A stretch of DNA of 63,976 nt. Source: a virus. The translations under genes were made by a program, and so were the position numbers. Each line of letters opens with the position of its first letter. Positions within the stretch are counted from its first letter, which is position 1. The stretch covers positions 1 through 63,976 of the IMG/VR virus record IMGVR_UViG_3300027740_000001. The stretch is one strand, 5' to 3'. Below, one piece after another: positions 1 through 63,976 of this stretch. The notes under the pieces are model-generated. The model searched no databases and was not told the DNA's origin. It worked only from the letters and a program-made list of their open reading frames with translations.

Positions 1-127
1 GAGTCAAGGAAGATCCAGCGAGATTTTGCAATGCAGGCCCTTGACAAGGTTTTCGCTCCAAGACTTAAGGAATATCAAGACTCGGTAATGAGTGGCATGC
101 CAAGAACACCAGAACAACAGGTACAGT
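1..127. repeat. Left copy of exact 127-bp terminal overlap (identical to 63850..63976)
   Basis: Base-by-base comparison of both ends shows 127/127 identity. Identity ends at 128 and 63849. Confidence 0.95.
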
Positions 128-291
128 TTAACAAGCTTATGAAAGATCACGATAATGCTATTGCAAATATCGATAATCAGTTTCCCGAGGAAGGTGCTAC
201 GCGCAAATTTGAAGATGGTCGTGTTGGTCGTTTTACAAATGGTAAGTGGGTAGATATTACAGAACAATCACGTGGTGTAGTCGGAGGGTAA
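1..291 (+). CDS. 3' part of the wrap-around CDS that starts at 62977 (internal-virion-like, coiled-coil-rich protein, 387 aa when joined)
   Basis: Frame 1 is open from base 1 to the stop at 289..291. It is the same frame as the ORF running off the right end once the 127-bp overlap is collapsed. Confidence 0.8.
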   Translation, partial: ESRKIQRDFAMQALDKVFAPRLKEYQDSVMSGMPRTPEQQVQFNKLMKDHDNAIANIDNQFPEEGATRKFEDGRVGRFTNGKWVDITEQSRGVVGG

Positions 292-294
292 TTA

Positions 295-3200
295 ATGTCA
301 ATTCTTGACGAGCTTAACGCCGAACTCGGTCTCGACGAAGAGTCTCCAGCCATAGGAAGTCCGGAAGAACGTGAATTAGCATTAGAAGCTGCCGACCTTC
401 CATCGTTAGTTCCAACAGAAATTTCTGACCTAAGCGCATTTGTCCCACCGGTAGAATCTCCCGCATCTGTTTCGCCTGGTATTATCAATGCCCCGTCTAT
501 TCCAAAACTAACATCTACATCTGCGATAGCTGGATCTGCTCCGGAAACTGGGAAGATCTATCGTACAGCTATGCAAACGCTCGGTCAGTATCCCGACACC
601 ATTGAATCCGCCAACGCTGAACTTGGTGGTGTTGCGTTAGAGCCAAAAAAGCCATACGCAACACCTCTTCCGGAAACCATTCAGGAAAGTAGCATAGATC
701 GTGCAAACCGTGAATTACAATATGGTTCTCCACTAAAGATGGGCGATACAAGAGATACGCAGTCTCCCAGACTCCTGATGCCATCTTTTTATGATACAGA
801 AATACCACCAGATCCAGAAAAGCCTCGAAAAGGTATTATCACGGAAGCCCTGCATGCACCAGTGTACGGTGTTGCGCAGCTTGGTCAGATTGCGGCAGGA
901 CTTACAGCAATAGCCGGTGAAGCGTTTAACTCTGACGCAATCACAGAACTTGCTAAAAACATGTATAATAAATCTACGGAATTCATGGAACCGTTTAAAC
1001 CAACGGTTCAGGACATCCGTGATATAGGTGGTATTGGTGATGCTACGCGATGGGCTGTGTCATCAATCGGTCAGATGCTTCCGTTTATGATCGGTACAAT
1101 GGGTGCCGGTGCTGCTATTAAAACGCTAATCACACATACCCTCGGTAGGTCAATTGCAAGGAAAGCTGCTACCACAGCAATTTCAAGAGGATTGGCCGAC
1201 ATGTCGGTTAAAGAATCAATCGGAAAGGCAATGACCGATCTTGGCATTAAGGCCGGCATGGGTGGTATGGCTGCTGCTACCATTGGCGCTGAGGCCGGTA
1301 TTATTTCTTCTGACAGACTGACAAACGGGCTAAAAGTTCTATCGTCTGATTTGCTATGGGCTATTCCAGCCGGTATGCTCGATGTTATTCCTGAATGGAG
1401 ATTGGCTTCCAAGCTGAACCTATTCGGTAAGCGTATCTCCAATATAGCGATGCGAGATGGAATTGATGTTGCCAGAAACACTTTTGTAAAAGAATTTGGC
1501 AAGCAAGCACTACTCGAAGGTATAACTGAAGGCTGGCAGGAAATTCTTGAAGAGGCTGGTGCTGGACGCAAGCCATTTACATACGACACAATGTGGCAGG
1601 CCATCAATGCATTTATGGCGGCAGGGCTGGCTGGTGGTGTTATGGGTGCTGGGGTCAATTTACTCACCAGAACCCCATCCACTCCAACCGCTGAAACCAT
1701 TACACCAAAGCTTGGCGAACCTGGGTTTATCGGTCCGATGGTTCCGGGTATCGAAACATATGCACCTACCACGTTAGCTCTTCCACCAGGACAGGGATTT
1801 ACATTAGTTGATAAACCAGGGTCCGTTCTACATAAGGCTTGGAATGTCCCACCAGAAGCTCCCGCTCCAGAAATCTTTACACTCCAGGAAGGTCGTTATC
1901 GTCCACCTGGAAAAGAGCGTCCAACCGAACGTCCCGGATGGATGGGGCCGATGGAAGAATACTACGATATGCTTCGTCCAACCAAGGGTGAAGGGTTTGT
2001 TACCGTACCAACCCGTAAGACACCACCCGCTCCGACAGAGGTTATTTCACGTGGTGCCCAGGATCTTATTAACTCACAAGAATGGGCTCCTCTTCAGGAC
2101 ATGTGGAATAAACTCGTTATGGGTAAACGAGAAACCCCACAATTAATTTGGGGTGGTCAATATCCACAGCACCTATTGTACAACGAACGTGAGGGAGCAC
2201 GTGGATTTCAATCTCCGTGGGTTGATACTGAAATTACAGAGTCTGGACATATAGTTCATACCGACTTTGATGGTGGTAAACTCGAATCGTTATTCGATAA
2301 GGATATGACTGCTGGTACGGAATTTGTTCCGGTGAAATATACTGCCCCGAATGGAGATTCGACTATACTTCGAAAGGGACAGGTGCTTCCACAACCATTA
2401 ATAGATACCATTCAGACCTACCTGTCAACACGTCAACGGGTACTCGGTGAAACATCCATTACCACTAAAGCTCCTCCCCCGCTTGGATTACCAGCACCCG
2501 TTGCAGTTACACCACCAGTTGTTGAAGGACTTATTTATAATGGTATTCAGAATGTTCCTGGTGAACCAGATCTTTATACGTTTACTGAAAAAAGTAGTGG
2601 TGGTACATTTATGACCAAAGATGTTACCACCGAACATCTTATGAGGGAACGTGATCGGGTAAGGAGTGCATTTGAAGAACCAGATGTTAAAGATGCTATA
2701 GATAACGATTTAAAATTCGACATACTAAAAAGTACAAGAGAACAGGCAGGGCCAGCATACGAGAAGTATGGTACTGGTCAAGAAATTTCATACAAAGGTG
2801 AAATCGGATGGAGAATTAACGAGTCTGGTGATACACCAGGAACATGGACAATCTTTAGGTCTGACAAACCGGGTCAGTTGGTCGATGCTAAAGAGAATGA
2901 GATTTCCGTACCACCACGGGAAGAAATTGTTCCGGAGGTGAAAGAAACCGTAGACCGTATTCCTGGTTTTCAAAAGTTTATGGTGTTTTCCGAAGATGGA
3001 CGGCTTAGCTTGCGTGCAGGTTCCGTTGAAGAACAGGTTACCCATCGTGTGGTTGGTGGTCGGATGGAACTTGGTGCTATTTTCGGACTTGTTGGTGAGG
3101 TATGGGTTGATGCACATACGAATGAGGTGTATAGTCTGTCCATGTACGACAGGAAGCTACGCGGTGAAGATGTGCGTGGCATCCCGATGGACAAACTGGA

Positions 3201-6200
3201 TGGAATTCAGGTTGAGGGATGGAAGAGCGAGATTGCAAAGATCGACCCGAAGTTTGATATTAGTGAACGGTTAGGGCCTGGTCCTATCTTCTATAGTCAG
3301 GCAGAACGGGTAATCACAGAAAAAATGTCTGGATCGATGTCGTCTACACAGATAGCAAACATGCTTCGTAATTCTGGTGTTAAGCCAGACGAGATGAGGT
3401 GGACCGGACTTGATGAGCTTCTTAAACAGCCCAAGAATTATACCAAACAAGAGGTGTTGGATTATCTGAGAGAGAGTCAGGTTGAGATAAGAGAGGTTTT
3501 GCATCAAACTGCGGCAGATGGCACTATTACCGGTGAAGAACGTGCCGGCATAATGCCTACTAAGTTTGCACAATGGCAACTTCCAGGTGGAGAGAATTAC
3601 AGGGAGTTGTTGTTGACGATGCCTTATGACAAGCAGATGGAGGGGTATAAAATCGTACATCCTGCACGACAAGGAAACATAGAGTATCGTTCTTCCCACT
3701 GGGATGAACCCAACGTTCTCGCCCACATCCGATTCAACGACCGAGTGGATGCGCAAGGCAAGAGGGTACTCTTCATCGAGGAAGTGCAGAGTGATTGGCA
3801 TCAGGCGGGGAGGGAGAAGGGATATCAAGGCCAACTTCCCAATGGTTTTACTGTACAAAAAGAGCAAAATGCATTCAGGGTAATTTCTCCCGATGGACAT
3901 CCAGTAAGCGGGGCAATGGGGTATACAGAGTCAGAAGCCATTAAGAATTATGGAACGATGAATGCTAATGTTCCCCCTGCTCCCTTCTCCAAAACCTGGC
4001 ATGAGATGGCTATGCGTCGTATGGTACGATGGGCATCAGAGAATGGATATGACAAGATTGCGTGGACTACTGGGGAACAGCAGGCGGCAAGGTATAATTT
4101 GAGTAAACAGATTGATAAATTGGATTGGAATAAGAAAGGGGATATTTATCAGTTAATTGCCAGCAGGGACGGGAACGTAAAATTGGATGAGAGCGTTCCA
4201 CTTGGGAAATTAGCAGATTTCGTTGGTAAGGAGGTGGCAGCTAAGATCACAGCAGGAAAAGGAAGTGAGGGTGTTCCTGGTTACATTACAAGTGTCTATG
4301 GAGAAGGGAATGTTGGTAGTCTCTCCAGTCTCGACCTCAAGGTGGGTGGCGAAGGCATGAAGGGTTTCTATGACAAGATCCTCCCAGAGTACATGAATAA
4401 GTTTGGGAAGAAGTGGGGAGCTAAGGTTGAAACCATTAACATAAATACCGGTCAACTTAGAACACCTGCCGAGTCTCCGTTTGAAGAAAAATGGCCTGGA
4501 GGTAAAACAGAAAAAGTTCATTCCCTCGACATCACTCCCGCCATGGCCGAATCAGTTCTCCAGGGTCAACCGATGTTCCGTACTGGTCAACCAGTAACCG
4601 GTATCACAAAGGAGCAAGCATGGCAAGTAGTAAACGACCTCCAACTCAAAATACCGCAAGGTACATTACGGTTTGAAATCTTAAACTCAAAGGACGAGAT
4701 TCCTCCAGAGGTAATGCGAAAACTTGCTCGTGCCCCAAGTCCAAGATCGCGTGGAATGTATGTTAGGTCAGACCCAATTCCGATGGTGTATATATTTGCA
4801 AACAATAACGCAAACGCTGCAGAATTAGAGAAGACAATATTTCATGAAACATTGGGCCACTTCGGGTTCGAAAGATTAGTTGGACCAGAACGCATAAAAG
4901 CCGTTACAAGGATGGTTCTGGATACCTACGGACACGAAGAGCTTGGTTATCTCTACCGAAGGTACGGTGTAACTCCCGGAACAAAGGATGGTGACTACGT
5001 TGTCTCACTCGAAAAGATTGCAGAAATTGCCGAGACCGGATCTAACCCTACATTATGGCAGCGTATCGTTGTATGGTTCAAGGAAATTATGGCAGACATA
5101 TTTGGCAATGAGGCTGTTGGTAAGCTAACGGAAGACGAAATAAAGGTCTATCTGTGGAGATCCCGTGAACTAATTCAGCAGCAAAACGTTCCATCGATGG
5201 GGCAGGTTTATAACTCAATGACCAAGCTTATATCCATGCGTATGTGGAACATGCAACTTCCAGATGGACCTACAGGTGTTGGTTCGTTCATGCGTGAAGA
5301 CTCATCTCCATCTGACGAGAATACTGCACGAAACCTTGGTGGGTTCATGTCATGGTTTCGCGCCCACAAAGAACGTAATAAAAACTTTGGGTATGGCGTA
5401 TTAAAAGATCTCGGTATTGTCGAAGCTATTGGGTCTCTTCCGCATTGGATTTCAATGAAATTTCCATCGTTCAAAAGCGTTGTAAGCGTACAATGGGATA
5501 GGGAAGATAAGCGTAACCGTGACAGGCTTCACTTACTACAAGATCCCAGCACAAACGCTGGGGATAATCCATACATAGCACAGAAAAATACTGAAGCTAT
5601 TGACAAGATTGTAGTATGGTCCGACCAAAATGATACCTACCTACAAGATGATCAGCTTCAGGGCAAATCACGAGAACTAAATGGTCGCAACCTTACAACC
5701 AAAGAGGTTTCTGCATACCACGGATGGAAAGCTGGGTTTGACCGTGCTGTAAGTTATGCCATCGATAAGCTTCGCCAATCAGCCACGAAGCTTTACTCCG
5801 ATCAACCATGGTTCGAACAATTTAAAGGTGTGATTGACAACACCATAGATCAATCTACCGTTGTGCTCGATCCAGATCAGCTAAAGGATTTTCAGAAGGC
5901 TATTACAAAAACCGCTGAACGTATGAATCGTATTGCAGAACGTGAAAAACAATTAAAGTCAATGAACTTCTATGTACCTCATATTCGCGGTAGGGGTGAA
6001 TATGTTGTACGTGTGTTTGATACAGATGAGAATGGTAAACCGGTTCGTGTTTGGGTAGAACGATTTGAAAATTCAACAAAAGCCGAAGCTGGACGTATCA
6101 GGCTAAAAGCAGATTACGCTGGGCTCGCTATCGAAAAAACATACGAACCGCGTACAAGTGAGTTTGTGTATGGTGGCTTAGACGTTCCGGCTATGGAAGC

Positions 6201-7986
6201 ATTTCTGGAAAAAGCCACAGAGAAGGCTAAGGATAAGTTTGGCGTTGACGAAACTGCTGTTGATAAACTTATGGATGCCGTATATAAGGCCATCGACGAA
6301 GAGATTATGGCACGCGGGTTCAGACAACACTATATTCATCGTCACCAGGGAAGGGTTATAGGTGGGTATCGTACCGAAGGTCTTCATCAAGTATTCTTCG
6401 ACTACATGTCAGGCCTTGCCGGTAGCATGACGAAGCTCGACGCAACCTATGATTTTCACAAAGCGCTTCAGTCTATTGATAAGGTGAATGAACGTGGTGT
6501 ATATGAATATGCTACACGATACGTTCGTGATATGTTGCGTAATAAGGATGCAATGGACAGAAAGTTAAACGCATTCAAAACAATTCCGTATGCATGGTAC
6601 CTGTCTGCAAATCTCAGGCTCGCCGTTACACAGATGTTCCAGAACGCAGTTACAGCATACCCGATCCTGGCAAGGTTGCAACAGGAAAGCGGAGTTAAGG
6701 GAAGTGCAGCACTTCGCCTGGAAAAAGCCATGCAGGATATTACCAAGTATTCTGCGGGCATGAAGGGGGCAGTTTCGGAAATAGAATTAAAAATGCTTCA
6801 GGATGCTTACGAGCAGGGTGAAACACTGGCGAACTACATCAACGAGATGAAGGGTAAGGTAGAGGGTAATTGGGCTAAGACGTATTTTATGAAGCTTCTT
6901 GATGTTGTGTCTATCCCATTTGCAGGTATGGAACGGTTCAACCGCAGAACATCTCTCCTTGCTGCATTCAGAATGTATACGGAGGCTGGAAAACCATACG
7001 GAGAAGCATTTGAACTTTCAAAGGAATTCGTTCGTCATGCACATTACGCATATGGCCTAAGCAATTTTCCGCAACTGATGCGGGATGGAACACCATTCTC
7101 GAAGATAGCTGGTATGGCGTATGTGTTTAAAAGCTTCCCTCACAACTATGTACTATCTATGCTACATTTTGCCAAGGATAAGGATGGAAAACTCGCGCTC
7201 GGTGTCATGATGCGGTCGATAGCGATGCTGGCAATCCTTGGAGGCCTTACAGCCGTACCGTTTCTCGATGACATTCTTGAGGAATACGAACAACTATCGG
7301 GAGATCCCGTTAGGTCCAAGATGCGAATTGCCATGAAGAAGTACGGTGGTGACATGCTTGGACAGGTAGGCATGGAAGGTTTACCAGCGTTGGCTGGAGT
7401 TGACATGTCGGGAACCGTAAAGATGCAAATACCGATCCCCGGAATAGGTGAGTTCGATCCAAGTACCTTCACCATGGGGGTTTGGGGTGGACTGATCGAC
7501 AAGGGCAAACGTGCTATAGAGTTTGCGTCCGATAGCCAATGGGCCAGAGCAATCGAGGCCGGAGCACCAGTTGGTGTAGAAATGATGCTTAAGGCTCGCA
7601 GGATGGCCAAGGAGGGCCTTAAAACTGCTGGCGAGCGTGACATACTGGATGTTTCCGGAAAGCCCATTATGCCCACAATGTACGAGACTGGAGCCCAGGT
7701 AGCTGGGTTTAGGCCAGAGAGAATTGCCGAGGTTCAAAAGGAACGCCGGGTAGCCCAGAATATTAAGGAAAGGTTTTCTCGGCAACGAGATGATATCAGA
7801 AAGAGACTACGGAGAGCATCTACGCAAAAAGACTTCGAAGGTATAAGGAAAGATATCGAGAAGTATAATCTTCACGTTATGAAATACAGAGGTGTAATAC
7901 CAAGGATTAGTTCACAATCACTTAAGTCTGCGCTCAAACCAGAAACAGGATATATGAAGTATGGTATGGTAGAAGGGGAGTTTTAA
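295..7986 (+). CDS. Giant 2563-aa polyvalent virion/ejected protein: Gly/Ala-rich membrane-helix region, HExxH metallopeptidase-like module, PLxRFG-like C-terminal domain
   Basis: Uninterrupted ORF whose ATG lies 3 nt after the previous stop. HETLGH is at 4843..4860 and EEVQSDWHQ at 3781..3807. YVPHIRGRGEY at 5971..6003 resembles the PLxRFG signature. Hydrophobic Gly-zipper stretches occur in aa about 255-470 and near the C-terminus. It is the last gene of the structural block. Confidence 0.85.
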   Translation: MSILDELNAELGLDEESPAIGSPEERELALEAADLPSLVPTEISDLSAFVPPVESPASVSPGIINAPSIPKLTSTSAIAGSAPETGKIYRTAMQTLGQYPDTIESANAELGGVALEPKKPYATPLPETIQESSIDRANRELQYGSPLKMGDTRDTQSPRLLMPSFYDTEIPPDPEKPRKGIITEALHAPVYGVAQLGQIAAGLTAIAGEAFNSDAITELAKNMYNKSTEFMEPFKPTVQDIRDIGGIGDATRWAVSSIGQMLPFMIGTMGAGAAIKTLITHTLGRSIARKAATTAISRGLADMSVKESIGKAMTDLGIKAGMGGMAAATIGAEAGIISSDRLTNGLKVLSSDLLWAIPAGMLDVIPEWRLASKLNLFGKRISNIAMRDGIDVARNTFVKEFGKQALLEGITEGWQEILEEAGAGRKPFTYDTMWQAINAFMAAGLAGGVMGAGVNLLTRTPSTPTAETITPKLGEPGFIGPMVPGIETYAPTTLALPPGQGFTLVDKPGSVLHKAWNVPPEAPAPEIFTLQEGRYRPPGKERPTERPGWMGPMEEYYDMLRPTKGEGFVTVPTRKTPPAPTEVISRGAQDLINSQEWAPLQDMWNKLVMGKRETPQLIWGGQYPQHLLYNEREGARGFQSPWVDTEITESGHIVHTDFDGGKLESLFDKDMTAGTEFVPVKYTAPNGDSTILRKGQVLPQPLIDTIQTYLSTRQRVLGETSITTKAPPPLGLPAPVAVTPPVVEGLIYNGIQNVPGEPDLYTFTEKSSGGTFMTKDVTTEHLMRERDRVRSAFEEPDVKDAIDNDLKFDILKSTREQAGPAYEKYGTGQEISYKGEIGWRINESGDTPGTWTIFRSDKPGQLVDAKENEISVPPREEIVPEVKETVDRIPGFQKFMVFSEDGRLSLRAGSVEEQVTHRVVGGRMELGAIFGLVGEVWVDAHTNEVYSLSMYDRKLRGEDVRGIPMDKLDGIQVEGWKSEIAKIDPKFDISERLGPGPIFYSQAERVITEKMSGSMSSTQIANMLRNSGVKPDEMRWTGLDELLKQPKNYTKQEVLDYLRESQVEIREVLHQTAADGTITGEERAGIMPTKFAQWQLPGGENYRELLLTMPYDKQMEGYKIVHPARQGNIEYRSSHWDEPNVLAHIRFNDRVDAQGKRVLFIEEVQSDWHQAGREKGYQGQLPNGFTVQKEQNAFRVISPDGHPVSGAMGYTESEAIKNYGTMNANVPPAPFSKTWHEMAMRRMVRWASENGYDKIAWTTGEQQAARYNLSKQIDKLDWNKKGDIYQLIASRDGNVKLDESVPLGKLADFVGKEVAAKITAGKGSEGVPGYITSVYGEGNVGSLSSLDLKVGGEGMKGFYDKILPEYMNKFGKKWGAKVETININTGQLRTPAESPFEEKWPGGKTEKVHSLDITPAMAESVLQGQPMFRTGQPVTGITKEQAWQVVNDLQLKIPQGTLRFEILNSKDEIPPEVMRKLARAPSPRSRGMYVRSDPIPMVYIFANNNANAAELEKTIFHETLGHFGFERLVGPERIKAVTRMVLDTYGHEELGYLYRRYGVTPGTKDGDYVVSLEKIAEIAETGSNPTLWQRIVVWFKEIMADIFGNEAVGKLTEDEIKVYLWRSRELIQQQNVPSMGQVYNSMTKLISMRMWNMQLPDGPTGVGSFMREDSSPSDENTARNLGGFMSWFRAHKERNKNFGYGVLKDLGIVEAIGSLPHWISMKFPSFKSVVSVQWDREDKRNRDRLHLLQDPSTNAGDNPYIAQKNTEAIDKIVVWSDQNDTYLQDDQLQGKSRELNGRNLTTKEVSAYHGWKAGFDRAVSYAIDKLRQSATKLYSDQPWFEQFKGVIDNTIDQSTVVLDPDQLKDFQKAITKTAERMNRIAEREKQLKSMNFYVPHIRGRGEYVVRVFDTDENGKPVRVWVERFENSTKAEAGRIRLKADYAGLAIEKTYEPRTSEFVYGGLDVPAMEAFLEKATEKAKDKFGVDETAVDKLMDAVYKAIDEEIMARGFRQHYIHRHQGRVIGGYRTEGLHQVFFDYMSGLAGSMTKLDATYDFHKALQSIDKVNERGVYEYATRYVRDMLRNKDAMDRKLNAFKTIPYAWYLSANLRLAVTQMFQNAVTAYPILARLQQESGVKGSAALRLEKAMQDITKYSAGMKGAVSEIELKMLQDAYEQGETLANYINEMKGKVEGNWAKTYFMKLLDVVSIPFAGMERFNRRTSLLAAFRMYTEAGKPYGEAFELSKEFVRHAHYAYGLSNFPQLMRDGTPFSKIAGMAYVFKSFPHNYVLSMLHFAKDKDGKLALGVMMRSIAMLAILGGLTAVPFLDDILEEYEQLSGDPVRSKMRIAMKKYGGDMLGQVGMEGLPALAGVDMSGTVKMQIPIPGIGEFDPSTFTMGVWGGLIDKGKRAIEFASDSQWARAIEAGAPVGVEMMLKARRMAKEGLKTAGERDILDVSGKPIMPTMYETGAQVAGFRPERIAEVQKERRVAQNIKERFSRQRDDIRKRLRRASTQKDFEGIRKDIEKYNLHVMKYRGVIPRISSQSLKSALKPETGYMKYGMVEGEF

Positions 7987-7987
7987 C

Positions 7988-8320
7988 ATGAAGAAGTGGT
8001 ACAAAAACCCAATTATTATAGGATTAATACTGGCAAGCATTGGATGGTTTAGTTATATTACTCGCAATGCCATACTATCTGAAGGTAGCGCCAGCGAATC
8101 AATGGTAAAACTGGAAGATAAGAGGATAGAGGCAAGGATTGACCATAACCAAAAGCTTGTTGACCAACAAATAGGGCAGGTGTGTGGTGCTGTGTCTGAA
8201 ATCAAGGGTATAATACAAGAACACGAGAAGTCACAAAAGGAACAGATTGACGGAATATATAAATTGTTAATTAAGTCTGCCAGGGAAAGTAAGGCGAGGG
8301 ATGATAAGAGGTCTAACTAA
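7988..8320 (+). CDS. Small N-terminally membrane-anchored coiled-coil protein
   Basis: ATG lies 1 nt after the giant gene stop. It has an N-terminal hydrophobic helix (IIIGLILASIGWFSYI) followed by a charged helical tail. Confidence 0.65.
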   Translation: MKKWYKNPIIIGLILASIGWFSYITRNAILSEGSASESMVKLEDKRIEARIDHNQKLVDQQIGQVCGAVSEIKGIIQEHEKSQKEQIDGIYKLLIKSARESKARDDKRSN

Positions 8321-8652
8321 AATGGAATGTCATCGCAGTCCCTGTTCCAATCCCAGTCTGGCAACGATTCCTTTTTAACGGCTACATACTTAACTGGTTC
8401 TGGTACTTGTGGTGCAAAAGCATCCAACTGAAGTACCTCTTCATATATCGCAATCCGAATATCACATGTTGGAAATTTTTCTTTCACCAAAAGCGCTGCA
8501 GTCTCGGCGCTTTTTTTATTGTTAAACTGCGTTGGTTTTGATAGGTTGGTTGCATGCCAGATGCCATCAGGTTCAACATGCATGCAGCCCTTCCACGGAC
8601 TAAACTTTTTGTTCTCAACAAGATCAGGATCTTTCTGAACAACGTATGTCAT
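8317..8652 (-). CDS. 111-aa protein ending in an SSB-like C-terminal tip (..DWDWNRDCDDIPF)
   Basis: Start moved to the ATG at 8652, which forms an ATGA overlap with the upstream stop. The C-terminal codons at 8320..8337 read C-D-D-I-P-F. The body does not look like an OB-fold SSB. Confidence 0.7.
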   Translation of the reverse strand: MTYVVQKDPDLVENKKFSPWKGCMHVEPDGIWHATNLSKPTQFNNKKSAETAALLVKEKFPTCDIRIAIYEEVLQLDAFAPQVPEPVKYVAVKKESLPDWDWNRDCDDIPF

Positions 8653-8897
8653 GCTCGTGCCCCCATACATCCCAACATAAGATTTTCCTCGCACGCATCA
8701 TATATCCACTCGGCAAGCGTCCTGGTTAAACTAAACATGCTTTTTCCGGTATACGTGTTAATGACCTTATATACAATGTCATCATCACCGTTCTTGTTGA
8801 TAATATTGTACGCTCTAAGCGTTACGTCACCCTCTTTAAAAGAAGTAGACTTAATGTCCATCCATGGCGTTCCATGTCCTACTGGATCTAATCCCAT
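8649..8897 (-). CDS. Hypothetical protein (82 aa)
   Basis: ATG at 8897 is preceded by GGAGG 9 nt upstream. The stop overlaps the next start as ATGA. Confidence 0.6.
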   Translation of the reverse strand: MGLDPVGHGTPWMDIKSTSFKEGDVTLRAYNIINKNGDDDIVYKVINTYTGKSMFSLTRTLAEWIYDACEENLMLGCMGARA

Positions 8898-9057
8898 TCT
8901 GAAATTCCTCCGTACAATCCCCACACCGATGTGGCGCTGGTATGCAATAGTCTCCCATAATTATATCACACGCTTTTGACAACTTACACTTCTGGTAGAT
9001 CTCAAGAAGCATCAGCCTTACGTTATCTCGTGTCTGGTCAAGCGGGTGTATCACCAT
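8851..9057 (-). CDS. Hypothetical Cys-rich protein (68 aa)
   Basis: ORF-track ORF with C-x5-C and C-x6-C-x2-C spacing. It overlaps the next gene by 47 nt and its start is uncertain. Confidence 0.35.
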   Translation of the reverse strand: MVIHPLDQTRDNVRLMLLEIYQKCKLSKACDIIMGDYCIPAPHRCGDCTEEFQNGIRSSRTWNAMDGH

Positions 9058-9319
9058 GTACCTCCGACATAATCTTTCTTGCCATCACAGAATCTCTACC
9101 ACCAAGTTCTGTCCATCTATCAGATATTAACTTAATTATTCCAACGCCACCTTGTGGTTCCTCAACGTAAACCTTGGTCTTCTTGTCTTTTACAAATATC
9201 GGTAATGGCAACAACAGAAACCACCGGTAGATTTGCTCACGATCTGCATGTTTAATTTGATCTGGAGTTGGGTAATTCAATTGCAACTTAAGCTTCCATG
9301 TTCTTTCTTGTCTATCCAT
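9038..9319 (-). CDS. Hypothetical protein (93 aa)
   Basis: ORF in a co-directional string. Its 5' end overlaps the tail of the frameshifted HNH-like reading frame. Confidence 0.5.
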   Translation of the reverse strand: MDRQERTWKLKLQLNYPTPDQIKHADREQIYRWFLLLPLPIFVKDKKTKVYVEEPQGGVGIIKLISDRWTELGGRDSVMARKIMSEVHGDTPA

Positions 9320-9673
9320 ACGCAGTTAGACTTACAATATGACTTATTCACATTTATTCTATGAATGCTCTGGTTGAAAGACCTTTCCCCCATGTCTGCA
9401 AGAAAATTCTCAAACCTTAACCATCTTTTACACACCGAAATTCCACCCCCACCCCCATAGGAGATACTTGCTTGCCATTGGATTTGTACATCTTTGTATC
9501 ATCATATGCCACGTAGAATAGATTGGTGTGTGCGTTCCTTGGGTAGCATGACCATGCGTTATACTGCTATGGCCACGAATAAATCTCATCGGTCTCCCCT
9601 TAACCCTATTAGTGGAGATATCATTTTTTGTGGCAATTTTTGTTAACTTTCCACATCCACATTCACATAACAT
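9267..9673 (-). pseudogene. HNH/homing-endonuclease-like gene split by a +1 frame change at a G-rich tract
   Basis: Frame A (9428..9673) reads MLCECGCG..FIRGH..YSTWHMMIQRCTNPMASKY and then stops. The +1 frame continues with SYGGGGGISVCKRWLRFENFLADMGERSFNQSIHRINVNKSYCKSNCVWIDKKEH and stops at 9267..9269. The joined sequence matches the common phage motif string Y.YGGRGI.VC..W..F..F..DMG..P...SIDRI. The frame change lies within 9443..9463 (CTCC TATGGGGGTGGGGGTGG). Confidence 0.7.
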
Positions 9674-10422
9674 TATTTATACTTTCGCCCTTCGGCCCAA
9701 AATTGATTACGAACCACTACAGCGGGAATGTATTGAAATGAATCTCTGTCTCCAGTGTATCCATACGCAAATCCATTAACCCAAGCGTTTGGACGATTCT
9801 TCATGAAGGTGGGGTTTAAATGACAAAGACACCCAATTGCCTGACCAGTAAAAAATTGTTCGTTATCTATGGGTGAAACCATCGTAAAGCTCTGAAAGGT
9901 ATGGCAATGCCCGTAAAGAACCGAAATGTGATATGATTCAACTGTCTTTCTTGCGTGATATAGATTTGTAAAAATTCCGTGAATAAATATTAGGTTTGAA
10001 TTCAATCTATACGGTAAATTAACGGGAATTAGTTTCATGTTGTAAGATTTAAAGTCAATATTATTCTCAAGTTCCCAAAATCCCCTACCGTTTGGATTAA
10101 TGCTGGCAGCTTGAATCAATCTGTATTCATGATTTCCAGTTAAAAATATCTTCTCGGCATGACCTGCTGCCACCTGAAGTGGATTAAAAAGAACATTGCG
10201 AAGTTCTTCATAGTTTTGCTTAATCATTCCACCATCAAGAATACGAGATTGATCTGCCAACCAAGTTGAGACGCTTCCCCAGTCGTGCAAATCTCCACCA
10301 AGGATCACCTTGTCTGGCTTGAAGTCGTGGATAAATTCAAACACCGGATCGAGAGGAACGTGGTATGGGATGTGAGTGTCGAACAGCGCAACTACTTTTT
10401 GAATTGATTTCTCTTTTTTCAT
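9673..10422 (-). CDS. Calcineurin-like metallophosphoesterase (Ser/Thr phosphatase-type)
   Basis: Motifs appear in order: DTHIP, GGDLHD, GNHEY, IHG and GHCH. The ATG at 10422 follows GGAGA; an upstream ATG at 10440 is also possible. Confidence 0.85.
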   Translation of the reverse strand: MKKEKSIQKVVALFDTHIPYHVPLDPVFEFIHDFKPDKVILGGDLHDWGSVSTWLADQSRILDGGMIKQNYEELRNVLFNPLQVAAGHAEKIFLTGNHEYRLIQAASINPNGRGFWELENNIDFKSYNMKLIPVNLPYRLNSNLIFIHGIFTNLYHARKTVESYHISVLYGHCHTFQSFTMVSPIDNEQFFTGQAIGCLCHLNPTFMKNRPNAWVNGFAYGYTGDRDSFQYIPAVVVRNQFWAEGRKYK

Positions 10423-10461
10423 ATGTCTCCAGTATACCATACTATACTTGATTTGTCAACC

Positions 10462-10812
10462 CTATGCCGATGTAAATGGTAATTTCTTCCTGTACGGAAT
10501 TTTCTTTCCCGGCTTTAGTCGCAACCACTTTGGTGTAATATACTTAAACCACATGTCATATTTGGGGCGGCTCGCTACTATGTAGTCTCCAAGTGCATCA
10601 CCAATCACGCTGAATATCATTATATAGATGTTCCAGTCGGACCACTTTCCAATAATAAGAAGTATAATCCACCCCGCAGCGCCCGTGGCAAGAGAATAGC
10701 GTACGGCACTACCAGGTTTCCTATCGATAACCGAAACGTTCACCCAATTTGCAAGGTATGATGTAATAACTTCCAGAATAAAACATAATATGCAATACAG
10801 GGTGATGATCAT
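10462..10812 (-). CDS. Small integral membrane protein (3 predicted TM helices), lysis-cassette associated
   Basis: It has three hydrophobic segments and a basic C-terminal tail, and lies directly downstream of the holin-like gene. Confidence 0.6.
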   Translation of the reverse strand: MIITLYCILCFILEVITSYLANWVNVSVIDRKPGSAVRYSLATGAAGWIILLIIGKWSDWNIYIMIFSVIGDALGDYIVASRPKYDMWFKYITPKWLRLKPGKKIPYRKKLPFTSA

Positions 10813-10833
10813 TTTACACCTATATGTAAAAAC

Positions 10834-10908
10834 GGGGCCTTGCTTTTAATGGACACCTGTCAGATCATTTTCATACATAATCTCAGAATGTGTGTCCTGC
10901 TCGGCCCC
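10834..10908 (-). terminator. Nested long hairpin ending in a U-run (terminator/attenuator candidate)
   Basis: GGGGCC (10834..10839) pairs with GGCCCC (10903..10908). GGACAC (10851..10856) pairs with GTGTCC (10893..10898). On the minus strand the structure is followed by GTTTTT. Confidence 0.4.
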
Positions 10909-10971
10909 GGATGGCGTTTATCCCGCGAAGTTGAGAAGTTATCCCTTACCGTGGGCTTAGCGCCATTTACA

Positions 10972-11418
10972 TTAATTTCTTTTTACGTTTTTTATGGCTT
11001 CTATTGTTCTTAGTGTTCCAAATCCCAATAACCCAAACAGTAATGGATATAAATCAGATATGTCAATGACTGGCAATTTAATTTCCGGATGCCCTATAAT
11101 TGGAAGAATCCAGGAAACAATGGGAAATATTAAATATTGGGCTCCAAGACCGATTGCACAAACCCATCCAACGGCAGGTCTCCACCCTGATACAAATAAT
11201 TTAGGGTTTGCTGCTTCAATTTTATTTATGTCAGTTTGTGCAGTCATTAAGATCTGTTCGATCTCAAGTGTTTTGGCTTCCAGTTCTGCTAACTTAACCG
11301 GGTCTAACGGAGCTTTGCCAGTAATGGCGGTTCTAACATCTTTAAGTAGGGTTCCAAACCCACTGAATATTCCACCAATATCAATTTTATCGATTGTGAT
11401 GCCAGAAAGTAAGCCCAT
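10972..11418 (-). CDS. Holin, GTA-type 3-TM family (PF11351-like)
   Basis: It has an N-terminal amphipathic region, then KIEAANPKLFVSGWRPAVGWVCAIGL, which matches the remembered EA....F.aGWRP..GWVC signature. Hydrophobic helices follow. Confidence 0.7.
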   Translation of the reverse strand: MGLLSGITIDKIDIGGIFSGFGTLLKDVRTAITGKAPLDPVKLAELEAKTLEIEQILMTAQTDINKIEAANPKLFVSGWRPAVGWVCAIGLGAQYLIFPIVSWILPIIGHPEIKLPVIDISDLYPLLFGLLGFGTLRTIEAIKNVKRN

Positions 11419-11434
11419 AATATCTCCAGTTAGT

Positions 11435-11833
11435 TTACACCGTTTTGATTGTTAACTCGAACTCGTTCACATCTCTCAGTCTGTCGAGAAATTCCGTAAA
11501 TGCTGGTCCACTTGATAGTACTGCCACATCTCCATTTAGGTAACCATATTGTTCTCCAATAACTATACACCCGTGGCTGTCATCGTCTATGTTCCCCTTG
11601 TGAAATAGAATAGCAGACCGTCCGGGAACATTCATCACCTCGAACGTGTTGCCGTGCTTGACGAACTGTCCACGTCTACAGGTGTAGATACCATCAGGGA
11701 TACAACTAATATTGGATCTGTTCTCCAGCCATTGACGCTCAACAGTTAAGCAGAATGGAATGTCTTCATCCAAAAGTACACCAAATGTGCCGTCAGTATT
11801 GGAGGCAATTCTTTTCAGGGTATACCTTTTCAC
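11435..11833 (-). CDS. DUF5675-like protein (YkuD/L,D-transpeptidase-like fold; candidate cell-wall enzyme)
   Basis: Pattern TDGTFGVL..FCLTVER..CIPDGIYTC..FEVMNVPGRSAILFHKGN..DSHGCIVIG is typical of that family. It starts with GTG after GGGGAGA and sits next to the holin. Confidence 0.65.
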   Translation of the reverse strand: MKRYTLKRIASNTDGTFGVLLDEDIPFCLTVERQWLENRSNISCIPDGIYTCRRGQFVKHGNTFEVMNVPGRSAILFHKGNIDDDSHGCIVIGEQYGYLNGDVAVLSSGPAFTEFLDRLRDVNEFELTIKTV

Positions 11834-11834
11834 T

Positions 11835-12011
11835 TTATATTCTCCCCGTTGGTTCCACGTACTCCATCAACTCCTTAATCAATTGACCTGCACGCTCAGC
11901 ATACCTTCTCGACATAACCGGGTAACTTGTTACCTGCTTGCGAGACCGACCCAGTATTAATGATATAATGTGAAGCTGTTGGATGATGTGTTCATCACGA
12001 TTGGAAAGCAT
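11835..12011 (-). CDS. Small (58 aa) helix-turn-helix-like protein
   Basis: Manually found ORF below the track cutoff: ATG at 12011, stop at 11835..11837. It fills an otherwise empty gap in the same direction as its neighbours. Confidence 0.4.
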   Translation of the reverse strand: MLSNRDEHIIQQLHIISLILGRSRKQVTSYPVMSRRYAERAGQLIKELMEYVEPTGRI

Positions 12012-12021
12012 GGATCATGCG

Positions 12022-12483
12022 TTAAACTTTGGGTAATTTTTGCTTAGCTAAAAACTCTTCCATGGTTGTCTTTTTGCCGAGCTTATATTTATCTAACTGT
12101 GCTTGTGCGATTTTTATTGCAACATCCTTAGTTACCGATTCCCTAACAACAATGTATCCACCCTGGATTATTCCAACAATGTATTCACCGCCGTCCTTGT
12201 TACCCGGATAGTATCCTATAATGTATACCATTTGTTCAGACACGTCATACATACATATTGCTTGTCCGGCACCACTTATCTTTACAACTGCAAATAGTAT
12301 GTTGTCAACGTGGCGATATGATTCCCACGAACCATCTTTTTGGATTCCCTCGCTAACTGCAAGTTCAGCAATTTCGGAAAACACATCCTTGCCAGCGTTT
12401 TGCGTGGTGTTGGTCGTTGTGTGTGCACATCCAATCAGTAGTAATATTAATAGAATCAATGCTATCCTTGCAAATACCTTCAT
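12022..12483 (-). CDS. Lipoprotein
   Basis: The signal peptide MKVFARIALILLILLLIGC carries a lipobox (L-I-G-C). Confidence 0.75.
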   Translation of the reverse strand: MKVFARIALILLILLLIGCAHTTTNTTQNAGKDVFSEIAELAVSEGIQKDGSWESYRHVDNILFAVVKISGAGQAICMYDVSEQMVYIIGYYPGNKDGGEYIVGIIQGGYIVVRESVTKDVAIKIAQAQLDKYKLGKKTTMEEFLAKQKLPKV

Positions 12484-12484
12484 C

Positions 12485-12709
12485 TCATCTACCCCTTACC
12501 TTTCTTTTAGATGCCTTTAGTGGATTCACCTTCACTGGGATGATTGCTTCCCTCTTAACACACGTACACATCGGGCAATTACCATTCTTCCATTTGGCCG
12601 ATGGTATAGAGTACACCTGACAGACGTACTGCGCCGGTTCGAGTACCCTCTTGCCACACCCATCACATTGTGCCACTATCGGCTCTTTGACAATTTGTAC
12701 ATTTTTCAT
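12485..12709 (-). CDS. Cys-rich protein resembling the PxxKW family
   Basis: It contains CDGCG, then YSIPSAKWKNGNCPMC (P-x-x-K-W followed by G.CP). The start is set at ATG 12709 because the track's TTG start coincides with a TTGACA box. Confidence 0.55.
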   Translation of the reverse strand: MKNVQIVKEPIVAQCDGCGKRVLEPAQYVCQVYSIPSAKWKNGNCPMCTCVKREAIIPVKVNPLKASKRKVRGR

Positions 12710-12716
12710 GCTGACC

Positions 12717-12745
12717 ACTTTATCATACCAAACGTTAACTGTCAA
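12717..12745 (-). promoter_or_regulatory. Leftward promoter candidate (TTGACA-17-TAAAGT, or TTGGGT-17-TGgTATGAT)
   Basis: The minus strand reads TTGACAgttaacgtttggtatgaTAAAGTggtcagcATG. The -10 box lies only 7 nt before the ATG, so the mRNA could be leaderless. Confidence 0.45.
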
Positions 12746-12769
12746 CCCAAAAAAATATTAAATTTGAGG

Positions 12770-12798
12770 TTGACACCCCAAGATCCGTGTGGTATAGT
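12770..12798 (+). promoter_or_regulatory. Rightward sigma70-type promoter (TTGACA-17-TATAGT with TGn extended -10)
   Basis: TTGACA is at 12770..12775, followed by a 17-nt spacer ending tgg and TATAGT at 12793..12798. GGAGG and the ATG at 12826 lie downstream. Confidence 0.7.
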
Positions 12799-12825
12799 TG
12801 TTTTCAACGTTTTGGAGGTTTACCC

Positions 12826-13191
12826 ATGGCAAACAGAACCTGTAGTTTTTGTGGAGATGAAAACGTGGTTCTTGTCTCCGGGTACAATTATTGTGTGCAA
12901 TGCTCAAGGAAGCTCGACCGTAAAATGATAAATCTTATGTTGTCGAAAGCATTTCCGTCCTTGACTATGGAGAGAATTAAAGACTTATGTACAGAGATGT
13001 TCGGCACGGAGGACTACTGCTTCTCAAAATTCAGTAATCTTTACGCCATGTTAGATAGGGACGAATGGATTGAGCGTGACCATAGGTTTAAGATTCCACA
13101 GTCAGAGTACATTGTAACTGCATTTCACAAGCACATTAAGGATAAACACCCAAGACTTTTCGAAAGGATATCTAATGAGCGAAGCCTCTAA
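12826..13191 (+). CDS. Hypothetical protein with N-terminal zinc ribbon
   Basis: ATG at 12826 lies 7 nt after GGAGG. It contains CSFCG..x..CVQC. Confidence 0.65.
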   Translation: MANRTCSFCGDENVVLVSGYNYCVQCSRKLDRKMINLMLSKAFPSLTMERIKDLCTEMFGTEDYCFSKFSNLYAMLDRDEWIERDHRFKIPQSEYIVTAFHKHIKDKHPRLFERISNERSL

Positions 13192-14212
13192 GCTTTTTGG
13201 TAGCGTTTGCGAGGATCAGTCGGACGCGCCCGGAGTACCATGTTCTCACTATATCAATGGTGGATATTGTACACTTGCAAATCACTTTCGCTGTCTGGAG
13301 TACGTTATTCACCACGAACCGCCATTGTCGTACAGTGCTATCGACACATACACTTCGTGTCACCGAAAGTTCTATTGGAACTGGCTTGTCGGGTTGGAGC
13401 CGGTAGAGAAGTCGTGGGCGGTTCAACTTGGATCTCATGCGGCTACAATTCTCGGATGGTTACATAACTCCACAATCGAATCTCCAAAAGCAGTTGAGAT
13501 GTACAACGATTATATTGAGTCGCTAATTAAAGAAACAACTGATCCTGAAAGTGAAGACCGCCAGTATGGTCATGTTGACATCTGGAAGATGAAAGCCATG
13601 TTCGACGCTTACGTTAAACTTGACCTCCATACGTTGCGTGGTATTACGGAATACGAGTTTAGATGGAACGAACCAGGATACCCACGTGTACACGGTTTTA
13701 TCGATCTCGTTCAGCTTGTTACCCACGAAGAACATTTCGGTTACGAGTTTAAGTGGACAGGCAATCCTGACAGTTACTCGAAGTTTATGATGGAAGATCA
13801 ATGTAGCGCGTACTTCATAGGTGATCCGAAGATAAACAGGATAACCAATCGATTGTTCGTTACGCCTGATATGCGACAGAAAAAGACCACGAAGAAGCAG
13901 GTTGGCGAATCCATACTGGACTTTTACCAGCGCATGTACGATGATATTCTAAACCTTAATCTTCAGAGATACTTTATCGACCGTACCTACTGGAGATCCG
14001 AATTCTACCTGGAAGCCTACAAGGTTAAGGCTGCGCGAACTGCCTCAGAAATCATGAGGTATATAGACGAGGGAGGAATTGCACCGTTTTACCAGAATAA
14101 GAAGAATTGTTTAAGCCCATTTCGGTGTGACTATTTACTGGTATGCGAGAATAACATTGAGCGCCCATGGGAGATGGAGTGCTATAAAAAGAGGGGAGAG
14201 AATAAAAAATGA
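13175..14212 (+). CDS. PD-(D/E)xK exonuclease, Cas4/RecB-like with Cys clusters
   Basis: GFIDLV...GYEFKW supplies the D...E-x-K motif. Cys residues lie near the N-terminus (C..C..C) and at the C-terminus (CLSPFRCDYLLVC), as in Fe-S Cas4/AddB-type nucleases. Confidence 0.7.
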   Translation: MSEASKLFGSVCEDQSDAPGVPCSHYINGGYCTLANHFRCLEYVIHHEPPLSYSAIDTYTSCHRKFYWNWLVGLEPVEKSWAVQLGSHAATILGWLHNSTIESPKAVEMYNDYIESLIKETTDPESEDRQYGHVDIWKMKAMFDAYVKLDLHTLRGITEYEFRWNEPGYPRVHGFIDLVQLVTHEEHFGYEFKWTGNPDSYSKFMMEDQCSAYFIGDPKINRITNRLFVTPDMRQKKTTKKQVGESILDFYQRMYDDILNLNLQRYFIDRTYWRSEFYLEAYKVKAARTASEIMRYIDEGGIAPFYQNKKNCLSPFRCDYLLVCENNIERPWEMECYKKRGENKK

Positions 14213-14368
14213 AAAAAGTTATACGTGAATATTTAACACATATGGATTACACGATTCCCTTCATGAATTAGTTTATCATACAATTAGTTACGCTCATGAT
14301 AATTCTATCTTCACTCTTGATGATATTTTTGAGATAGAAAAACTTAAGCAACTTTAGGTAGGAATAAC

Positions 14369-14731
14369 ATGAATAAGAAAAGAAGTAAGCGTATCTGGCA
14401 TCCAGTACCAGCACCATGGAGAAATAGAATATCTTTAATTGAACGACTAATTGAAGATGCTCAGAGACAAATAGAGGTTTCGATTGGGTGGAGGAGTGGA
14501 AAAAAATATTACAAAAGATTTACCCTACGTATAGATAGGGAGTTTGACGCAAAATTATTTGTCAATACATTTAATTTCTTATGTTCAGATTGTAAGGCAA
14601 TAGAGATTAAAGAAGATATGTCAATATTTGGATATCTTGTTAGTGGTGTAGTTGAGGGTGTTGCCCCAAAACTGAAGCGAATTAGGATTGGAAGAAGATT
14701 GGAGGAAAATAATGCCACGAGAATTGGGTAA
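14369..14731 (+). CDS. Hypothetical basic protein (120 aa)
   Basis: ORF in a co-directional string with no recognised motif. Confidence 0.55.
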   Translation: MNKKRSKRIWHPVPAPWRNRISLIERLIEDAQRQIEVSIGWRSGKKYYKRFTLRIDREFDAKLFVNTFNFLCSDCKAIEIKEDMSIFGYLVSGVVEGVAPKLKRIRIGRRLEENNATRIG

Positions 14732-15536
14732 GCTATCAGAGGACATTAAGCCTGGTATCTGCATGTTGATATACGGAGATACTGGTGTTGGTAAAACCGG
14801 ATCATCCATTACTGGAATTCGTCAGATCCTACATCTTAATAAGGAGCCAAAAGATCCAAGGCTGGTACACTCTCAGATAAATTCCGACTATGCTAACCTT
14901 GTTCGGTATTACGAATTTGACGGTTTCGACGACGAGGCTGACTACCTCAACGGTCTTATCTTTAGGTATCGCAATGGTGAGCGTCCATATGAAACCATCT
15001 TCCACGATGGTATCACATTCAGCATGGCAACCTACAAGCAACAACTTGAAGATAATAGGTACTCCGTGGCCCTCAAGATGAAGGAAGATAAGGATAGGCC
15101 CCGTGGTCTTATAGATCGTACTCGTATCGAACGTCCAGATTGGGGCACCATAGCAAGCTTAACAGCCAGGGAAACACGGCTTTTGCACGAACTTAGTAAG
15201 TTTGGAATAATGGTTGTAAGCACAGCTATCTCCACAGAATACCCCAAGTGGAACTCAACGGTTAGGGTGGCACCATCCCTCACCGGCCAGGAGTTTTCCA
15301 AGCTAATCCACGGTTGGTTTGACACAATAGGATACATTGTGCAACCATTTCACATACTACCAGATGGTGGGGTTGAACCGCCCAAAATATCGTTTGTATC
15401 ATCTGATGATGGAATGAGCAATTCGTATATGTGTAGGGCAAATCCGTTTCTTGCAAGGGCAGAGCGTAAGTACGGTCCACTTCCATTAAACCTTACGAAA
15501 CTATCTAAAATAATTCGCGGGGAATATGAAGTTTAG
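14712..15536 (+). CDS. Sak4-like RecA-superfamily ATPase (recombination mediator)
   Basis: ATG at 14712 lies 6 nt after GGAGG. Walker A is LIYGDTGVGKTGS near the N-terminus and a hydrophobic-D Walker B-like IFHDG is present. Size and neighbourhood (nuclease, DUF669-like SSB) fit Sak4. Confidence 0.65.
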   Translation: MPRELGKLSEDIKPGICMLIYGDTGVGKTGSSITGIRQILHLNKEPKDPRLVHSQINSDYANLVRYYEFDGFDDEADYLNGLIFRYRNGERPYETIFHDGITFSMATYKQQLEDNRYSVALKMKEDKDRPRGLIDRTRIERPDWGTIASLTARETRLLHELSKFGIMVVSTAISTEYPKWNSTVRVAPSLTGQEFSKLIHGWFDTIGYIVQPFHILPDGGVEPPKISFVSSDDGMSNSYMCRANPFLARAERKYGPLPLNLTKLSKIIRGEYEV

Positions 15537-15538
15537 GG

Positions 15539-15567
15539 TTGACATTACGTGATGGGTATGGTATATT
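15539..15567 (+). promoter_or_regulatory. Sigma70-type promoter (TTGACA-17-TATATT, TGn extended -10)
   Basis: TTGACA is at 15539..15544 and TATATT at 15562..15567. Only 11 nt separate the -10 box from the ATG at 15579, so the transcript would be near-leaderless. Confidence 0.55.
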
Positions 15568-15578
15568 ATACCTTGGTT

Positions 15579-15782
15579 ATGGATAAAAAAACAGAGAAAA
15601 TGATTGATAGCGGGAAATTTATGGGTGTAAGCTTAGACGTATGGATTGACCTACAGGCTGAGATAGAAATTCGCGGGTATACAGTATATGAATACATGAC
15701 ATTACTCCGGGACGGAAGGATAACATGGGAACCAGCGAGAAGGTTCGGACCGTCACACTATTTCGATGAATGGAATTGGTAA
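15579..15782 (+). CDS. Small protein ending in ..YFDEWNW
   Basis: The start is placed at the first ATG downstream of the promoter -10. The C-terminal hexapeptide FDEWNW is at 15762..15779. Confidence 0.6.
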   Translation: MDKKTEKMIDSGKFMGVSLDVWIDLQAEIEIRGYTVYEYMTLLRDGRITWEPARRFGPSHYFDEWNW

Positions 15783-15816
15783 TACATTAAGTATAAGAAG
15801 GGGTTGACATAAAACA

Positions 15817-16026
15817 ATGAAGCGTATATGGATTCTTGAGGAAGAGGGAGACACGCCATACCCAAAGTTTCAAATTCCACTGGAGTGGAATTTAGTAATT
15901 TATTTTAATACAGACCAAAGAAATAGATCATTTAGGGTTATACATATTTCTGATGACAGTAATTCAATTCCACAATATCACTATGAAGCAGCCAATAATA
16001 TTGGATTCGACGAATGGAACTGGTGA
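15817..16026 (+). CDS. Small protein ending in ..GFDEWNW
   Basis: ORF-track ORF with the C-terminal FDEWNW at 16006..16023. The body is unrelated to that of the preceding gene. Confidence 0.6.
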   Translation: MKRIWILEEEGDTPYPKFQIPLEWNLVIYFNTDQRNRSFRVIHISDDSNSIPQYHYEAANNIGFDEWNW

Positions 16027-16029
16027 CAT

Positions 16030-16434
16030 ATGGGATACGAAAGCTGTGCATCACTATATAGTTCATTATTCAGTCCGGAGCTAAAGCGTATCTTTCGTGA
16101 GAACAATCTCATGATCCCATACATCCTTGAATTCCTCGAAAGCGATGACGTTGTGTGCGAAGATAATACCTGTATACACCACGTGTTCAATGAGTGTATG
16201 GAGTTCGGTTCGACCAACACGGGTGATGTTGTACGTGTAGAAACCGATTGGGTTAAGCAATGTCACGGATGCATGTGCTTAATGGATCTTGTTGATCACA
16301 ACCTATCACTTCAGGACATAGCCGATGCGATGGGTGTTAGCAGGGAGGCAATTCGTAAACATGAATTTTCTGCATCTTCAAAAATACGTGGTAAGTTTAG
16401 TTACAAAGGTGGTGATGAAATAGTGCGGCGATAG
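16030..16434 (+). CDS. DNA-binding protein with C-terminal sigma70 region-4/LuxR-like HTH
   Basis: The C-terminal segment LSLQDIADAMGVSREAIRKHEFSASSKIR has an HTH pattern. The start codon is uncertain. Confidence 0.55.
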   Translation: MGYESCASLYSSLFSPELKRIFRENNLMIPYILEFLESDDVVCEDNTCIHHVFNECMEFGSTNTGDVVRVETDWVKQCHGCMCLMDLVDHNLSLQDIADAMGVSREAIRKHEFSASSKIRGKFSYKGGDEIVRR

Positions 16435-16482
16435 GATGGCAATGGGTACTAACTATAACTATCTAACAAAGGAGGAATTATT

Positions 16483-17004
16483 ATGGGTCAAGTAGATCCG
16501 AAGTTTAATTTCGCGTTTGATGTGTTGTCTAAGGGATACCATGCCCTTGAGGTTAAGGAAGCTGGTATCGAACCGCAGGGCGAGGGTAAAACCTCCGGAA
16601 AACGGTATTGGGTACGACTTGCAGCGATTGTCGGTGACCAAGAAGGTGTGTCTCATATCGAAAACTTCTTCGAGAAAACGAAAAATGATTTCTCGTTTTC
16701 GAAGATGGCCGGGCTACTGTACAAACTCGGTGTCATTAAGAATCTTGGAAAGGTTGACACCGCAAACTTCTTGACACCGGATTTCGAGAACCGTTGGAAG
16801 AACGGAATGAACGGGAAGAAGATGGGATGTAAGAGTAAGTATCGATACGCAGAGAACGACAAGGATAAAGAAACACCATTCAGCGATCTCGAACAGTATC
16901 TGTCATATGATGAAGTGATGGCGATACTGAATAAGGGTGGAAAACAGGTTGAGGCACCAGTTGCATCAACGGAAACACCGGCCACACCCGCTCCGTGGGA
17001 TTAA
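16483..17004 (+). CDS. DUF669-like single-strand DNA-binding protein candidate
   Basis: AGGAGG lies 7 nt before the ATG. The N-terminal F.F..L..G.Y...V......G.GKTSGK.YW...... pattern resembles DUF669, the usual Sak4 partner. The tail is Pro/Thr-rich and ends in PWD. Confidence 0.5.
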   Translation: MGQVDPKFNFAFDVLSKGYHALEVKEAGIEPQGEGKTSGKRYWVRLAAIVGDQEGVSHIENFFEKTKNDFSFSKMAGLLYKLGVIKNLGKVDTANFLTPDFENRWKNGMNGKKMGCKSKYRYAENDKDKETPFSDLEQYLSYDEVMAILNKGGKQVEAPVASTETPATPAPWD

Positions 17005-17043
17005 TCGTCATCGAGCGAGTAGTTAACATATCTTAGATCTTGA

Positions 17044-17092
17044 CCGGGAGGGTAGTTTTCTAATGGCACACATATCCTCCCGGTTCTTTATT
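17044..17092 (+). terminator. Intrinsic terminator candidate
   Basis: CCGGGAGG (17044..17051) pairs with CCTCCCGG (17076..17083) and is followed by TTCTTTATT. The loop is long (24 nt). Confidence 0.5.
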
Positions 17093-17198
17093 ACCATGAA
17101 AAATCGCCGCCACCACAACAACCTTGGCCTAAGACAAATCAAGAACGGTAAAACCCACGTTCAGCTTACACACATTTGCCGTAGACTTAACATAAAAT

Positions 17199-17747
17199 AT
17201 GGAGATCCAGGTGACTCTCGTAACTCCCGTAGGGATGCGTTTCAACAAGAGGAAGAAGAAATTTGAAGAGATAAGCAAGGTAACACCAACGTTTGATTAT
17301 ACATTTCCAGATGGGTTTGTTCTGATCAGAGACACTCGTGAGCAGACAGGCCTATACTTGCGCCCGCCCAAGGGACTGATCATGGTACGTGATACCCTTA
17401 GGTTGGGAGACTATTCAATAAAAGGGTGGGAAACCACGATTGCTATAGAGCGGAAGAACATAGACGATCTGTGGACCAGCCTAACAGTACAGGCCGATGA
17501 CTTCAAGCGGAAGATGATCGAGTTGTCGAAGTACGAACGCGCCTGGTTACTTATTGATGGCCTCGAATCAGAATACCTGTCTTACCGTGAAGGTCGCAAG
17601 ATACATCCAAATGTGATACGACAGGCACTTGCATCGATTGAGGGCCGTATCGGTATACCGGTACATCAGTCAGAATCTATCGCATCGAGTGAGCGGTGGG
17701 TGATTGACGTGCTAATAAAATTCTATTGTGAGAAGCGTGGTTTATGA
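17199..17747 (+). CDS. ERCC4/XPF-Mus81-type nuclease
   Basis: LGDYSI....IAIERKNIDDLWTSL matches the GDx(n)ERKxxxD ERCC4 signature. An internal ATG at 17235 is an alternative start. Confidence 0.75.
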   Translation: MEIQVTLVTPVGMRFNKRKKKFEEISKVTPTFDYTFPDGFVLIRDTREQTGLYLRPPKGLIMVRDTLRLGDYSIKGWETTIAIERKNIDDLWTSLTVQADDFKRKMIELSKYERAWLLIDGLESEYLSYREGRKIHPNVIRQALASIEGRIGIPVHQSESIASSERWVIDVLIKFYCEKRGL

Positions 17748-19348
17748 CCTCACCGTTCCCCAAGTTTCCAATCTACCGTGAATTCCAGGAACAGGTAATT
17801 GAGGCTGTATCTAAGTCTACGTCCAGAGTTACGTTTATCGACGCACCACCAGGATCAGGAAAATCTATCATCGGAATGTCCCTTGCACGCCGGGTCAACC
17901 ACGCGCTATACCTTTGCACAACCAAACCTCTCCAGTACCAGATTCACAATGACTTTCCCGACTACCCGATGCTGATGGGACGAGCAAACTATCCATGTAA
18001 CTACAGTGATGCGTCTGCATCTAACTTTCCAAGCGTAAGCTGCGAAGACTGTACTGGCACCAAGGAATCAAAGAGGGAATGTAAGCCAAGATGTTTCTAC
18101 GAAAAGCAGAAACGATTATGCCTTGCATCGCAGACGTGTATCCTGAACACAACGTACTTTCTAACAGAAGCCAACATGGTTGGTGGATTTAGCGGTAAGG
18201 ATCTTGTGATAATTGATGAGTGTGATCGCATTGAAGATGCTATTATCAGATTCATAGAGTTTAATATCAACGAGCGAAACACGGTCGAACTCGGATTTGA
18301 TATTCCATCGAGAAAAACTACACTTGGGTGGAAGAAATGGGCAGAGGATATTATGCCAATGGTAGTTGCTGAGGTTTCTAACGCAGAGAAATGGATTAAT
18401 CCAGGTTCTTCACGTGAAGATATTAAACACATCAAGCGGATCAAATCATTTCTAAGGAAGATTCACGTTTTAAGACAATATCTCGATGATTCATGGGTAT
18501 ACCAGGAGGAGGCTGGTAAATATGGAGTGTCATATAAATTCAAACCTGTGTGGATATCACAGTTCGCAGAGGAATTCCTGTGGGAACACGGAGAAAAATT
18601 CGTGCTTATGTCTGGAAGCATATTCCCTGAACGTAAATCATCAACGCCACAAGTTACCCTCATTCCTGGAACTTCCGGTGAATTGGTGTTGGAAATGGCT
18701 GAAACTCTTGGTCTTAAGCCTGAAGATTGGGATTATATTGAAGTGCCGAATCAGTTTCCCACGGAGAGAAGACCGGTTACGTACTACCCGGTTGCTAATC
18801 TTACAGCTAAAACGATGTTGCAGGAACAGGAACTGCTCGTAAAACCTGTCAAGGATATCATGGGTCAGTATCCAGACTCGAAAGGGTTAATCCATAGCGT
18901 ATCGTATCGCCTAAACGAATTCATGATGTTTCGCCTTAGTGATAAACGCTTGGTAAGTCACGAGGGTGGCATTGGACAACGTGAGGCTTTACTTGAAGAA
19001 TTTAAGCGTACAGACAATCCGCTCGTTATGATGTCACCATCGATGGACCGCGGAATCGATTTACCATACGATCAGTGCAGATTCATCATTATATTAAAGG
19101 TTCCATATCCGAGCCTTGGGGATAAGCATATTGCGAGCAGGGTACGATCTAAGAACGGTAATAGATGGTACGGATGGACTACCGTGTGTAGCCTTGTCCA
19201 GATGTCGATGAGAGGAATGCGAAGCGTTGATGACCAATGCGACGTGTGGATAATGGATGCGCAGTTCGGTAGATTCTTTTCAAAACATGAGCATACGTTT
19301 CCAGTTTGGTGGCGTGATGCGCTAAGGGAGATGCCATGGGAGATATAG
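17744..19348 (+). CDS. XPD/Rad3/DinG-family SF2 helicase with Fe-S Cys cluster
   Basis: Walker A is DAPPGSGKS, motif II is VIIDECD, and later motifs are MSGS, SMDRGIDLP and QMSMRGMRS. Several Cys residues (CNY, SCEDC, ECKPRC) lie between motifs I and II, as in XPD. Confidence 0.8.
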   Translation: MTSPFPKFPIYREFQEQVIEAVSKSTSRVTFIDAPPGSGKSIIGMSLARRVNHALYLCTTKPLQYQIHNDFPDYPMLMGRANYPCNYSDASASNFPSVSCEDCTGTKESKRECKPRCFYEKQKRLCLASQTCILNTTYFLTEANMVGGFSGKDLVIIDECDRIEDAIIRFIEFNINERNTVELGFDIPSRKTTLGWKKWAEDIMPMVVAEVSNAEKWINPGSSREDIKHIKRIKSFLRKIHVLRQYLDDSWVYQEEAGKYGVSYKFKPVWISQFAEEFLWEHGEKFVLMSGSIFPERKSSTPQVTLIPGTSGELVLEMAETLGLKPEDWDYIEVPNQFPTERRPVTYYPVANLTAKTMLQEQELLVKPVKDIMGQYPDSKGLIHSVSYRLNEFMMFRLSDKRLVSHEGGIGQREALLEEFKRTDNPLVMMSPSMDRGIDLPYDQCRFIIILKVPYPSLGDKHIASRVRSKNGNRWYGWTTVCSLVQMSMRGMRSVDDQCDVWIMDAQFGRFFSKHEHTFPVWWRDALREMPWEI

Positions 19349-19581
19349 CTATCGAAAATGAAAGCAAACCAGAAGAGTGGAGCTTAAAAATAATAAGGGT
19401 TTCTAATGGATACCTTCTGGAACATTCGGATGGTGAAAAAGTAGTGGTAGAAGAAAGTTTAGACGACAACCTTAGAGATCATGAACAATTATTATTTGAG
19501 ATTAGAGACTATTTTAATTTTCAGGGAAGTAAGCATGATATGGAGAGGATACAAATTGTCAGACAATCTAATGAAGACTAA
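19336..19581 (+). CDS. Small highly acidic protein (81 aa)
   Basis: The ORF overlaps the helicase stop by 13 nt and is rich in Asp/Glu. Confidence 0.55.
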   Translation: MGDIAIENESKPEEWSLKIIRVSNGYLLEHSDGEKVVVEESLDDNLRDHEQLLFEIRDYFNFQGSKHDMERIQIVRQSNED

Positions 19582-19632
19582 TAAACTAATTAGCGTTGGT
19601 TTTCACAACCTAACGTTAATGGGAGCCAAAAA

Positions 19633-19848
19633 ATGTCAGAACAAAACAATAAAGCAATGTATGATGACGTAGTTATCAAAGAAATGTACCAGAACGTAGT
19701 TATCACCCTTTCTGATGGTACCACGCACGTTTTCACAGGCAAGGCATGCGTGCAAGACGAAAAGGATTCACGTCGTATAAGCGATATTCAATTCACCAAA
19801 CCCAAGCCGATGCCGGAAGGGTATTCGTTCGGCTTAATACCAGCATAG
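19633..19848 (+). CDS. Hypothetical protein (71 aa)
   Basis: The ORF has GGGAG upstream and lies in a co-directional string. Confidence 0.55.
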   Translation: MSEQNNKAMYDDVVIKEMYQNVVITLSDGTTHVFTGKACVQDEKDSRRISDIQFTKPKPMPEGYSFGLIPA

Positions 19849-19857
19849 GAGGATAAT

Positions 19858-20049
19858 GTGAGCAAGTGTATTAACTGCACTGAGTGTAGAACTGTTTATG
19901 GAAATCGTAACATTACTACATGTCGTGCTAACGTTTTTCACAAAATTGCAATAGATCACCCGTTTCTAAGCGTTGAGCGAAAGTGCGTATATTTTGAGGA
20001 AGAAGGTGTAAATGATAACTCTCCTGGAGATAAAAAATCAAATAGGTAA
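19858..20049 (+). CDS. Small Cys-rich protein (63 aa)
   Basis: GTG start lies 5 nt after AGGAGG. It contains CINCTEC...C. Confidence 0.5.
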   Translation: MSKCINCTECRTVYGNRNITTCRANVFHKIAIDHPFLSVERKCVYFEEEGVNDNSPGDKKSNR

Positions 20050-21169
20050 GTACCTTTACCTTACTGATACAGATGTTGTTGACGTTGTGATGGCCTTTGT
20101 TGTTGCGAATAGGATACCGGGGGATTCGATCAGCCTTTACATTGTTGGTCCATCCTCTTCGGCCAAGACAGAGATGATCGAGTGTATATCGAAAAACCCT
20201 CACGTCGAGGAGATATCGATCATCACACCACACGCGTTGATATCTGGCTATAAGGAAAAGGCGAAGGACAATGAAGATCACTCCGTATTAACCAGGCTTC
20301 AGAAAGAAGATAGAAATATCCTTGCGTTCAAGGACTTCACCACCATTATATCCATGCGCCGAGAGGATAGATCCCAATTCATGTCCCACCTTCGTGAGAT
20401 GGCTGACGGAAAGATATCTGGACTATATGGTAATAGGCCACCAATACGGCTGAAGGCTAAGTTTGGAGTGATTGCAGCTTGCACAAACGCAATCGACGAA
20501 TTTGTCGCTGGTAATGCCATCCTTGGGGAAAGGTTCCTAAAATACCGAATTTTGGCAGAGATGACAGGTGAGATAGCCCGTGCCGCAGTCAAACATATTA
20601 CAGATAAAGATGCACTCAGGGATGAAACATCCAGCCTGGTAAAGATATTCCTGGATCAATTTGAAGTAATGTTTCAGACAATTCCGGAAATAGACGATGC
20701 ATGTGAGCATAAGATTATCGATCTGTGCATACTTGGCGCTCACCTTCGAAGTCCCATCATACGTGACGAGAAGGGCATTCAGGTGAGCGAAGTTGACCAC
20801 GAGGGTCCAGGTAGACTGGTATCATCGGTAGCGAAGCTTGCCAGGTCTCTGGCTATTGTAAGGGGGATGGAATTCGCGGATCTATCTCTATACCCAATTC
20901 TTAAGAAGATCGTAAAGGATACAATGCCACCATACCGCTTAAGGATCGTTGAAATGATGTATGAGGCTGGTGGTGTCATTTGCGAGACCGACATCTGCAA
21001 GCGTTTGAATATTAGCCGACCAACCGTTTCAAGATACTGCTCTGACCTTGCATCCATAAGTTTCTGCAAGAGAGATCCAACACCAAGGCAGAAAACTTAT
21101 ATTTCATTAACGGATAGGTATATTACATTAATCGAGAATAGCGAAATTTTTGTTATTGACAAGATTTAG
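20012..21169 (+). CDS. P-loop NTPase with C-terminal winged-HTH (replication initiator/helicase-loader candidate)
   Basis: Walker A is IVGPSSSAKTE and a Walker B-like ILAFKDF is present. The C-terminal ICKRLNISRPTVSRYCSDL has an HTH pattern. A palindromic AT-rich region follows immediately. Confidence 0.6.
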   Translation: MITLLEIKNQIGKYLYLTDTDVVDVVMAFVVANRIPGDSISLYIVGPSSSAKTEMIECISKNPHVEEISIITPHALISGYKEKAKDNEDHSVLTRLQKEDRNILAFKDFTTIISMRREDRSQFMSHLREMADGKISGLYGNRPPIRLKAKFGVIAACTNAIDEFVAGNAILGERFLKYRILAEMTGEIARAAVKHITDKDALRDETSSLVKIFLDQFEVMFQTIPEIDDACEHKIIDLCILGAHLRSPIIRDEKGIQVSEVDHEGPGRLVSSVAKLARSLAIVRGMEFADLSLYPILKKIVKDTMPPYRLRIVEMMYEAGGVICETDICKRLNISRPTVSRYCSDLASISFCKRDPTPRQKTYISLTDRYITLIENSEIFVIDKI

Positions 21170-21217
21170 CTAAACATGGCTTTCAGGAAAAACTGCAATA
21201 ATTTCTTTTATCTTAGT

Positions 21218-21302
21218 CCCTGTAAAGCCTTTGGACCCCCTGCTTATATAGGCAGGATATATATTTTTTGTTATATATATCCCGGACAAAGGCTTTACAG
21301 GG
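21218..21302. repeat. Nested palindrome: 16-bp perfect inverted repeat enclosing two inner palindromes
   Basis: CCCTGTAAAGCCTTTG (21218..21233) pairs with CAAAGGCTTTACAGGG (21287..21302). Inside lie CCTGC..GCAGG and GGATATATA-8 nt-TATATATCC. A third half-site, CCCTGTGAAA, follows at about 21309. Confidence 0.85.
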
Positions 21303-21461
21303 CGTAAGCCCTGTGAAATTACTCAACAAAGTGCTGAAAATTGACACCACTTTACACCTGGAAAATGACAAAATGTCACCATCAAAATGAGATTGTATCA
21401 CGGTTTCACAAAGCTGGGGGGGACTACATCGTTACAGCAACTAAACACACAGGAGGATAAA

Positions 21462-21614
21462 ATGATCACGATAATAGAGGCAATTCCTACGTTATATCAA
21501 GGGGAAGGCAGGTTAATCCTGATGGTATCTAATCCAAAATGGCCGGAAGGAACTAAGCAGTTTACGTATAATATAAATGATAACGGGATGTTAACGCTAA
21601 TAAAGACCGAATAA
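21462..21614 (+). CDS. Small protein (50 aa)
   Basis: ATG at 21462 lies 6 nt after AGGAGG. The longer track ORF starts inside the palindromic region. Confidence 0.5.
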   Translation: MITIIEAIPTLYQGEGRLILMVSNPKWPEGTKQFTYNINDNGMLTLIKTE

Positions 21615-21636
21615 CGTGTGAGGTATAAGTTTTCGG

Positions 21637-21665
21637 TTGACATCCTACGTGTGGTGTGGTATTAT
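21637..21665 (+). promoter_or_regulatory. Sigma70-type promoter (TTGACA-17-TATTAT, TGn extended -10)
   Basis: TTGACA is at 21637..21642 and TATTAT at 21660..21665, preceded by tgg. GGAGGG and the ATG at 21716 lie downstream. Confidence 0.65.
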
Positions 21666-21715
21666 TGTTTGAACATGAAATTCAATTGATATGAAATTAA
21701 ATACTGGAGGGAAAG

Positions 21716-22333
21716 ATGGAAGACTATTTAAGTGGACATAAGAAATGTGGTATTGAGGTTGGTGATCTGGTAAGGATAACAAGAAAGGCAGAATCTGGAG
21801 AGGGGGGATGGGGTAACTTTTGGGTGGGCTTCCTGGATGATATTGTTGGTAAGTATGGAACGGTTAGAAGTGACGATGGCGTCAAGGGATTTGATGTGTG
21901 TACCGAACTGGGATCATTTGATTTTCCATACTTCATACTGGAGAAGATAACCGGTGCCGAACCGGTACCATCACCAAGCGATCACGCCAGTAAATATACT
22001 CTCAAGGACTCCGGTGAACGCGAGACATTCGAAAGTGGTATGGTTCGAGACACGAGAGTGGGAAAGGGCAGATTTGACCTGATCAGCCCCATAGCGCTTC
22101 GTAGGTTGGCACTCATTTACGAGGCTGGCGCGATCAAATATGACTCAAGGAACTGGGAGAAGGGTGCCCCGATTAGCCGCTTCATAGATTCTGCGTTGAG
22201 GCATATAAACCAGTTTAAGGAGGGCAAGAGGGATGAGGATCACATCGCCCAGGCCTGCTGGAATCTATTCTGTGTACTGCACTTTGATGAAGCGAGACCT
22301 GACCTTAACGATCTACCGGTTTACGATATATAA
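21716..22333 (+). CDS. Two-domain protein; C-terminal dATP/dGTP diphosphohydrolase (MazZ-like, DUF5664/PF18909-like) domain
   Basis: RFDLISPIALRRLALIYEAGAIKYDSRNWEKG...ALRH...ED....DHIAQACWNLFC matches the remembered signature of that domain. The N-terminal about 90 aa is a separate small beta-rich domain. Confidence 0.65.
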   Translation: MEDYLSGHKKCGIEVGDLVRITRKAESGEGGWGNFWVGFLDDIVGKYGTVRSDDGVKGFDVCTELGSFDFPYFILEKITGAEPVPSPSDHASKYTLKDSGERETFESGMVRDTRVGKGRFDLISPIALRRLALIYEAGAIKYDSRNWEKGAPISRFIDSALRHINQFKEGKRDEDHIAQACWNLFCVLHFDEARPDLNDLPVYDI

Positions 22334-22345
22334 AGGAGGTAACAC

Positions 22346-22888
22346 ATGAAAAAGATCTTCACACCATCAAACACCGTGCTGATTTCTTGTGCCATCATAG
22401 TCGGGTTATTCATTGCATTGGTAGCGGTTCCAGCTTACATTCAAAAAGGCATTAAGAACGAAGCTGTACTCACTAAATGGGTATACGAACACTCGGATTT
22501 CATATCGATAGATACGGCACGTGAGATTGTACGTCACTCTATGCAGGCCAAAAATCCGTTACTGACAATAGCGTTGATACACGTTGAGAGTGAATTTAAA
22601 CCTACCGCAATCAGTAAGGCCGGAGCTATTGGGCTTACCCAGGTTATGTTCAAGTACCATGGCGACATGTTGATCAAGGCGGGTATTATTAAAGAGAGAC
22701 GTGATCTGCTTAATGTACGTAATTCCATCCAGGCCGGTGATGCCGTGTTGGGTATGTATCTTAAAGAAACGAAGGGTGATATTGAGAAGGCGTTACATAA
22801 ATACCTGGGCGGCAGAGACGGATTCTATGTGAACAAAATTGCGAAGACGGTGATGACATTGTACGTGTTAACGCAATCACAGGGGTAA
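22346..22888 (+). CDS. Membrane-anchored lytic transglycosylase (SLT domain)
   Basis: It has an N-terminal TM helix. The catalytic-Glu motif HVESEF and the AIGLTQV motif are present. Confidence 0.8.
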   Translation: MKKIFTPSNTVLISCAIIVGLFIALVAVPAYIQKGIKNEAVLTKWVYEHSDFISIDTAREIVRHSMQAKNPLLTIALIHVESEFKPTAISKAGAIGLTQVMFKYHGDMLIKAGIIKERRDLLNVRNSIQAGDAVLGMYLKETKGDIEKALHKYLGGRDGFYVNKIAKTVMTLYVLTQSQG

Positions 22889-22891
22889 ATA

Positions 22892-23080
22892 ATGAACGAA
22901 AAGAAAGCCAAGCGACTACGCAGGGAATTGTTCACTCATGATCAATGGTTGTACGAGAAGGCTAACGTTAAGTATGTGCACGCCATAGATAACCGTGACA
23001 ACGAACTTCCGTTTATCATTCGTACATCTGCCATGCTGAACAAGTATCGTGAGAATAAGAGATTGAGCTATGGACATTAA
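22892..23080 (+). CDS. Small basic protein (62 aa)
   Basis: ORF in a co-directional string that overlaps the integrase start. Confidence 0.5.
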   Translation: MNEKKAKRLRRELFTHDQWLYEKANVKYVHAIDNRDNELPFIIRTSAMLNKYRENKRLSYGH

Positions 23081-23867
23081 GGCTATCGTTGATCGATACA
23101 TTCTTGAACTCCAAAAGAAGAACCCGGCTACTCTGTCCCAGTTATATAGATTCATTCTATTCTTTTCTGATATGGACACGGTATCCAAGGAAGATGTAAT
23201 GGACTACATTATAGCCAGGAGACCAGCGGTCAAGCCGTCTACCCTTAACCGTGAGATCACAATTATGAAGCAATTGTTCAGGTGGATGTTAGTACGTGGA
23301 TACATCGACAAAGATCCGTCCGTAGGCATAAAGTACGAGTCCGGGGTGGCTAAGAGGGTGCGGCATATCACAACAGAAGAGGAAGGCCGGCTTATATCAG
23401 AATGCCCTGCCTGGTTACAGCCGATCATCCAATTTGCCACCTCGACCGGTATGAGACGTGGGGAGATCGTGGGTCTGCTGAAGTCAGACGTGAACCTGAA
23501 TGATAAGACGGCTACGATCAGAACATCGAAAAACGGGGAACCGCGGGTTATACCGTTGACGAAGCGCGCCCTCGATGCTGTTGCGGCTACCATCTCGAAG
23601 GGAGATAGGTTGTTCGGGGGTAAGAATGGGGAACCGATTGTGATGTCGAACCTGGAGTACAATATTAGGTCTGCAGCTAATCGTGCAGGAATACATGATC
23701 TACACTTCCACGATATGCGCCATACGTTTGCAACTCGGCTGGTTCGTGCCGGGGTTGATCTATATGCAGTGCAATGCTTGTTGGGACATAAAGGACCAGC
23801 CATGACACAGAGATATAGCCATCATGACATAGGATCGCTGAGGAAGGCTACGGAGAGCGTTATGTGA
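23070..23867 (+). CDS. int: Tyrosine recombinase/integrase, short XerC/D-like form
   Basis: The catalytic signature is present: GMRRGE (Arg I), HFHDMRHTFAT (H-x-x-R), LLGH, and RYSH (Tyr). At 265 aa it has no long N-terminal arm-binding domain. Confidence 0.85.
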   Translation: MDIKAIVDRYILELQKKNPATLSQLYRFILFFSDMDTVSKEDVMDYIIARRPAVKPSTLNREITIMKQLFRWMLVRGYIDKDPSVGIKYESGVAKRVRHITTEEEGRLISECPAWLQPIIQFATSTGMRRGEIVGLLKSDVNLNDKTATIRTSKNGEPRVIPLTKRALDAVAATISKGDRLFGGKNGEPIVMSNLEYNIRSAANRAGIHDLHFHDMRHTFATRLVRAGVDLYAVQCLLGHKGPAMTQRYSHHDIGSLRKATESVM

Positions 23868-23888
23868 TTTACTTGGTTGGTTATTATT

Positions 23889-24059
23889 TTAATGTAAAAC
23901 GTTTAAGTCGTGCCTAAACCTTGCAATAACACAATCTGAGCAATACAAGCTATTCCATAATTCATTAATTGTCGAGCCAACAACCTCTCCGTCTATTAAC
24001 TGTTTAACCAGTCCTTCCCACATCTCTTTCCCACAACCACGACAAAAGAATTTAATCAT
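23889..24059 (-). CDS. Zinc-ribbon miniprotein (56 aa)
   Basis: Manually found ORF: ATG at 24059 after GGGAGGGAAGG. It contains CRGC...CSDC. Confidence 0.5.
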   Translation of the reverse strand: MIKFFCRGCGKEMWEGLVKQLIDGEVVGSTINELWNSLYCSDCVIARFRHDLNVLH

Positions 24060-24079
24060 CCTTCCCTCCCTTGATGAGA

Positions 24080-24493
24080 TTAATACTTTTTATGATATGC
24101 TTTATACGTCCATAATTCTTCTTCCAGGGATTTGATGTGTGCCTTAAATCTATCAATATCCTCACCACCTTCTTTTAAATAAGAGGCAAATCTATTAACC
24201 TTATTCTCCAAATCCTTGATCCTTTTGTCCTTCTCTTCAAGTAATTCTCTCATGAAATTCATCTCATGCTTATCTACCGCAATATTGGTATTCTTCTCGG
24301 AAAGGAGGGAGAGAAGAGAAATTAATGCTTTTGATCCCTGATCAAATACTACCCAGGGTTCTCCAAATCGAAGGCAACCTACTTCTGTACCATCTTCCCT
24401 GGAGTAGAAAGTATACTTTCCATTTTCTAACTCTATCCTTATTCCCCTCTTCTCATTCATTAGTGTTTCCTCAATCTCTTTTACCTCATTCAT
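24080..24493 (-). CDS. Hypothetical coiled-coil protein (137 aa)
   Basis: ATG at 24493 lies 5 nt after GGGAGG and overlaps the upstream stop as ATGA. Confidence 0.6.
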   Translation of the reverse strand: MNEVKEIEETLMNEKRGIRIELENGKYTFYSREDGTEVGCLRFGEPWVVFDQGSKALISLLSLLSEKNTNIAVDKHEMNFMRELLEEKDKRIKDLENKVNRFASYLKEGGEDIDRFKAHIKSLEEELWTYKAYHKKY

Positions 24494-24861
24494 TGGTGCC
24501 TCCCTTCTTTTATTTTTATTCTTTGCAACCATACTGGATATTGAAGAACCGTATTGATAGAACAACTACATCTATCAACTGTGTTTTTACAAATGGTGCA
24601 GATTAGTATTTCTTTCTTATCTATCTTATTTATTGGTGCCTCCCTCCTTCTTTGTAGAGTGTCTAATATAGCAAACATTTTCTCACACAGCCACTGCCGA
24701 TAAGTCCCTATATAATAAACCTTATCAACACGCTGCCCCATCAGTTTGTGTTCATCCGACATACAAGTTACAGGGATTACATTCTCTCTAACCCATTGTT
24801 CAAATTCTTTTCTATTACCTGCCACTACAACAATCATTGTTTTCTCCTTCTCATCGTTCAT
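24490..24861 (-). CDS. Hypothetical protein; the 3' third (24490..24633) looks like a separate Zn-ribbon cistron beginning at an SD-preceded ATA
   Basis: ORF-track ORF. Its internal sequence GGAGGGAGGCACCAATAAAT is paralogous to the GGGAGGCACCAATGAAT start region of the next gene. Confidence 0.55.
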   Translation of the reverse strand: MNDEKEKTMIVVVAGNRKEFEQWVRENVIPVTCMSDEHKLMGQRVDKVYYIGTYRQWLCEKMFAILDTLQRRREAPINKIDKKEILICTICKNTVDRCSCSINTVLQYPVWLQRIKIKEGRHQ

Positions 24862-24988
24862 GGTGTCTTCCTCCTATATAACTCTTCCATATAACTTTCC
24901 ACCACCAAATATATCCCTTGATGGCGATGGGCAGAACCAACAGAAAAATAGTTATTATAATAATAAGCTCAATTTGTTCTTTGTTCAC
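24851..24988 (-). CDS. Small hydrophobic protein (45 aa)
   Basis: Manually found ORF: GTG at 24988 lies 6 nt after GAGGAG. It has a single TM-like stretch, LIIIITIFLLVLPIAI, and its end overlaps the next start. Confidence 0.35.
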   Translation of the reverse strand: MNKEQIELIIIITIFLLVLPIAIKGYIWWWKVIWKSYIGGRHHER

Positions 24989-25018
24989 GGAGTCTCCTCT
25001 ATAGCATGAATAGCTTCT

Positions 25019-25249
25019 CTAATCATATTTGGATCTTGAAGAAGGTTCACTTGACACAAAAAATGAAAGTTCAAAAAATCCATTTTGAATCATCTTCTTT
25101 AGATACTCCAACTCTTCTGATTCAAGTTTAATACTTATCCTTTCCTCATGAATTTCATCGGAAGCATCTTTGATAATTGCATCTGGAAATATCTCTTTTA
25201 GTTCATTTAAATATTTTGCACCTCCGTAGATTAAATCGAATATTTTCAT
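25019..25249 (-). CDS. Hypothetical acidic protein (76 aa)
   Basis: ATG follows AGGAGGGAAG. Confidence 0.6.
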   Translation of the reverse strand: MKIFDLIYGGAKYLNELKEIFPDAIIKDASDEIHEERISIKLESEELEYLKKMIQNGFFELSFFVSSEPSSRSKYD

Positions 25250-25260
25250 CTTCCCTCCTT

Positions 25261-25680
25261 CTAATTCAAATGTGTCTTATGGTCTTTTTCCCAGTGTTCA
25301 CCAAGTCTTTCTAAGATTTCTCCAAAACTACCTCCCTTTACTTTTTTTCCACAAAACTTACATTCAGCTTCTCCGTTATCAGCAATAAGTCGAAATGTTT
25401 CTTTGACTACAGAAATCAGTCTTTGGGTATTTTGTTGTTTTATTCTTGCACATCTCTTGCAAATCCCTTCCCATGCAGAAAAGAGATTCGGGGGCTTTCT
25501 TCCTAGCTGTATATCTTCTTTTAAAACAAAATCTCCACACCTATCACAGATTGCCCAATCATTTGGACATTTACCACATTTTTCACAGTGGGGAGAAAAG
25601 ACATTCATGGTGAATCCACTTTCTCCCCCACAAGGACATTTCCAAACATAACAACTTGTACTCATCTTCCCCTCCTTCAA
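25261..25680 (-). CDS. Multi-zinc-ribbon protein with C-terminal CxxC..H..H module
   Basis: It has at least five CxxC-type pairs. The C-terminal ETFRLIADNGEAECKFCGKKVKGGSFGEILERLGEHWEKDH is paralogous to the 27281..27460 product. Confidence 0.65.
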   Translation of the reverse strand: MKEGKMSTSCYVWKCPCGGESGFTMNVFSPHCEKCGKCPNDWAICDRCGDFVLKEDIQLGRKPPNLFSAWEGICKRCARIKQQNTQRLISVVKETFRLIADNGEAECKFCGKKVKGGSFGEILERLGEHWEKDHKTHLN

Positions 25681-26117
25681 TGTGGATGGGTTAGCAGGAT
25701 TGGTATGGATAAGTCCTGTTTTATGCCCTTTAAATATTGGGTGTTCCCCTCAGCTTCGCCATCACCCATCCATTTTTCCTTCTCTGAGAGGAGGGAGAGG
25801 AGGCCATCAATATCTTTTCTCACTTCTGCAATATAGGTAGAACGATTTAATTTGTTATTAATATCCTTCACCTTATCCATTAGTGCCTCCTTCCTTTCTT
25901 TTTCTAATTCTTCTGGTAATATTTGCAACAGAATTTCATATCTTGCCTCCTTCTCCCTCGAGGTTCGACGAGATTCAAGCCACGACACCTTCATTAATCC
26001 GATCTCTACCTCAGAATGTTGATCTTCTCGATAGTTTTTTGCAAGCCAAAAATAGAAATCCCTCTTGTCTTGTTCATACATTTCTTGTTCGTCCATTATA
26101 TCCTTTTCCTCATTCAT
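25677..26117 (-). CDS. Glu/Lys-rich coiled-coil protein; the frame stays open upstream to an ATA at 26273, adding a Zn ribbon
   Basis: The ORF-track ORF starts at ATG 26117. The same frame encodes TCPKCNST..YRCDNCGW between 26118 and 26273 with no ATG, GTG or TTG. Confidence 0.6.
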   Translation of the reverse strand: MNEEKDIMDEQEMYEQDKRDFYFWLAKNYREDQHSEVEIGLMKVSWLESRRTSREKEARYEILLQILPEELEKERKEALMDKVKDINNKLNRSTYIAEVRKDIDGLLSLLSEKEKWMGDGEAEGNTQYLKGIKQDLSIPILLTHPH

Positions 26118-26265
26118 TTTTTTTCCTCTTATTTTTTTATCAAGCTCTTCCTCTTCGTCCCATCCACAATTATCACAACGGTAGTTTCCACGTTGTATCC
26201 CAACTCCAATATCAACTTCTTCATAACTTAATGTGGAATTACATTTTGGGCAGGTTCGTTCTTGT

Positions 26266-26421
26266 TCATTTATGGGGTCTCCTTCTCTTCTTAAGGATTT
26301 TTAAACAATTCTTACAGGTGACTTTTTTATTAAATACAACAACTTGATCTGGAAATAACGTTAAACCACAAATCGTATCTCCCATATAATAAAACTTTCC
26401 AAGTCTTTTATGCAGTTTCAT
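26266..26421 (-). CDS. Small basic protein (51 aa) with C..CxxC
   Basis: Manually found ORF: ATG at 26421 after AGGAGGGAAG, stop TGA at 26266..26268. Confidence 0.5.
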   Translation of the reverse strand: MKLHKRLGKFYYMGDTICGLTLFPDQVVVFNKKVTCKNCLKILKKRRRPHK

Positions 26422-26437
26422 CTTCCCTCCTTAGATG

Positions 26438-26463
26438 GATGGGTGCCCGCCATCTCACCCTGG
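26438..26463. repeat. Copy 1 of a 26-nt perfect direct repeat GATGGGTGCCCGCCATCTCACCCTGG
   Basis: It is identical to 28931..28956. Counting flanks, the match is 33 nt with 2 mismatches. GATGGATGGGTG recurs at 26434 and 28967. Confidence 0.9.
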
Positions 26464-26497
26464 GCGTTATAATAATCTTTTTAGATTATCCTTTATT

Positions 26498-26653
26498 TTA
26501 ACCTCTGTAAATTTTTTTAGTGCAATCAAAAGATCCCCAACCTTCTCCAACGACGGCTCCAAAAGATGATGATTCTTTGAATCGGCCCCGAATCGGATTC
26601 CATGTATGCGATATCCATGGATACATTTGGCCCTTCGATTTATTTAGTCCCAT
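26498..26653 (-). CDS. Small protein (51 aa); the N-terminus resembles the start of larger phage enzymes, so it may be a truncated remnant
   Basis: Manually found ORF: ATG at 26653 after GGAGG. The product is MGLNKSKGQMYPWISHTWNPIRG.. and then loses the expected Cys motif. Confidence 0.4.
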   Translation of the reverse strand: MGLNKSKGQMYPWISHTWNPIRGRFKESSSFGAVVGEGWGSFDCTKKIYRG

Positions 26654-26666
26654 TATTTTCCTCCGA

Positions 26667-26969
26667 TTAATATATTATTTTTACCCTAAAAAATGATTTT
26701 CTTATCATTTCTAAAATCTTTGTCCAACCGATTCGCGCCACAATGACCGCGCCATCGACTTCCATCCGGTAACAATCTATTCTTGTGGTTCTAAATAGAT
26801 TAATCTCATGGCGGACCAGGCCGAAATCGAAATCCTCTATGATAATCCGCCTCCTGCATTCGGGCAGATTGTGAGGATAATCAGGGGCCGGGCCTTCCTC
26901 TATCTGCCTCAGTTTTGCCGCCCGCATAGCATTATATTTTCGACTGCCATTTTGTCGCCTTCGGTACAT
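26667..26969 (-). CDS. Hypothetical protein (100 aa)
   Basis: ORF-track ORF in a co-directional string. Confidence 0.55.
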   Translation of the reverse strand: MYRRRQNGSRKYNAMRAAKLRQIEEGPAPDYPHNLPECRRRIIIEDFDFGLVRHEINLFRTTRIDCYRMEVDGAVIVARIGWTKILEMIRKSFFRVKIIY

Positions 26970-27000
26970 CCCTACCTTGCAAGCTCCGTATATTCAGTTG

Positions 27001-27177
27001 TTATGCATTATGATTAGACAATTTCCCATTGGTGGCTCGTACTCGCAGCAACTTGGGGTTATCCTTCCGAATGTGCCAGGGTTTACCTTTATTGGGACAA
27101 TCTTTGTATACGGGCCGCCGATCAAATCTACTCGTCCCATTCGATATTAATGGAGTCAGACAATATGAACATTTCAT
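27001..27177 (-). CDS. Small Cys-containing protein (58 aa)
   Basis: ATG at 27177 follows GGTGGAGG. The product starts MKCSYC. Confidence 0.5.
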   Translation of the reverse strand: MKCSYCLTPLISNGTSRFDRRPVYKDCPNKGKPWHIRKDNPKLLRVRATNGKLSNHNA

Positions 27178-27280
27178 CAATGAACCTCCACCAAAAAGCA
27201 TAACAACCGGCTGGACACCGACTGGTGATAGCTCGGTTGGCTAAAGGTTATTGTCGTGCCCCAGCGGGTCAGCCGGAGCG

Positions 27281-27460
27281 TTATGCGAATAAAAACTGGT
27301 TCCCATGTGCTTCTTCCGCATGTTTGCCAAGTTTCTCAAGGATTTCATCCCAATCTTTTCCTTCAACCTGAAAGCCACAAAATCTACAATAAGCTTTGCC
27401 CTCTTCAGCAATTTGATAAAGTGTTTCTTTCATAATTTTAAGCAAATCATCATTTCGCAT
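27281..27460 (-). CDS. CxxC..H..H zinc-finger miniprotein (59 aa), paralog of the C-terminus of 25261..25680
   Basis: ETLYQIAEEGKAYCRFCGFQVEGKDWDEILEKLGKHAEEAH aligns with the C-terminal module of the 139-aa protein. Confidence 0.6.
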   Translation of the reverse strand: MRNDDLLKIMKETLYQIAEEGKAYCRFCGFQVEGKDWDEILEKLGKHAEEAHGNQFLFA

Positions 27461-27576
27461 AACCAATCACTGGAGTTGACGGCCAATAGAACAGGATTCC
27501 CCCACCTCACCTGCCCCGTATCACTCTGATGAGCGTAGACTTGCCTACCCTCCATTGGCCGCAACTCACTTTGTCG
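27461..27576 (-). promoter_or_regulatory. Structured G+C-rich intergenic element A (homologous to element C at 29573..29669)
   Basis: The shared ends are AATCACTGGrGTTkACnnCCAAT and CATTGG(G)CCGCAAyTC. An 8-bp helix pairs CGGCCAAT (27480..27487) with ATTGGCCG (27554..27561). Confidence 0.5.
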
Positions 27577-27891
27577 TTATGCAACTTTAATTCTGGAATC
27601 TCTGGAGATTGCTTGATGATAAGCCTCCACCATCTCTGCTACATTGCGATCAACTCGGGCACACATGGAAACACAATTGAAATCAAAAAAAACTGTCATA
27701 TCCAAGTGTCGTGCTATTCTCAATGCCTCCTTACAAGCATGTTCAATATCCTCGCCAGGTTCAGCTTTTACTCCTTCGATCCACATATAGTGCCTCCTAA
27801 AAAGATGATTAAGAACTGCATAACAATCGCTTCGAGAGGGACGCATGATAGCTTGGTGTTCTTCATGGCATTCTGTGCCTGCGCCCCTCAA
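27577..27891 (-). CDS. Hypothetical protein (up to 104 aa; start uncertain)
   Basis: ORF-track ORF with a TTG start. An internal ATG at 27846 is an alternative start. Confidence 0.5.
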   Translation of the reverse strand: MRGAGTECHEEHQAIMRPSRSDCYAVLNHLFRRHYMWIEGVKAEPGEDIEHACKEALRIARHLDMTVFFDFNCVSMCARVDRNVAEMVEAYHQAISRDSRIKVA

Positions 27892-27901
27892 ACTGATCGT
27901 T

Positions 27902-28123
27902 CTACGATTTAAACCATTGAAGCTTATAACCGCAATTATGACAGTATTTCTGGTTTCTCACTCCCGTTCCACAATGATAGCAATAAGATCTTTTTTTATT
28001 AATATTACCAGCGGAGTCTATTGAACAGCGTACCTCTACACCAGGCCAAAAAACTCGTAGAACAAGTCGCTGGAGCCGATGCGAAATAGCTTCGATAGTT
28101 TTATTTTTAATTCTGTAGCGCAC
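27902..28123 (-). CDS. Double zinc-ribbon protein (73 aa)
   Basis: It contains CYHCG and YCHNCG. Confidence 0.55.
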   Translation of the reverse strand: MRYRIKNKTIEAISHRLQRLVLRVFWPGVEVRCSIDSAGNINKKRSYCYHCGTGVRNQKYCHNCGYKLQWFKS

Positions 28124-28138
28124 GGCTCACCTCAGTCA

Positions 28139-28303
28139 TTATACTTCATTAGAAATTTCCCGTAGTAATGTGAGTGCTCGGTCAATGTCTTCACTTCCAA
28201 TTGCACCCATGTGGTGCTTATTGTCTTGAACATGAGGGCCAGAAAGTAAGTCTATTATGCTTTTTATGTCTTCTGCTAATTTTTTAACTTGTTCGTTATC
28301 CAT
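28139..28303 (-). CDS. Small helical protein (54 aa)
   Basis: ATG at 28303 lies 6 nt after AGGAGG. Confidence 0.5.
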   Translation of the reverse strand: MDNEQVKKLAEDIKSIIDLLSGPHVQDNKHHMGAIGSEDIDRALTLLREISNEV

Positions 28304-28406
28304 TGTTTGCCTCCTGAATTTTAATAAAAAGTATAACCTATCACTCAACCGGACGGTTAAGGGCTGTCACGGGTTCATTGGCGGTAGCCCGCCGGTTAGT
28401 TTTGTG

Positions 28407-28718
28407 TTAGCACCACTTCTTGTCATGTGCCTCTATTGCTGCAACTGCAAGTGCAGCAACCTTCACCATATTTTCGCGGAAATTCTGCACATCTCTTTCG
28501 TTTCTGGCACATTTGTCGGCTGCTCGTCCAAGATATGCGCTTATATACGCTACCCAGTCGTTCCTGGTATTTTTCTGGTCAAAAATATTTGTGTCACCAC
28601 CATGCTTACATTGCGCAACCTGTCGTATTCTTTCATTCAGAACATCTTCCATGGCTTGATCCGTAAATTCACCGTCCCTTGCCGATTGTTCATAATCTTC
28701 CTTTGTCCGGTTTTCCAT
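28407..28718 (-). CDS. All-alpha hypothetical protein (103 aa)
   Basis: ATG follows AAGGAGG. It has the conserved-looking helices ERIRQVAQ..WVAYISAYLGRAA..MVKVAALAVAAIEAHD. The family was not identified. Confidence 0.6.
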   Translation of the reverse strand: MENRTKEDYEQSARDGEFTDQAMEDVLNERIRQVAQCKHGGDTNIFDQKNTRNDWVAYISAYLGRAADKCARNERDVQNFRENMVKVAALAVAAIEAHDKKWC

Positions 28719-28767
28719 TATGATACCTCCTTAAAAATTTGTGCTAACCAGCGGGTCGAGGCGAGCG

Positions 28768-28911
28768 TCAATGTCCCGCTGTAATAAGTTCCTTCTTGCC
28801 ACACTTGGGACAGATAAACCATTCCTTTTGTTCTGCCGTCCCCAATGCTGGAAAGTTAATCCAATAAATCATAACCATTCCACAATTAGAACATCTCCTT
28901 AGTGCTTCCAT
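28768..28911 (-). CDS. Zinc-ribbon miniprotein (47 aa)
   Basis: Manually found ORF: ATG at 28911, containing CSNCG...CPKCG. Confidence 0.45.
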   Translation of the reverse strand: MEALRRCSNCGMVMIYWINFPALGTAEQKEWFICPKCGKKELITAGH

Positions 28912-28930
28912 ATCTTCTACCTAATGGTCA

Positions 28931-28956
28931 GATGGGTGCCCGCCATCTCACCCTGG
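28931..28956. repeat. Copy 2 of the 26-nt perfect direct repeat
   Basis: It is identical to 26438..26463. Like copy 1, it lies 17-20 nt upstream (minus sense) of a small-gene ATG. Confidence 0.9.
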
Positions 28957-29161
28957 ATGTTATATGGGATGGATGGGTGAGCAGGATTCCCCACCCTGCA
29001 CCTATAGACGGTTTTCGCAGTGAGTTTCCACCTGTCAGGGTTGGTGTTGCTCTCACCGTCCCGACCACTCAAAACCTCACCCATTATTGGGATAGCCTTA
29101 CCTGACACTGACATGCCATCACCCATCCCATTATCAATGCAAAATTGCCTGTTAATCAATA

Positions 29162-29316
29162 GTTAGCACTCACGGGAAAAGTGGAGGAGTCTCATGCAGA
29201 AACATATGCTTGCCTTTCTTGGGGGAATATCCCTCGTGAGTATTCGTTCCGGACCTACGACCCACTTGCAAGTCACTACACTTCTACACTCCACGACTCC
29301 TCCCGTCAGTGCTAAC
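29162..29316. ncRNA. 155-nt imperfect long hairpin (structured RNA or MITE-like element candidate)
   Basis: GTTAGCACTCACGGG (29162..29176) pairs with CCCGTCAGTGCTAAC (29302..29316) in 14 of 15 positions. This stacks on GGAGGAGTC (29083+100: 29183..29191) pairing with GACTCCTCC (29295..29303). No credible ORF is present. Confidence 0.4.
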
Positions 29317-29370
29317 CATTCACTGAAGTCCGACCGTCAAAAGACGGCGGCTTAGTTTAAATGTTATCCG

Positions 29371-29572
29371 TCAACCCCAAACATGTACGCCACTCGGTTT
29401 ATCGTAAACTTCATCTGGAGTGCCACTAATATCATTAGCGAGAGTCTTTTTTTTCATAATCCTCTGCATCACGAATAATAACTTTTCTGGCTTCATTTTC
29501 ATTCTTAGCTAACGCAACAGCTATTCCAGGCATGTAATCACTCAATACGTTTCTCCATACGAACATTTTCAT
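29371..29572 (-). pseudogene. Small gene interrupted at an A8 run (45-aa ORF that continues in another frame)
   Basis: The ATG at 29572 follows GGAGG, and the ORF stops at 29435..29437. Removing one A from the run at 29447..29454 gives ..EDYEKKTLANDISGTPDEVYDKPSGVHVWG with a stop at 29371..29373. Confidence 0.5.
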
Positions 29573-29669
29573 ATCAACCTCCATGTGGCGGATAATAAAT
29601 CACTGGGGTTTACAACCAATGTACCAGTGTTCCGGGTTAAAGGGATGATACCCATCATTGGGCCGCAAT
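29573..29669 (-). promoter_or_regulatory. Structured intergenic element C (homolog of element A)
   Basis: Both ends are shared with 27461..27576. Internal helices pair CACTGG (29601..29606) with CCAGTG (29624..29629), and ATGAT with ATCAT (29644..29657). Confidence 0.5.
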
Positions 29670-30071
29670 CTATGCATAATCTTCCACCATAAACAATCTA
29701 CCCTCACCCGATAGTTCTCTATATTTATCTATCAACTTTTGAGCATGGTAACCAGGCAGGTTTCTTCTTGGGATAAACCCATCCGGTGTCATTACGTGTC
29801 GATCAATAGTTATATACACACCCTCTGATGGAGAAATTTTCATAGTGTCCTGGTCAATGGTAACATCACGTTTAGGTAGGCCCCTAACCCACCCCTCTTC
29901 ATCCATTAACAATATTGTTCCGGCAATCATTGAACACATATCATTATCTGGTATGCTACGCAAAAACATATCAACCGTCATGTGTGGACCTATTGCATCT
30001 ATTAAGATAGCGGCCTGACCACGCTGTAGGTGTTTGGGCTGAACTTGATCACTGGATTCTACGTAGCTCAT
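29670..30071 (-). CDS. Hypothetical protein (133 aa)
   Basis: ATG at 30071 follows GGAGCGAGG. Confidence 0.6.
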   Translation of the reverse strand: MSYVESSDQVQPKHLQRGQAAILIDAIGPHMTVDMFLRSIPDNDMCSMIAGTILLMDEEGWVRGLPKRDVTIDQDTMKISPSEGVYITIDRHVMTPDGFIPRRNLPGYHAQKLIDKYRELSGEGRLFMVEDYA

Positions 30072-30198
30072 TAGTACCTCGCTCCACACTTACATTTACG
30101 TACCCACCTATCACCAACCTTAACCGCTCCACGGTTCATGGTCAGACAATGGTGGCATACCCACAGAAAGGGCTTTCGTTTCACAACATGTTTCACGT

Positions 30199-30591
30199 TT
30201 ATACTTTAATTTCCCCTATAAGTTCTACGCTGTCAACGAGAATGGTTCCCGGTGGGGTTGGTAAGTACGGTAAGTGGTCAGCAACACTTCCACTTTTCCA
30301 GAAAACAACAAAACACTCCCTACGTGAATCGCTTGCAATGCGTGTTGGCGGGACGGTTGGGTTTGTACATGTGCACAAAAATATACTATTCATCACACAA
30401 ATACAGAAGTCTTTTGCCTCCTCCAGTGACTCGAACACAAATAGTTTACTCCCTGGAATGTCTGCCCTTGGGAGCGTAACGGTTCCAATGGAATAATAAA
30501 CGGGTGCCGTTAAAAATGCAGATGTGTACACCCCTAATGGATTATGGTCTCTTACTACCTTAAAGAAATACCTTCTATTCCTTATGTCCAT
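30199..30591 (-). CDS. Hypothetical protein (130 aa)
   Basis: ORF-track ORF in a co-directional string. Confidence 0.55.
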   Translation of the reverse strand: MDIRNRRYFFKVVRDHNPLGVYTSAFLTAPVYYSIGTVTLPRADIPGSKLFVFESLEEAKDFCICVMNSIFLCTCTNPTVPPTRIASDSRRECFVVFWKSGSVADHLPYLPTPPGTILVDSVELIGEIKV

Positions 30592-30611
30592 GCCGTAACC
30601 TCCATATGGTT

Positions 30612-30848
30612 TTAAGCTTCATCTCCATTTACATTTTCAACCGCTTCCTGCTTATTTTTTAACCTCTTATTTCTATTCCTAAACGCCAGGAAATATTCTA
30701 CCGATGGTTCACACGTACACACCGGCACCTCCCCACCTTCGTCCAGATATCCACACCCCATCTTTCTACACACCTCAACCGATCTCTTCTGGTTGACGGC
30801 TGGGGATCTCTTGTCTGGCTTGAGGAAACAGAACAGGTACGTGCTCAT
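30612..30848 (-). CDS. Small Cys-containing protein (78 aa)
   Basis: ORF-track ORF whose start overlaps the upstream stop. Confidence 0.55.
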   Translation of the reverse strand: MSTYLFCFLKPDKRSPAVNQKRSVEVCRKMGCGYLDEGGEVPVCTCEPSVEYFLAFRNRNKRLKNKQEAVENVNGDEA

Positions 30849-31129
30849 TTGTACCTCCTGCTCCAGGTGCCGAAACTGTTTGGCCGATCCTGGATGATGT
30901 AGTCAGGAGTCTTTATTACAATACGTAGACCCATTCCGCCGGGTATTAGGCCCTCAAGAAACTCTTGGCTGTAATCCTTAGCGCTGAACACCTTAACCTG
31001 TGAGCTTAGGGACTCCAGAACATTCCTCTCATACGCTGTAAGCTTACGTATAATCTCGTGGCTTTCACGTTCACCGATTATCTCGTCACCATCTTCGATA
31101 TTTTCACTATCCATTAATTCATGTTTCAT
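30845..31129 (-). CDS. Acidic hypothetical protein (94 aa)
   Basis: ATG at 31129 follows GGGGGTG. Confidence 0.55.
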   Translation of the reverse strand: MKHELMDSENIEDGDEIIGERESHEIIRKLTAYERNVLESLSSQVKVFSAKDYSQEFLEGLIPGGMGLRIVIKTPDYIIQDRPNSFGTWSRRYK

Positions 31130-31152
31130 ATTACACCCCCGCGAATGAAATG

Positions 31153-31377
31153 TCAACCATTATTATTGGGTTCTGATATCCATTTCGAACCACAAACATC
31201 ACATACCTTTTCAGATGAATCATCCATAAGTCTTTCGTATTTCTTTCCCAGGTTAAACGCTTCCCAGATAGTTATACAAAATGGATGAAACTCTACCGGA
31301 AGCTTTTCCGGGGTGGAAAGGTGTGCCATCTTGACTAAGATTTCTATTGACCTTGTGTATTTGTCGTTATCCATCAT
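31153..31377 (-). CDS. Hypothetical protein (74 aa)
   Basis: ORF-track ORF with GGGAGG upstream. Confidence 0.55.
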   Translation of the reverse strand: MMDNDKYTRSIEILVKMAHLSTPEKLPVEFHPFCITIWEAFNLGKKYERLMDDSSEKVCDVCGSKWISEPNNNG

Positions 31378-31513
31378 TACCTCCCATTCGGTTAGTGTTC
31401 AGCTTCCTACTCCACCACTCCACATTTCCACCCTTAATAACCGGGTAGTTATCCCTCCCCAACCGTTCTTGTGCAAACGTGAACGCTTCTTCAATCGTGG
31501 GGAATTCTACCAT
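31367..31513 (-). CDS. Small protein (48 aa)
   Basis: Manually found ORF filling a gap: ATG at 31513, with the stop overlapping the next start. The SD is weak. Confidence 0.3.
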   Translation of the reverse strand: MVEFPTIEEAFTFAQERLGRDNYPVIKGGNVEWWSRKLNTNRMGGNDG

Positions 31514-31576
31514 CAACCCAGCTACGTTCACCCGGTTAGTTAATACCCCTATCGTAACTTCTAAACATACGTTTTA

Positions 31577-31771
31577 TCATGACGTTTGGCCTCCATTTCC
31601 AATCGTATTGTTATCAACGTGCCCACACGTCCACATATCGCTCCCAAGGTATCGGCACCCACACTTATCAGGATCATGTTCACCTACCCACCGATCTGGC
31701 CAGGGTATGCTATGAATAACTTCTAAATAACGCTGAAGGGCACGAAAAGCCAGGGCACGTGTCAACCCCAT
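31577..31771 (-). CDS. Hypothetical protein (64 aa)
   Basis: ORF-track ORF that overlaps the 3' end of the upstream ORF by 62 nt. The true start, or a frame relationship between the two, is uncertain. Confidence 0.4.
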   Translation of the reverse strand: MGLTRALAFRALQRYLEVIHSIPWPDRWVGEHDPDKCGCRYLGSDMWTCGHVDNNTIGNGGQTS

Positions 31772-31895
31772 GCAACTTTACAATAGCCCCCGTGGAAGGG
31801 ATCCTGGCGTATGCGTACCAATTTCCATCCTTCAATCTCCGGGCATGAACCCAGGATACCTGGGGTAATACCTGCTTGAACAGCTTACCTGACAT
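31710..31895 (-). CDS. Hypothetical protein (61 aa)
   Basis: ATG at 31895; the product starts MSGKLFKQ. Confidence 0.45.
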   Translation of the reverse strand: MSGKLFKQVLPQVSWVHARRLKDGNWYAYARIPSTGAIVKLHGVDTCPGFSCPSALFRSYS

Positions 31896-31907
31896 TTTGT
31901 CACCCAC

Positions 31908-32057
31908 TTAAATCGGTATCACCGGCAACATCTTCAACCGCATCTCCATCTGTACCCTCATAACGTGTTGACCGTACAAGACTGAGCACACCAGGGCCCC
32001 AACACCCAGGATGATACCTACAAGCACACCGATCAGAAACCAGGATCGACTGGTCAT
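31908..32057 (-). CDS. Single-pass membrane miniprotein (49 aa)
   Basis: Manually found ORF: ATG at 32057 in an ATGA overlap with the upstream stop, with the TM stretch WFLIGVLVGIILGVGALVCSVL. It is preferred over the 64-aa track ORF in another frame. Confidence 0.45.
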   Translation of the reverse strand: MTSRSWFLIGVLVGIILGVGALVCSVLYGQHVMRVQMEMRLKMLPVIPI

Positions 32058-32230
32058 TTAAACATCTCCAACCTGGTATTATGCCCAAGTACATTCTTCA
32101 CGTACGCCATGTATCGGTATGCACCCCTGGTCCCATTTAATTCGTGGAACCATGCACACCCCCCAGTGTTTAGATCAACAACGCAGTACGGTTCTGTTCC
32201 ATCGATGATTGTGAATGTTGTGTTTGTCAT
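32054..32230 (-). CDS. Hypothetical protein (58 aa)
   Basis: ATG at 32230 follows GAGGG. Confidence 0.5.
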   Translation of the reverse strand: MTNTTFTIIDGTEPYCVVDLNTGGCAWFHELNGTRGAYRYMAYVKNVLGHNTRLEMFK

Positions 32231-32250
32231 GTTATCCCTCATGCTTACGT

Positions 32251-32544
32251 TTAGATTTTAACTTTCCTTACGATTGTAGCCATCTTTGACCTGATGCTGC
32301 TCCAATTATGCTCCATATTCATCTGAAAGGATATTTCAGCTTCGTACCGATGAACAATTTGGTTACCGCGCTTACCCAGGTAGCGGGAATACCCGTACAA
32401 TCCTAAAATAATCGCATTGGTTGCACAAAACGGACATTCATCATTTTTTAAATTCTCTAATATTACCCTTTTGGTAATGGCCTTTTTTTTCAAAAAGAAC
32501 TTCACGTGCCTCTCAAAGTTTTTTAGAAAAGTTTTGTCAGTCAT
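32251..32544 (-). CDS. Hypothetical basic protein (97 aa)
   Basis: ORF-track ORF. Confidence 0.55.
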   Translation of the reverse strand: MTDKTFLKNFERHVKFFLKKKAITKRVILENLKNDECPFCATNAIILGLYGYSRYLGKRGNQIVHRYEAEISFQMNMEHNWSSIRSKMATIVRKVKI

Positions 32545-32598
32545 GATACTTGTCTCCTCTCTATAAATATTATGTTTGTCATGTTATTTATACTTAGG

Positions 32599-32814
32599 TT
32601 AGGATTGGTCACCCAACTGATTGTCTATCTCACCCATTACCCTGTATGCCATCTCCCTTCTCTTCTCATCAAGGGAATGATTCCCGTGATTAAGATCCCC
32701 ATCTTCTCCGGGAGCGAACATATAATACGTATCCCAAAAATCAAGAGAAGATTGTAGGCCACGCCTAACCGCCTTAGCTTCTGGAACCGTCAATGTTAAA
32801 TTTACCTTCTTCAT
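32599..32814 (-). CDS. Hypothetical protein (71 aa)
   Basis: ORF-track ORF with GGGGAGG upstream. Confidence 0.55.
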   Translation of the reverse strand: MKKVNLTLTVPEAKAVRRGLQSSLDFWDTYYMFAPGEDGDLNHGNHSLDEKRREMAYRVMGEIDNQLGDQS

Positions 32815-32886
32815 TGTGTATTACCTCCCCTTACCATTATTATGTTTATATCACCTTCAATAATAGATTATTTTTTCAATAATAGA

Positions 32887-33069
32887 TTATTTTGTTACCA
32901 ATACGCTTGTATCGTAAGGATTTGGTATTAGTTTCGATTCTAAGGTAACTCTGAAATATCCTTCAGAATACCCTACAGCCCTATTGATCTTTTTTCCATC
33001 CCACAGATCATCCCATTCCTGCTCCGTAAGCTTAATACCGTATCCCTCTTCGTTTTTATACAAGATCAT
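32887..33069 (-). CDS. Hypothetical protein (60 aa)
   Basis: ATG at 33069 follows GGGAGG and lies 1 nt after the upstream stop. The longer track ORF overlaps the upstream gene by 134 nt. Confidence 0.5.
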   Translation of the reverse strand: MILYKNEEGYGIKLTEQEWDDLWDGKKINRAVGYSEGYFRVTLESKLIPNPYDTSVLVTK

Positions 33070-33070
33070 C

Positions 33071-33415
33071 TTATGCCACCTCCCTTGCCTTTCCATTCTT
33101 ACAGTCCCATATCGACATCTGTTTATGCCATCTACCCAACAACATGGCATACCACCTACTCTTAACGTGTATCGAAACATCAACGTAACATATCCCCTGG
33201 TCAATCCATAATCCGAGATACCTTGACCTGATATTCCGATACAGATATTTCAATACCATCAAATCCATTTTGATTCCTAATGCAGACAACTCACCCACGG
33301 GTATCTTGTGGATTGAAAGTATGGCGACGTAATACCCGGAAGAATGATTAACTATATTCCCGGATAGGTCGATGGTTGCACCACCATTTAGTTTGATCTG
33401 TTTGACGATGTTCAT
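33071..33415 (-). CDS. Conserved-looking phage protein (114 aa)
   Basis: YLGLWIDQGICYVDVS and QMSIWD resemble a recurrent phage family of unknown function. Confidence 0.6.
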   Translation of the reverse strand: MNIVKQIKLNGGATIDLSGNIVNHSSGYYVAILSIHKIPVGELSALGIKMDLMVLKYLYRNIRSRYLGLWIDQGICYVDVSIHVKSRWYAMLLGRWHKQMSIWDCKNGKAREVA

Positions 33416-33427
33416 ATTGTAACCCCG

Positions 33428-33610
33428 TTAAAAAACCACTGGCATTCCTTCGCTTAGTTGTTCAAGCTTAGCGTATTCATCCTGCTCCTTACCGATACGT
33501 TCAAGTTCGTCATAGTCTATTAGATTCACCCTTAGCGATGGGTTTGTTGACCTTATTTCTGTGATACAACCACCATTGACAAATATCCATATTTCATTTC
33601 TCTTGGCCAT
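33428..33610 (-). CDS. Hypothetical protein (60 aa)
   Basis: ORF-track ORF with GGGAGG upstream. Confidence 0.55.
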   Translation of the reverse strand: MAKRNEIWIFVNGGCITEIRSTNPSLRVNLIDYDELERIGKEQDEYAKLEQLSEGMPVVF

Positions 33611-33625
33611 AACATTTCACCTCCC

Positions 33626-34225
33626 TTAGAATACCTTTAGGTTTAACTGACTCCCATAGCTTCCCATTGACCCAACAACTCTATGATACGCTAACCATAC
33701 TATAGCCTGGAATTGCAATGGTAACAGATTATACTTATCAGATAGCGTTTTAATCTCACCCTTTAGAAATTCAATCCATTTCTCAGTCGAATACTTCTTA
33801 ACCCCGTACTTATCAACTTGATAATAACACGCTATCATAAACGTGTCAATGGTAACAGACTCACTGTCAAACGGGTTGAGTAGATTCTGATAAAACTGTG
33901 TTACCTTTGGCCCGTTTAAATATGGGAATACCTTTTTATTCCGATATATCTTGATTGCCTTGCGTATGTTACCCTTAAGCCCTGGCATCTTGATATTTGA
34001 CGGCACCCTACCCTTAAACTTTAATACGTGATAGGTCATGTTTAAATTTTCCTTCCATGCTATCATGGGAGACAGCGCCGCTGTGACCCCACATACTACG
34101 TTGAGTCTCACGTCAAAATACCCAGCCATATCCCTAAGATAATTGTGTTGATCTTGATACCAGTGAAAACCCATAATACGTTCCGTCTCTGTTGATTCAA
34201 GATAGGTTCGTTCAAAGTTATTCAT
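33626..34225 (-). CDS. Hypothetical protein (199 aa), the largest gene of the accessory arm
   Basis: ORF-track ORF. WYQDQHNYL...GVTAALSPMIAWKEN looks conserved, but the family was not identified. Confidence 0.65.
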   Translation of the reverse strand: MNNFERTYLESTETERIMGFHWYQDQHNYLRDMAGYFDVRLNVVCGVTAALSPMIAWKENLNMTYHVLKFKGRVPSNIKMPGLKGNIRKAIKIYRNKKVFPYLNGPKVTQFYQNLLNPFDSESVTIDTFMIACYYQVDKYGVKKYSTEKWIEFLKGEIKTLSDKYNLLPLQFQAIVWLAYHRVVGSMGSYGSQLNLKVF

Positions 34226-34434
34226 GTTACCATGCGCTCCCTTCGTTCATGGTGCGTTACTATCAACATGCAGTATTGGTTTTTCTGGCAGAACTCTTCA
34301 CCTAACACTGTCTTAATGTAACTCCTAATAGATGAGTTCGTTATTCTCTTTGGGTTACTTCTGCGCTCAGGTAATACAGCAACCTTATCGTATTCCTTAG
34401 CCTTAGAATCGTATAGGGATATCTCGTATCTCAT
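34222..34434 (-). CDS. Hypothetical protein (70 aa)
   Basis: ORF-track ORF with GGGAGG upstream. Confidence 0.55.
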   Translation of the reverse strand: MRYEISLYDSKAKEYDKVAVLPERRSNPKRITNSSIRSYIKTVLGEEFCQKNQYCMLIVTHHERRERMVT

Positions 34435-34470
34435 TTTGTCTGACCTCCCGCTTAGGATATCACTGAGTAA

Positions 34471-34500
34471 CCCGGTCTTAGATTAACAGGTAAGACCGGG
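34471..34500 (-). terminator. Perfect 10-bp stem hairpin after the first leftward gene (terminator/processing-site candidate)
   Basis: CCCGGTCTTA - 10 nt - TAAGACCGGG lies 10 nt after the stop at 34511. The U-tail is weak. Confidence 0.4.
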
Positions 34501-34510
34501 TTAACCCGTA

Positions 34511-34669
34511 CTACCCGAAAGCGATCTCACTATCACTATCAACCCCGGTTATAGCCGTGGTATCACGTGACGGAATCAACACAAACACGCATTGATTCTC
34601 TTTCGGGTTCAGACGTTTAAACAATGAATATCCGATACCGTTTACCCTAAAGTCTTTTAGCCAAATCAT
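34511..34669 (-). CDS. First gene of the leftward arm, 52-aa protein
   Basis: Manually found ORF: ATG at 34669 lies 5 nt after GGAGGG. The product is MIWLKDFRVNGIGYSLFKRLNPKENQCVFVLIPSRD... Confidence 0.45.
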   Translation of the reverse strand: MIWLKDFRVNGIGYSLFKRLNPKENQCVFVLIPSRDTTAITGVDSDSEIAFG

Positions 34670-34980
34670 AATGCCCTCCGTTTACCCTGTTAAAGGTTTA
34701 ATTCCGTTAAGGTTAACCCCTATGATGCACATGCCATGCCAACATTCAGCCAACATGCCAACTATTTTGAAAAAATCGTATAACACAAATAATATCATGT
34801 ATTTATATGACTTACTGGCATATTATAGGCATATCATACGAACATCTATCTATAACCACAGTGCCAAATAACGTCACATCGCTTGTGAAAAACTATAATA
34901 ACCCACACCCAACTCGTTGATATAACTCACCGTTACCCAGGTGACAATTTACGCATACAAAATGCCAAAAAATGTCACTA

Positions 34981-35038
34981 ATTATAACAATATGTTATGA
35001 CAAAATGTCCGGATTATAACATACTGTTGTGAAATGTC
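34981..35038. repeat. Two tandem about 27-bp operator-like units, each with a short inverted repeat
   Basis: The units are ATTATAACAATATGTTATGACAAAATGTC and ATTATAACATACTGTTGTGAAATGTC. ATAAC and GTTAT form the inner palindrome. AAATGTC also occurs at 34970. Confidence 0.7.
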
Positions 35039-35120
35039 GGTTCGGGATACCATACTAAAACAGTCAAGAATGTAGGAATTGGGTAGAATTGCCAAATACG
35101 GCAATTGGGGTGTTGAGAAA

Positions 35121-35210
35121 TTCAACGGTATGGTGAGAAACTCATCACTTTTCACCAGAGTGGTGAACTCTTCACCACTTTTCACCACTCTTCACCATAG
35201 TTCATCACTC
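35121..35210. repeat. Iteron-like array: nine phased decamers (7 direct TTCAyCAnnn, 2 inverted TGGTGA)
   Basis: Exact 10-bp register: TGGTGAGAAA CTCATCACTT TTCACCAGAG TGGTGAACTC TTCACCACTT TTCACCACTC TTCACCATAG TTCATCACTC TTCATCACTT. Confidence 0.85.
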
Positions 35211-35341
35211 TTCATCACTTCCGGGTACCTTCATATTCCCTATCATTATAGTATATGCCGTTAATTGTGACCCTTCATGGCCAATTCTGGGGATAACTTG
35301 CACTTCATTACATATGAAGTAGCACTTTTGTGATATTTTGG

Positions 35342-35370
35342 TTGACATTCAAGATATGGTATGGTATAGT
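35342..35370 (+). promoter_or_regulatory. Sigma70-type promoter (TTGACA-17-TATAGT, TGn extended -10) for the long rightward block
   Basis: TTGACA is at 35342..35347 and TATAGT at 35365..35370, preceded by tgg. The inverted repeat ACTTCAT/ATGAAGT (35302..35320) lies just upstream. Confidence 0.7.
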
Positions 35371-35383
35371 CTATCCCATAATA

Positions 35384-35474
35384 GGTCGGGACCCGGAGGG
35401 GCAGTCAGGAAGTGCCCCCTTAATATAAGCCGATGTCGATCGTAGATTCTCTCCCTCGCTCCCGGGTCCTGGCC
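35384..35474 (+). ncRNA. Structured leader RNA candidate (long closing helix plus competing inner hairpins)
   Basis: 35384..35394 pairs with 35464..35474 (11 bp including G-U). GAGGG (35396..35400) can pair with either CCCTC (35453..35457) or, within the GGGGCA/TGCCCC hairpin (35398..35418), with its 3' arm. It lies between the predicted TSS (about 35377) and the ATG at 35521. Confidence 0.45.
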
Positions 35475-35520
35475 ACCCTACAATTTCACGTTTTACTGTA
35501 ATTTCACACAGGAGGTAGAT

Positions 35521-35670
35521 ATGACAGAGAAACAGGATGTTAAGATTCAATGTATACGGCTTGCATCAGATCTATTTACCAGCGATAAGTGGTGTGATGT
35601 ATTGCCACCAACCGCCATCGAGGACATTCTTGGTGGTGCCAAGAAGCTGTACGACTGGGTTCTGGAATAA
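35521..35670 (+). CDS. Small protein (49 aa), first gene after the structured leader
   Basis: AGGAGG lies 6 nt before the ATG. Manually found ORF below the track cutoff. Confidence 0.55.
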   Translation: MTEKQDVKIQCIRLASDLFTSDKWCDVLPPTAIEDILGGAKKLYDWVLE

Positions 35671-35725
35671 AAGGTACTGGCTGGTTAAAATTATTATCAC
35701 AATATTCTTAGATTAGGGGTTAACT

Positions 35726-36019
35726 ATGGATAATAAACTTGAAGTACGGGCAACAATGGCTCCCTGGTATAACGGGGTAGAATTTCTAATTAGGCAAGGC
35801 TACTCCACGGCAGAACCCATAGTGATGAAAGAAAGAACGGTGGGGGATATTTGTAACCATACATTTAAGTTAGGGTATTGTGAAGCACAGACACTCATGG
35901 ACGACCTTTGGACTGCCGGTCTTCGTCCTACAGAGGGAACAGGTTCAGCCGGGTCGCTGGCTGCGACAGAACGGCACTTACAGGACATGAGAACCCTCGT
36001 ATTTTCTAAAAAAGAATAA
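35726..36019 (+). CDS. Hypothetical protein (97 aa)
   Basis: ORF-track ORF. LMDDLWTAGLRPTEGTGSAGSL..HLQDMR looks conserved. Confidence 0.6.
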   Translation: MDNKLEVRATMAPWYNGVEFLIRQGYSTAEPIVMKERTVGDICNHTFKLGYCEAQTLMDDLWTAGLRPTEGTGSAGSLAATERHLQDMRTLVFSKKE

Positions 36020-36046
36020 CATAAAGCATAAGGAGGTATTTATACC

Positions 36047-36214
36047 ATGATTATCACAATGAGGCCCAAAGACAGCACCGCACAGGATATCGTTCACGAG
36101 GACGTTACGCATTGGTACTTCGATTACGGGTGTTTCCATATCTATTTTGATGATGGGAGGGTGAGAGTGTATCCGGGGCGGCACATTTGGTATGTTGAGG
36201 AGGTGGGTGAGTAG
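36047..36214 (+). CDS. Small protein (55 aa)
   Basis: AAGGAGG lies 9 nt before the ATG. Manually found ORF. Confidence 0.5.
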   Translation: MIITMRPKDSTAQDIVHEDVTHWYFDYGCFHIYFDDGRVRVYPGRHIWYVEEVGE

Positions 36215-36417
36215 GTACTGGCTACCACATTTTTATTAACATGGAGATATAAAATTGTCACCTCACCGATCCTGGACCGCAAAACCTACGTTGCACATGA
36301 TTAAGCTCGTACTTAACCAGCAATTGGTGGTGCTGAAGCGGTTGTTTCCGAATCTGGAGCGAACGATATTGATGTTACGGGAGACAATAGATGGTCTGTC
36401 TGTGAGTGGAGGGTAAT

Positions 36418-36819
36418 ATGTGTTTGGATATTGTTGATAAAAAAATAAATAGAAGTATTTGTACGGGAGTTGGGTACAAGGTATACACGAAAAGTAGAAA
36501 TAGGTTATTCCCTGTGTGTTTTAATAATGGCGTAGAATTACCAAGGCATAGGTGGTTACGTGAGAATAAGTTTGCACCATATAAGGGTGGCACCATTTAT
36601 TCTGCTGGCCCAAATCATTATAAGCGTGGGTGGCATATATTTACAACAAGACGTGATGCACGTGAATGGGCCATAGGTCTCATGGGTCCCTACAAACACG
36701 AATGTGAGTGTGTACTTCGGGTAGAATACAGATCTGTTCTTGTAACCGGTATACAAAACGGACATGATGTTATCGTTGCAAAGTGGATAAGGATAGGTGG
36801 TTCCGGGAAAATAAAATAA
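36418..36819 (+). CDS. Hypothetical protein (133 aa)
   Basis: ATG at 36418 follows GGAGGG. Confidence 0.6.
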   Translation: MCLDIVDKKINRSICTGVGYKVYTKSRNRLFPVCFNNGVELPRHRWLRENKFAPYKGGTIYSAGPNHYKRGWHIFTTRRDAREWAIGLMGPYKHECECVLRVEYRSVLVTGIQNGHDVIVAKWIRIGGSGKIK

Positions 36820-36871
36820 ATAGGCAGATAGTTATATTATGCCAAATCGTGTGGAATATGGGGAGGGACAT

Positions 36872-37252
36872 ATGGGAATAAATGTTGGTGACATGGTTAT
36901 GAAGGAAGGCTGGGATCGTTGGTACAGGGTGAAAAGGATTGAGGGTGAATCACTGTTTCTTATTGCAGATGATGGTACTATCTTAAAATACATGCTGTTT
37001 CCACCTACCATAGCCAAGGGGTATCAATGGATCGTTAAGCCCATGGTTGAAACACCACGGATTGATCACTTCGAGTATGATGGATTCAGAGTACCTACAT
37101 TTGGTGATTGGATAGGAGAATATCAAAATCCATCGAAGGAATACTTAATTCTAAGGTTTATATATGCATTTACCGTTATCAAGTATCCAATCTACCGTCC
37201 AGTCTACGTTCAATGTCAGAAATCCGCCATGGGCTTCGACGAGTGGTGGTAG
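36872..37252 (+). CDS. Protein (126 aa) ending in ..GFDEWW
   Basis: ATG at 36872 follows GGGGAGGG. The C-terminal GFDEWW is at 37232..37249. Confidence 0.6.
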   Translation: MGINVGDMVMKEGWDRWYRVKRIEGESLFLIADDGTILKYMLFPPTIAKGYQWIVKPMVETPRIDHFEYDGFRVPTFGDWIGEYQNPSKEYLILRFIYAFTVIKYPIYRPVYVQCQKSAMGFDEWW

Positions 37253-37253
37253 G

Positions 37254-37475
37254 ATGAAGCTAATATCATCAATTATCAGCCACATTAAACGTAAACCCAT
37301 CACCACCAACCGCGTGTTCAGCGACATCGGCAAGGTAATCACGTTTAAGAAGAACGATCTACTTAAGGTGGTTAAAACGTGTCCGAATGGATCACGTATT
37401 TTGATCGATAGGCGCACGTGGATTCAGGTGTATCATAATGAGGTATTAAATGAACCGACCAACCAACCCGGTTGA
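37254..37475 (+). CDS. Hypothetical basic protein (73 aa)
   Basis: ATG lies 1 nt after the previous stop. Confidence 0.5.
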   Translation: MKLISSIISHIKRKPITTNRVFSDIGKVITFKKNDLLKVVKTCPNGSRILIDRRTWIQVYHNEVLNEPTNQPG

Positions 37476-37977
37476 ACAATGCCCATCGTGCCACATGCAG
37501 TCGCTATTCGATACGTGTAGTGCAGGTAGGCGACGTATCAACAAGGACGATAAGGGTGAGTTCTACAAGGCCATAGACTGTAAGTTGTGGGTGGAGCGGG
37601 TTATAGAAAAGAATGAGTCCGGACAGAAGGTGTGTCCGACATGTGGACAGGTGATACCCAATGAGACATCAGAACCTATACCTATAGATGTTATTGATAA
37701 TGTAACTAAGACGTTTGATGATTCTACTGTGTTTGAGTGGGGGGCATCACAGATTGAGATTAAGGGTGTTCCAGAAATGCAGGAACAGATAAATCAACAG
37801 TATAATAAATTAATAGACAATGTTGTGCTAAGTTCTAACGCAACACCCATTCCAACGGAACTCATAAAGCGTGGTCGTGGGAACCCAGGCGGACCAAGGA
37901 AGCGTGGGTTTGCAGATATGCCGAAAGCAAAGTACGGATCAGGAAAGCGTAAGGAGGTTAAAAATGAAACAAATTAA
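37450..37977 (+). CDS. Zinc-ribbon protein with basic C-terminal tail (175 aa)
   Basis: It contains CPSC...CPTCG and the basic tail KRGRGNPGGPRKRG. Confidence 0.6.
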   Translation: MNRPTNPVEQCPSCHMQSLFDTCSAGRRRINKDDKGEFYKAIDCKLWVERVIEKNESGQKVCPTCGQVIPNETSEPIPIDVIDNVTKTFDDSTVFEWGASQIEIKGVPEMQEQINQQYNKLIDNVVLSSNATPIPTELIKRGRGNPGGPRKRGFADMPKAKYGSGKRKEVKNETN

Positions 37978-38338
37978 GCGTGTGTATATCGCAGGTCCAT
38001 TAACACCAAAGGGTATTAAGGACCCAAATCCTGCAATTGAGTACATATACAATGTACGTGATATGGTGCGGGTTGGCATCGAGGTGATGCTTGCAGGGTT
38101 TTCCCCGTTTATTCCAGCCTTAGATTTTCTTGTTTTTGTTAACCTTAGAGAAAATGAGAAAATTTCAGAAGAAATGATTAAGCAATATTCAATAGACTGG
38201 CTTGCTGCGTGTGATGCTGTTGTTCTTACTTCCCATTACGAAACATCTATTGGTACAAGGATTGAAATAGAACATGCTGAACAGCTTGGAATACCAGTCT
38301 TTAAGTCAGTGCAGGAGTTAGTTGATGCCGTACATTAA
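37964..38338 (+). CDS. Nucleoside 2-deoxyribosyltransferase-like protein (DUF4406-like)
   Basis: AAGGAGG lies 6 nt before the ATG. VYIAGPLTP at the N-terminus and CDAVVLTSHYETSIGTRIEIEHAEQLGIPV fit the family pattern. Confidence 0.6.
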   Translation: MKQIKRVYIAGPLTPKGIKDPNPAIEYIYNVRDMVRVGIEVMLAGFSPFIPALDFLVFVNLRENEKISEEMIKQYSIDWLAACDAVVLTSHYETSIGTRIEIEHAEQLGIPVFKSVQELVDAVH

Positions 38339-38588
38339 GCAGGAACATAGAAGATTATATGATAAGTCTATAGGTGATATATTATTCGTAATGGAACATA
38401 CGGAAGCAACCGAAGCGGCAGGGCATTTTACTTACATTATTTATAGGCTACTTAAGCGGTTCAACGGAAAGTTCTGGATGAGAGCCCTTGGAATAGGTTG
38501 TTTGGTGTGTGCTATCCTGGAGATGTATAGGCGGGATCATGCTGTGTATGAGGATGGTAAAATTAATTCAAACGGAGATATAATATAG
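38322..38588 (+). CDS. Hypothetical protein (88 aa)
   Basis: ORF-track ORF that overlaps the upstream stop. Confidence 0.55.
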   Translation: MMPYIKQEHRRLYDKSIGDILFVMEHTEATEAAGHFTYIIYRLLKRFNGKFWMRALGIGCLVCAILEMYRRDHAVYEDGKINSNGDII

Positions 38589-38599
38589 GGGGTAATATT

Positions 38600-38845
38600 A
38601 TGAAGGTTACAAGTAACGCTGGAGATCGTAAGTTTGAACCGGTTGTATTAAACATTACACTTGAATCGTTAGAAGAAGCGAAGATGATGTTTTCTCTGTT
38701 CAATTACGCTCCAATGTGTGCATTACTAAAGTTGCACGGTATAAATTCTGAAGCAATACGTGATGCGATAGTGAATGTATCTGGACATCTTGATTATGGA
38801 AAAATATTCTTTGAACTATCAGATGCCATAAGACTTTGGGGGTAA
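38600..38845 (+). CDS. Hypothetical protein (81 aa)
   Basis: ORF-track ORF with GGGGG upstream. Confidence 0.55.
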   Translation: MKVTSNAGDRKFEPVVLNITLESLEEAKMMFSLFNYAPMCALLKLHGINSEAIRDAIVNVSGHLDYGKIFFELSDAIRLWG

Positions 38846-38848
38846 TAT

Positions 38849-39106
38849 ATGCCTGACAACGTTGGTATGTTCAGCGTAACAGATGTTTGTCCATCATGCC
38901 AGAAGTCGTGCAAGGACATGGCGCTTGAACATAGTGGAAAGGTTATACACATTATGGAGATGTTTATCGTGTGTACGAGGTGTGGTACGCTGTTCCTGCC
39001 GAGATCGAGAATCAAGCACGTTTTCTCAGCGCTTGATAGTGAACACAGGATCATCAATCCAGCATCTCCGGAAGCGCAGAAAATAGTACAACAAATGGTA
39101 CCCTAA
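38849..39106 (+). CDS. Zinc-ribbon protein (85 aa)
   Basis: It contains CPSCQKSC...CTRCG. Confidence 0.55.
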   Translation: MPDNVGMFSVTDVCPSCQKSCKDMALEHSGKVIHIMEMFIVCTRCGTLFLPRSRIKHVFSALDSEHRIINPASPEAQKIVQQMVP

Positions 39107-39460
39107 ATGAAAACAATTGTAAACTGTAAACGTTGTAAGGACCGCGATTCGTGCATCAAACCATGCCCGGCGCTTGAGGCTCAGTTACGCAAGGACTTTC
39201 CGTTAAACATAGACGTGAACGCATCTCCGAGATTCGCAATATCCCCAGGCATAATGTCTCCGGAACTTGACATCTGGAAGGTTATCGATGATCTATCTAC
39301 CGACAAAACACGCAGAAGTCCTACGTATAGGGAAAAGGCGATACTAACTCTTGATGCGGCTGGTTTTGATCGTAAGGAAATCGCGAAACTATTTAAAATT
39401 AAACGTAGTTCCGTGCGTAAGGTTGTCTACGCCGCCAAACAGAAACTGCTTCGTAAGTAA
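39107..39460 (+). CDS. Transcription regulator candidate: N-terminal Cys cluster plus C-terminal sigma70 region-4-like HTH
   Basis: REKAILTLDAAGFDRKEIAKLFKIKRSSVRKVVYAAKQKL has the region-4/LuxR pattern. It sits at the head of the structural genes. Confidence 0.6.
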   Translation: MKTIVNCKRCKDRDSCIKPCPALEAQLRKDFPLNIDVNASPRFAISPGIMSPELDIWKVIDDLSTDKTRRSPTYREKAILTLDAAGFDRKEIAKLFKIKRSSVRKVVYAAKQKLLRK

Positions 39461-39513
39461 ATAATTCTGTACACATGCCACGTTGTTTCTCCTATATTGT
39501 ACAAGGAGAAACC

Positions 39514-40083
39514 ATGTCGAGAAGGCCCATATCTGAAGGTGGAACGCCAAACCTACCTACCATAGAAAAACCTGATCACCAAGAATACTACAATTATTAC
39601 GAATCACTCGGTAGAGCCAGAACCCTACAGAAGGTAGCAACGCAGTTTAACAAGTCAAAATCCTACATTCAGCTAATCTCACGCGCCTTCAAGTGGAAAC
39701 ACCGTATCCATGCGGTTGAGTCTCACCCACCAGATAAGGTTGTTACTGACACCAAGGAACAGGTTGACGATGTTCGACGGAAGCTTGTAGCGGTGGTTCA
39801 AGAGATAGCAGACATTCTATACGAACTCATGTTTATCTCTAAGAGGATGAAACTGAATCGACTTGAAATGGGGGATAAGGAGCGTGGCGATCAGCTAATG
39901 AGTGCGTTGCAGATGTGGGGGTTCACGTGGAAGACTCCCGGTCAGTTCAAGCAGTTGATATCTACCTTGAAAGACATCACCGACTTCAACACGTCTGGTA
40001 ATGGTGGTGGATCTTCTCCGAAGGTTGGTAACGCAACACAGATAAACGCGGAACGTTTCGAATTGAATATAACGGATAGTTAG
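39514..40083 (+). CDS. HTH protein, possible small terminase subunit
   Basis: ATG at 39514 follows AAGGAGA. RTLQKVATQFNKSKSYIQLISRAFKW is an HTH-like segment. The position is not adjacent to terL, so the assignment is weak. Confidence 0.4.
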   Translation: MSRRPISEGGTPNLPTIEKPDHQEYYNYYESLGRARTLQKVATQFNKSKSYIQLISRAFKWKHRIHAVESHPPDKVVTDTKEQVDDVRRKLVAVVQEIADILYELMFISKRMKLNRLEMGDKERGDQLMSALQMWGFTWKTPGQFKQLISTLKDITDFNTSGNGGGSSPKVGNATQINAERFELNITDS

Positions 40084-40093
40084 GGAGGGACAT

Positions 40094-40282
40094 ATGGGAT
40101 ACTGGGATGATACTACTAAAGCCGCTGGTGATTTTTTGAAGGAGCACGTGAAGAAGCTTGGGCCTACCGAACCCACCGAAAAGGAAATTGCTGCCGCTCA
40201 GGAAAGCGTGTCAAAGAAACCCACCGCTGCCTATGGACGCAAGAAACAAGGTGCAGGTGGTGGATTTGCGATTATTGAATAG
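40094..40282 (+). CDS. Small protein (62 aa)
   Basis: ORF-track ORF with GGGAGGG upstream. Confidence 0.5.
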   Translation: MGYWDDTTKAAGDFLKEHVKKLGPTEPTEKEIAAAQESVSKKPTAAYGRKKQGAGGGFAIIE

Positions 40283-40291
40283 GTGTGTGTG

Positions 40292-40456
40292 ATGCCCGTT
40301 AAGATCAGAAAACTGAAAAGTGGGAAGTATCGCGTTTCTACTCCAACCTCGGTTCATGCCAAGGGTACCACAAAGAAGAAGGCTAAGGCACAGCGGACAA
40401 TTATTAACATGCATGAAGCTGGGGTTGTACCGAAAGGTGGATGGAATAAAGAATAG
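40292..40456 (+). CDS. Small basic protein (54 aa), MPVKIRKLKSGKYRV...
   Basis: Manually found ORF that ends 1 nt into tRNA-Tyr. Confidence 0.45.
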   Translation: MPVKIRKLKSGKYRVSTPTSVHAKGTTKKKAKAQRTIINMHEAGVVPKGGWNKE

Positions 40457-40541
40457 GGACAGTTGGGTAGCGTGGTGAACCTCGCGGGCTGTAAACCCGT
40501 AGCCTACGGCTGAGATAGTTCGATTCTATCCTGTCCCACCA
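40456..40541 (+). tRNA. tRNA-Tyr (anticodon GTA), class II with long variable arm, CCA encoded
   Basis: Hand-folded cloverleaf. Acceptor pairs GGGACAG with CTGTCCC. The anticodon stem pairs GCGGG with CCCGT around the loop CTGTAAA. The variable arm pairs GCC with GGC. The T arm is GATAG-TTCGATT-CTATC. The 3' end is A-CCA. Confidence 0.85.
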
Positions 40542-40544
40542 AGT

Positions 40545-40621
40545 GTGGCCGATGCTGAAGTAGTCGAGGCGAACGGCTGTGGCCCGTTTCTTAGTCGATG
40601 CGAGTTCGACCGGCCACCCCA
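40545..40621 (+). tRNA. tRNA-His-like (anticodon GTG) with atypical D- and T-loops and no encoded G-1
   Basis: Perfect 7-bp acceptor pairs GTGGCCG with CGGCCAC. The anticodon stem pairs AACGG with CCGTT around the loop CTGTGGC. The T stem pairs GTCGA with TCGAC, but the loop is TGCGAGT (G at position 55). The D-loop AAGTAGTCG lacks GG. The discriminator is C followed by CCA. Confidence 0.6.
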
Positions 40622-40661
40622 ATATATTTAACAATTAAACATAATTAAAAGGAGGTCTATC

Positions 40662-40832
40662 ATGGCTATTACAATATTGATTATCGCATTGATTATTCTC
40701 GTTCCTGCAGGCGTAGCGGTTGGTTACGGGTTGGGGAAGAAAAAGCAAATCGCAGAGAAGGTATCCGGTGCAGTGGAAAAATATTCGGATAAAGTTTCAG
40801 AAGCGGTAAAAGACGCATCAGAGAAGATTTAA
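40662..40832 (+). CDS. Single-pass membrane miniprotein (56 aa)
   Basis: AAGGAGG lies 8 nt before the ATG. It has the N-terminal TM stretch AITILIIALIILVPAGVAVGYGL. Confidence 0.55.
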   Translation: MAITILIIALIILVPAGVAVGYGLGKKKQIAEKVSGAVEKYSDKVSEAVKDASEKI

Positions 40833-40867
40833 CCACTACCTTATAATCATCACGTAGGGAGGAGTTT

Positions 40868-41053
40868 ATGTCAACACTAAACGGACGTGTAGACATCATC
40901 GTCCATAACGGTAAGGTTAACCTTGAAACATCCATGGACGCTAAGCTTGTGGTTCAGGTTCTGATCCGTGCGCTCGGCAAAATCTACGAAACGCGTGTAC
41001 TCGGTCTCGGATCTGACAAGCAGGTTTGGACACCGGATGGATTCGGAGGATAG
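40868..41053 (+). CDS. Small protein (61 aa)
   Basis: GGGAGGAG lies upstream of the ATG. Confidence 0.55.
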   Translation: MSTLNGRVDIIVHNGKVNLETSMDAKLVVQVLIRALGKIYETRVLGLGSDKQVWTPDGFGG

Positions 41054-41166
41054 CAAGACCCCGGGAGCGACTATTAACGTGCATGGCACAGATGATATCG
41101 CAGACGCTGATTGGCTCGATTAATCACACGGTGCTCCCGGGGAAATATTACATATGGATAAAGTGA

Positions 41167-41511
41167 ATGGCATATAAGACACCCAAAACATCTATCACCA
41201 TAGCTCCGGATGAAACAACGGGAACATCCGTGAAAATATCATCCAATAAGGGAGTACATCAGGGTACTGTGTTTTTTGCTAAGATTGTTATCCCTGACTA
41301 CGAAAATGACGTTACTACTACAATCAACGTATTGGATGATGAAGATGAGGTGGTATATTCTTTTGCGGGTCTTGCAAAGGGTGTAACGCATATCGTATCA
41401 GACTTCCAGTGTCCGCTTATAGAGAAGGAGTCTTTTTCTGCAGAATTGAGCGGTGCCCATGGCGGAGAAAGCGGGTATACGATTTATGTAACCCTTTATT
41501 ATTTTAAATAA
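41167..41511 (+). CDS. Hypothetical (structural-block) protein (114 aa)
   Basis: ORF-track ORF. Confidence 0.55.
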   Translation: MAYKTPKTSITIAPDETTGTSVKISSNKGVHQGTVFFAKIVIPDYENDVTTTINVLDDEDEVVYSFAGLAKGVTHIVSDFQCPLIEKESFSAELSGAHGGESGYTIYVTLYYFK

Positions 41512-41540
41512 TGGTATGTTCTATGTAAGGAGGTAGTGGA

Positions 41541-42008
41541 ATGGCGACCTATGTGAAGTATGATGTTTTTGTTGAAAATCTAATGAACAAGGTTCTTGAT
41601 CTGCTTGGAGATACACCTGGTAGCAACTGTGATAGTTTGCGTGTAGTGCTTTCAAATACAAGTGGAGATGTGGCTGTAACCGTACAGACGTTATCGCAGG
41701 TAACTCAAATTGCTAACGGGAACGGATATACTACCGGTGGACTTCCACTTACGGGTGGATTAAACTCCGGTTCAAGGTCTGGTGGTACATTTACGCTTAC
41801 CGGTACAAAACAGGTGTGGACGTGCGTAACTGCTCCCATGGCACAGTTTCGTTACGTAATTCTTTACGATGATACGCCATCTGCTCCCGCCGATCCTCTT
41901 ATCTCATCCTGGGACTACGGACAGGGGCTGATACTTCAGGTTGGAGAAACCTTTAGCGTGAAGTTCAACGGTTCAGATACGTCTGGAACAATTCTAACGC
42001 TTACGTAA
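41541..42008 (+). CDS. Hypothetical structural-block protein (155 aa)
   Basis: AAGGAGG lies upstream, and the composition is beta-rich. Confidence 0.6.
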   Translation: MATYVKYDVFVENLMNKVLDLLGDTPGSNCDSLRVVLSNTSGDVAVTVQTLSQVTQIANGNGYTTGGLPLTGGLNSGSRSGGTFTLTGTKQVWTCVTAPMAQFRYVILYDDTPSAPADPLISSWDYGQGLILQVGETFSVKFNGSDTSGTILTLT

Positions 42009-42026
42009 TTTTATCTGGAGGAGATT

Positions 42027-42203
42027 ATGATACAGGGTGATCAACGCAAAGAGTGTTGTCAGAGATTGGAAAACCTCGAATTACAGCAAAACGACAAGTC
42101 AGACCTTCGGGTGATGAAGTGTAAAATTTGTGGGTGTCGTCATTTTGAGCTATCTGTAGATATTGGAATGCTTGGACTGCTTGGAAATAAATTAGGGGGA
42201 TAA
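42027..42203 (+). CDS. Small Cys-containing protein (58 aa)
   Basis: GGAGGAG lies 4 nt before the ATG. It contains CC...CKICGC. Manually found ORF. Confidence 0.45.
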   Translation: MIQGDQRKECCQRLENLELQQNDKSDLRVMKCKICGCRHFELSVDIGMLGLLGNKLGG

Positions 42204-42204
42204 T

Positions 42205-42822
42205 ATGACATTACCAAATGACTCTATTTTGGTAACTCCTGGAACGGGTGCAACTGTCGCAACGCAGTTAGTTGATAGTAAAGAATATCAGGTTATGATG
42301 GAGGCTGACTATTCTGGTCATATTAAGGGGAGCAGGGATGGATTTTTATGTTTTTTTACTCCCGCTACAAATGCAGCAAACAGAAGGGTGGCTGACCTAT
42401 TTAACGCTGATGCTTCAAAGATAGTAAGAATACAGGGGATTTGGATTATACCAACGTTGACTACGATTACTGGAGTTTCCATTGAGTTTCAGACAATAAG
42501 AACAAGTGCGGTTGGCACAGGCGGTACTGCAGAAACTCCAAGACCACTTGATACAAACCAGACGGCTCTTGATGCTGACATTACAGCAAGGTCTGGTGCT
42601 ACCGGTGGAGCAACCGAATCATACATTTATTATAGATCATACTTTAACAATGATGAGACAAATGCCACGGCTGGAATTATGGCATACCTTAACCAACTTC
42701 CAGTGATAAGCGATAAGGTGGTTGAAATTGTTCTTAGACAAAACCAGGGAATACTTCTTAAACAGGGTGCTTCAGGAACGGTTGGGCTAACCGGAGCCCT
42801 TATATATTTTACCGTAGAGTAG
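42205..42822 (+). CDS. Hypothetical structural-block protein (205 aa)
   Basis: ATG lies 1 nt after the previous stop, with GGGGGA upstream. Confidence 0.6.
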   Translation: MTLPNDSILVTPGTGATVATQLVDSKEYQVMMEADYSGHIKGSRDGFLCFFTPATNAANRRVADLFNADASKIVRIQGIWIIPTLTTITGVSIEFQTIRTSAVGTGGTAETPRPLDTNQTALDADITARSGATGGATESYIYYRSYFNNDETNATAGIMAYLNQLPVISDKVVEIVLRQNQGILLKQGASGTVGLTGALIYFTVE

Positions 42823-42825
42823 TAA

Positions 42826-43719
42826 ATGAGTCTCTTATTACTTTTTCCAGTTTCAGGATTACCACAGTATAGCATATCAGCCGATCCGGGAGCATATATC
42901 ATATCTGGAGTAACGACATCTGCGTTGGCTGGCAGAACCATTTCCGTACCATCTGGTAACTATGGTATTACCGGAATAGATAATATTCTTAGCCGTGGAT
43001 ACAATATTGTATTGTCTCCTGGTGCATATTCTATATCTGGTGTTAATACAATCAATCTTATTGCCAGGATGATTAATGCAGGCATTGGTAATTATCCTAT
43101 TACCGGATTCGCTTCTTCACCGCTAACAGGGAGGATCATTAGTTCTGAACCAGGCGTATATCTAATAACTGGAACAGATACTATATTGGGTCGTGGATTC
43201 ACCATCATATCATCTCCAGGAAATTATACCCTGGTAGGTTTTGATGCTACACTGCTTCAGGAAACTGGCGGATATTTTATCTCTTTAAGTCCAGGAGCGT
43301 ATGATATTTCAGGAGCAGATGCGCTTCTCGCTTCGAATCGTATTTTTAACGTAGAAAGTAGCGTGTATTCCATTACTGGAGTAAATGCTTCTACTGTTGC
43401 CGAACGGATGTTACTGGCAAACCCTGGAGCACACGTTCTCACTGGTGCTGACATTTCCGCCTTGGCACAACACCTGCTTAACACAGATCCTGGTACATAT
43501 GGTATTACTGGTTCGTATGCTACTTTCGACATTATTAAACAATATTTAATGTCAGCAGATCCTGGTGCCTATCTAATCATGGGATCAAAAGCGTGGGCAG
43601 AATTATTATTACAAGATATTCCTGGTGGCATTGATATACCACCGCTTGTAGTTCCTCATGCTGATAAAATATACGTGTTATATAAACGAAGAAAAGAAAT
43701 CCACCTTGAGATTCCATAA
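42826..43719 (+). CDS. Repeat protein: about 11 tandem 21-aa units (..PGxYxITGxxAxL..), fibre/whisker candidate
   Basis: Units such as DPGAYIISGVTTSALAGRTI, SPGAYSISGVNTINLIARMI and EPGVYLITGTDTILGRGFTI were read directly from the translation. Confidence 0.7.
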   Translation: MSLLLLFPVSGLPQYSISADPGAYIISGVTTSALAGRTISVPSGNYGITGIDNILSRGYNIVLSPGAYSISGVNTINLIARMINAGIGNYPITGFASSPLTGRIISSEPGVYLITGTDTILGRGFTIISSPGNYTLVGFDATLLQETGGYFISLSPGAYDISGADALLASNRIFNVESSVYSITGVNASTVAERMLLANPGAHVLTGADISALAQHLLNTDPGTYGITGSYATFDIIKQYLMSADPGAYLIMGSKAWAELLLQDIPGGIDIPPLVVPHADKIYVLYKRRKEIHLEIP

Positions 43720-43897
43720 CGCATGAAAACAACTTCGATAAAACTTGGACCACCATATTCTTCGGTTGGTAAAATTATCCTGCATTGTAAAAACATACCA
43801 AAGATCAACGGGAAGTCTATACTGAAGCCATGGTACGTTCGTGCGTGGAGATGGATAGCTGATAGAAACTGGTTAATGTGGTGATAAAATAAATTAT

Positions 43898-45421
43898 ATG
43901 ACCATTAAGACATATTCTTTCGCATCTGTTCCTACGCTTAAAAAGTTTTACGAAGATAGATCATTCATATCTTCCGTCTTTGGCCCTTTTGGGTCGGGCA
44001 AGTCTTCTGCGTGTGTGATTAAACTTTATCAACTTGCCTGTCAACAGGCACCTGGTCCAGATGGTGTTAAACATTCACGTTGGGGAATAGTGCGTAATAG
44101 TATGCCTCAACTACGTGATACAACCATTCCTACATTTTTCAACTGGATGGAAGAGCTTGGGGAATATAACAAAAGCGATTGGGACTTTGTTATAAATAAA
44201 GTAAAGTCTCCAGATGGATATCCGATTGAGGCTTGGTTTCATTTTAGGGCCTTGGACAAAATTAAGGATGTGAGGAACCTTCTAAGCCTTGAATTAACTG
44301 GGGCATGGTTCAACGAGGTTAAGGAGATTCCGAAACGTATTGTTGATATCATGAGGGGAAGAGTTGGAAGGTTTCCTCCAAAAAACATGGGTGGAGCTAC
44401 CTGGTCTGGAATGCTTTTTGATTCAAATGCCCCCGACACGGATCATTGGTTATACAAGCTATTTGAAGTAGATAGACCAGTATATTGTCCTAAGTGCCGT
44501 GATGCACAGGGTGGAATAGTTTTATTTATTAATGACCAATGTCCTAAATGTAATATATCACACGGAATTCCGTTTGTCAAGCTGTTTCGTCAACCAAGCG
44601 GTCGAGGACCTAACGCAGAAAATCTTCCCAATCTCCCGATAGGCTACTACGCCACCCTAACCGCAGGCATGGACAAGGACTTTATCCGTGTATTCGCCGA
44701 TGGTGAGTACGGCTACGTCTCTGATGGTAAGCCTGTCTACATGATGTTTGATGACGACAAGCATATATCTAAGGATAAAATCAAGGCTGATCCAGGGTAC
44801 CCCCTCATTATAGGCTTCGACAATACAGGTCGTGACCAGGCTGCTGTTATCTGTCAGTACCTCCCGATTGGTCAGTTTCGTGTGCTCCACGAATTCATAA
44901 TGACAGACACTGGCACCCGTACCCTCGTTCGTGAGATAGTCAAGCCGTTTGTACTTTCTACCTACCCGGGTGCCAAGCTCATTCTAACCGGTGATCCTGC
45001 TGGTGTTAAAGCAAGTGACACAGATGATCGCAACACATTCCAGGAAATCAGCGAGGCATTCGGTATCCAGGCTACCCCGGCACGGTCAAACGCGTTATCA
45101 CCACGATTAAACTCGGTTGAGAGTTTTCTTAAGAAATACATAGGTGGTAACAGGTTCGGAATGCTTATCGATCCTGGGTGTCCACTTATCATCAAGGGGT
45201 TTCGTGGCGAATACCGCATGCGTAGATTACAATTAGTAGGTCAGGAAAGGTACACCGACAAGCCCGAGAAAAACCTGGTGAGCCATGGACACGATGCCCT
45301 GCAATACGCATGTATGGCTGTTGAGGATGCATTGACATTACTATCACCTGGTTCATTAGACATGTATGGTCAGAAAAGCTCAATACTAACACGTCCGAAC
45401 GCGTGGGCTGCTTTTACATAG
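43898..45421 (+). CDS. terL: Terminase large subunit
   Basis: Walker A is GPFGSGKSS and Walker B-like is GAWFNEVKE. The RNaseH-like nuclease Asp motifs are IIGFDNTGRD and HGHDALQY. It lies directly upstream of the portal-sized gene. Confidence 0.85.
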   Translation: MTIKTYSFASVPTLKKFYEDRSFISSVFGPFGSGKSSACVIKLYQLACQQAPGPDGVKHSRWGIVRNSMPQLRDTTIPTFFNWMEELGEYNKSDWDFVINKVKSPDGYPIEAWFHFRALDKIKDVRNLLSLELTGAWFNEVKEIPKRIVDIMRGRVGRFPPKNMGGATWSGMLFDSNAPDTDHWLYKLFEVDRPVYCPKCRDAQGGIVLFINDQCPKCNISHGIPFVKLFRQPSGRGPNAENLPNLPIGYYATLTAGMDKDFIRVFADGEYGYVSDGKPVYMMFDDDKHISKDKIKADPGYPLIIGFDNTGRDQAAVICQYLPIGQFRVLHEFIMTDTGTRTLVREIVKPFVLSTYPGAKLILTGDPAGVKASDTDDRNTFQEISEAFGIQATPARSNALSPRLNSVESFLKKYIGGNRFGMLIDPGCPLIIKGFRGEYRMRRLQLVGQERYTDKPEKNLVSHGHDALQYACMAVEDALTLLSPGSLDMYGQKSSILTRPNAWAAFT

Positions 45422-45430
45422 GAGATCTAA

Positions 45431-47518
45431 ATGGTAAACGGAATAGTTCAGATGAAGTCAAACGACCAGCTTTTAGATGAAGAGAGAGCGTCTATCGCTA
45501 TGGATCAAGAAGCTGAGGCTGCTGCCACCGAGGGAACAAAACTTAACTACCATCTCATGTCTGTATTAAGAAATAGGTGGGAAAGCTCTGTTCGCAATAA
45601 AATAGATGTGGAGACTCAGTTCTTTAAAAACCTTGACCAGATAAATCGCGTGTACGAACAGCAGAAGCTGGCAGCTATTCGTGAGATAAGTGGTAGCGAG
45701 GTATTCATAGGTATCACCGAGTCAAAGTTTCGTCATGCCAAGGCCTGGGTTCGGGATGCTCTATCACAGCGTCCATGGGGTGTTAAGCCTACCCCGGTTC
45801 CAGATGTGTCGAAAGATCTTATCTCCCAGGTCCAGCAATCGTTCGTATCCGAAACCCTACGATCCATCCAGATGAAAGCTCAGGCCGCTGGTGTTACGGT
45901 TGATATGCCATCTGCCATTGCAGAGATTCAGGCAACGATGCCGGATCTCCAGAATAAGGTTAAATCTGAGGTTAAGAGCGAAGTCTGGGAACGATGCGGT
46001 GAGATGGAGAAAGAAGTTGATGACAAGCTTGTTGACGGTGGATGGTATAACGCACTTGATTCAACCATTCCCGATACGATATCTCTCGGTACCGGCATCA
46101 TGCTTGGTCCGTTCAAGCGTAACAAGAAGACATTGATCGCAACAGATGATGGTGGAGTTACCGCACAGGACGTTGTTACTAATGAGTTTGAACGTGTATC
46201 TCCCTTTCATGTATACCCACAGAAGAGTTCAAATGGTCCAGATAGTGGGTGGGTATTCGTTCGTCTTCAATACCGCAAACTTGACCTGCAGAAGTTGATA
46301 GGTGTTGAGGGATTTGACAGTGATGAGATACTGGCTGTACTGTCAGAAATGGAAGCTGGTAAGCTTCGAGACTGGACATACGTTGAAGTTGAAAAGGCGA
46401 TTCGTGAAAAGAAAACCGTAGAGAGCGTCTATGACTCAAGCGTTATCGACTGTATTCTATACATGGGTCCGATGGGTGGTAAGGACTTGAAAGAGGCTGG
46501 CATTGACATCCCCGCAGACAAAGAAGATTTCGATTTCCTATCAAACATCTGGTTCATTGGGAGTCATTATATCAAGGCTGTTCTCAACGAAGATCCACTT
46601 GGTCGTCAACCGATCTCGATTGCTCACTTCGAAGAGAATGTGGACGGTTGGTGGGGTAAGGGTCTACCGGAACTGATAGAACCTGAGCAGACCGTGTGTA
46701 ACGCCTGTGCTCGTGCCGTTGTGAATAATGTAGCCATGGGTAGTGGGCCACAGGTGGAAATCAATACATCACGACTAAAGGGTGGAGATCTCGGCGACAC
46801 ACGTATTATCCCGTGGAAAAAGTGGTTGACTACCGGTGCAGGAATGCAGACCGGAAAGGCTATTGAATTCTGGCAACCAGCAATGCACGCACAGGAAATA
46901 CTGTACGTATTCAATGATTTTAAACGTGGCGCTGACGAACGATCGAGTATACCAGCGTATGCACATGGAGATCCGAATGTTGGTGGTGGAGGCTCAACGG
47001 CCAGCGGATTGTCAATGTTAATCACCCAGGCTGCACGTGGGATACGTGGAATCATAAAGGGTATTGACACAGATATGATATCCCGCAGTGTTGGGTTCAT
47101 CTATGAACATCTTGCACTCAATCCTAAATATAAGGATAAGATAGGTGATGCCAAGCTGGTAGCAACTGGATCCCAGGCTCTACTTGAAAAGGAACAGCGT
47201 GCGGTACGTATGTTGGAGTTCTTGAACGCGACAAACAATCCAGTTGACCTACAGCTAATGGGACCAGAAGGTCGTGGGTATCTACTGAGTGAAGTTGCTA
47301 AGTCTCATGACATCGATCCAGAAAGGTCGTTACCAAGACTCCAGGCAATGCGTGGACAGATGATAGGACAACCAGAAGTTCCGGTTGAGATACCGAACAG
47401 GGGAACACCTCCCGTGGCGAGTCGAAACTTAGCCCCAGGAGGAATTGAACCTCAAGGTGGTGCCGCACAATTACTGGCTGGGCGCGGTGGTCCTGCTGCA
47501 GCCCCGCCAACACAATAA
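45431..47518 (+). CDS. Portal protein (by size and position)
   Basis: The 695-aa ORF lies immediately after terL and before the scaffold and capsid genes. Confidence 0.7.
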   Translation: MVNGIVQMKSNDQLLDEERASIAMDQEAEAAATEGTKLNYHLMSVLRNRWESSVRNKIDVETQFFKNLDQINRVYEQQKLAAIREISGSEVFIGITESKFRHAKAWVRDALSQRPWGVKPTPVPDVSKDLISQVQQSFVSETLRSIQMKAQAAGVTVDMPSAIAEIQATMPDLQNKVKSEVKSEVWERCGEMEKEVDDKLVDGGWYNALDSTIPDTISLGTGIMLGPFKRNKKTLIATDDGGVTAQDVVTNEFERVSPFHVYPQKSSNGPDSGWVFVRLQYRKLDLQKLIGVEGFDSDEILAVLSEMEAGKLRDWTYVEVEKAIREKKTVESVYDSSVIDCILYMGPMGGKDLKEAGIDIPADKEDFDFLSNIWFIGSHYIKAVLNEDPLGRQPISIAHFEENVDGWWGKGLPELIEPEQTVCNACARAVVNNVAMGSGPQVEINTSRLKGGDLGDTRIIPWKKWLTTGAGMQTGKAIEFWQPAMHAQEILYVFNDFKRGADERSSIPAYAHGDPNVGGGGSTASGLSMLITQAARGIRGIIKGIDTDMISRSVGFIYEHLALNPKYKDKIGDAKLVATGSQALLEKEQRAVRMLEFLNATNNPVDLQLMGPEGRGYLLSEVAKSHDIDPERSLPRLQAMRGQMIGQPEVPVEIPNRGTPPVASRNLAPGGIEPQGGAAQLLAGRGGPAAAPPTQ

Positions 47519-47587
47519 TTGATCACGATGGTGAGCTATCCAAAGGGTTCTGTCCCGCGGTAATGCTCATCGCTACATGGAGGACAT

Positions 47588-47896
47588 ATGTTCAATATAA
47601 CCGCTGACTTACTCAAATCCATCACAATATTGCAGTCCACAGAGCAGACCCGCGGTGCATGGTTGATGTTTCTTAATGAATTCAAGAAGATACGAGATGA
47701 ACACGTTAGTGAATCTATTCACTATGTTCCTGCTACTGACGATGTAAACGCAGGATCTCGTATGGACACATACCGTGGAATCGCCATCTGCTTAGACGTT
47801 CTTACAAATTCATTCGAAGACCCTATGGGCATTTTGTCAGATCTCGAAAAGACATCTAAGGATATTCAGAATGCTCCGGCTTCAACAGCATTTTAA
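47588..47896 (+). CDS. Hypothetical head-module protein (102 aa)
   Basis: ORF-track ORF with GGAGGA upstream. Confidence 0.55.
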   Translation: MFNITADLLKSITILQSTEQTRGAWLMFLNEFKKIRDEHVSESIHYVPATDDVNAGSRMDTYRGIAICLDVLTNSFEDPMGILSDLEKTSKDIQNAPASTAF

Positions 47897-48039
47897 TGTA
47901 CACTTTTTGTCACTAATTGCCATATATGACAATTATGTGCTATAGTTCACCATCTTCATCATTATAACACCTATCTTGTAGGCTATAATGAAATCTAAAA
48001 ATGGGATTACCCTGGCGTAACGGGCTCCCGGGAGGAAAT

Positions 48040-49179
48040 ATGAACGCCATAGATATCGAAGCGATACGTAAGGAAACACAGAAAATGGAGGATGCGCTGT
48101 TTAAACCTGGTGAGACACCTCCGGTTGCGCCAGCAGAGACACCACCGGTAGTTCCGACTACACCGTCTGAATCACCAGTAGAGACTCCAGCTACGCCACC
48201 GACAGAAACACCTCCGGTTGAATCACCCCCTACTGAACCACCAGTTACACCATCGCCAGACGTTCCCCCAACGGAACCTCCGGCTACGCCACCCACACCT
48301 CAACCGATAGAATCACTTGGTTCATCCGAAGACTTTGAGCATAAATACAAGGTACTTCAGGGTAAGTACAACAAGGAACTCAAGGAGGTTCGTAACTCCG
48401 GGAAGGAAGCTTCTGATCGTGTGATTGCTCTCGAATATGAGCGCGGTCAACTTCAGGGACAGGTTAGAGACCTTACCTCAAGATTGGAAAGACTTGAAAT
48501 GGGTGAGACGTTACCAGCCAGTACCAAACAGGTTGGAGGGTATGATCCTGAAAAAGATCCAGACGCTTTGTACATCAAAAAAGAATTTCCAGAACTATGG
48601 AACTCTCTTTTGCCGATGTTTAAGAAATCCAACGCCGCTGCAATCGCAGAGGCTACCGGTAGGATCGAAAGGGTGGAAAGCGAAGTAAAGGGTGTTGCCG
48701 AACAAAGCAAGGCCTCCGCTAAAACATCGTTTCAAAGATATCTCGATGACAACGTTGATGGTTGGAGAACCGTAGACGTAGACCCTGAGTTTTCAAAATG
48801 GTTAAACACACCAGCACCGTATACAAACATTCCAAAAAGAGCCCTAATTGAGAAGGCGATCAAGGAATTCGATGCTGTGACAACCTCTAAATTCTTTTTA
48901 GACTTTGCTAACGAGCATAGTCAAGTAGATGATGGTAATACACCACCCGCGACTACACCGAAGCCAAAACCTATGGTAACGCCAGGTCCTGTAACGCCAC
49001 CGAAACCCTTAACCCCCCCACTTCCACCGAGGAGGGCTAACACAGAAATAATCACGACCGACGAGATCACGAAGTTTTACGAAGACCGGATGCACGGTAA
49101 ATACGAAGGTAAGGACGTAGAAATGCTTGCTTACGAAAAACGTATTGAAAAAGCCGTAGCGGAGGGTCGAGTGAAATAG
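48040..49179 (+). CDS. Scaffolding protein candidate with N-terminal Pro/Thr/Glu repeat region
   Basis: ATG at 48040 follows GGGAGG. ETPPV-type repeats (about 48110..48300) are followed by long charged helices. It lies immediately upstream of the capsid gene. Confidence 0.6.
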   Translation: MNAIDIEAIRKETQKMEDALFKPGETPPVAPAETPPVVPTTPSESPVETPATPPTETPPVESPPTEPPVTPSPDVPPTEPPATPPTPQPIESLGSSEDFEHKYKVLQGKYNKELKEVRNSGKEASDRVIALEYERGQLQGQVRDLTSRLERLEMGETLPASTKQVGGYDPEKDPDALYIKKEFPELWNSLLPMFKKSNAAAIAEATGRIERVESEVKGVAEQSKASAKTSFQRYLDDNVDGWRTVDVDPEFSKWLNTPAPYTNIPKRALIEKAIKEFDAVTTSKFFLDFANEHSQVDDGNTPPATTPKPKPMVTPGPVTPPKPLTPPLPPRRANTEIITTDEITKFYEDRMHGKYEGKDVEMLAYEKRIEKAVAEGRVK

Positions 49180-49220
49180 ACGAAATTGGAAGGTCGTGAT
49201 ACAAAGAAAGGAAAAATATC

Positions 49221-50150
49221 ATGACTTTCCCTTATGCACCAGGACATCCAGATTATTCGAGTACCGGAGACGTGAAGTTTATCCCCCAGCTTTGGGCGGG
49301 TAAGGTAATCGTCAAATGGTACGACAGCACATTACTTCCCAAAATCACCAACTCGGACTACGAGGGGATGATCAAGAAACAGGGTGACACGGTCATCCTT
49401 CGGTCAATCGCCAGCGTAACCATCGAGGATCACAACATTGGTGATAGCTTCACTTACGAGCGACCAACCTCTACCCCTCTTACCATGCTTATTGATAAAG
49501 GTAAGAGATGGAGGATTGCCCTTGATGACGTAATCAAGGTTCAGACAGACCAACCGCTGTTAAATCAGTGGACCGATGATGCCGGGATGCAGATGAAGAT
49601 CAGCATCGAGACATCGTTTTTTGCAGATAGTGGTATCTATGCTGGAATGCACGCCTCTAACACTGGTCTTACGGCTGGTGTCAAGTCTGCCAGTTTCAAC
49701 CTTGGAACAACCGGCGCTCCCGTTCAGGTTACAGACGCTAACGTCCTCGATTACATCGTAGACTGCGGTACCGTGCTTGACGAGCAGAACGTTCCGGAGC
49801 AGGGTCGATGGTTTGTCATTCCCACCTGGATGGCCGGACTTATCAAAAAGTCTGACCTGAAGGATGCCAGCTTCTCTGGAGATTCAGGTAACCCAGCCCT
49901 TCGCATGGGTCGCCTTGGAATGATCGACAGGTTCACCCTTTACTCCTCGAACTTGCTGAATCACTCAACCACAACCTATTACCACTCTCTGTTCGGGGTT
50001 AACCAGGCGATTACGTTTGCAACCCAGATCACGGAAACAGAGAAACTTCGAAACCCATTTGCGTTTGAAGACCTCGTGAGAGGGCTCCAGGTTTATGGGT
50101 ACAAAGTGGTCAAGCCTGAAGGTTACGGCGCATTGATCTGCTACAAGTAA
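49221..50150 (+). CDS. Major capsid protein (HK97-fold, P22-coat-like N-terminal pattern)
   Basis: The position after the scaffold fits. The N-terminal FIPQLWAGKVIVKWYDSTLLPKITNSDYEGMIKKQGDTVIL matches the recurrent coat-protein pattern. A hairpin follows the stop. Confidence 0.7.
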   Translation: MTFPYAPGHPDYSSTGDVKFIPQLWAGKVIVKWYDSTLLPKITNSDYEGMIKKQGDTVILRSIASVTIEDHNIGDSFTYERPTSTPLTMLIDKGKRWRIALDDVIKVQTDQPLLNQWTDDAGMQMKISIETSFFADSGIYAGMHASNTGLTAGVKSASFNLGTTGAPVQVTDANVLDYIVDCGTVLDEQNVPEQGRWFVIPTWMAGLIKKSDLKDASFSGDSGNPALRMGRLGMIDRFTLYSSNLLNHSTTTYYHSLFGVNQAITFATQITETEKLRNPFAFEDLVRGLQVYGYKVVKPEGYGALICYK

Positions 50151-50309
50151 CATTTAATCGTGACGGGGGTTAGTGTTCACCATTAACCCTCGTTCATAAT
50201 TTGTGAACGCAGAAGATGCGTAATTTAGTAATTAACAATTTAGAAGGTGTTGCATTCAGGTAGAGAGTATCTGGGTGTACCATCTCTTATCTTATGGAGG
50301 GTTTAAACA

Positions 50310-50789
50310 ATGACAGTTCAAAGTGTAGTTGCAAGCCAATCTTATTCATACCCCGCTGGTGGACAGAACAGGTTCTTTGTCATCGAGAATATCGTTGATT
50401 TTAAAACCTGCTTCGTGGGTTCACTTGGAACAGCGTACATTACATCTGGTGATTCGTGCAAGCTTATCAAGATTCCTAAGAGTGCGTTTGTTACTCAGGT
50501 TTTGGTAAGGCTTGAGAGAAAAGGTGATATTGGAGCCAGCACATTTACGCTTGGTGACAGTGTTGCATCAGATTCTTGGATGGATACCGCCAACGCGATT
50601 GGTAGCGGTGGAACAAACGGTACGGTTTTCCAGATGCTGGTGGATGATAATAACGGTGCAAACAGCATGAACGGATATTTTTACACGGCTGATGATTACA
50701 TCCTGATGACCATTGCGGGTGCCAACGACAACTCAAAAATTACCGTTGCCGCAATCTGCACAATGCCTTTTAGCAAGGCTACCGGTTAA
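50310..50789 (+). CDS. Head-associated protein (159 aa), decoration candidate
   Basis: ORF after the capsid gene with GGAGGG upstream and a GGGAGC/GCTCCC hairpin downstream. Confidence 0.55.
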   Translation: MTVQSVVASQSYSYPAGGQNRFFVIENIVDFKTCFVGSLGTAYITSGDSCKLIKIPKSAFVTQVLVRLERKGDIGASTFTLGDSVASDSWMDTANAIGSGGTNGTVFQMLVDDNNGANSMNGYFYTADDYILMTIAGANDNSKITVAAICTMPFSKATG

Positions 50790-50848
50790 TTTAATCATGG
50801 GAGCGTGGGAATAGACCCTGCTCCCAATTTCTATCTTAGAGGTGGTCT

Positions 50849-51124
50849 ATGAGTATTAGAGAAAAAGTTCGCTTTGGTAAGGTACAGTTGACTGGTGTTC
50901 GTCATGGTGTTAACTTTGCGAGCGACGAAGTTGTACTATTAGAAGATCCACTCGGTGACATCCTTTTGGCTACCGGCACAACCGTTCCAACCGATACGGC
51001 TGACGGGTATGCAAAGGGATGTTTGTTTATTGACACAGATGTTGCTACGGGTACGGGTGGATTGTACTGTAACAAGGGTACAAAGGACTCTTGCGTGTTT
51101 ACACTTGTAACGCAGGCAGCATAA
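50849..51124 (+). CDS. Small structural protein (91 aa)
   Basis: ORF-track ORF. GYAKGCLFIDTD...GGLYCNKGT looks conserved. Confidence 0.55.
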   Translation: MSIREKVRFGKVQLTGVRHGVNFASDEVVLLEDPLGDILLATGTTVPTDTADGYAKGCLFIDTDVATGTGGLYCNKGTKDSCVFTLVTQAA

Positions 51125-51254
51125 CAATTTGATCAGTAGGGTGCAGAACAGCACAAACTGTACGAAGCATAACAATTATACGGAATGGATTAATTTCCAA
51201 TCCCAGTAACGGCCTTAGCTCGCGAGGAAGGCGTGAATTATAAGGAGATGTATT

Positions 51255-52202
51255 ATGGCATGGCAAAAATGTTATAATGAAAGAGTACGCGATATGTTAT
51301 ATCAAACATACGGGTATGATGTAGGTAATGTCTATTGGGTAATTCAATCGTCAAAAACGTTCTATAACAGATTTGTATCAAGTCATATGTTTCTATATCC
51401 GGATGGATCTAAGTCTGTTTATTCTGACGCTGGAACCGGTGATGGTATTGCTGCAGCCATAGCGGCTTGTAAGGGCGGAAGAAATGATTATGTTATTGTC
51501 GGAACTGGAACATATGCCTTAACGGCTGCTTTGAGTTTATCCGGTAAATCATCTGTTCACCTAATGGGTCAGAATGGTGGTAATATGGATGTTGGTACAC
51601 CAGGTGCTGTCATTCTTAGGCAAGATGGTAATTATACCACCATCACACATAATGCCTTTTGCGAAGTGGCAGGATTTCAGATTGAGAACAAGATTGGATA
51701 TTCTGCAATAAATATTCCAGCAGGTATTGGTTGGACAAACACTCACAATAACCTTTTCAAATGGTCTGGTTCGGCTGGTATAGATTGTGTTAATTTCGGT
51801 TCAGGTGCCAGTTGGGGTTCCATCCATCACAACAAGTTTGTTCAATGGGCTGGAACGGGTGGACGTGCATGCATTTACATTGGTAATGCTGCAACGACTG
51901 CAGTAACTGTTTCCAACAATGACATCATTGCTTTTGGTGATGGTCTTGTTTGGGATTACGGGATTTTGCATACTGGTCTTGGCGGATTAGTCAAGGATAA
52001 CTATATCTCTGAGTCCGGAGGAACAGATGCAGTTGGTGGTGCCACTATCACCGTAGCCATTGAAGCAGGCGTTGCCTGTGGTGTTATTAATAACAGATGT
52101 GCTGTTGCTACGGGTCAAGGTCTAAATGGCGGTACTGCAAACATTACATTTGTTGACAATAGAGATGGTCAAGCTGGTGGTGCAGCTGCCATCACCACTT
52201 AA
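51255..52202 (+). CDS. Right-handed beta-helix (pectate-lyase-like) protein
   Basis: It has Gly/Asn-rich repetitive coils and the N-terminal GTGDGIAAAIAACKGGRNDYVIVGTGTY. AAGGAG lies upstream. Confidence 0.6.
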   Translation: MAWQKCYNERVRDMLYQTYGYDVGNVYWVIQSSKTFYNRFVSSHMFLYPDGSKSVYSDAGTGDGIAAAIAACKGGRNDYVIVGTGTYALTAALSLSGKSSVHLMGQNGGNMDVGTPGAVILRQDGNYTTITHNAFCEVAGFQIENKIGYSAINIPAGIGWTNTHNNLFKWSGSAGIDCVNFGSGASWGSIHHNKFVQWAGTGGRACIYIGNAATTAVTVSNNDIIAFGDGLVWDYGILHTGLGGLVKDNYISESGGTDAVGGATITVAIEAGVACGVINNRCAVATGQGLNGGTANITFVDNRDGQAGGAAAITT

Positions 52203-52247
52203 TGTACGAATAGACCATATTGCATTGGTTAGCAAATAACAAAAATA

Positions 52248-52290
52248 GGGGAAGGAAGGTAATAAAATCCTTCTTTCCCTTTTTCATTTC
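52248..52290 (+). terminator. Rho-independent terminator
   Basis: GGGGAAGGAAGG (52248..52259) pairs with CCTTCTTTCCCT (52269..52280), with one G-U, and is followed by TTTTTCATTT. Confidence 0.75.
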
Positions 52291-52299
52291 GGAGGTAAC

Positions 52300-52641
52300 A
52301 TGAGGCGCTTTGCACACAGAAGTTGTGGTAAATTCCCGAGGCAGGCATACGCGATTGCCGCAACCGGAACCACGTTCGACGCTACGTACGCTGTAGATGG
52401 AAACATCCTGACCCGGTATATTCTTGAATGTTACGATTCGACCGGAAACAGAACGCGTACCCTGTCTATCATAGACGAGAACAGCGTTACGATATTCACA
52501 GGTTCTGCACATGCTGATGCTGATAACTATTCAGTACCAGTTGATATCGAACTCGACGGAGTGTACACGTTCAGAATTACATTATCCGGCGCTGCCGGTG
52601 GAACCGGTGGTACAGATTATCTAACCCTTATGGTTCGATAG
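52300..52641 (+). CDS. Hypothetical structural-block protein (113 aa)
   Basis: GGAGG lies 6 nt before the ATG. Confidence 0.55.
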   Translation: MRRFAHRSCGKFPRQAYAIAATGTTFDATYAVDGNILTRYILECYDSTGNRTRTLSIIDENSVTIFTGSAHADADNYSVPVDIELDGVYTFRITLSGAAGGTGGTDYLTLMVR

Positions 52642-52649
52642 GGGGTAAA

Positions 52650-53999
52650 ATGCGACCTGTTATTTCTAAACATTGGCAACCGTATCCGATTACCCCGGAG
52701 TGTAAGCTGTACCTACCACTGTATAAGTATGGTTCTAATACACAGAAGATGTGGGACATAAGCGGGAACCATAATGATGGGGTTGTGTCTGGATGTGTTC
52801 CGTACCCGGGTAATCCCAGCCTTACACAGCTTGGCGCTACGTATAATTATGGTGACTTCACCGCCACCAACGCCTTCTTCTGGAGCAGTATTGATCTATC
52901 ATCCCTCGCCGGAACAGATTTAGGTTATACTCCAAACCGGGTTGTAGTCGTTGACGGTGCCGGTAAAATCGCCACCGGCTACCTTGCTGGAGTTGGGGCA
53001 GGGGAGACGTTGGGGGATGAGTTAGTAACGAATGGAAATTTTGCTTCCGCTGAACCGCCTGGAACTGCTTGGATAAAAGAAGCAGTATGGACGGTAAGTG
53101 GAGGAGTTGGTGTTTGTGCGGGAAGTGGATCTATATTTCAAGTGATTAGTTGGTCTGTAGGCGGATTATATAAAGTAACGTTGGACTTAATTTCACGTGC
53201 CGCTGGATCAGAAGCACTTACACTGAATGGGGTAATTGTAATAGACTATCAAAGTATTCCAGCAAACTACACAGGATATCAGACGGCATTCGCAGGTAGT
53301 GATAATTATATTTTGGTTTATGGAAATGTTTTTACTGGAACAATAGATAATGCAATTCTCAAGCGTGTCACCGACCCTCCCGCCATCGGCCTTCATGTGG
53401 TGTCCTCCCTCAATGGCACAACGAGGGCGTGGGAGAGCGTGGAGAGTGGATTTAATCCGAATACGATAACAAGCTGGTCAATCCACAGCATAATCCCAAG
53501 CGAGTGCATTGGTTGGTACTTCAATGGAGTAGATGACAGAATTGTTCATCCATCTATCACATTAACTAAAACTCACACCCTACACTACTGGCTTAAACGC
53601 ACAAGTACCGACGACACGCCGGTCATCCACGGGGGTACCGCAGATTATCATGGACTAAAAATAACAGATACAACGGTAAGCTACAGCGCGGCGGCTGGAA
53701 GTGTTGTTGCGGTTTCACATAATGGTGTTGACACAACTACCAGAAACACTCTATTCAGCGTTACCAGGCTTCTCGACCAGGTTACATTTTACCAGGATGG
53801 TTTGCAGATCTGTGCTACGCAAACACTTCCCGTGAACGACAACCAAACCCTAACCGATCTCGGACGGTATTCAGACGGAACGTACTATTTTAACGGAATT
53901 CTGTATGACGTTCTTGTGTATAGTGATTGTCATTCCGCGCAGGATGTTCGAAACTTTTATGAATTAACACGTCACATCTATGGGAACCAGGGAACATGA
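52650..53999 (+). CDS. LamG/concanavalin-like jelly-roll domain protein (449 aa)
   Basis: The C-terminal half, FNGVDDRIV...HYWLKR...FYQDG...YYFNGILYDVLVYSDCHSAQDVRNFY, fits the Laminin_G_3 pattern. Confidence 0.65.
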   Translation: MRPVISKHWQPYPITPECKLYLPLYKYGSNTQKMWDISGNHNDGVVSGCVPYPGNPSLTQLGATYNYGDFTATNAFFWSSIDLSSLAGTDLGYTPNRVVVVDGAGKIATGYLAGVGAGETLGDELVTNGNFASAEPPGTAWIKEAVWTVSGGVGVCAGSGSIFQVISWSVGGLYKVTLDLISRAAGSEALTLNGVIVIDYQSIPANYTGYQTAFAGSDNYILVYGNVFTGTIDNAILKRVTDPPAIGLHVVSSLNGTTRAWESVESGFNPNTITSWSIHSIIPSECIGWYFNGVDDRIVHPSITLTKTHTLHYWLKRTSTDDTPVIHGGTADYHGLKITDTTVSYSAAAGSVVAVSHNGVDTTTRNTLFSVTRLLDQVTFYQDGLQICATQTLPVNDNQTLTDLGRYSDGTYYFNGILYDVLVYSDCHSAQDVRNFYELTRHIYGNQGT

Positions 54000-54901
54000 A
54001 CATAAAAGAGATTATCGACAATACCCGTAGTGATATCCTTGACGACACAGTACGTCCGTACCTATGGACAGACCTCGGACTCATTACGTGTCTCAACCGT
54101 GCATATGACGAACTCGCCCGTGACACCTGGTGTATTATTGATTCAGAAACAACCGCTGTGTGTCGTGTTCCACTATTAGCGTACCAAACGCTTCACTCTC
54201 TACACGCCAAGATCGTAAACGTATTCGACGCTCGACTGGAGAGCAACGGTCATCCACTACGTAAGAAGACAGAAGCATACATGTCTGGTATGTACAACTG
54301 GAGAGCATCTACCGGTACACCATACCTTCTCGTGATGGATAGTACACACCGTAAGTTTTCTGCCTACCCTAAGTACGACGATGAGGGATACATTCTTGGT
54401 GCATCCGATATATCATTCGATTCTGCCAGCAAAACCATATCCACTGCGGTTTCTACGTCTGACTTCTCTGCCGGTGATAGTTTCGCAATCTCAGGAACAA
54501 CATCTAACAATGGAACGTTCACGGTGGACAGTGTTGGTGCTACGAGTATTGTTACGGTCGAAGCCCTGGTAGACGAAGCGTTAACGAGTGCGCTGATTCA
54601 ACTTGAACGAGACGCAGCTATCCTTCGTGTAGCTCGGTTACCACTCGTACCATATGTTCCAAACGATCTCGAACTGGCAATCCCACCTACACCGGAAATA
54701 GACGCATCCGATCATCACGGACTAATGAATGGTATAGCAAAGTACGCGTACATGAAGCGAGATTCAGAGACATACGACGCAGAACTTTCAGCTCGACACG
54801 CTGGTATCTTCCAGCAGTTCAAGGATGATTTACGATTAAGGATGCTAATCTTAACGAGTGGTAATGAATTACAGGGATCACCACACCTTGGTACACTATA
54901 A
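53996..54901 (+). CDS. Structural protein (301 aa), head-tail adaptor candidate (weak)
   Basis: ORF overlapping the upstream stop. The assignment rests on position only. Confidence 0.5.
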   Translation: MNIKEIIDNTRSDILDDTVRPYLWTDLGLITCLNRAYDELARDTWCIIDSETTAVCRVPLLAYQTLHSLHAKIVNVFDARLESNGHPLRKKTEAYMSGMYNWRASTGTPYLLVMDSTHRKFSAYPKYDDEGYILGASDISFDSASKTISTAVSTSDFSAGDSFAISGTTSNNGTFTVDSVGATSIVTVEALVDEALTSALIQLERDAAILRVARLPLVPYVPNDLELAIPPTPEIDASDHHGLMNGIAKYAYMKRDSETYDAELSARHAGIFQQFKDDLRLRMLILTSGNELQGSPHLGTL

Positions 54902-55065
54902 TGGAGCATACTACCCAAAAAGATCTAATAAATGATGTTCAAGAACTTCCATATGATAGGAATTCGCTTACACTGCACGGTTTCGGACTCGATGAATTTG
55001 GTGAGGGGCCATTTGGCTTGGGTGATATAACGCTTGGAAATTCATACACATATGGTATCGATTAA
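54901..55065 (+). CDS. Small protein (54 aa)
   Basis: Manually found ORF with a TAATG overlap on the previous stop. Confidence 0.4.
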   Translation: MEHTTQKDLINDVQELPYDRNSLTLHGFGLDEFGEGPFGLGDITLGNSYTYGID

Positions 55066-55067
55066 TA

Positions 55068-56756
55068 ATGGGAACAAAAACTACAAACTATAACTGGGAT
55101 ATATTTAATAAGGGACAGAGACCATACTGGGATGAATGGGTTACGCTTATGGGTTCCATTGACACAGAACTCTATAAGCGCACAAAAGACCTATATATGC
55201 AGGGGAAGATCATTTATGGAGCAGAAGCAAGCGGCGGAGATTTACTTCTTAAGTCTACCTCCCATGCCACCAAAGGGAAAATCTATTTTGGGGCAAATGC
55301 TTATTTTGATGAAGCAAATGAGAGATTAAACAGATTGAGTGTCGGTGGTTTATTTTTAGATCCTCGTAAGCATGGGGTTACGTTTGATAACGTGACAGAT
55401 GACACTGACGCATGGAATGACACCTTAGCAGAAGCAGAAGCAACTGGTTTGGCAATCATGGCTCCATGTGGATCATCATATATCGCAGGGCAACTTGTTC
55501 TTCCTAATAATGGTGCCACTCCTCCGAAACAACGATCCATTAAAATAATTGGAGCTGGAAATTTCATACAAGCAATGGGAAGCCTGACGGTTCCATATGG
55601 TGGTACTATTTTGAGGATGACTTATGCGGGTGGCCCTAAAATCCAAACTACTGGAATAGGGGTATTGGAAGTTTATGGTTGCACCTTATATGACGATACC
55701 GACGGAACTCAGCCATTTATTTATACAACTAACACAACTTTAAAAATTCATGATAGCACGTTTTGGGGTAAGACTCAAAATACTCCAGTCCAGGATGCCA
55801 TTATCCTTGGAGGAATAACTACTGGTACTGGATTTCAGGGATACGGTACGGTTATTCAAGACAATTATTTTAACAATATTAGGAAGGGTGTTTACGGAAG
55901 AGTTTGGGCTAATGCAAACTTGATATCTGGGAACACGTTTTGGACCGGATGCGGAGGTGGGGCGACTGACGGAGCAATTACATTTGATGGAATTGCTGCA
56001 TCTCTAAGTTACGACATGGGAAATTATATTCACTCTAATACAGTTGAAATGGCAAACTATGTCTACGGAATTTTCTTAGATCAAAGTGTCAACAATCTCC
56101 TATTGGGAAATTCTTTTTATGATGCAGGGGTTACATCGCTCGCGGCTATTAGGATGGACACAAACTCAAGTAGTGAAATCATTATCAATGGCTATGTTGA
56201 TCCAGCCATATTGGGTCTGAGTGCTGCCACTGAAAACATCGGGATTTACATACCGGCAACTCAGAATCTTACCTCAATCTTCGGGTCTCAGAATCCACTA
56301 AGGGTGAACGCAGGAATTACAGTAAGTCATTCCGCTGGATTAGAAATTGTGTATCCGACAAATTCTGACAATATGAGAATCAGGCCAGCAGCTTCAGACA
56401 CAATTTATTTCTTCCGCACCCGTTTAGGAAAATCTGAAATTCCGTACTTATATTTGCAGGGTTTTTATACAGTGGATGAACTTACAACTTTTGATATTAA
56501 TCCCGGAAATTATTGGAATGCAAAATTCAGGTTTGATTCTGCGGGAAATATGATGCTCCACAGTGATGCCATTTATTTTAAGTCGTGGAATGGCACGAAT
56601 ATATCCTATTATTCTGGTGGAATTTTAAACTTAATTGGAGACATTAATTTCTTAACGGCTGGCAAGGGAGTCATTCTTAAAAACTCCGCCGGAACAGTAA
56701 CAAAACGAGTCCGGCTGAATGATGATGGAGATGGATTGATCTTTGAAGCAGCATAG
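55068..56756 (+). CDS. Tailspike/depolymerase-like beta-helix protein (562 aa)
   Basis: The N-terminal YNWDIFNKG..W.....L...ID is a fibre-type motif. GVTFDNVTDDTDAWNDTLAEAEATGLAIMAPCGSSYIAG is a pectate-lyase-3-like entry followed by repetitive coils. Confidence 0.7.
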   Translation: MGTKTTNYNWDIFNKGQRPYWDEWVTLMGSIDTELYKRTKDLYMQGKIIYGAEASGGDLLLKSTSHATKGKIYFGANAYFDEANERLNRLSVGGLFLDPRKHGVTFDNVTDDTDAWNDTLAEAEATGLAIMAPCGSSYIAGQLVLPNNGATPPKQRSIKIIGAGNFIQAMGSLTVPYGGTILRMTYAGGPKIQTTGIGVLEVYGCTLYDDTDGTQPFIYTTNTTLKIHDSTFWGKTQNTPVQDAIILGGITTGTGFQGYGTVIQDNYFNNIRKGVYGRVWANANLISGNTFWTGCGGGATDGAITFDGIAASLSYDMGNYIHSNTVEMANYVYGIFLDQSVNNLLLGNSFYDAGVTSLAAIRMDTNSSSEIIINGYVDPAILGLSAATENIGIYIPATQNLTSIFGSQNPLRVNAGITVSHSAGLEIVYPTNSDNMRIRPAASDTIYFFRTRLGKSEIPYLYLQGFYTVDELTTFDINPGNYWNAKFRFDSAGNMMLHSDAIYFKSWNGTNISYYSGGILNLIGDINFLTAGKGVILKNSAGTVTKRVRLNDDGDGLIFEAA

Positions 56757-56764
56757 GAGACCTT

Positions 56765-56920
56765 ATGGACGAACTTAAAAAGAACATCGAGAATATTTTA
56801 AATCAATTTGCACAAGAAGAACTTGGAAATCGGTTGAGTCAGTTTGCGATGATGTCGCTTAAGAACCTGATTCTGATAAAAATTGATGAACAAATTAAAT
56901 CAGAAGTAAAGAAGGAATAA
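56765..56920 (+). CDS. Small helical protein (51 aa)
   Basis: AGGAGA lies 5 nt before the ATG. Manually found ORF that abuts the next ATG. Confidence 0.45.
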   Translation: MDELKKNIENILNQFAQEELGNRLSQFAMMSLKNLILIKIDEQIKSEVKKE

Positions 56921-57958
56921 ATGACTGAATATCTCATCAGGTTTAAGAAAATTCTCGGTATCGATAATACATCCAACCTATTCTCTGACAGAATCAAGGG
57001 TAATGGAATATTCCTATACGAATGCGATAACATAGATATTGACGACGAAAACAAGCCACACCGCAGAGAGGGTGACGAAGAGCTTGTCGTGAGCGGCTCA
57101 GACAAACACAGCATATGGTCGAATGGCGACATATTCCTGTACGTAGATGGAACTACACTGAAGAAGCTTAGTACAGATCATGCACCCGAAACGCTGATAA
57201 CAGATATCGATCCAACTGACCGTATGTGCTATGTAGACGTAAATGGTACAGCGTACTTCTCGAACGGATCTATAATCGGGTATGTGTTCGATGGGCTTCC
57301 ATATCCGTTTCCGGAACCATCTCTACCAACCATCAGGTTAAAGGTTAACGGAAATATTGTAATGATGCAAAATCCGGCATTATCATTTAAGATAAAAATG
57401 ATTGGTGGTCAATGCCTGGAGTTTTACAATAGCAGACTATACGCTGCGAATGGACATAATTTAATGTATTCTGATGCAGCAATTCTTACCCAGATGGATA
57501 AGCGTAGAAACGTTATCGCGTTTCCGGATAGAATCACCATGGTTAAGGCTGTACTTGACGGTATATATGTTGGAACCAAAAACGCCGTGTTCTTTCAAAA
57601 GGGTTCCGATCCAAACACGGACTTTACGCAGATGCAGGTTTCGGGTGATGGTGAGGGCGCGACAGAGGGGACATCCATTATTATTAAGGATGATGACATC
57701 GGACGTGGTGTTACTGGTCGTGTAGCATACTGGTTGTCATCCATGACTGGATCGGTATACAGGGGGTTACCTGGTGGTCTTGTAATACAGTGCCAGAAAG
57801 GGTTATTTGCTACGGAAGATCTTGACACGGGAACCGCCATCTTAAAATATGATCATGGGTATCAGCAGTACCTCGCCGTTTGTCCACTCATTCCAGGTAT
57901 GGGTGGCGCTACGGGTGAGGTCAAAATAACAAAAACGTCAGCAGAAGGATTAGGCTAA
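56921..57958 (+). CDS. Structural protein (345 aa)
   Basis: ORF-track ORF in the tail-gene string. Confidence 0.6.
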   Translation: MTEYLIRFKKILGIDNTSNLFSDRIKGNGIFLYECDNIDIDDENKPHRREGDEELVVSGSDKHSIWSNGDIFLYVDGTTLKKLSTDHAPETLITDIDPTDRMCYVDVNGTAYFSNGSIIGYVFDGLPYPFPEPSLPTIRLKVNGNIVMMQNPALSFKIKMIGGQCLEFYNSRLYAANGHNLMYSDAAILTQMDKRRNVIAFPDRITMVKAVLDGIYVGTKNAVFFQKGSDPNTDFTQMQVSGDGEGATEGTSIIIKDDDIGRGVTGRVAYWLSSMTGSVYRGLPGGLVIQCQKGLFATEDLDTGTAILKYDHGYQQYLAVCPLIPGMGGATGEVKITKTSAEGLG

Positions 57959-57971
57959 AGGAGGTTTACAA

Positions 57972-58766
57972 ATGAGTGAAAGGTTGAGCACGGGACTTAG
58001 GAACTGGATGCTTGGGTATGGATCGATGCGCGAAGCACTTCAGGATTGTGTAATGAAAATCTATTCTGGGTCTGCACCTGCAGAAGCAGACGATGCGGTA
58101 ACCGGCGTATTATTGGCTACCGTTACAAAGTCAAGCGGAACCGTAACTGGTGGATACTGGAATAATGGATTGCTTGGTGAGCGATCAATTTACAATACGT
58201 GGAAGATGACACTTGACGGAGACCACGCAACTGGTAATACATGTAAGTTTACCATTAACCACAATAGTGCCGGAGCAGTCGCTTATACGTATACCAACAC
58301 ACCAGACCAAACGGCAGAGGGTGTTCTGCTTGACATAATCCAGGTAATTAACGATCTTGGATTTGTTAAGGCATCCCCAGGTGTTGTGGCATCTCACGAA
58401 ATTATCGTAAGGTGTACAATGGCTGGTGATGATATTGTCATCGCTGACAATACAGGTGACATTACGGTTACACCGCTTGAGCTTGACGTTGAAGCAAGGG
58501 TTGATACGCTCTTTTTTGCGCTTCCATCTTCCGGAGCAATGTCAAAGGGTACGGATACGTGGTCTGGCCTTATAGCAACGTCAGGTGTTGCCGGGTACTT
58601 CCGTATTGTAAAGCCAGAAGACGATGGGACCGATTCCTCGACACCAATAAGGTTTCAGGGTGCAGTTTCAACGTCCGGAGCAGAGCTTAACCTATCAACC
58701 ACGAGTTTGGTAGCGGCTACCACCCTTACGATTGATACGTTTTCTATTTCATTACCAGCCGAATAA
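57972..58766 (+). CDS. Structural protein (264 aa)
   Basis: AAGGAGG lies upstream of the ATG. Confidence 0.6.
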   Translation: MSERLSTGLRNWMLGYGSMREALQDCVMKIYSGSAPAEADDAVTGVLLATVTKSSGTVTGGYWNNGLLGERSIYNTWKMTLDGDHATGNTCKFTINHNSAGAVAYTYTNTPDQTAEGVLLDIIQVINDLGFVKASPGVVASHEIIVRCTMAGDDIVIADNTGDITVTPLELDVEARVDTLFFALPSSGAMSKGTDTWSGLIATSGVAGYFRIVKPEDDGTDSSTPIRFQGAVSTSGAELNLSTTSLVAATTLTIDTFSISLPAE

Positions 58767-58800
58767 TATTTTATTCGCCAACAAAATCGGAGGATAAAGT

Positions 58801-59697
58801 ATGGCTGTTAATGGCGTTGGAGTTTTTCAGTTACCGATACCTATCGTACTTGGCGCTGATAAACCATCCGGCGTGTTTAATATTCCTATATTTGAGGTGT
58901 CCGGTGCTGGGTACACAACCGGTGGGCCGTTTTCCATCCCAATCCCGGTCGCATATGGAACCGGAAGATGTGAAGCTCCCGTAGGTTTGTTTCGCGTTCC
59001 TGTACCTTCTGTCACAGCACACGGATATGCTGGTGTGCTTGGAACAGGTATCTTCAATGTTCCGGTAGTAGAAGTCTCTGGTGGTCAAATCCTTCTTCGG
59101 GGGACAGGTACATTTACCATCCCCCAGTTTGTTATCAACACAATCACACCTGGACACGGTGTTGGGTCGGTAACGCTTCCCGTACCAATATACTCGGGAT
59201 TTGGTACGCTTGTCCCGATCTCGAAGGTATACCGTGGTATTGCAATGAACATCAATAACCAGGCTATATCTACGTATAGCAATTTCAACTTCGATAGCCT
59301 GGCTTATTTCAACGGTTCATATTACGGTGTGAATAATCATGGTATATACAAACTTGGTGGTGGCAAAGATAACCTTACACGTGATATCATCTCCAAGATA
59401 AAAACCGGGTCTATGAACTTTGGTGATGGAACTATCAAGTATCTCCGCGATTCATGGTTAACCTTCAGATCCGATGGTCACATCCAGGTTACATTTCTTG
59501 CTGACGAAAATGAAGATATAACCTCCGTATCTCAAACCCAACTCGTAGCAGATAATGTTCGGGAAGAAAAGCTAAAATGTGGTCGTGGACTCAAGGGTAG
59601 ATTCTACACCATGGTTATCGAAAACATGTCTGGATCTAATTTTAATATTGAACAAGTTGGTATAATGATTGAATCGATTCGCAAAAAGCTCAGATAA
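58801..59697 (+). CDS. Structural protein with seven N-terminal G-x-F-x-(I/V)-P-x-(P/F) repeats
   Basis: The repeats GVFQLPIPIV, GVFNIPIFEV, GPFSIPIPVA, GLFRVPVPSV, GIFNVPVVEV, GTFTIPQFVI and GSVTLPVPIY were read from the translation. Confidence 0.65.
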   Translation: MAVNGVGVFQLPIPIVLGADKPSGVFNIPIFEVSGAGYTTGGPFSIPIPVAYGTGRCEAPVGLFRVPVPSVTAHGYAGVLGTGIFNVPVVEVSGGQILLRGTGTFTIPQFVINTITPGHGVGSVTLPVPIYSGFGTLVPISKVYRGIAMNINNQAISTYSNFNFDSLAYFNGSYYGVNNHGIYKLGGGKDNLTRDIISKIKTGSMNFGDGTIKYLRDSWLTFRSDGHIQVTFLADENEDITSVSQTQLVADNVREEKLKCGRGLKGRFYTMVIENMSGSNFNIEQVGIMIESIRKKLR

Positions 59698-61469
59698 TGG
59701 TTAACCCTGAATATAGATATCCAGGAACAAATCTTTCACGCGTACAAGACTCATCGTATACATACGTAGATTCTTTTCGTGGAGAAGCAAACAAGCTTCT
59801 ATATGAGCTAAAGAATCTAATGACGTTTCGGAACCTCGGCCAGCTTCGAATGACCAGGTTCTTCACTGACGCTTACGGAACGGTTATCATTACAGCGTGG
59901 TCATACATCAACCCTATTACCAGTGTTGCTCAAGATTTTGTTAACATAGATACAAGTTTTTCGACATTTGGTGTTGGTGGTATCATTGGAGCCAAAAAAG
60001 AATGTACTATTACGTTCATTGAATTTCCGGGTGCCGTTCCACCAATGAGGAATCCGTTAAGCGTTGCACCAAATGAGGTAGTTGGGGTAGACTACTTTAA
60101 AACATACTACACGTTAGAGGTTAAAAACTGCCCAAACTGTAAGGATGTCTCCTGGGAATTCACGTTTACATACACCGAACCTGAAGAATCGAGACATTAT
60201 ACTAATCCTGTCACTGGAAATGAAGAGTTAAACAACCATACAGTATACTCGCTATCTTCTCCAGCGTGGGGAGAATTGCTTGAGCAGGGTGAGGATAGTA
60301 ACGGAAAATACATTGTTTGGAAGGCATATACAGAGTCAGGGGATGAATCTGAATACTCAAGAACCGGCCTCGGTATAATGCTTTTAAAGGCAATCGTAAA
60401 AGACGAGAGCATGGTTGAATTGTGTAGCCAGCAACAGAAAATAGATGTAGATTGTTGTTTAAAGGATGCAGATTTAAGAAAGGTTGAAATTTGGTGGGAG
60501 GATTTTGGTGTCTGCGAGCCATTTATGTTCTATGGTGATACAAAAATATGCAAGATGCCAATAACTTTACCACAGTCTGAACTTAGGCTTTACTCCTTAC
60601 TCAGCCCATATGACAGAGCCCCACTTTACGCGATCCCTGACGTTAAGGGTGGATGTATTCCATTCGAGTGGACACTAACTGGTAAGGGAGAGCTTATTTT
60701 TCCAGATGGTCCAAACGGGATGCACTCTGGAGCCTATTTCGTTGTCAACAGGGAGGCAAATTGCCACGATACAGTCGTCATCACCCTTAGAGACAGATGT
60801 GGAACTGAGTATAAAATCGATACAACAGATCCTTGTCCTGGGGAACCGCTTTCTATTGGTTACACTACCCTTGCGATGCAATGCAATGATAGCCAAACAC
60901 TAAATGCAGCGGGGGGGATTGGTCCATACACGTGGGAGCTATCTGGAGGTGGATCGATTTCGTTTTCTGGAGAGGGTGTATCTGCTGGATACCAATCCCC
61001 ATCGTCAAATGCCAACTGTGCATATAACGCTACGATCACGGTGAGAGATTGCTGTGGAGATACTGCTTCCATTCAGATAGCTACAAATTGCAGTTCAGAT
61101 GGTGGGGCTTATTTAGTCTACACTTATGTTGACATGGGAGTTGGGGTTTGTGGTACCGGTAGGCATGATATTTATATGTATACCACACAATATCGCTGTG
61201 ATGGAACCGTAGAGACTGGTCCAACCTACTACAATCATATATGTGTCTGCCAGACAGATTTACCTCCGGGTCCACCAGCAGTTTGGTGTCAGGCATACCC
61301 AACATGGTATCCTGGAGATCCTTATTGTAAGATTGATGTATGGGGCTATTGCCATTATGATGCCACGGCTGGAAGTTATGATAATGGTGAAGCGGTAGAC
61401 CTTAGAAATGCATCACAGAAGGCAGATGGATGTTGCCCGTTGAATCCATATACAGGATTGCCATTCTAA
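59697..61469 (+). CDS. Cys-rich structural protein (590 aa) with two Ig-like repeat modules
   Basis: It has more than 25 Cys residues. Duplicated modules are FEWTLTGKGELIF...VVITLRDRCGTEYKI and YTWELSGGGSISF...ATITVRDCCGDTASI. Confidence 0.65.
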   Translation: MVNPEYRYPGTNLSRVQDSSYTYVDSFRGEANKLLYELKNLMTFRNLGQLRMTRFFTDAYGTVIITAWSYINPITSVAQDFVNIDTSFSTFGVGGIIGAKKECTITFIEFPGAVPPMRNPLSVAPNEVVGVDYFKTYYTLEVKNCPNCKDVSWEFTFTYTEPEESRHYTNPVTGNEELNNHTVYSLSSPAWGELLEQGEDSNGKYIVWKAYTESGDESEYSRTGLGIMLLKAIVKDESMVELCSQQQKIDVDCCLKDADLRKVEIWWEDFGVCEPFMFYGDTKICKMPITLPQSELRLYSLLSPYDRAPLYAIPDVKGGCIPFEWTLTGKGELIFPDGPNGMHSGAYFVVNREANCHDTVVITLRDRCGTEYKIDTTDPCPGEPLSIGYTTLAMQCNDSQTLNAAGGIGPYTWELSGGGSISFSGEGVSAGYQSPSSNANCAYNATITVRDCCGDTASIQIATNCSSDGGAYLVYTYVDMGVGVCGTGRHDIYMYTTQYRCDGTVETGPTYYNHICVCQTDLPPGPPAVWCQAYPTWYPGDPYCKIDVWGYCHYDATAGSYDNGEAVDLRNASQKADGCCPLNPYTGLPF

Positions 61470-61942
61470 TGAAATTTGATGTTTGTGAACATAGAATACG
61501 TAATATTGCAATAAGGGCAGCCAGGGAGATCCGAAAAGCCAAGGGATTATCAGAAGAGGGGAACGTTACTGTATTGTTTGAGTGGATAGCCCCTATTCTT
61601 GGAATTCCAATTGTCAAATTTAATTCCAGAATGGCAGATCACCTTCCTTCTCCGGCAGAGATTAAAGATTATAGGGGTGAATTTATCATTCCAAACAAGC
61701 CGTGTCCACAGTGTGGAAAAACTACATTTCTTGGTTCGATATGTCAATCATGTGAGGCCGCAGAGGGCGGGAAATACAAGTCGGGTTACACATGTGATGA
61801 AAAACGTGGTGGATGTGGGCTTGTTGACGATAAAACTGATGAATGGATTTCACAGAGATTAAAAAGAATTGGTATTAAAATTCCTGATGGTACAAAAGAA
61901 TCCCTCGGAATTAAAACCTTAACGAACGATGGTTTAACGTAG
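61469..61942 (+). CDS. Zinc-ribbon protein (157 aa) inside the structural block
   Basis: The ATG at 61469 is in a TAATG overlap. It contains CPQCG..CQSC..C..GCG. Confidence 0.55.
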   Translation: MKFDVCEHRIRNIAIRAAREIRKAKGLSEEGNVTVLFEWIAPILGIPIVKFNSRMADHLPSPAEIKDYRGEFIIPNKPCPQCGKTTFLGSICQSCEAAEGGKYKSGYTCDEKRGGCGLVDDKTDEWISQRLKRIGIKIPDGTKESLGIKTLTNDGLT

Positions 61943-61951
61943 GAGTAATAG

Positions 61952-62965
61952 ATGGCTACATTAGAAGAACTTGCTGCTGATATAGGAGAACGCTGGTCTA
62001 TATTTCGTACAGCGCGCGATATCGTTGATACGAAATTTGACGAAGGAAGGGAATACGCTCAGGATGCGTTCAGGGTAGCACAGGAGACCATCACGAGACT
62101 GTCTGACCTGGCATCATCACTAAGTGCCATTGACGTAAATATCTCTACGGCCTTAAACGACATTACACCAGTTTCCCTTGATACCTTTGTTGCTACCGCA
62201 CCGGTGTCTCCCATAATAGAGTTAAACCTACCGAGCGATCTTACGGATACAACTGACGTAGAGGTTGCATTGCACGATAAGATTATCAACGACATAGTAA
62301 GTGGTGGTCCGGCAATATCTGAAACGGTTGAAACCGATATCTTCCAGCGTGGTCTTGAACGTGATGAACTCCTTCACCAGGATGAGCTTGACAGGATTCG
62401 TGCAGAATGGTCAAAGACGGGATTCACTCTACCAACTGGTGTTCTCGCTGCAAATATCACCAATGCTGTTATTACACACATCAACAAACGTAAGGATGTA
62501 AGCCGAGATATTTCAATTGAGAACTTTAAACTATCTGACGCAAACACCAAGTTCGCCATAGATAAGGGTATTCAGTGGATTGCCAATCGCATCGAAACGT
62601 ATAAGGCTAAGATTCAGGCTGAGATATCGAGGTTGGATGCTATTGTTAAGGCGTACCTTGGACAGGTTGAAGTATACAAGGGTACCGCAATGGTATACAC
62701 AACCCTTACCGACGTTCAGATAAAGAAGTTTGACGCAGAACTTAAGATGGCCCTTGCAAAGGCAGAGCTTGTCATCAAGGATGCTGAACTCGACATGAAG
62801 AACTACGAGCTTCTTAACAGTCTTAGAATAGAAGCGATGAAGGCTATATCTGGTGTTGCTGCTCAATTGGCTGCTGGATCTTTGTCAAGTGTAAGTGCAG
62901 GGGCTCATATATCTGCATCTAATTCTGCATCATATAGTTATTCTCCACCAGCCCCGACTGATTAG
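61952..62965 (+). CDS. Coiled-coil internal-virion-like protein (337 aa)
   Basis: AGGAG lies upstream. It has long heptad-like helices and a Ser/Ala-rich C-terminus. Confidence 0.6.
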   Translation: MATLEELAADIGERWSIFRTARDIVDTKFDEGREYAQDAFRVAQETITRLSDLASSLSAIDVNISTALNDITPVSLDTFVATAPVSPIIELNLPSDLTDTTDVEVALHDKIINDIVSGGPAISETVETDIFQRGLERDELLHQDELDRIRAEWSKTGFTLPTGVLAANITNAVITHINKRKDVSRDISIENFKLSDANTKFAIDKGIQWIANRIETYKAKIQAEISRLDAIVKAYLGQVEVYKGTAMVYTTLTDVQIKKFDAELKMALAKAELVIKDAELDMKNYELLNSLRIEAMKAISGVAAQLAAGSLSSVSAGAHISASNSASYSYSPPAPTD

Positions 62966-62976
62966 AGAGGTAAGAA

Positions 62977-63976
62977 ATGCCTAACGGAATAGTTAATAAC
63001 GAAGAAGAAAAGAAACCATACATGGAGGAATATGCTAAGCGAGCTACCGAGGTTCAAAGAGAACCTGGCATAATAACTGATATTGCTCGAAAAGTAATTC
63101 ATCCAGCATATCATGGGTCACTCGGTATTCCTAAGATTGTCCATGACCAGGCTCGCAATACATCCGATAGGTATGTTCAAGATCGAATACAACAAGAACA
63201 TAACCTTCTGTATCAACCCATTCAACCAACACCCATTGGTACCCCTGCACCAGCAACAACAACACAAGCTCCCACCCCGGTTGTTAGTGCCCCAACCCAA
63301 ACCGGTGAAAGCTATACAGACATCATGTCTAAGCAATGGGAAGATTACGTAGCTGGTGGTGGTGGTGTAATGCGTTGGCCGAGCGGTGAGACTTCCTTTT
63401 TAAGTCCAACAAAAATGAGGGAAGCAAGCGAAGACCTGGATAGGCTTGAACTTGAAAAACAGCTTGGAGTAACACCAAGAACTGGAATGGCTGAATATGA
63501 GGCTGGTGCAACGAGAATGCGTGAACGTAGTGCTATGGAGGGTATCGTTTCTGGGCTTCCAAGAAAAACCAGGGCTGGTGTGATCGCTGAGTCATTAAAA
63601 TCACGAGGTGACATTGAACGTACCAGAATAGGTGCTATCTCAGAACAGGAAAAAGCCAAGTCCGTATCTCAGGCTAAAATATATGAATCAGCCATTAAGT
63701 CCCAGGCAGACTGGGCAAAACTTGGTATTTCGGCAGATGATGTAAGATCGAAACAGCAATATAGGAAGGCACAAGTTGATGATCTGATGACACGTACCGG
63801 ATTGCTCGAACCAATGAAGCTTCAACTTGCACAGGCAAAAACAGGTATGGAGTCAAGGAAGATCCAGCGAGATTTTGCAATGCAGGCCCTTGACAAGGTT
63901 TTCGCTCCAAGACTTAAGGAATATCAAGACTCGGTAATGAGTGGCATGCCAAGAACACCAGAACAACAGGTACAGT
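62977..63976 (+). CDS. 5' part of the wrap-around CDS (continues at 1..291 after collapsing the overlap)
   Basis: The ATG at 62977 follows GAGAGG. I translated the whole stretch and found no stop before the window end. It was absent from the ORF track because it has no in-window stop. Confidence 0.8.
   Translation, partial: MPNGIVNNEEEKKPYMEEYAKRATEVQREPGIITDIARKVIHPAYHGSLGIPKIVHDQARNTSDRYVQDRIQQEHNLLYQPIQPTPIGTPAPATTTQAPTPVVSAPTQTGESYTDIMSKQWEDYVAGGGGVMRWPSGETSFLSPTKMREASEDLDRLELEKQLGVTPRTGMAEYEAGATRMRERSAMEGIVSGLPRKTRAGVIAESLKSRGDIERTRIGAISEQEKAKSVSQAKIYESAIKSQADWAKLGISADDVRSKQQYRKAQVDDLMTRTGLLEPMKLQLAQAKTGMESRKIQRDFAMQALDKVFAPRLKEYQDSVMSGMPRTPEQQVQ
63850..63976. repeat. Right copy of the exact 127-bp terminal overlap
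   Basis: It is identical to 1..127. Confidence 0.95.

Follow-up and report, generated by a model that had tools for sequence, protein, structure and literature searches.

What is a small phage protein doing with the ending of a bacterial SSB? The question is raised by a gene in the window analysed here, the whole 63,976-nucleotide stretch of IMG/VR virus record IMGVR_UViG_3300027740_000001. Its product stops directly after Ile-Pro-Phe, and the preliminary description had taken this for the docking tip of an SSB carried on a body that is not an SSB. We ask in turn whether the gene and its ending are real, whether relatives share the ending, what the body looks like, and onto what the tail might dock.

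A reverse-strand gene and its ending

Read on the reverse strand, 8317..8652 runs ATG ... GAC TGC GAT GAC ATT CCA TTT TAG and translates as MTYVVQKD...LPDWDWNRDCDDIPF*, a 111-aa protein with the C-terminal end ...DWDWNRDCDDIPF-stop. The gene, the parts of its product and the two neighbouring genes are:

8317..8652, reverse strand: gene of the tip-bearing protein (ORF and translation; 111 aa; stop codon 8317..8319)
8428..8652, reverse strand: N-terminal globular domain, residues 1-75 (AlphaFold; conserved SPWKGC and W[Y/H]AT.L[A/S]KPT.F motifs)
8359..8427, reverse strand: disordered Pro-containing linker, residues 76-98 (pLDDT ~48-63; pairwise identity)
8344..8358, reverse strand: D-W-D-W-N motif, residues 99-103 (family consensus [D/G/S]-W-[N/D/G]-W-[N/D/G])
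8320..8340, reverse strand: acidic tip D-C-D-D-I-P-F-COOH, residues 105-111 (sequence read directly)
7988..8320, forward strand: convergent 110-aa gene (hydrophobic N-terminus; charged, probably helical remainder; stop overlapping that of the tip-protein gene)
8649..8897, reverse strand: upstream 82-aa gene (ORF list; ATGA overlap with the tip-protein gene)

The preliminary description had placed the codons for C-D-D-I-P-F at 8320..8337 and had seen a 4-nt overlap with the end of the convergent gene. Both readings hold, the minus-strand stop (8317..8319) and the TAA stop of the convergent gene (8318..8320) having 8317..8320 in common. At the other end, the start codon (ATG at 8652) shares nucleotides with the TGA stop of the 82-aa gene (ATGA, 8649..8652), and the two genes are probably translationally coupled. 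All relatives examined keep the tip-protein gene strictly in place, block-terminal and overlapping an upstream gene of ~80 aa. Homologs of the 82-aa gene lie directly upstream in the relatives L001, L002, L004 and L005, and the convergent arrangement is repeated in L001, L004, L007 and L008. No Pfam match was found for the upstream gene product, and its alignment is too weak to inform function. A terminator-like hairpin within the tip-protein gene, on its other strand, was set aside, two relatives having nothing equivalent.

The start Met is equivalent in all homologs, the identical protein is found on 4 public contigs, and comparison with a relative at 90% identity gives 23 synonymous and 10 non-synonymous codon differences. 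Judged by these comparisons, this is a real coding gene under purifying selection. From the window's own amino-acid frequencies, the chance of a C-terminal DDIPF is p = 4.7e-7 per ORF, or ~5e-5 for ~110 genes.

Conserved tail and predicted N-domain of the family

About 25 metagenomic homologs were recovered, at 30-44% identity except for one at 90%. They share a layout in which a conserved N-domain of ~75 aa is followed by a variable linker rich in Pro, a [D/G/S]-W-x-W motif and, last, an acidic tip. The window protein had no match at E<=10 in Pfam or in PHROGs v4, the gene and protein had no megablast or tblastn match in the 50,697 records of cultured phage genomes in INPHARED, and a profile search of PDB sequences returned nothing. 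The protein encoded by 8317..8652 is the founding member of an undescribed small-protein family.

Whether metagenomic homologs retain the tip was a question raised in the preliminary description, and they do; the ending is not due to chance. Phe is the last residue in 20 of 24 members, with Pro at -2 in 19 of them, Ile, Val or Glu at -3 in 20/24 and Asp at -4 in 17/24. Six members, including P0001, P0003, P0007 and P0016 and not the window protein, carry the canonical DDDIPF end of E. coli SSB exactly; variants among the members include DDDVPF, EEVPF, NDEPF and YDIPF. In the window protein, as in the SSB C-terminal peptide (SSB-Ct), a hydrophobic residue followed by Pro-Phe-COOH stands at the extreme C-terminus (I-P-F-stop), and an acidic run, D-C-D-D, comes directly before it. 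Counted against mimicry of the SSB-Ct are the Cys that replaces the third Asp in the window protein's DCDDIPF, the shortened or altered tips of some members (NDEPF, NDESF, EQIPL), and P0006, P0010, P0011 and P0023, whose ends are neither P-F nor I-P-L.

Just before the tip the tail holds a second conserved motif, W-x-W, which the preliminary description did not single out. W100 is nearly invariant in the family, and an aromatic-x-aromatic motif is present in 22 of 24 members (W-x-W in 20, F-x-W or W-x-F in 2). In 21 of these it lies 6-13 residues from the C-terminus, and in P0006 it forms the C-terminus. The linker that precedes it varies across the family in sequence (pairwise identity 28% (0.28), against 51% (0.51) for the N-domain) and is steady in length at ~21-31 residues, of which 7-29% are Pro. 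Residues 76-111 of the tail are predicted by AlphaFold to be disordered (pLDDT ~48-63), as is a linker of the SSB type.

One account of these features is that the SSB-Ct likeness is convergent and functionally unrelated, the tail being a generic acidic-aromatic end such as an FtsZ-tail-like 'DIPxF' contact or a stability or packaging signal. The drift of several tips away from DDDIPF (NDEPF, NDESF and EQIPL; DWDF alone in P0006) fits such an end, as does a W-x-W motif at least as conserved as the tip. However, exact DDDIPF in six members and a strictly C-terminal P-F fit the SSB-Ct and not an internal FtsZ motif, and in other phages DDDIPF-stop is borne by proteins of DNA metabolism: true SSBs, helicases and a primase. 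We consider convergence the most improbable of the explanations weighed here. The FtsZ C-terminal peptide (DIPxF) itself was set aside, since the family motif is strictly terminal and the exact SSB hexapeptide occurs in six members.

The AlphaFold model of the tip protein, built on only 24 sequences, gives the N-domain a block-mean pLDDT of 74-90 and the order strand 3-7, helix 12-17, strand 23-27, strand 30-33, helix 46-59 and strand 65-69; S18, G22, W32 and T35 are invariant in this domain. Foldseek searches of PDB and BFVD gave no match at E<1e-3 and no SSB or OB match, and the Pfam SSB profile was matched by 0/24 members. As modelled, the N-domain is a novel small alpha/beta fold, and by profile and predicted structure the tip protein lies outside the PF00436-type SSB family, having no OB-fold. 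The absence of an OB-fold SSB pattern from the body, reported in the preliminary description, is thus borne out by the lack of Pfam and PHROG matches, by the non-OB AlphaFold model of the protein alone and by the Foldseek null. The RNase H1 N-terminal hybrid-binding domain (PF01693) was tried as a relative of the N-domain and rejected: 1/24 members matched it at E=0.064, and a profile-profile comparison using two reference sequences gave a probability of 0.9%.

The net charge of the N-domain is 0 in the window protein and -1 to -7 in most members, with a pI mostly of 4.3-6 across the family. Since it is acidic and only ~75 residues long, it is unlikely to bind ssDNA. This bears on the idea that the tip protein is an unconventional, non-OB ssDNA-binding protein whose N-domain binds ssDNA while its tail recruits host enzymes as SSB does. 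The layout of folded domain, Pro-rich disordered linker and acidic tip is indeed SSB-like, aromatic and basic positions of the N-domain are conserved (W20, K21, W32, Y/H33, F43), and the window yielded no canonical Pfam-type SSB. Even so, we find the idea very improbable: the net charge runs from 0 to -7 in nearly all members, a ~75-residue domain of four strands and one long helix has no match to the OB or any known ssDNA-binding fold, and the phage already has an OB-fold SSB-like protein, described below.

Possible partners of the tail

The phage is uncultured, tailed and integrase-carrying, with a terminase most like those of podoviruses of various Proteobacteria, at only ~39% identity. Searching the window by tblastn with E. 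coli SSB and B. subtilis SsbA gave nothing convincing as a canonical SSB; the best weak match sits in a DUF4406 / nucleoside deoxyribosyltransferase-like ORF and is not an SSB. Two further genes concern ssDNA:

16483..17004, forward strand: OB-fold SSB-like protein, 173 aa (alignment, AlphaFold, Foldseek; tip ...AP-W-D/A-COOH)
14688..15536, forward strand: Sak4-like ssDNA-annealing ATPase (phrog_124, E=2.9e-12; AAA_24 annotated on the L001 ortholog)

The 173-aa protein, whose gene lies near the Sak4-like gene, aligns with 17 homologs (18 sequences in all) with an invariant W at -2. Its AlphaFold model has a mean pLDDT of 80, and in Foldseek its best match is PrgE, an atypical SSB in DNA-bound form (8s4t_A, E=3.6e-4); the SSB, RPA and PriB matches that come next are weak. 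With an OB-fold SSB-like protein encoded elsewhere in the phage and bearing another tip, there is more reason to think that the protein of 8317..8652 is not the SSB of this phage. Neither a member of the tip family nor a relative of the 173-aa protein was found among 185,579 species-representative genomes. One homolog of the 173-aa protein carries a Thermoplasmata MAG label; given the sigma-70-like promoters, lipoprotein signal and bacterial-type SSB tip of the phage, we put this label down to faulty binning.

In partner proteins, the pocket for the SSB-Ct combines a hydrophobic hole with basic residues to which the acidic residues and the alpha-carboxylate of the peptide are bound. We consider it an even call that the tail of the tip protein imitates this peptide and, as a decoy or an adaptor, binds the proteins that partner SSB in the host. 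Because relatives keep the ending, the protein probably docks onto SSB-recruited enzymes, blocking or redirecting them. Its C-terminal Phe and the preceding Asp residues would insert into the pocket of SSB-interacting proteins, candidates being ExoI, RecJ, RecQ, PriA, RecO, the Pol III chi subunit and others, and the two Trp residues may extend the contact, like the Phe of E. coli '..MDFDDDIPF'. As the N-domain does not look DNA-binding, the tip protein would not sit on ssDNA. It could act as a soluble competitor that draws SSB-partner enzymes off SSB-coated DNA, or as an adaptor coupling one such enzyme to a ligand of the N-domain.

The hexapeptide DDDIPF is defined as the SSB-Ct in the available text of PMC5872125, and the available portions of PMC5872125 and PMC10018359 document it as a docking peptide for at least 17 partner proteins. 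Host-specific SSB tips are read by phage proteins (PMC13490951; PMC6393309), and for a phage SSB-like protein with FDDDIPF, interference with ExoI has been proposed (bioRxiv 10.64898/2026.04.29.721553). Two observations count against mimicry of the SSB-Ct. The strong conservation of both W-x-W and the N-domain is unexplained by a simple decoy, and the block that ends in the tip-protein gene holds a holin and a putative cell-wall hydrolase (DUF5675) and lies outside the replication/recombination module.

Alternatively, the tail could dock onto a phage-encoded partner, which would make the tip protein an accessory to recombination or replication by the phage itself; a Sak4-like annealase, a DinG-like helicase, an ERCC4 nuclease and a PD-(D/E)XK exonuclease are the candidates. 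Besides the Sak4-like ATPase, the phage has genes for an exonuclease at 13175..14212, an ERCC4 nuclease at 17199..17747 and a helicase at 17744..19348. By analogy its Sak4-like ATPase is a candidate reader of SSB-type tips, since Sak4 of phage HK620 depends on the six C-terminal residues (NDYPPF) of its SSB partner (PMC5928155). Three other window proteins end in FDE-W-N-W or FDEWW, and the resemblance of these ends to the W-N-W inside the family's tails suggests that docking follows a code specific to the phage. Yet we judge a phage partner unlikely. The OB-fold SSB-like protein near Sak4 bears the different, invariant AP-W-D/A tip, which by its location is more likely to be the cognate Sak4 tip; six family members carry the exact host-type DDDIPF; and the tip-protein gene is outside the recombination module.

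Returning to mimicry of the host peptide, the private AP-W-D/A tip of the phage's OB-fold protein implies that recombination may use a private docking code, in which case the phage could jam or re-route the host SSB hub while its own recombination stays on that code. A bolder variant, which we hold tentatively and think on the whole doubtful, is that by combining a W-N-W element with a copy of the host SSB tip the protein bridges the phage's private docking code and the host SSB code. The private tips would be FDEWNW-COOH on at least three small proteins and AP-W-D/A-COOH on the OB-fold SSB-like protein. The tip protein might couple host SSB-partner enzymes to phage factors, or exchange the two, which would make it a dedicated 'SSB-interactome adaptor or jammer' with a new fold as its scaffold.

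Another possibility is that the tail matters mainly in bacterial immunity. A defence system that watches over ssDNA metabolism could be masked or titrated by the resemblance to SSB, or the tail could be the trigger that such a system senses, as the trigger of DRT10 defence is a phage SSB-like protein with FDDDIPF and the threshold is set by ExoI (bioRxiv 10.64898/2026.04.29.721553). Such a role overlaps the main mechanism, since the tail must still bind an SSB-Ct reader such as ExoI. The gene does lie within a block of variable accessory genes, but no feature of the window ties it to a defence or counter-defence system, and we rate the role improbable.

SSB-type tips on other proteins and known systems

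The tip is found well beyond this family. A scan of viral contigs for DDDIPF followed by a stop, covering TAA stops only, gave at least 120 loci, and among the matches listed the ending is carried by many phage proteins without a Pfam SSB match. The carriers listed include SF2 helicases, a DnaB-like helicase and an AEP primase, together with uncharacterised proteins such as phrog_1811 (73-76 aa), phrog_5189 and phrog_18187; none of those listed is related in sequence to the tip-protein family. Many of the carriers without a Pfam match may be divergent OB-fold SSBs, and one 78-aa DDDIPF family matches phrog_18154, which is annotated as an SSB. Its spread over phage proteins of many kinds that lack a Pfam SSB match makes the DDDIPF tip look like a portable module, of which the tip-protein family would be an extreme, undescribed example and not a unique one. 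The preliminary description had known of no described family of this kind. That stands in so far as the family is undescribed in Pfam, in PHROGs and in the literature searched, where we found no described SSB-tip mimic on a non-SSB phage protein; the DDDIPF theme, though, is broader than one family.

The SSB C-terminal tip is the central docking site of bacterial genome maintenance and, in the available text of PMC5872125, is proposed as an antibiotic target. If the docking reading is true, the tip protein would act on the SSB interactome as a natural inhibitor or adaptor: a small, soluble phage protein, not itself binding DNA, that presents the peptide with Trp residues that possibly raise its affinity. 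It would reveal which host enzymes the phage must silence or recruit, and could serve as a tool or lead peptide. The different tip of the phage's SSB-like protein hints that phages can keep their DNA transactions apart from the host through private docking codes, and the listed DDDIPF carriers suggest that SSB-type tips are an overlooked layer of phage-host interaction, portable on many uncharacterised proteins. Were the bridge between private and host codes real, this would be the first non-DNA-binding phage protein to take over the bacterial SSB hub by peptide mimicry, and the other uncharacterised DDDIPF phage proteins would indicate a widespread strategy.

Bacterial SSB (PF00436; ..DFDDDIPF in E. 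coli) is similar to the tip family in that a folded N-domain is joined to an acidic I-P-F-COOH tip by a disordered linker rich in Pro, and six family members carry its identical DDDIPF hexapeptide. It differs in its body, that of the tip protein being non-OB, acidic, ~75 residues long and without an SSB profile match; in its linker, ~25 residues in the tip family against 56 in E. coli SSB (available text of PMC7145534); and in lacking the extra W-x-W motif. Closer in source are the phage OB-fold SSB-like proteins Bas52_0087 (FDDDIPF, the DRT10 trigger; bioRxiv 10.64898/2026.04.29.721553) and HK620 SSB (NDYPPF, the Sak4 partner; PMC5928155), which likewise display SSB-type tips to tip readers. 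Both have OB folds, which the model of the tip protein lacks, and known or predicted ssDNA binding, which is unlikely for it; in the phage studied here the OB-fold part is played by a separate protein with a different tip. The other DDDIPF phage proteins listed end in the same hexapeptide, again without a Pfam SSB match.

In phage T7, the gp2.5 protein has an acidic C-terminal tail with an essential terminal Phe that is a docking element on replication proteins (available text of PMC12339929). The tails in T7 are directed at the DNA polymerase of the phage itself and, unlike that of the tip protein, are not copies of the host SSB hexapeptide. The T7 gp4 helicase-primase has a similar acidic tail, so such a tail can sit on a non-SSB protein. 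Both gp2.5 and gp4 are nevertheless DNA-binding enzymes or SSBs and not small acidic domains, and in the literature searched we found no described bacterial or phage case of an SSB-Ct presented by a scaffold that does not bind DNA. That viruses mimic short linear motifs of their hosts is a general principle, documented mainly for eukaryotic viruses. The tip protein would resemble those cases in that a short, disordered terminal peptide copies the docking motif of a host hub.

The tip-protein gene and its family

The gene for the tip protein (8317..8652, minus strand) reads ATG...GACTGCGATGACATTCCATTTTAG from 8652 to 8317 and encodes a 111-residue product, MTYVVQKDPDLVENKKFSPWKGCMHVEPDGIWHATNLSKPTQFNNKKSAETAALLVKEKFPTCDIRIAIYEEVLQLDAFAPQVPEPVKYVAVKKESLPDWDWNRDCDDIPF. 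Direct reading bore out two details of the preliminary description: the residues C-D-D-I-P-F are encoded at 8320..8337, and the stop codon (8317..8319) runs into that of the convergent gene at 7988..8320 (TAA, 8318..8320). The ATG and the TGA that ends the upstream gene overlap in ATGA (8649..8652), which is compatible with translational coupling of the two genes. A longer ORF of 125 aa with a GTG start is present; in the alignment, the Met equivalent to 8652 is the start in every homologue. Given the amino-acid composition of the window, an ORF would end in DDIPF by chance with p = 4.7e-7, or ~5e-5 for the window as a whole. A plus-strand terminator-like hairpin and T-run (AAAAGCGCTGCAGTCTCGGCGCTTTT TTTATTG, 8489..8524) lies ~170 nt beyond the stop of the convergent gene, antisense inside the tip-protein coding sequence. 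The 3′ half of the tip-protein gene would lie in the overlap between convergent transcripts. No counterpart of the hairpin was found in the related loci L004 or L007.

The sole close relative from a word-indexed search was P0001 (90% identity), with the canonical hexapeptide at its end (DWDWNGDDDIPF). Compared with this relative, the window gene has 23 synonymous and 10 non-synonymous codon differences, and an extra TGC (Cys) codon within the acidic run. An exhaustive HMMER search of 1.8 billion representatives and a subsequent profile search yielded a family of ~25 metagenomic proteins of 92–125 aa with 30–44% identity; none turned up among 185,579 species-representative genomes of bacteria and archaea. 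All share a single layout (alignment A2), comprising an N-domain, a linker, a W-x-W motif and an acidic tip. The N-terminal ~75 residues are conserved (mean pairwise identity 0.51, versus 0.28 for the linker), with invariant S18, G22, W32 and T35 and the motifs SPWKGC, W[Y/H]AT.L[A/S]KPT.F and VAVYEE.FQ. The linker contains Pro and varies in sequence while keeping a similar length (21–31 residues). It is followed by the motif [D/G/S]-W-[N/D/G]-W-[N/D/G], then an acidic run and (I/V/E)-P-F.

The preliminary description had allowed for a chance ending that homologues would lack. Instead, the tip is conserved across the family: F is the last residue in 20 of 24 sequences, with P at position −2 in 19, I, V or E at −3 in 20 and D at −4 in 17. 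Variants include DDDIPF, DDDVPF, DNDVPF, EEVPF, ELEPF, NDEPF, YDIPF, DNIPF, NDESF and EQIPL. A terminal P-F or I-P-L is absent from four members (P0006, P0010, P0011 and P0023), the first three of which come from ~0.9–1.4 kb contigs. This conservation implies that the ending is functional.

Predicted fold of the body

Neither Pfam nor PHROG matched the tip protein, even at E ≤ 10, and SSB models matched 0 of 24 family members. AlphaFold2, supplied with the 24-sequence alignment, predicted a confident N-domain (block-mean pLDDT 74–90) comprising strand 3–7, a short helix (12–17), strands 23–27 and 30–33, a long helix (46–59) and strand 65–69, followed by a disordered region (residues 76–111). 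Foldseek searches of PDB and BFVD gave no match with E < 1e-3 and none to an OB fold or SSB, and a profile search of PDB sequences was empty. The RNase H1 N-terminal domain gave one weak match, which did not hold up when tested. A divergent OB-fold SSB, the other possibility raised at the outset, is thus not what the body resembles, as modelled from this shallow alignment. Lacking an OB fold, the tip protein falls outside the SSB family; its tail agrees with the SSB-Ct, the C-terminal docking peptide of bacterial SSB, in every sequence feature that could be tested. In the window protein the N-domain is neutral, and in most members it is acidic (pI 4.3–6, net charge as low as −7), so that it is unlikely to bind ssDNA.

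Genomic setting and other C-terminal tips

The window covers the greater part of a phage genome that measures at least 69.5 kb, with the following landmarks:

43898..45421: terminase, at most 39% identical to those of podoviruses of diverse Proteobacteria
45431..47518: 695-aa, portal-sized protein matching a PHROG annotated as head-tail adaptor
23070..23867 (+): tyrosine integrase (phrog_1, E = 3.5e-60)
295..7986 (+): giant 2563-aa protein
40456..40541 (+): tRNA-Tyr

The integrase-bearing phage may be temperate; a search of the species-representative genomes for related prophages found none. The giant protein, a candidate ejected or internal virion protein, has a 2295-aa counterpart in L004 (10656..17543, minus strand). 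It contains an HExxH-like motif, FHETLGH, and adjoins, in a conserved position, the block ending with the tip-protein gene. A dATP/dGTP diphosphohydrolase N-terminal domain (PF18909, E = 2.3e-20) is encoded at 21716..22333 (+). Such enzymes are linked to the alteration of nucleotide pools or DNA bases in phages.

The leftward block that ends with the tip-protein gene runs from 12483 to 8317 and encodes a lipoprotein-like protein, a DUF5675 protein, a holin with three TM segments, a membrane protein, a calcineurin-like phosphoesterase and several small proteins, ending with a coupled 82-aa gene and finally the tip-protein gene. Two strong sigma-70-like promoter matches with an extended −10 TG lie on the minus strand (12745..12717 and 10459..10431; 10 and 11 of 12 positions), and the window-wide number of such matches does not exceed that in shuffled controls. 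In every relative with context (L001, L002, L004, L007, L008 and L009), the family gene occupies the same position: it is the last of the block, its start overlaps the end of an upstream ~80-aa gene, and it converges on a ~105–119-aa gene followed by the giant protein.

A rightward module adjoining the divergent promoter comprises genes for a PD-(D/E)XK exonuclease, a Sak4-like annealing ATPase, an ERCC4 nuclease and a DinG-type helicase. The helicase (17744..19348, plus strand, 534 aa) appears intein-free; its orthologue in the 90%-related phage (L001 1..938, minus strand; ~801 aa) has an annotated intein-splicing domain. Near the Sak4-like gene lies:

16483..17004 (+): 173-aa SSB-like protein

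This protein had no match in Pfam or PHROG. Across 17 aligned homologues it has a conserved body of ~150 residues, a variable Pro/Ala-rich linker and a tip, ..AP-W-D/A-COOH, with an invariant Trp. AlphaFold predicted an OB-like topology (mean pLDDT 80), for which the top Foldseek match was PrgE of plasmid pCF10, a DNA-bound atypical SSB (E = 3.6e-4, probability 1.00), with many weaker matches to SSB, RPA and PriB. Its location fits the rule that a distant SSB, the last six residues of which Sak4 requires for its action, accompanies sak4 genes (PMC5928155). It probably represents a phage SSB family that has not been described before and has a docking tip of its own. A 62% identical homologue, P0037, lies on a 60.5-kb contig that carries the NCBI label of a Thermoplasmata archaeon MAG; mis-binning of a phage contig is the most likely explanation.

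With this predicted OB-fold protein encoded near the Sak4-like gene, the SSB-like role in the phage is already filled, by a protein that has no host-type tip. The tail of the tip protein might bind a phage-encoded reader such as Sak4; we regard this as improbable, and rate the remaining alternatives lower still.

Three other ORFs in the window, which encode small uncharacterised proteins, have Trp-containing ends:

15552..15782 (+): ends FDEWNW
15817..16026 (+): ends FDEWNW
36839..37252 (+): ends FDEWW

A C-terminal FDEWNW is expected by chance at ~1e-9 per ORF. It is kept in the 71% identical L001 orthologue (2765..2992, minus strand; HHFDEWNW), which has an in-frame stop. The sole other IMG/VR viral contig with FDEWNW before a stop is a 55-kb relative also bearing a family member, where it ends a divergent 55-aa protein (L006 5900..6067, plus strand). 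FDEWNW is probably a lineage-specific C-terminal docking peptide. Within the tip-protein family, the internal motif just before the SSB-like tip most often reads W-N-W; together, the FDEWNW tips, this motif and the AP-W-D/A tip suggest that the lineage uses several Trp-containing docking peptides.

Possible role and wider occurrence of the tip

SSB uses the conserved SSB-Ct (DDDIPF) to recruit 17 or more partner proteins (PMC5872125, PMC10018359), and phage recombinases read host-specific SSB tips (PMC13490951, PMC6393309). The tail of the tip protein may bind host readers of the SSB tip, a proposal to which we give about even weight. Most economically, the tail would occupy the SSB-Ct pocket of one or more SSB partners; the contact may be enlarged by the conserved W-x-W element, in analogy to the Phe in ..MDFDDDIPF. 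Although strongly conserved, the N-domain lacks the look of a DNA-binding domain, and the tip protein should therefore act off DNA. It could be a competitor, withdrawing host nucleases and helicases (ExoI, RecJ, RecQ, PriA and others) from SSB-coated DNA, or an adaptor linking one partner to whatever the N-domain itself binds. Interference with ExoI has been proposed for an SSB-like protein of a T5-like phage, which ends FDDDIPF (bioRxiv 10.64898/2026.04.29.721553).

A scan of IMG/VR for DDDIPF followed by a TAA stop only gave at least 120 loci (L010–L129), with 114 distinct ORFs among the matches listed.

Table. Pfam assignment of ORFs ending in DDDIPF-TAA, among the matches listed
SSB: 32 of 114
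DUF669: 3
SSB_1: 2
SF2 helicase domains: 3
DnaB_C: 1
AEP primase domain: 1
No Pfam match: ~70

Examples are L024 (1279..1497), L014, L030, L055, L085 and L115, and further L033 (4839..6524), L057 (942..2771) and L122 (4519..6078). Two families recur among the Pfam-less ORFs, one of 73–76 aa (phrog_1811, unknown function) and one of 78–93 aa matching PHROGs annotated as SSB; many of these ORFs may be divergent OB-fold SSBs. In phage proteomes, the SSB tip thus behaves like a portable module, being present on helicases, a primase and Pfam-less ORFs. The initial remark that a described family of this kind was not known therefore stands in part: we found no non-OB phage protein with an SSB tip in the literature searched, but the tip is not confined to SSBs. 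On the predicted structure, the tip-protein family is a clear, structurally supported non-SSB scaffold bearing it. What is new is the family and its fold; the docking motif that it carries is already known.

What the first reader, a model, noticed from the sequence alone, without database searches (positions are those of the whole stretch)
15579..16026. Three unrelated small proteins share the C-terminal tail FDEW(N)W
The products of 15579..15782 and 15817..16026 end in YFDEWNW and GFDEWNW. The product of 36872..37252 ends in GFDEWW (37232..37249). The bodies of the three proteins do not align by eye. The tails are encoded with different synonymous codons (ttcgat/ttcgac, aat/aac), so the peptide is conserved, not a recently copied DNA segment. 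Like the DDIPF tip at 8320, this is an acidic-aromatic C-terminal peptide, the format of a short linear docking motif. The first two genes sit between the Sak4-like ATPase and the DUF669-like SSB candidate, which itself ends in ..APWD. A shared tail would let several adaptor proteins plug into one host or phage hub.
Basis: seen in the sequence. Interest (0 to 1): 0.62.

Follow-up and report, generated by a model that had tools for sequence, protein, structure and literature searches.

The report
Portable Trp-rich C-terminal tag on phage proteins
Three unrelated small proteins of this uncultured temperate phage, and at least a dozen more in related phage fragments, end in the same six-residue peptide FDEW(N)W, which behaves like a swappable address tag read by one partner that has not been identified.

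Summary
Three ORFs (15579-15782, 15817-16026, 36872-37252) end in FDEWNW, FDEWNW and FDEWW, and the motif occurs nowhere else in this complete 64-kb phage genome.

- **Conserved in homologs of all three.** The linker in front varies in length and sequence. Synonymous codons and all three stop codons vary.
- **Bodies unrelated.** Profile-profile comparison aligns only the last 7-10 residues. P1 is modelled as helical and RHH-like, the N-terminus of P3 as all-beta.
- **Widespread in relatives.** Pattern scans found the tail on about ten body types in related phage contigs, including arrays of two and four tail-bearing genes.
- **Variants.** Within single families the tail reads FDEWW, FDEWNW, FDEFNW, FEEEGW or FQDEGW. 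The Phe and the terminal Trp are invariant.
- **Cassette behaviour.** A close relative lacks exactly the P2 segment lying between the two tail-coding repeats.

Best reading: a portable C-terminal docking peptide on a flexible linker. The format matches the clamp-binding tails of T4/RB69 (RB69 gp43 ends LFDMFDF). However, the phage encodes no clamp, the tail fails the bacterial QL[SD]LF consensus, and no binding was tested. The partner is unknown.

This scan has noted other shared C-terminal tails in other phages. I did not check those notes.

The parts
15579..15782 (+). P1, 67 aa (76 aa if started at ATG 15552). Strand plus two helices (RHH-like) body, about 20-residue disordered linker, tail FDEWNW.
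   Evidence: AF2 model: strand 13-18, helices 19-31 and 36-44, residues 55-67 below pLDDT 50. Homologs L090, L120 and L092 keep the tail while the linker changes.
15762..15782 (+). Tail-coding segment of P1 (FDEWNW plus TAA).
   Evidence: This is the upstream copy of the two tail-coding repeats that bracket the P2 cassette.
15817..16026 (+). P2, 69 aa. Member of a family with the N-terminus M(K)RxW[IL][LV]EE.G. Tail FDEWNW.
   Evidence: Family alignment A3 with L060, L125, L059 and L089. No homolog was found by word-indexed search.
16006..16026 (+). Tail-coding segment of P2 (FDEWNW plus TGA).
   Evidence: In the close relative L092 this exact sequence and its downstream DNA follow the P1 body directly.
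36872..37252 (+). P3, 126 aa. All-beta N-terminal part, a conserved C-terminal half (HFEYxGF..GxW...IYRP) and the tail FDEWW.
   Evidence: Homologs P0003 and P0004 (55-56% identical) keep [MI]GFDEWW. Distant members carry FDEWNW, FEEEGW or FQDEGW. In the 9-sequence alignment the tail Phe and the terminal Trp are invariant.
37235..37252 (+). Tail-coding segment of P3 (FDEWW plus TAG).
15539..15567 (+). Sigma-70-like promoter match TTGACA-17-TATATT with TG (11 of 12) just upstream of P1. If used, the 15579 start would be nearly leaderless.
   Evidence: This is a consensus match only.
15801..15810 (+). Second exact copy of GGGTTGACAT (the first is at 15536..15545). The two exact copies in the genome precede P1 and P2, a possible 5' cassette boundary.
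36000..37300 (+). Accessory-gene hotspot that holds P3. The syntenic place in relatives holds one, two or four tail-bearing genes.
   Evidence: tblastx synteny of L006, L059, L073, L094 and L001 to window 36.0-37.6 kb. Tail-bearing ORFs there.
8317..8652 (-). Separate small protein ending ..LPDWDWNRDCDDIPF. It carries an SSB-type tip preceded by a [DE]W[DN]W element that resembles the tail. It is context, not a member of the tail set.

Best explanation
FDEW(N)W-COOH is a portable short linear motif. It is a six-residue acidic-aromatic peptide at the free C-terminus, held on a flexible, fast-evolving linker. Many unrelated small accessory proteins of this clade of uncultured temperate phages carry it.

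I read it as an address or docking tag. One common partner would bind the Phe, the acidic pair and the terminal Trp with its carboxylate. This would bring bodies of different function, one of them an RHH-like probable DNA binder, to the same place.

In chemistry and format it is closest to the sliding-clamp-binding tails shared by T4/RB69 gp43, gp33 and gp55, and to the hydrophobic core of PIP boxes. The phage has no clamp or DNA polymerase of its own, so my best single guess for the partner is a hydrophobic pocket on a host replication hub such as the beta clamp. I hold that guess at roughly 1 in 4.

Shown: the motif, its peptide-level conservation, its modularity and its cassette behaviour. 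Inferred: that it docks. Guessed: the partner.

The tail-coding DNA also appears to act as a recombination boundary through which cassettes are gained or lost.
For: (1) **Conservation against divergence.**
- P3 family at 29-59% identity: the only invariant residues are four core residues plus the tail Phe and the terminal Trp.
- P1 family at 40% identity: the tail is invariant and the linker changes length by 4-6 residues.
- P2 family at 22-32% identity: the tail is kept, with one W-to-F change.

(2) **Peptide-level selection.** In 22 copies, TTT/TTC, GAT/GAC, GAA/GAG, AAT/AAC and all three stop codons are used.

(3) **Unrelated bodies.**
- hhalign of the three family profiles aligns only 7-10 terminal columns.
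- All-against-all BLASTP of 26 tail-less bodies gives 12 clusters.
- No Pfam family matches any of 10 bodies.
- Different secondary-structure classes appear in the AF2 models, and both tails are modelled as disordered.

(4) **Recurrence.** The metagenome pattern scan gave 14 ORFs of 55 aa or more ending in FDEWNW on 11 contigs. Most of these contigs are syntenic with this phage. They include four consecutive genes on L094 and two on L059.

(5) **Interchangeable variants within one body family**.

(6) **Resemblance to known docking tails.**
- RB69 gp43 ends KKASLFDMFDF, read from NC_004928. That is F-D-x-aromatic-[D/N]-aromatic-COOH, like F-D-E-W-N-W.
- T4 gp43, gp55 and gp33 share interchangeable hydrophobic-acidic C-termini that bind gp45, and gp55 has a variable linker in front (PMC2988020).
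- A marine viral family-B DNA polymerase ends KQR[TN]FDEWW, a full PIP-box pattern at the position where polymerases carry clamp tails.
Against: - No binding was tested and no partner was identified.
- The genome is complete, with direct terminal repeats, and has no Pfam-detectable DnaN, gp45 or PCNA.
- The tail fails positions 1 and 2 of the bacterial clamp motif QL[SD]LF (consensus from PMC12867686), and no Gln sits at PIP position 1.
- The carriers are hypervariable accessory genes, not conserved replisome parts as in T4.
- In distant P3 relatives the tail changes to FEEEGW, and I found no second body sharing that variant in the contigs recovered. Co-variation across bodies is therefore not shown.
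- The AF2 models are of low confidence (mean pLDDT 44 and 62).
- The polymerase match is a single independent family and could be coincidence.
Confidence: 0.6

Rival explanations
1. Cargo or address label for the virion. The tail would target variable small proteins into the capsid, or onto an injected protein such as the 2563-aa polyvalent protein, so that they enter the next host with the DNA. This would resemble the capsid-targeting sequence of T4 internal proteins or the C-terminal cargo-loading peptide of encapsulins (both from my own knowledge).
For: - The design is a constant terminal peptide on hypervariable, orphan, small bodies arranged as cassettes in hotspots: arrays of two and four genes, and an indel bounded by the conserved coding segment.
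- The slots vary between close relatives.
Against: - There is no evidence of timing or of presence in virions.
- P1 and P2 lie in the recombination module, behind a sigma-70-like promoter match.
- The motif is absent from all structural proteins and from the giant protein.
Confidence: 0.12
2. SSB-tail-like mimic. FDEW(N)W or FEEEGW would be a variant of the acidic, aromatic-tipped tail of SSB (..DFDDDIPF). It would occupy the SSB-tail pockets of host repair and replication enzymes, or of the phage Sak4-like protein.
For: - The layout is the same: Phe, an acidic run, a small residue, then a terminal aromatic with a free carboxylate.
- The same phage carries a non-SSB protein ending DWDWNRDCDDIPF.
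- P1 and P2 lie next to the Sak4-like gene.
Against: - The penultimate Pro and the terminal Phe of the SSB tip are both replaced.
- The phage uses a perfect DDIPF on another protein, which suggests a different reader for FDEW(N)W.
- The Sak4-adjacent slot is a generic variable slot.
Confidence: 0.1
3. C-terminal degradation tag that gives many accessory proteins a short, common lifetime through a host protease.
For: - It is an exposed, disordered C-terminal peptide shared by functionally unrelated proteins.
- Several phage regulators are controlled through C-terminal degrons (my own knowledge).
Against: - It does not resemble known ClpX, ClpA, Lon or FtsH C-terminal signals, which are non-polar or basic (my own knowledge).
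- Nothing was tested.
Confidence: 0.08
4. The three proteins are distant paralogs, and the tail is simply an inherited C-terminus.
For: - All carriers are small and lie in related phages.
- The P3 family carries the tail over the widest divergence, so the tail may have started there.
Against: - Profile-profile alignments cover only the tail.
- There is no body similarity above shuffles.
- The secondary-structure classes differ.
- Linker lengths differ.
Confidence: 0.05
5. The conserved element works at the DNA or translation level. It could be a recombination boundary for cassette exchange, or a coupling or arrest signal at the stop codon. It would not act as a peptide ligand.
For: - The P2 segment present here and absent in L092 is bounded by the two tail-coding repeats.
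- In L094 the next gene's ATG lies inside the tail codons (GA ATG GAA CTG GTG A, giving products that start MELV).
Against: - Every synonymous site and the stop codon vary, while the amino acids do not.
- Variants such as FEEEGW share little DNA with FDEWNW but keep the Phe, the acidic residues and the terminal Trp.
- Most copies are not followed by an overlapping start.
Confidence: 0.05

Closest known systems
Sliding-clamp-binding C-terminal epitopes of T4/RB69 gp43, gp33 and gp55 (Geiduschek and Kassavetis 2010, PMC2988020)
   Same: - A short hydrophobic-acidic peptide sits at the extreme C-terminus.
- Unrelated proteins of one phage share it, and it is interchangeable between them.
- It sits on a linker that varies in length and sequence.
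- RB69 gp43 ends LFDMFDF, the same F-D-x-aromatic-[D/N]-aromatic-COOH pattern as FDEWNW.
   Different: - T4 encodes the clamp it binds, whereas this phage has no detectable clamp or polymerase.
- The T4 carriers are conserved core proteins, whereas here they are orphan accessory proteins in variable slots.
- Trp replaces Phe or Leu.
Bacterial beta-clamp-binding motif QL[SD]LF / QLxLxL, for example MuC of phage Mu (QHDLF, QPDLF; PMC12867686)
   Same: - A small phage regulator uses a terminal pentapeptide to reach a host hub.
- Five- and six-residue versions differ by one residue before the last hydrophobic position, like WW versus WNW (the hexapeptide class is from my own knowledge).
   Different: - There is no Gln at position 1.
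- Asp stands where Leu is expected at position 2.
- There is one extra residue between the first and second hydrophobic positions.
PIP box Qxx[ILM]xx[FY][FY] of PCNA partners
   Same: - F-D-E-W-W has the hydrophobic-x-x-aromatic-aromatic core.
- A marine viral family-B polymerase found here ends KQR[TN]FDEWW, the full pattern.
   Different: - The window proteins lack the Gln.
- The host is bacterial (86-nt tRNA-Tyr, SLT domain, sigma-70-type promoter match) and so has no PCNA.
SSB C-terminal tip (..DFDDDIPF) and the acidic, Phe-tipped tails of T7 gp2.5 and gp4
   Same: - An acidic run ends in an aromatic residue with a free carboxylate.
- One tail is read by many partners, or several tails are read by one partner (my own knowledge).
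   Different: - The tip is Trp and there is no Pro.
- The same phage uses a true DDIPF tip on another protein.
Capsid-targeting sequence of T4 internal proteins; encapsulin cargo-loading peptides (my own knowledge)
   Same: - A constant terminal peptide sits on diverse small proteins.
- The proteins lie in a polymorphic cassette locus whose conserved coding segment marks cassette boundaries.
   Different: - The T4 signal is N-terminal and is cleaved.
- There is no evidence here for packaging.

Membership tests
T4/RB69-type clamp-binding C-terminal epitope | Short hydrophobic-acidic peptide at the extreme C-terminus, shared by unrelated proteins of one phage | tested here: met
   Three proteins in the window and about ten body types in relatives. 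Pattern match to the RB69 gp43 tail.
T4/RB69-type clamp-binding C-terminal epitope | Variable, dispensable linker between body and epitope | tested here: met
   Alignments A1-A3 and A5. Low pLDDT of linker and tail.
T4/RB69-type clamp-binding C-terminal epitope | Phage encodes the gp45-type clamp that reads the tail | tested here: not met
   No match to PF09116, PF00712 or PF00705 in the complete genome.
T4/RB69-type clamp-binding C-terminal epitope | Physical binding to a sliding clamp | not testable with these tools
   No complex prediction or binding assay was available.
Bacterial beta-clamp-binding motif QL[SD]LF | Gln at position 1 and Leu or another hydrophobic residue at position 2 | tested here: not met
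   Aligned from the C-terminus, FDEWW has F and D at positions 1 and 2. Consensus as given in PMC12867686.
Bacterial beta-clamp-binding motif QL[SD]LF | Acidic or Ser at position 3, then two hydrophobic or aromatic residues (positions 4-5, or 4 and 6) | tested here: met
   E-W-W and E-W-N-W fit by residue class only.
PIP box | Qxx-hydrophobic-xx-aromatic-aromatic, read by PCNA | tested here: not met
   Position -8 is A, V, M or S, not Q. The host is bacterial. Only the unrelated marine polymerase has the full pattern.
SSB-Ct tip | D-D-[IL]-P-F-COOH | tested here: not met
   The tail is D-E-W-(N)-W, with no Pro and no terminal Phe. A true DDIPF tip is present on a different protein.
One paralogous protein family | Detectable homology of the bodies | tested here: not met
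Terminal cargo or capsid-targeting peptide (T4 internal proteins, encapsulin cargo) | Constant terminal peptide on diverse proteins in a polymorphic cassette locus | tested here: met
Terminal cargo or capsid-targeting peptide (T4 internal proteins, encapsulin cargo) | Carriers are found inside particles | not testable with these tools
   This needs virion proteomics.

The most novel reading that the evidence does not exclude
The tail is the address label of a phage 'effector cassette' system. Any small protein that acquires FDEW(N)W by recombination at the tail-coding segment would be handed to one fixed receptor. That receptor could be in the particle, for co-injection, or on a host hub. The phage clade would then shuffle a library of tagged effectors through a few hotspots.
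Probability: 0.12. Interest if true: 0.8.

Novelty: new variant of a known kind. Interest (0 to 1): 0.5.

Why it matters
Shared terminal docking peptides explain how T4 couples late transcription to replication and how the T7 replisome holds together. Only a few such codes are known.

Here a new Trp-based code sits on rapidly exchanged orphan proteins, not on core enzymes. Finding its reader would assign a common destination to a whole set of proteins of unknown function at once. It would also give a simple sequence rule (F-acidic-acidic-x-(x)-W-COOH) for recognising further members in metagenomes.

Tried and rejected
**No annotation for the bodies**
- PHROGs and Pfam on the three proteins and seven further bodies: no family.
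- Cultured-phage collection by DNA and by protein: no relative.
- Word-indexed protein search: P1 and P2 found only themselves.
- Foldseek of the P1 model against PDB: nothing. PDB profile searches: only noise. The P3 model was too poor to search.

**Scans that were noisy or empty**
- Genome-collection scan: saturated by an internal FDEWNWW motif in a mycobacterial protein (MmpL by my recognition).
- Some pattern hits are chance, for example out of frame inside a dehydrogenase gene on five bog contigs.
- P3-family search in viral contigs: none.
- Literature search for the peptide strings: nothing relevant.

**Partner ideas tested**
- Sak4 as the specific partner was considered because of adjacency and a resemblance to the LFDE module of BRC repeats (my own knowledge). 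It is not supported: the slot is generic.
- A PCNA or beta-clamp gene in the marine polymerase contigs and in other tail-bearing viral records: none found by Pfam.
- An archaeal host was considered because one tail-bearing contig is binned in a Promethearchaeota MAG. I rejected it: that contig carries an S24 CI-like repressor and an SLT domain, and the window has a long-arm tRNA-Tyr.
- Co-variation of the FEEEGW variant across several bodies in one lineage: not found in the short contigs available.

Full report
**What the window is**

The window is a complete 63,976-bp virus record with direct terminal repeats and 43% G+C. It has a tyrosine integrase, an SLT lysis-type domain and a dGTP/dATP diphosphohydrolase domain. 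It has a PDDEXK nuclease, a Sak4-like ATPase, an ERCC4 nuclease and a DinG-type helicase. It has one 86-nt tRNA-Tyr. A tRNA-Tyr of that length has the long variable arm typical of bacteria (my own knowledge).

No DNA polymerase or sliding clamp was detected. No cultured phage is related to it at the DNA level.

**The observation**

P1 (15579..15782), P2 (15817..16026) and P3 (36872..37252) end in YFDEWNW, GFDEWNW and GFDEWW, encoded with different synonymous codons and three different stop codons.

No other ORF in six frames has the ending, and there is no internal copy. Three genes sharing any 4-mer within their last seven residues arose in 4 of 2000 resamplings. With the tails cut off, the bodies align no better than shuffled sequences.

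**Is the tail conserved in homologs?**

Yes, for all three proteins.

- **P3.** Two homologs at 55-56% identity end in [MI]GFDEWW, although the preceding 30 residues are heavily changed. A profile search of 1.84 billion representative proteins found six more distant members. Their endings are ..ADHFDEWNW..LTDRFDEWNW..TPLTDKFEEEGW (three proteins) and ..PLTDKFQDEGW. In the nine-sequence alignment the invariant residues are four core positions, the tail Phe and the terminal Trp.
- **P1.** Relatives on L090 and L120 (40% identity) and on L092 keep FDEWNW, while the linker differs in sequence and by up to six residues in length. The L092 copy has one in-frame TGA.
- **P2.** It belongs to a family with the N-terminus M(K)RxW[IL][LV]EE.G (L060, L125, L059, L089). 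All members end in FDEWNW or, once, FDEFNW.

**Is it a peptide or a DNA element?**

Across 22 copies, every synonymous position and all three stop codons vary. The FEEEGW variant shares little DNA with FDEWNW but keeps the Phe, the acidic residues and the terminal Trp. Selection therefore acts on the peptide.

**Are the bodies related?**

Four lines of evidence say no.

- Profile-profile comparison of the three families aligns only the last 7-10 columns.
- All-against-all BLASTP of 26 bodies without tails gives 12 clusters. One cluster joins the marine polymerase to the P1 family through a single weak one-directional hit that I did not inspect and regard as spurious.
- None of ten bodies matches a Pfam family.
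- AlphaFold2 models are weak. Even so, P1 is modelled as a strand plus two helices (RHH-like, core pLDDT about 77) followed by about 20 disordered residues. The first 40 residues of P3 are modelled as all-beta, and its tail has pLDDT 24.

**How widespread is it?**

An exact-pattern scan for FDEWNW-stop in JGI metagenome contigs returned 100 stretches.

- Most are an internal FDEWNWW in a mycobacterial protein (MmpL by my recognition).
- About ten are chance hits in short or wrong frames.
- Fourteen end ORFs of 55 aa or more, on 11 contigs.

Most of those contigs share genes with this phage. Contig L094 has four consecutive genes of 86, 116, 111 and 103 aa, mutually unrelated, all ending in [NR]FDEWNW. 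L059 has two consecutive genes. L006 has two FDEWW genes one gene apart.

One body family carries FDEWW on L006 and FDEWNW on L241. The variants therefore look interchangeable.

The main hotspot is syntenic with window 36.0-37.3 kb. It lies downstream of a conserved 48-53-aa gene (window 36255..36416) and upstream of a zinc-ribbon gene (37450..37977).

**Cassette behaviour**

The slot between the Sak4-like gene and the sigma-r4-like gene differs between relatives.

- It holds P1 and P2 here.
- It holds P1 only in the close relative L092.
- It holds nothing in G002.
- It holds an unrelated tail-less 57-aa ORF in G001.

In L092 the P1 body is joined directly to the sequence that forms the P2 tail and its downstream DNA in the window. 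The extra segment in the window is therefore bounded by the two 21-nt tail-coding repeats.

The only two exact copies of GGGTTGACAT in the genome precede P1 and P2. The first is the -35 region of an 11-of-12 sigma-70-like promoter match. In L094, two downstream genes start at an ATG inside the preceding tail codons.

**What it most resembles**

- RB69 DNA polymerase ends KKASLFDMFDF, read here from NC_004928. That is F-D-x-aromatic-[D/N]-aromatic-COOH, as in F-D-E-W-N-W.
- The T4 review states that gp43, gp55 and gp33 have highly similar, interchangeable hydrophobic-acidic C-termini that bind the gp45 clamp. It also states that the gp55 linker is divergent and of varying length (PMC2988020).
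- Phage Mu's MuC reaches the host beta clamp through QHDLF and QPDLF (PMC12867686).
- A marine viral family-B polymerase fragment found in my FDEWW scan ends KQR[TN]FDEWW, a complete PIP-box pattern. That is one independent family only, and its contigs show no PCNA or DnaN by Pfam.

Against membership of these families, three points stand.

- This phage has no clamp.
- The tail lacks the Gln and the position-2 Leu of the bacterial motif.
- The carriers are accessory, not core, proteins.

**Other tail-bearing proteins outside the clade**

- A roughly 59-aa helical protein on five G+C-richer viral contigs ends AEFDEWW, and a 142-aa protein ends HFDEWW.
- A protein that looks SpoVG-like to me by eye ends GFEEEGW after a polar linker.

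I did not test these for relationship to the window's system.

**Verdict**

The docking-tag reading fits all the sequence evidence and has a precise precedent in T4, but the reader of the tag is unknown.

Cargo-label, SSB-tail-like and degron readings are not excluded. Simple paralogy and a purely DNA-level role are unlikely.

Notes from this scan list other phages with other shared C-terminal tails and no identified partner. I did not verify those notes. The DDIPF-tipped protein of this same phage was noted before, and I confirmed its sequence only.

Noticed in passing
L013 5177-6139, L015, L018, L023, L024, L034, L035 (marine IMG/VR contigs): A family-B DNA polymerase C-terminal part (motif YGHTDS, about 295-314 aa, apparently a separate or split ORF) ends KQR[TN]FDEWW. 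This is a complete PIP-box pattern at the extreme C-terminus. No PCNA_N or DnaN Pfam match was found on the four or five records searched, and there is no relative among cultured phages.
   Followed up: partly
L262, L266, L268, L273, L275 (IMG/VR): A roughly 59-aa helical protein (..AAMAAYSASIDRGLALAAEMR..ADARAEFDEWW) recurs on five G+C-richer viral contigs with the same FDEWW ending. It is unrelated to the window's proteins.
   Followed up: no
L241 (MBAA01000169.1, binned as Promethearchaeota archaeon CR_4): This 4.7-kb contig carries an S24 CI/LexA-like repressor, an SLT-domain protein 51% identical to the window's, and a tail-bearing gene. It looks like a bacterial temperate-phage fragment mis-binned into an Asgard MAG.
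   Followed up: partly
window 15536-15578: TTGACA-17-TATATT with an extended -10 TG ends 11 nt before the ATG at 15579. P1 may therefore be translated from a nearly leaderless mRNA, and the ATG at 15552 used by gene callers would lie upstream of the transcript.
   Followed up: no
L092 about 2140-2145 (-): In the close relative, the P1 homolog has an in-frame TGA where the window has Gly (..IETR*YTVYEF..). This could be a pseudogene, an assembly error or read-through.
   Followed up: no
L094 938-950 and 1276-1288 (-): The start codons of two array genes lie inside the preceding tail codons (GA ATG GAA CTG GTG A), so both products begin MELV. The tail-coding segment doubles as a translation start.
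   Followed up: partly
L137-L256 (genome-contig scan): FDEWNWW is a conserved internal motif (..ALMAMFDEWNWWLPRWLDRI..) of what I take to be a mycobacterial/actinobacterial MmpL-type membrane protein. It swamped the genome scan and is unrelated to the phage tail.
   Followed up: partly
L293 8005-8307 (-); L289 and L300: A protein that looks SpoVG-like by eye ends ..AEQQSGFEEEGW, and a 132-aa NinB/Orf-like protein (by eye) ends ..GVIFEEEGW, in unrelated viral contigs. These are possible further carriers of the FEEEGW variant, or coincidence.
   Followed up: no
window 16483-17004 and L004 1544-2065, L305 3075-3596: The 173-aa protein after the sigma-r4-like gene keeps its own ending ..APWD in two relatives.
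   Followed up: partly
window 36255-36416: A 48-53-aa helical protein (M..HRSWT.KPTLHM[IV]KLVLNQQL..L.R.FPNLERTI) is the conserved anchor just upstream of the tail-gene hotspot in the window, L006, L094, L284 and L285. Its function is unknown, and its position recalls regulator genes next to variable accessory loci.
   Followed up: no

Follow-up and report, generated by a model that had tools for sequence, protein, structure and literature searches.

The window considered here, a stretch of viral DNA of 63,976 nt, includes a run of very small genes in what appears to be the leftward operon of a temperate phage. Within this run a 26-nt repeat, GATGGGTGCCCGCCATCTCACCCTGG, occurs as two exact copies (26438-26463 and 28931-28956, both on the + strand, 26/26 identical), as the preliminary description had reported. 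The longer match that it drew through the flanks is also borne out, at 34 nt and 94% identity (32/34; 26438-26471 versus 28931-28964), as is its count of nine small genes between the copies, each of the nine being an SD-led ORF on the minus strand. Two details needed adjustment: the neighbouring GATGGATGGGTG is indeed duplicated, but its second start is 28968 and not 28967, and the repeat does lie upstream of ATG codons, but at distances of 16 and 19 nt rather than 17-20 nt. A third copy of GATGGGTGCCCGCCATCTCACCCTGG was not found at up to 3 mismatches, and 0/100 shuffles matched. The features of the region, in order along the window, are:

23070-23867, + strand: Xer-like tyrosine recombinase gene (265 aa), convergent with the array and without the IntI-specific insert
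23889-26437, - strand: AT-rich block of small genes (G+C 0.365), beginning directly after repeat copy 1
26438-26472, - strand: repeat copy 1, TTATAAC-GC-CCAGGGTGAGATGGCGGGCACCCATC on the coding strand (R box and stem-loop 1)
26667-26969, - strand: conserved 100-aa gene, fold unassigned, which closes the hairpin array here and in related loci
26970-27006, - strand: solo GCATAAC box and conserved leader of ~30 nt, in front of the 100-aa gene
27198-27286, + strand (attC 'top' strand): E1, a full attC-like hairpin of 89 nt, GCATAAC...GTTATGC
27457-27582, + strand: E2, a 126-nt hairpin with perfect GCATAAC/GTTATGC boxes (fold z -5.5)
27818-27905, + strand: E3, a full attC-like hairpin of 88 nt and homologue of E1, GTAGAAC...GTTATGC
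28331-28412, + strand: E4, two stem-loops, TGCTAAC...GTTATAC on the coding strand
28742-28781, - strand: 3' half of a composite element, with stem-loop 2 (CAGCGGG...CCCGCTG) and a GTTAGCA box
28768-28911, - strand: 47-aa zinc-ribbon ORF, nested between the halves of the composite element
28931-28965, - strand: repeat copy 2, ATATAAC-AT-CCAGGGTGAGATGGCGGGCACCCATC, the 5' half of the composite element
29310-29369, + strand: 60-nt hairpin, GGATAAC...GTTAGCA on the coding strand (attC model 13.1 bits)
29590-29675, + strand: E5, a decayed relative of E2 (3' halves 73% identical, boxes degenerate)

The repeat copies are members of an attC-like hairpin array that extends over 26466-29675. On the coding (minus) strand, each copy consists of an inverse-core box, TATAAC, and a first stem-loop. 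Two alternative hairpins can be drawn in the repeat, as had been proposed, but the local folds are no better than those of shuffled sequences (z -1.0 and -0.3), and only the GGUGAG/CYCAYC pairing is kept in the copies of a related metagenome contig, L013. This contig carries a 100-aa gene 79% identical to that of the window and two repeat-like copies, with 4 and 6 mismatches in 26, each directly followed by a homologue of window positions 28742-28781 (92-94% identical to L013 92-127 and 1476-1512) and a GTTRTGW box. The complete element in L013 is ~80 nt long and runs RYYYAAC, stem-loop 1, stem-loop 2, GTTRRRY, with the two boxes pairing to close the fold. Judged by this alignment, the element is complete in the related contig, copy 2 is the same element split by a nested ORF, and copy 1 is a solo 5' half without its 3' half. 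The 47-aa zinc-ribbon ORF inside the split element has its last codons (AGH and the stop) within stem-loop 2; copy 1 is followed, after 16 nt, by the SD and ATG (26421) of a 51-aa zinc-ribbon ORF, and its position is the border with the AT-rich block.

The segment between the copies had been described as visibly richer in G+C, and this is refuted: 26464-28930 has a G+C content of 0.428, against 0.434 for the genome and 0.443 for the right flank, and only the block to the left deviates, towards A+T. The hand counts of 55% and 30% are correct for the short stretches from which they were taken, but those stretches are unrepresentative of the segment. Inside the segment the spacers have a G+C content of 0.482 versus 0.410 for the coding parts, and the stretch as a whole is a patchwork of some six cassette-like units of genome-typical composition, every one of which has a hairpin of its own. 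The two copies do not bound one acquired G+C-rich module. Of the roles suggested earlier for the repeats, recombination scars or module boundaries came closest, in that the copies look like halves of portable attC-like boundary elements, though not like the edges of one G+C-rich module. Elements of this kind do delimit swappable gene units. In principle the two copies could recombine and a cassette be lost; because they are direct repeats, near-identical over 34 bp, a 2.5-kb loss by short-homology recombination could still occur.

The full hairpins of the array have a well-defined architecture. E1 (fold z -4.9) and E3 (fold z -2.9) are homologous over 97 nt at 64% identity and share 26 base pairs, 8 of them compensatory and 0 broken, with bulges in the same columns. 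Both are imperfect palindromes in the ~57-141 nt range of attC sites, with one-arm bulges and a variable apical part, and both are bounded by RYYYAAC...GTTRRRY boxes. The TAA within the E1 box terminates the minus-strand gene upstream. The boxes GCATAAC/GTTATGC, present in E1 and E2, and TATAACGC are identical to boxes of IntI1-validated phage attCs and of Vibrio integron attCs; position 3 (A) is off the strict consensus, and the same GCATAAC is found in the IntI1-validated TJE1_attC2, which begins with it and ends with GTTATAC (PMC9892861), and in several Vibrio attCs. E1-E3 lack flanking target-site duplications, so that a MITE reading was rejected. A split-gene or translational-bypass reading of the TAA...ATG boxes was set aside as well, since the ORFs on the two sides do not add up to a single protein; the 3'-box ATG is in frame with the next gene in 2/3 cases, which is uninformative.

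Known attCs alone went into the covariance models of this analysis: 16 Vibrio-phage integron attCs, joined in some versions by 3 TJE1 attCs. E1 (19.9 bits, then 24.4 bits; E 0.003) and E3 (15.5 bits, then 22.2 bits; E 0.01) are the top two matches in the genome, both full length and with exact ends. For comparison, the IntI1-validated TJE1 phage attCs score 20.1-27.4 bits, and noise with filters off reached at most 16.9 bits in ~230 kb. The filters-off controls were used in place of a 738-kb control because the default-filter search lost 7/11 true matches, which makes that larger control weak. The negative-control DNA came from the generic phage integrase matches, at 28-38% identity, which were all that the recombinase profile returned. 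Loci that carry the 100-aa gene contributed 9 further matches, at 22-38.8 bits. The neighbouring full hairpins, then, score as integron attC sites, and E1 and E3 lie 620 bp apart on the same strand, so that the region has the at least two attCs within 4 kb, with no integron integrase nearby, that define a CALIN.

Other members of the array escape the models. Neither repeat copy was matched at E up to 10, E2 scored 10.1 bits (within noise), and E4 and E5 were not among the matches; the complete form in L013, with two stem-loops rather than one bulged hairpin, likewise had no match. The 60-nt hairpin is 91% identical to L013 328-382, which itself scores 23.4 bits. Searches outside the attC family gave little for the region. 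Rfam 15 had no match at gathering score anywhere in the window, and when 26200-29800 was searched at E up to 10 it gave just two matches of chance level. Exact-pattern scans with the 26-mer or its 22-nt core had no match in IMG/VR or JGI metagenomes, and neither BLASTN with the region nor tBLASTN with two segment proteins matched GenBank phages. Relatives sought in IMG/VR through the 103-aa, 199-aa and 133-aa genes and the recombinase were not found. A tRNA- or tmRNA-like reading of the GGGGAATCC motifs was rejected, as ARAGORN gives only one tRNA-Tyr, which is elsewhere.

The related loci indicate what is constant in these arrays and what is not. Hairpins of the window and L013 are 88-94% identical, while all the genes between them differ and their order is shuffled; E4, for instance, is 88% identical to L013 603-670, where it stands between different genes. 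Each hairpin type is present several times per genome, and the copies of one genome closely resemble each other. At 13 loci (the window and 12 others) homology around the 100-aa gene starts exactly at RYYYAAC, so that the conserved module begins at this box and not at GTTRRRY. Four of these loci (L017, L018, L021 and L022) have an identical leader joined to four unrelated upstream sequences, which diverge just before the AAC. These alignments show that the hairpins are conserved among phages while the intervening genes are replaced, and that one gene module meets unrelated upstream DNA exactly at the box. The structure predicted for the 100-aa protein (pLDDT 77) had no PDB fold match at E up to 0.001.

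How do the two perfect repeats relate to this row of hairpins? The explanation that we consider probable is that they are the box-proximal halves of the ~80-nt boundary element, and that such elements are the attC-like joints of a phage cassette array. The element family would consist of imperfect palindromes of the form RYYYAAC...GTTRRRY that separate small genes, in an array that would be hypervariable. Since the repeats belong to a line of these joints among tiny genes, it is most likely that they mark sites at which genes were cut in and cut out, and not a special control signal. We infer that a tyrosine recombinase acts, or once acted, on the joints and would exchange strands at the box (AA|C) in folded single-stranded DNA, as integron integrases do. 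The enzyme might come from the host, as an IntI, or be the short Xer-like recombinase of the phage itself, and the two repeat copies would be broken joints left behind as scars. Because the sites are mirror-oriented, the foldable recombining strand would be the coding strand, with the site 5' of the gene of each unit.

Several observations count against the reading of these elements as joints. The attC model does not see the repeats, E2, E4 or E5 above noise, and an integron integrase is not present: there is no IntI in the 64-kb genome, and hence no complete integron. The orientation is also at odds with canonical gene cassettes, in which the ORF is on the attC top strand and the site is 3' of the gene; here the top strand is antisense to every ORF, and all strong matches (in the window, in L003 and in the metagenome loci) lie on the strand antisense to the SD-led ORFs. 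Moreover, the genes on either side of a conserved hairpin both differ. One crossover point per site is insufficient alone to account for a difference on both sides, which homologous exchange within the hairpins would predict.

Could the repeats and hairpins act mainly in the mRNA, by protecting or processing transcripts or by gating translation of the downstream gene? We have retained this reading because the element is on the sense strand just 5' of ribosome-binding sites, but think it unlikely. All elements are on the sense strand between co-directional genes, and in most cases TAA occupies positions 4-6 of the 5' box, so that one gene stops in the 5' box and the next starts just after or within the 3' box; the ATG of the gene at 27281-27460, which has no SD, is within the GUUAUGC box of E2. 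E2 is far more stable as sense RNA (-52.7 versus -38.7 kcal/mol for the other strand), E1 and E2 contain helices of at least 20 bp, and both repeat copies end 16-19 nt ahead of an ATG. In phage T7, related and long RNase III processing hairpins on the sense strand separate successive small early genes. What defines those T7 sites is cleavage, and they are not known to carry AAC/GTT boxes or to be transferable among unrelated genes. A purely RNA-level role would, however, leave unexplained the boxes held in common with integron attCs, the attC-model scores and the joining of gene modules at a box without a hairpin. It also fits poorly with the want of an Rfam family, with repeat folds that do not surpass shuffled ones, and with L013, where the same element with its second stem-loop precedes unrelated genes at a different distance. 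The RNA role and the recombination role could coexist: because the folded site would stand in the 5' untranslated part of the message, one structure could serve both DNA exchange and expression. A reading of the repeat as an N4- or T7-type phage-polymerase promoter was rejected: a search for a phage RNA polymerase gave none, and the repeat occurs only twice.

Perhaps, instead, the elements are passive linkers, shuffled by homologous or short-homology recombination (phage annealing recombinases) with no site-specific enzyme, and the 26-nt identity reflects a recent conversion or duplication. The model for this is the PeSL cassettes of T4-type phages (Arbiol et al. 2010, PMC2839356), which combine a strong sigma-70 promoter with a terminator stem-loop and recombine by homology. 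As with PeSLs, repeated intergenic stem-loop motifs flank small non-essential ORFs in a hyperplastic region and coincide with the limits of the insertions, deletions and replacements that distinguish related phages. The conservation of the hairpins between differing genes on both sides, the several near-alike copies per genome and the presence of a PD-(D/E)XK nuclease and an AAA_24 protein, a candidate recombination pair, all suit such shuffling. Unlike at PeSLs, there is no excess of promoters or terminators here (11 promoter-like sites versus 9.5 expected and 5 terminator-like sites versus 2.9 expected in 26000-30000), none of these sites coincides systematically with the elements, and junctions fall at the 7-nt box. 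Next to that box the 100-aa module meets four or more unrelated upstream sequences, always at one and the same nucleotide and with no adjacent hairpin, and homologous exchange is disfavoured there because 7 nt is too short; the attC-model matches and the identity of the boxes with those of validated attCs point, moreover, to a specific type of site. We regard the passive-linker explanation as decidedly unlikely. A further reading is that the phage integrase inserted an integrative element of 2.5 kb, of which the two copies would be the attL and attR cores, or alternatively a duplicated attP core. In its favour, a multi-gene segment stands between direct repeats of 26-34 bp, with a tyrosine recombinase gene at a distance of 2.6 kb. 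This we find highly improbable. Among 185,579 species genomes the 22-nt core is matched just 3 times, and, because all three are inside GC-rich coding frames with unrelated flanks, as expected of chance, the attB idea was dropped; the core is likewise without a match in the metagenome collections scanned, the units that make up the mosaic interior have sites of their own, and the L013 copies flank entirely different genes.

Returning to the cassette-joint explanation, the closest known arrangement is the phage CALINs of Qi et al. (2023, PMC9892861), in which an array of small ORFs is punctuated by RYYYAAC/GTTRRRY imperfect palindromes without a phage IntI. The resemblance extends to boxes identical to those of validated sites and to similar attC-model scores for E1 and E3. 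The TJE1 sites are in canonical orientation, whereas here every site is mirrored and the 'bottom' strand is the coding strand. Several elements here are also two stem-loops that the model does not detect, the repeats are half-sites, and the arrays are closed off by the conserved 100-aa gene and its fixed leader. Integrons, including sedentary chromosomal ones with homogeneous attCs such as the Vibrio VCRs, likewise keep their sites while the genes between are replaced, join at an AAC/GTT core and place a stop codon in the box, and the arm motif of E3 (..GAGAGGGA.../...CCCCUC..) recurs in Vibrio-type attCs. Unlike in integrons, there is no IntI; site polarity is opposite, so that a site would travel 5' of its gene; and transcription comes from a phage operon promoter ~6 kb upstream and not from a Pc beside attI.

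If the joints are active, they would provide a mechanism by which temperate phages turn over tiny accessory genes of the early operon. These genes would be discrete cassettes cut at a 7-nt box, drawn from a pool possibly shared with, or parallel to, that of bacterial integrons; a pool distinct from the bacterial one is predicted because of the mirror orientation. When phage accessory regions are annotated, a perfect short direct repeat may prove to be a fragment of such a joint and not a regulatory site or an att core.

A bolder possibility, which we put forward tentatively as doubtful, is a phage-specific, mirrored, integron-like system of gene exchange served by a short Xer-type enzyme, of a kind undescribed in the literature searched. 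The attC-type sites would be reversed throughout, so that each cassette carries its site 5' of the gene and recombines through the coding strand; the 100-aa gene, its fixed 30-nt leader and the AAC box would form an attI-like anchor end; and the 26-nt repeats would be joints disabled by ORFs inserted into them. The chemistry would then be done by an Xer-type recombinase without the IntI insert, not by a bacterial integron integrase. The 265-aa protein encoded near the array is Xer-like in this sense: its best matches are the XerA, XerD and XerC families, and its match to TIGR02249 reaches 65 bits (the cut-off being 265) and falls into two pieces, with profile positions 185-240 left uncovered. 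Its closest relatives are on contigs of 43-64 kb, with 48-59% identity for those of 63.8-kb contigs, and in one related locus (L020) a recombinase fragment lies ~230 nt from the end of the 100-aa gene.

The 26-nt direct repeat is real: exactly two copies occur, at 26438-26463 (copy 1) and 28931-28956 (copy 2), with no third at up to three mismatches and none in 100 shuffled sequences. Nine ORFs do lie between the copies, as the preliminary description had it, and the match does extend into the flanks with 2 mismatches, its length being 34 nt (32/34 identical) rather than the 33 nt first reported. The repeat is probably not a regulatory-hairpin pair, and it is not the edge of a G+C-rich island. 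The segment between the copies, which had been described as G+C-richer, has a GC content of 0.428, below both the genome (0.434) and the right flank (0.443); AT-richness is limited to a left block (23889-26437, 0.365), and within the segment the spacers are richer in GC (0.482) than the genes (0.410). The two alternative short hairpins proposed for each copy fold no better than shuffled sequence, and GGUGAG/CYCAYC alone is retained in a related locus, L013. The reading that we favor, and consider reasonably probable, is that the repeats are two broken copies of one attC-like joint type, and that they lie in a temperate-phage cassette array that is mirror-oriented and has no integron integrase.

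The 63,976-bp IMG/VR virus record is complete, with terminal repeats, and its gene set (terminase, portal, helicase, a 2,563-aa virion protein and a tyrosine recombinase) identifies a temperate tailed phage. A block of small, SD-led minus-strand genes runs from ~34.7 kb down to 23.9 kb. The stretch from 26.4 to 29.7 kb is the only part of the genome in which a structured spacer, 60-126 nt long, comes after almost every small gene.

Structured spacers between the small genes, read on the coding strand
27198-27286, minus strand, attC-like spacer E1
27457-27582, minus strand, attC-like spacer E2
27818-27905, minus strand, attC-like spacer E3
28331-28412, minus strand, attC-like spacer E4
29310-29369, minus strand, 60-nt hairpin
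29590-29675, minus strand, spacer E5, decayed

The spacers open with a 5' box such as GCATAAC, the TAA of which is the stop codon of the gene before, and end with GTTATGC or a near variant. Per nucleotide, no AAC...GTT palindrome in the whole genome is more stable than those of E1 and E2 (fold z-scores of -4.9 and -5.5). E1 and E3, 64% identical over 97 nt, have 26 pairs in common, 8 of them compensatory with both sides changed and 0 broken. The spacers have no match in Rfam.

Integron attC sites are defined by RYYYAAC...GTTRRRY palindromes that follow promoterless ORFs. Clusters of such sites were described in 21 phages, with five sites validated using IntI1 (Qi et al. 2023, PMC9892861); Table S3 of that study includes sites that start with GCATAAC or (G/A)TATAACGC and end with GTTATAC, and the boxes of the present array are the same. 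The integron of Vibrio phage Va_90-11-286_p16 has 16 attC sites, and a covariance model built solely from these was run on both strands of the whole window with filters off. E1 came out first (19.9 bits, E 0.007) and E3 second (15.5 bits), each at full length and with ends identical to those defined beforehand; on TJE1, a phage with validated sites, the same model gave 23.4 and 20.1 bits for validated sites and 27.4 bits for a third. Adding these three TJE1 sites to the model raised E1 to 24.4 bits (E 0.003) and E3 to 22.2 bits (E 0.01). With filters off, noise in ~230 kb of DNA from other phages and from bacteria reached at most 16.9 bits; a 738-kb run is a weak control, as its default filters drop most true matches. 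Neither repeat copy, nor E2, E4 or E5, rose above noise with the attC models. Two overlapping noise-level matches (14.1 and 13.4 bits) lie at 34920-35032, with TCATAAC and GTTATAT boxes, in the AT-rich control region heading the leftward operon.

Homologues of the 100-aa gene within the array (26667-26969) were found on two IMG/VR contigs and eleven metagenome contigs, and attC-model matches are abundant at these loci (24.4 bits in L003; eight of 22-38.8 bits in 40 kb). In 13/13 loci, homology upstream of the gene begins with an RYYYAAC box, and a conserved ~30-nt leader comes after it. Leaders and genes are identical in four loci (L017, L018, L021 and L022), where they are joined to four unrelated upstream sequences that diverge right before the AAC. 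Homologous exchange would need more sequence than a box of 7 nt. These sequence junctions are the strongest indication in the analysis for site-specific joining at the box. The leader reads AAC-TCTTGAATATGTGAACCGTGCAAGGT-ATG in most loci of the family (window 26667-27006; L003, L004, L013-L023), and throughout the family the gene stands at the closing end of the hairpin arrays. No PDB structure matches the one predicted for the protein (pLDDT 77; helix, four strands, helix), and conserved residues of the family are D46, D48, R63, D65-C66-Y67-R68 and G81-W82.

Locus L013 explains what the repeats are likely to be. Its 100-aa protein is 79% identical to that of the window, and beyond that gene the hairpins are the sole DNA in common: they match window 29313-29367 (91%), 28333-28401 (88%) and 28745-28781 (92-94%, two copies in L013), in shuffled order and with every gene between them different. 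The two repeat-like copies in L013, which differ from the 26-mer at 4 and 6 positions, both continue directly into the homologue of 28742-28781 and then a GTTRTGW box, so that the complete element is about 80 nt: box, stem-loop 1 (GGTGAG/CTCACC), stem-loop 2 (CAGCGGG/CCCGCTG) and box, closed by pairing of its two boxes. Copy 2 (28931-28965) and 28742-28781 are the two halves of such an element, parted by a 47-aa zinc-ribbon ORF whose final codons lie inside stem-loop 2. Copy 1 (26438-26472) is a 5' half alone, with no 3' half after it; an SD, a 51-aa zinc-ribbon ORF and the AT-rich block come next. The 5' arm of the repeat can be aligned with those of E1 and E3 via a common GGCAC block. Upstream of copy 2, 28912-29370 comprises about 460 nt with no ORF, composed of element fragments. 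Here GGTGGGGAATCCTG is similar to the E2 interior, an inverted repeat of 33 nt (29158-29190 / 29288-29320) has the ends GTTAGCAC...GTGCTAAC, and the 60-nt hairpin is found as well.

Perhaps the hairpins act instead in RNA, in processing, stability or translational gating, a role that may coexist with recombination. The sense-strand position of the elements, the stop and start codons within boxes and the strand bias of E2 all fit, but box identity, the attC-model matches and the box-only junctions are left without explanation, and we regard this possibility as unlikely. A homology-based mechanism like that of the promoter-early stem-loop (PeSL) cassettes of T4-type phages would account for conserved hairpins with variable genes on either side; the promoter-plus-terminator make-up was not found, however, and we think this mechanism quite improbable. 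The repeats were also considered as an att core and rejected: IMG/VR and the JGI metagenomes gave no match and no empty site (attB) was found, the 3 matches of the 22-nt core in 185,579 species genomes being chance occurrences inside coding frames.

Two ORF starts lie within elements. The gene at 27281-27460 has no SD and takes as its start codon the ATG contained in the GUUAUGC box of E2 (27457-27463); in the folded helix this codon directly faces the UAA of the upstream gene, a layout that could couple termination to re-initiation. In L013, an E1-like element (808-900; CATAACACTCCGGC...GTCGGTTGTTATGC) encloses the SD and ATG of a 121-aa ORF.

If the array is indeed one of attC-like cassettes, its orientation is mirrored relative to the canonical one, which the TJE1 sites have. 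In known sites, the attC-model scores of one strand and the other differ by 7-17 bits, and every strong match, whether in the window, in L003 or in the metagenome loci, has its top strand antisense to the ORFs; the SD-led ORFs of the opposite strand have their terminal TAA at box positions 4-6. On the coding strand, the extra bases of E1 and E3 belong to the 3' arm, matching the bottom strand of known sites, and the conserved 100-aa module starts with RYYYAAC, not GTTRRRY. Together, the antisense top strand, the extra bases and the module start suggest that the folding, recombining strand would be the coding strand, and that the cassette unit would be a site plus its downstream gene. Candidate enzymes are a host IntI or the Xer-like phage recombinase, the single one in the genome (23070-23867), which reaches 65 bits with the integron-integrase profile, whose cut-off is 265, and leaves profile positions 185-240 unmatched. 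The 100-aa gene of L019 has an integrase after it and then a host gene.

Between copy 1 and the recombinase gene, the AT-rich block (23889-26437) carries about nine small genes. It may be an insertion, since in L020 the distance between a related recombinase fragment and the end of the 100-aa gene is about 230 nt. A DUF1059-like CxxC...H..H module occurs as two paralogues (66% nucleotide identity over 138 nt). One is a free 59-aa gene within the array (27294-27430), and the other forms the C-terminal end of a 134-aa multi-ribbon protein encoded in the AT-rich block (25268-25404). Farther left, the protein encoded at 21716-22333 has an N-terminal dATP/dGTP diphosphohydrolase domain (PF18909, E 2e-20), a family connected with modified-base phage DNA.
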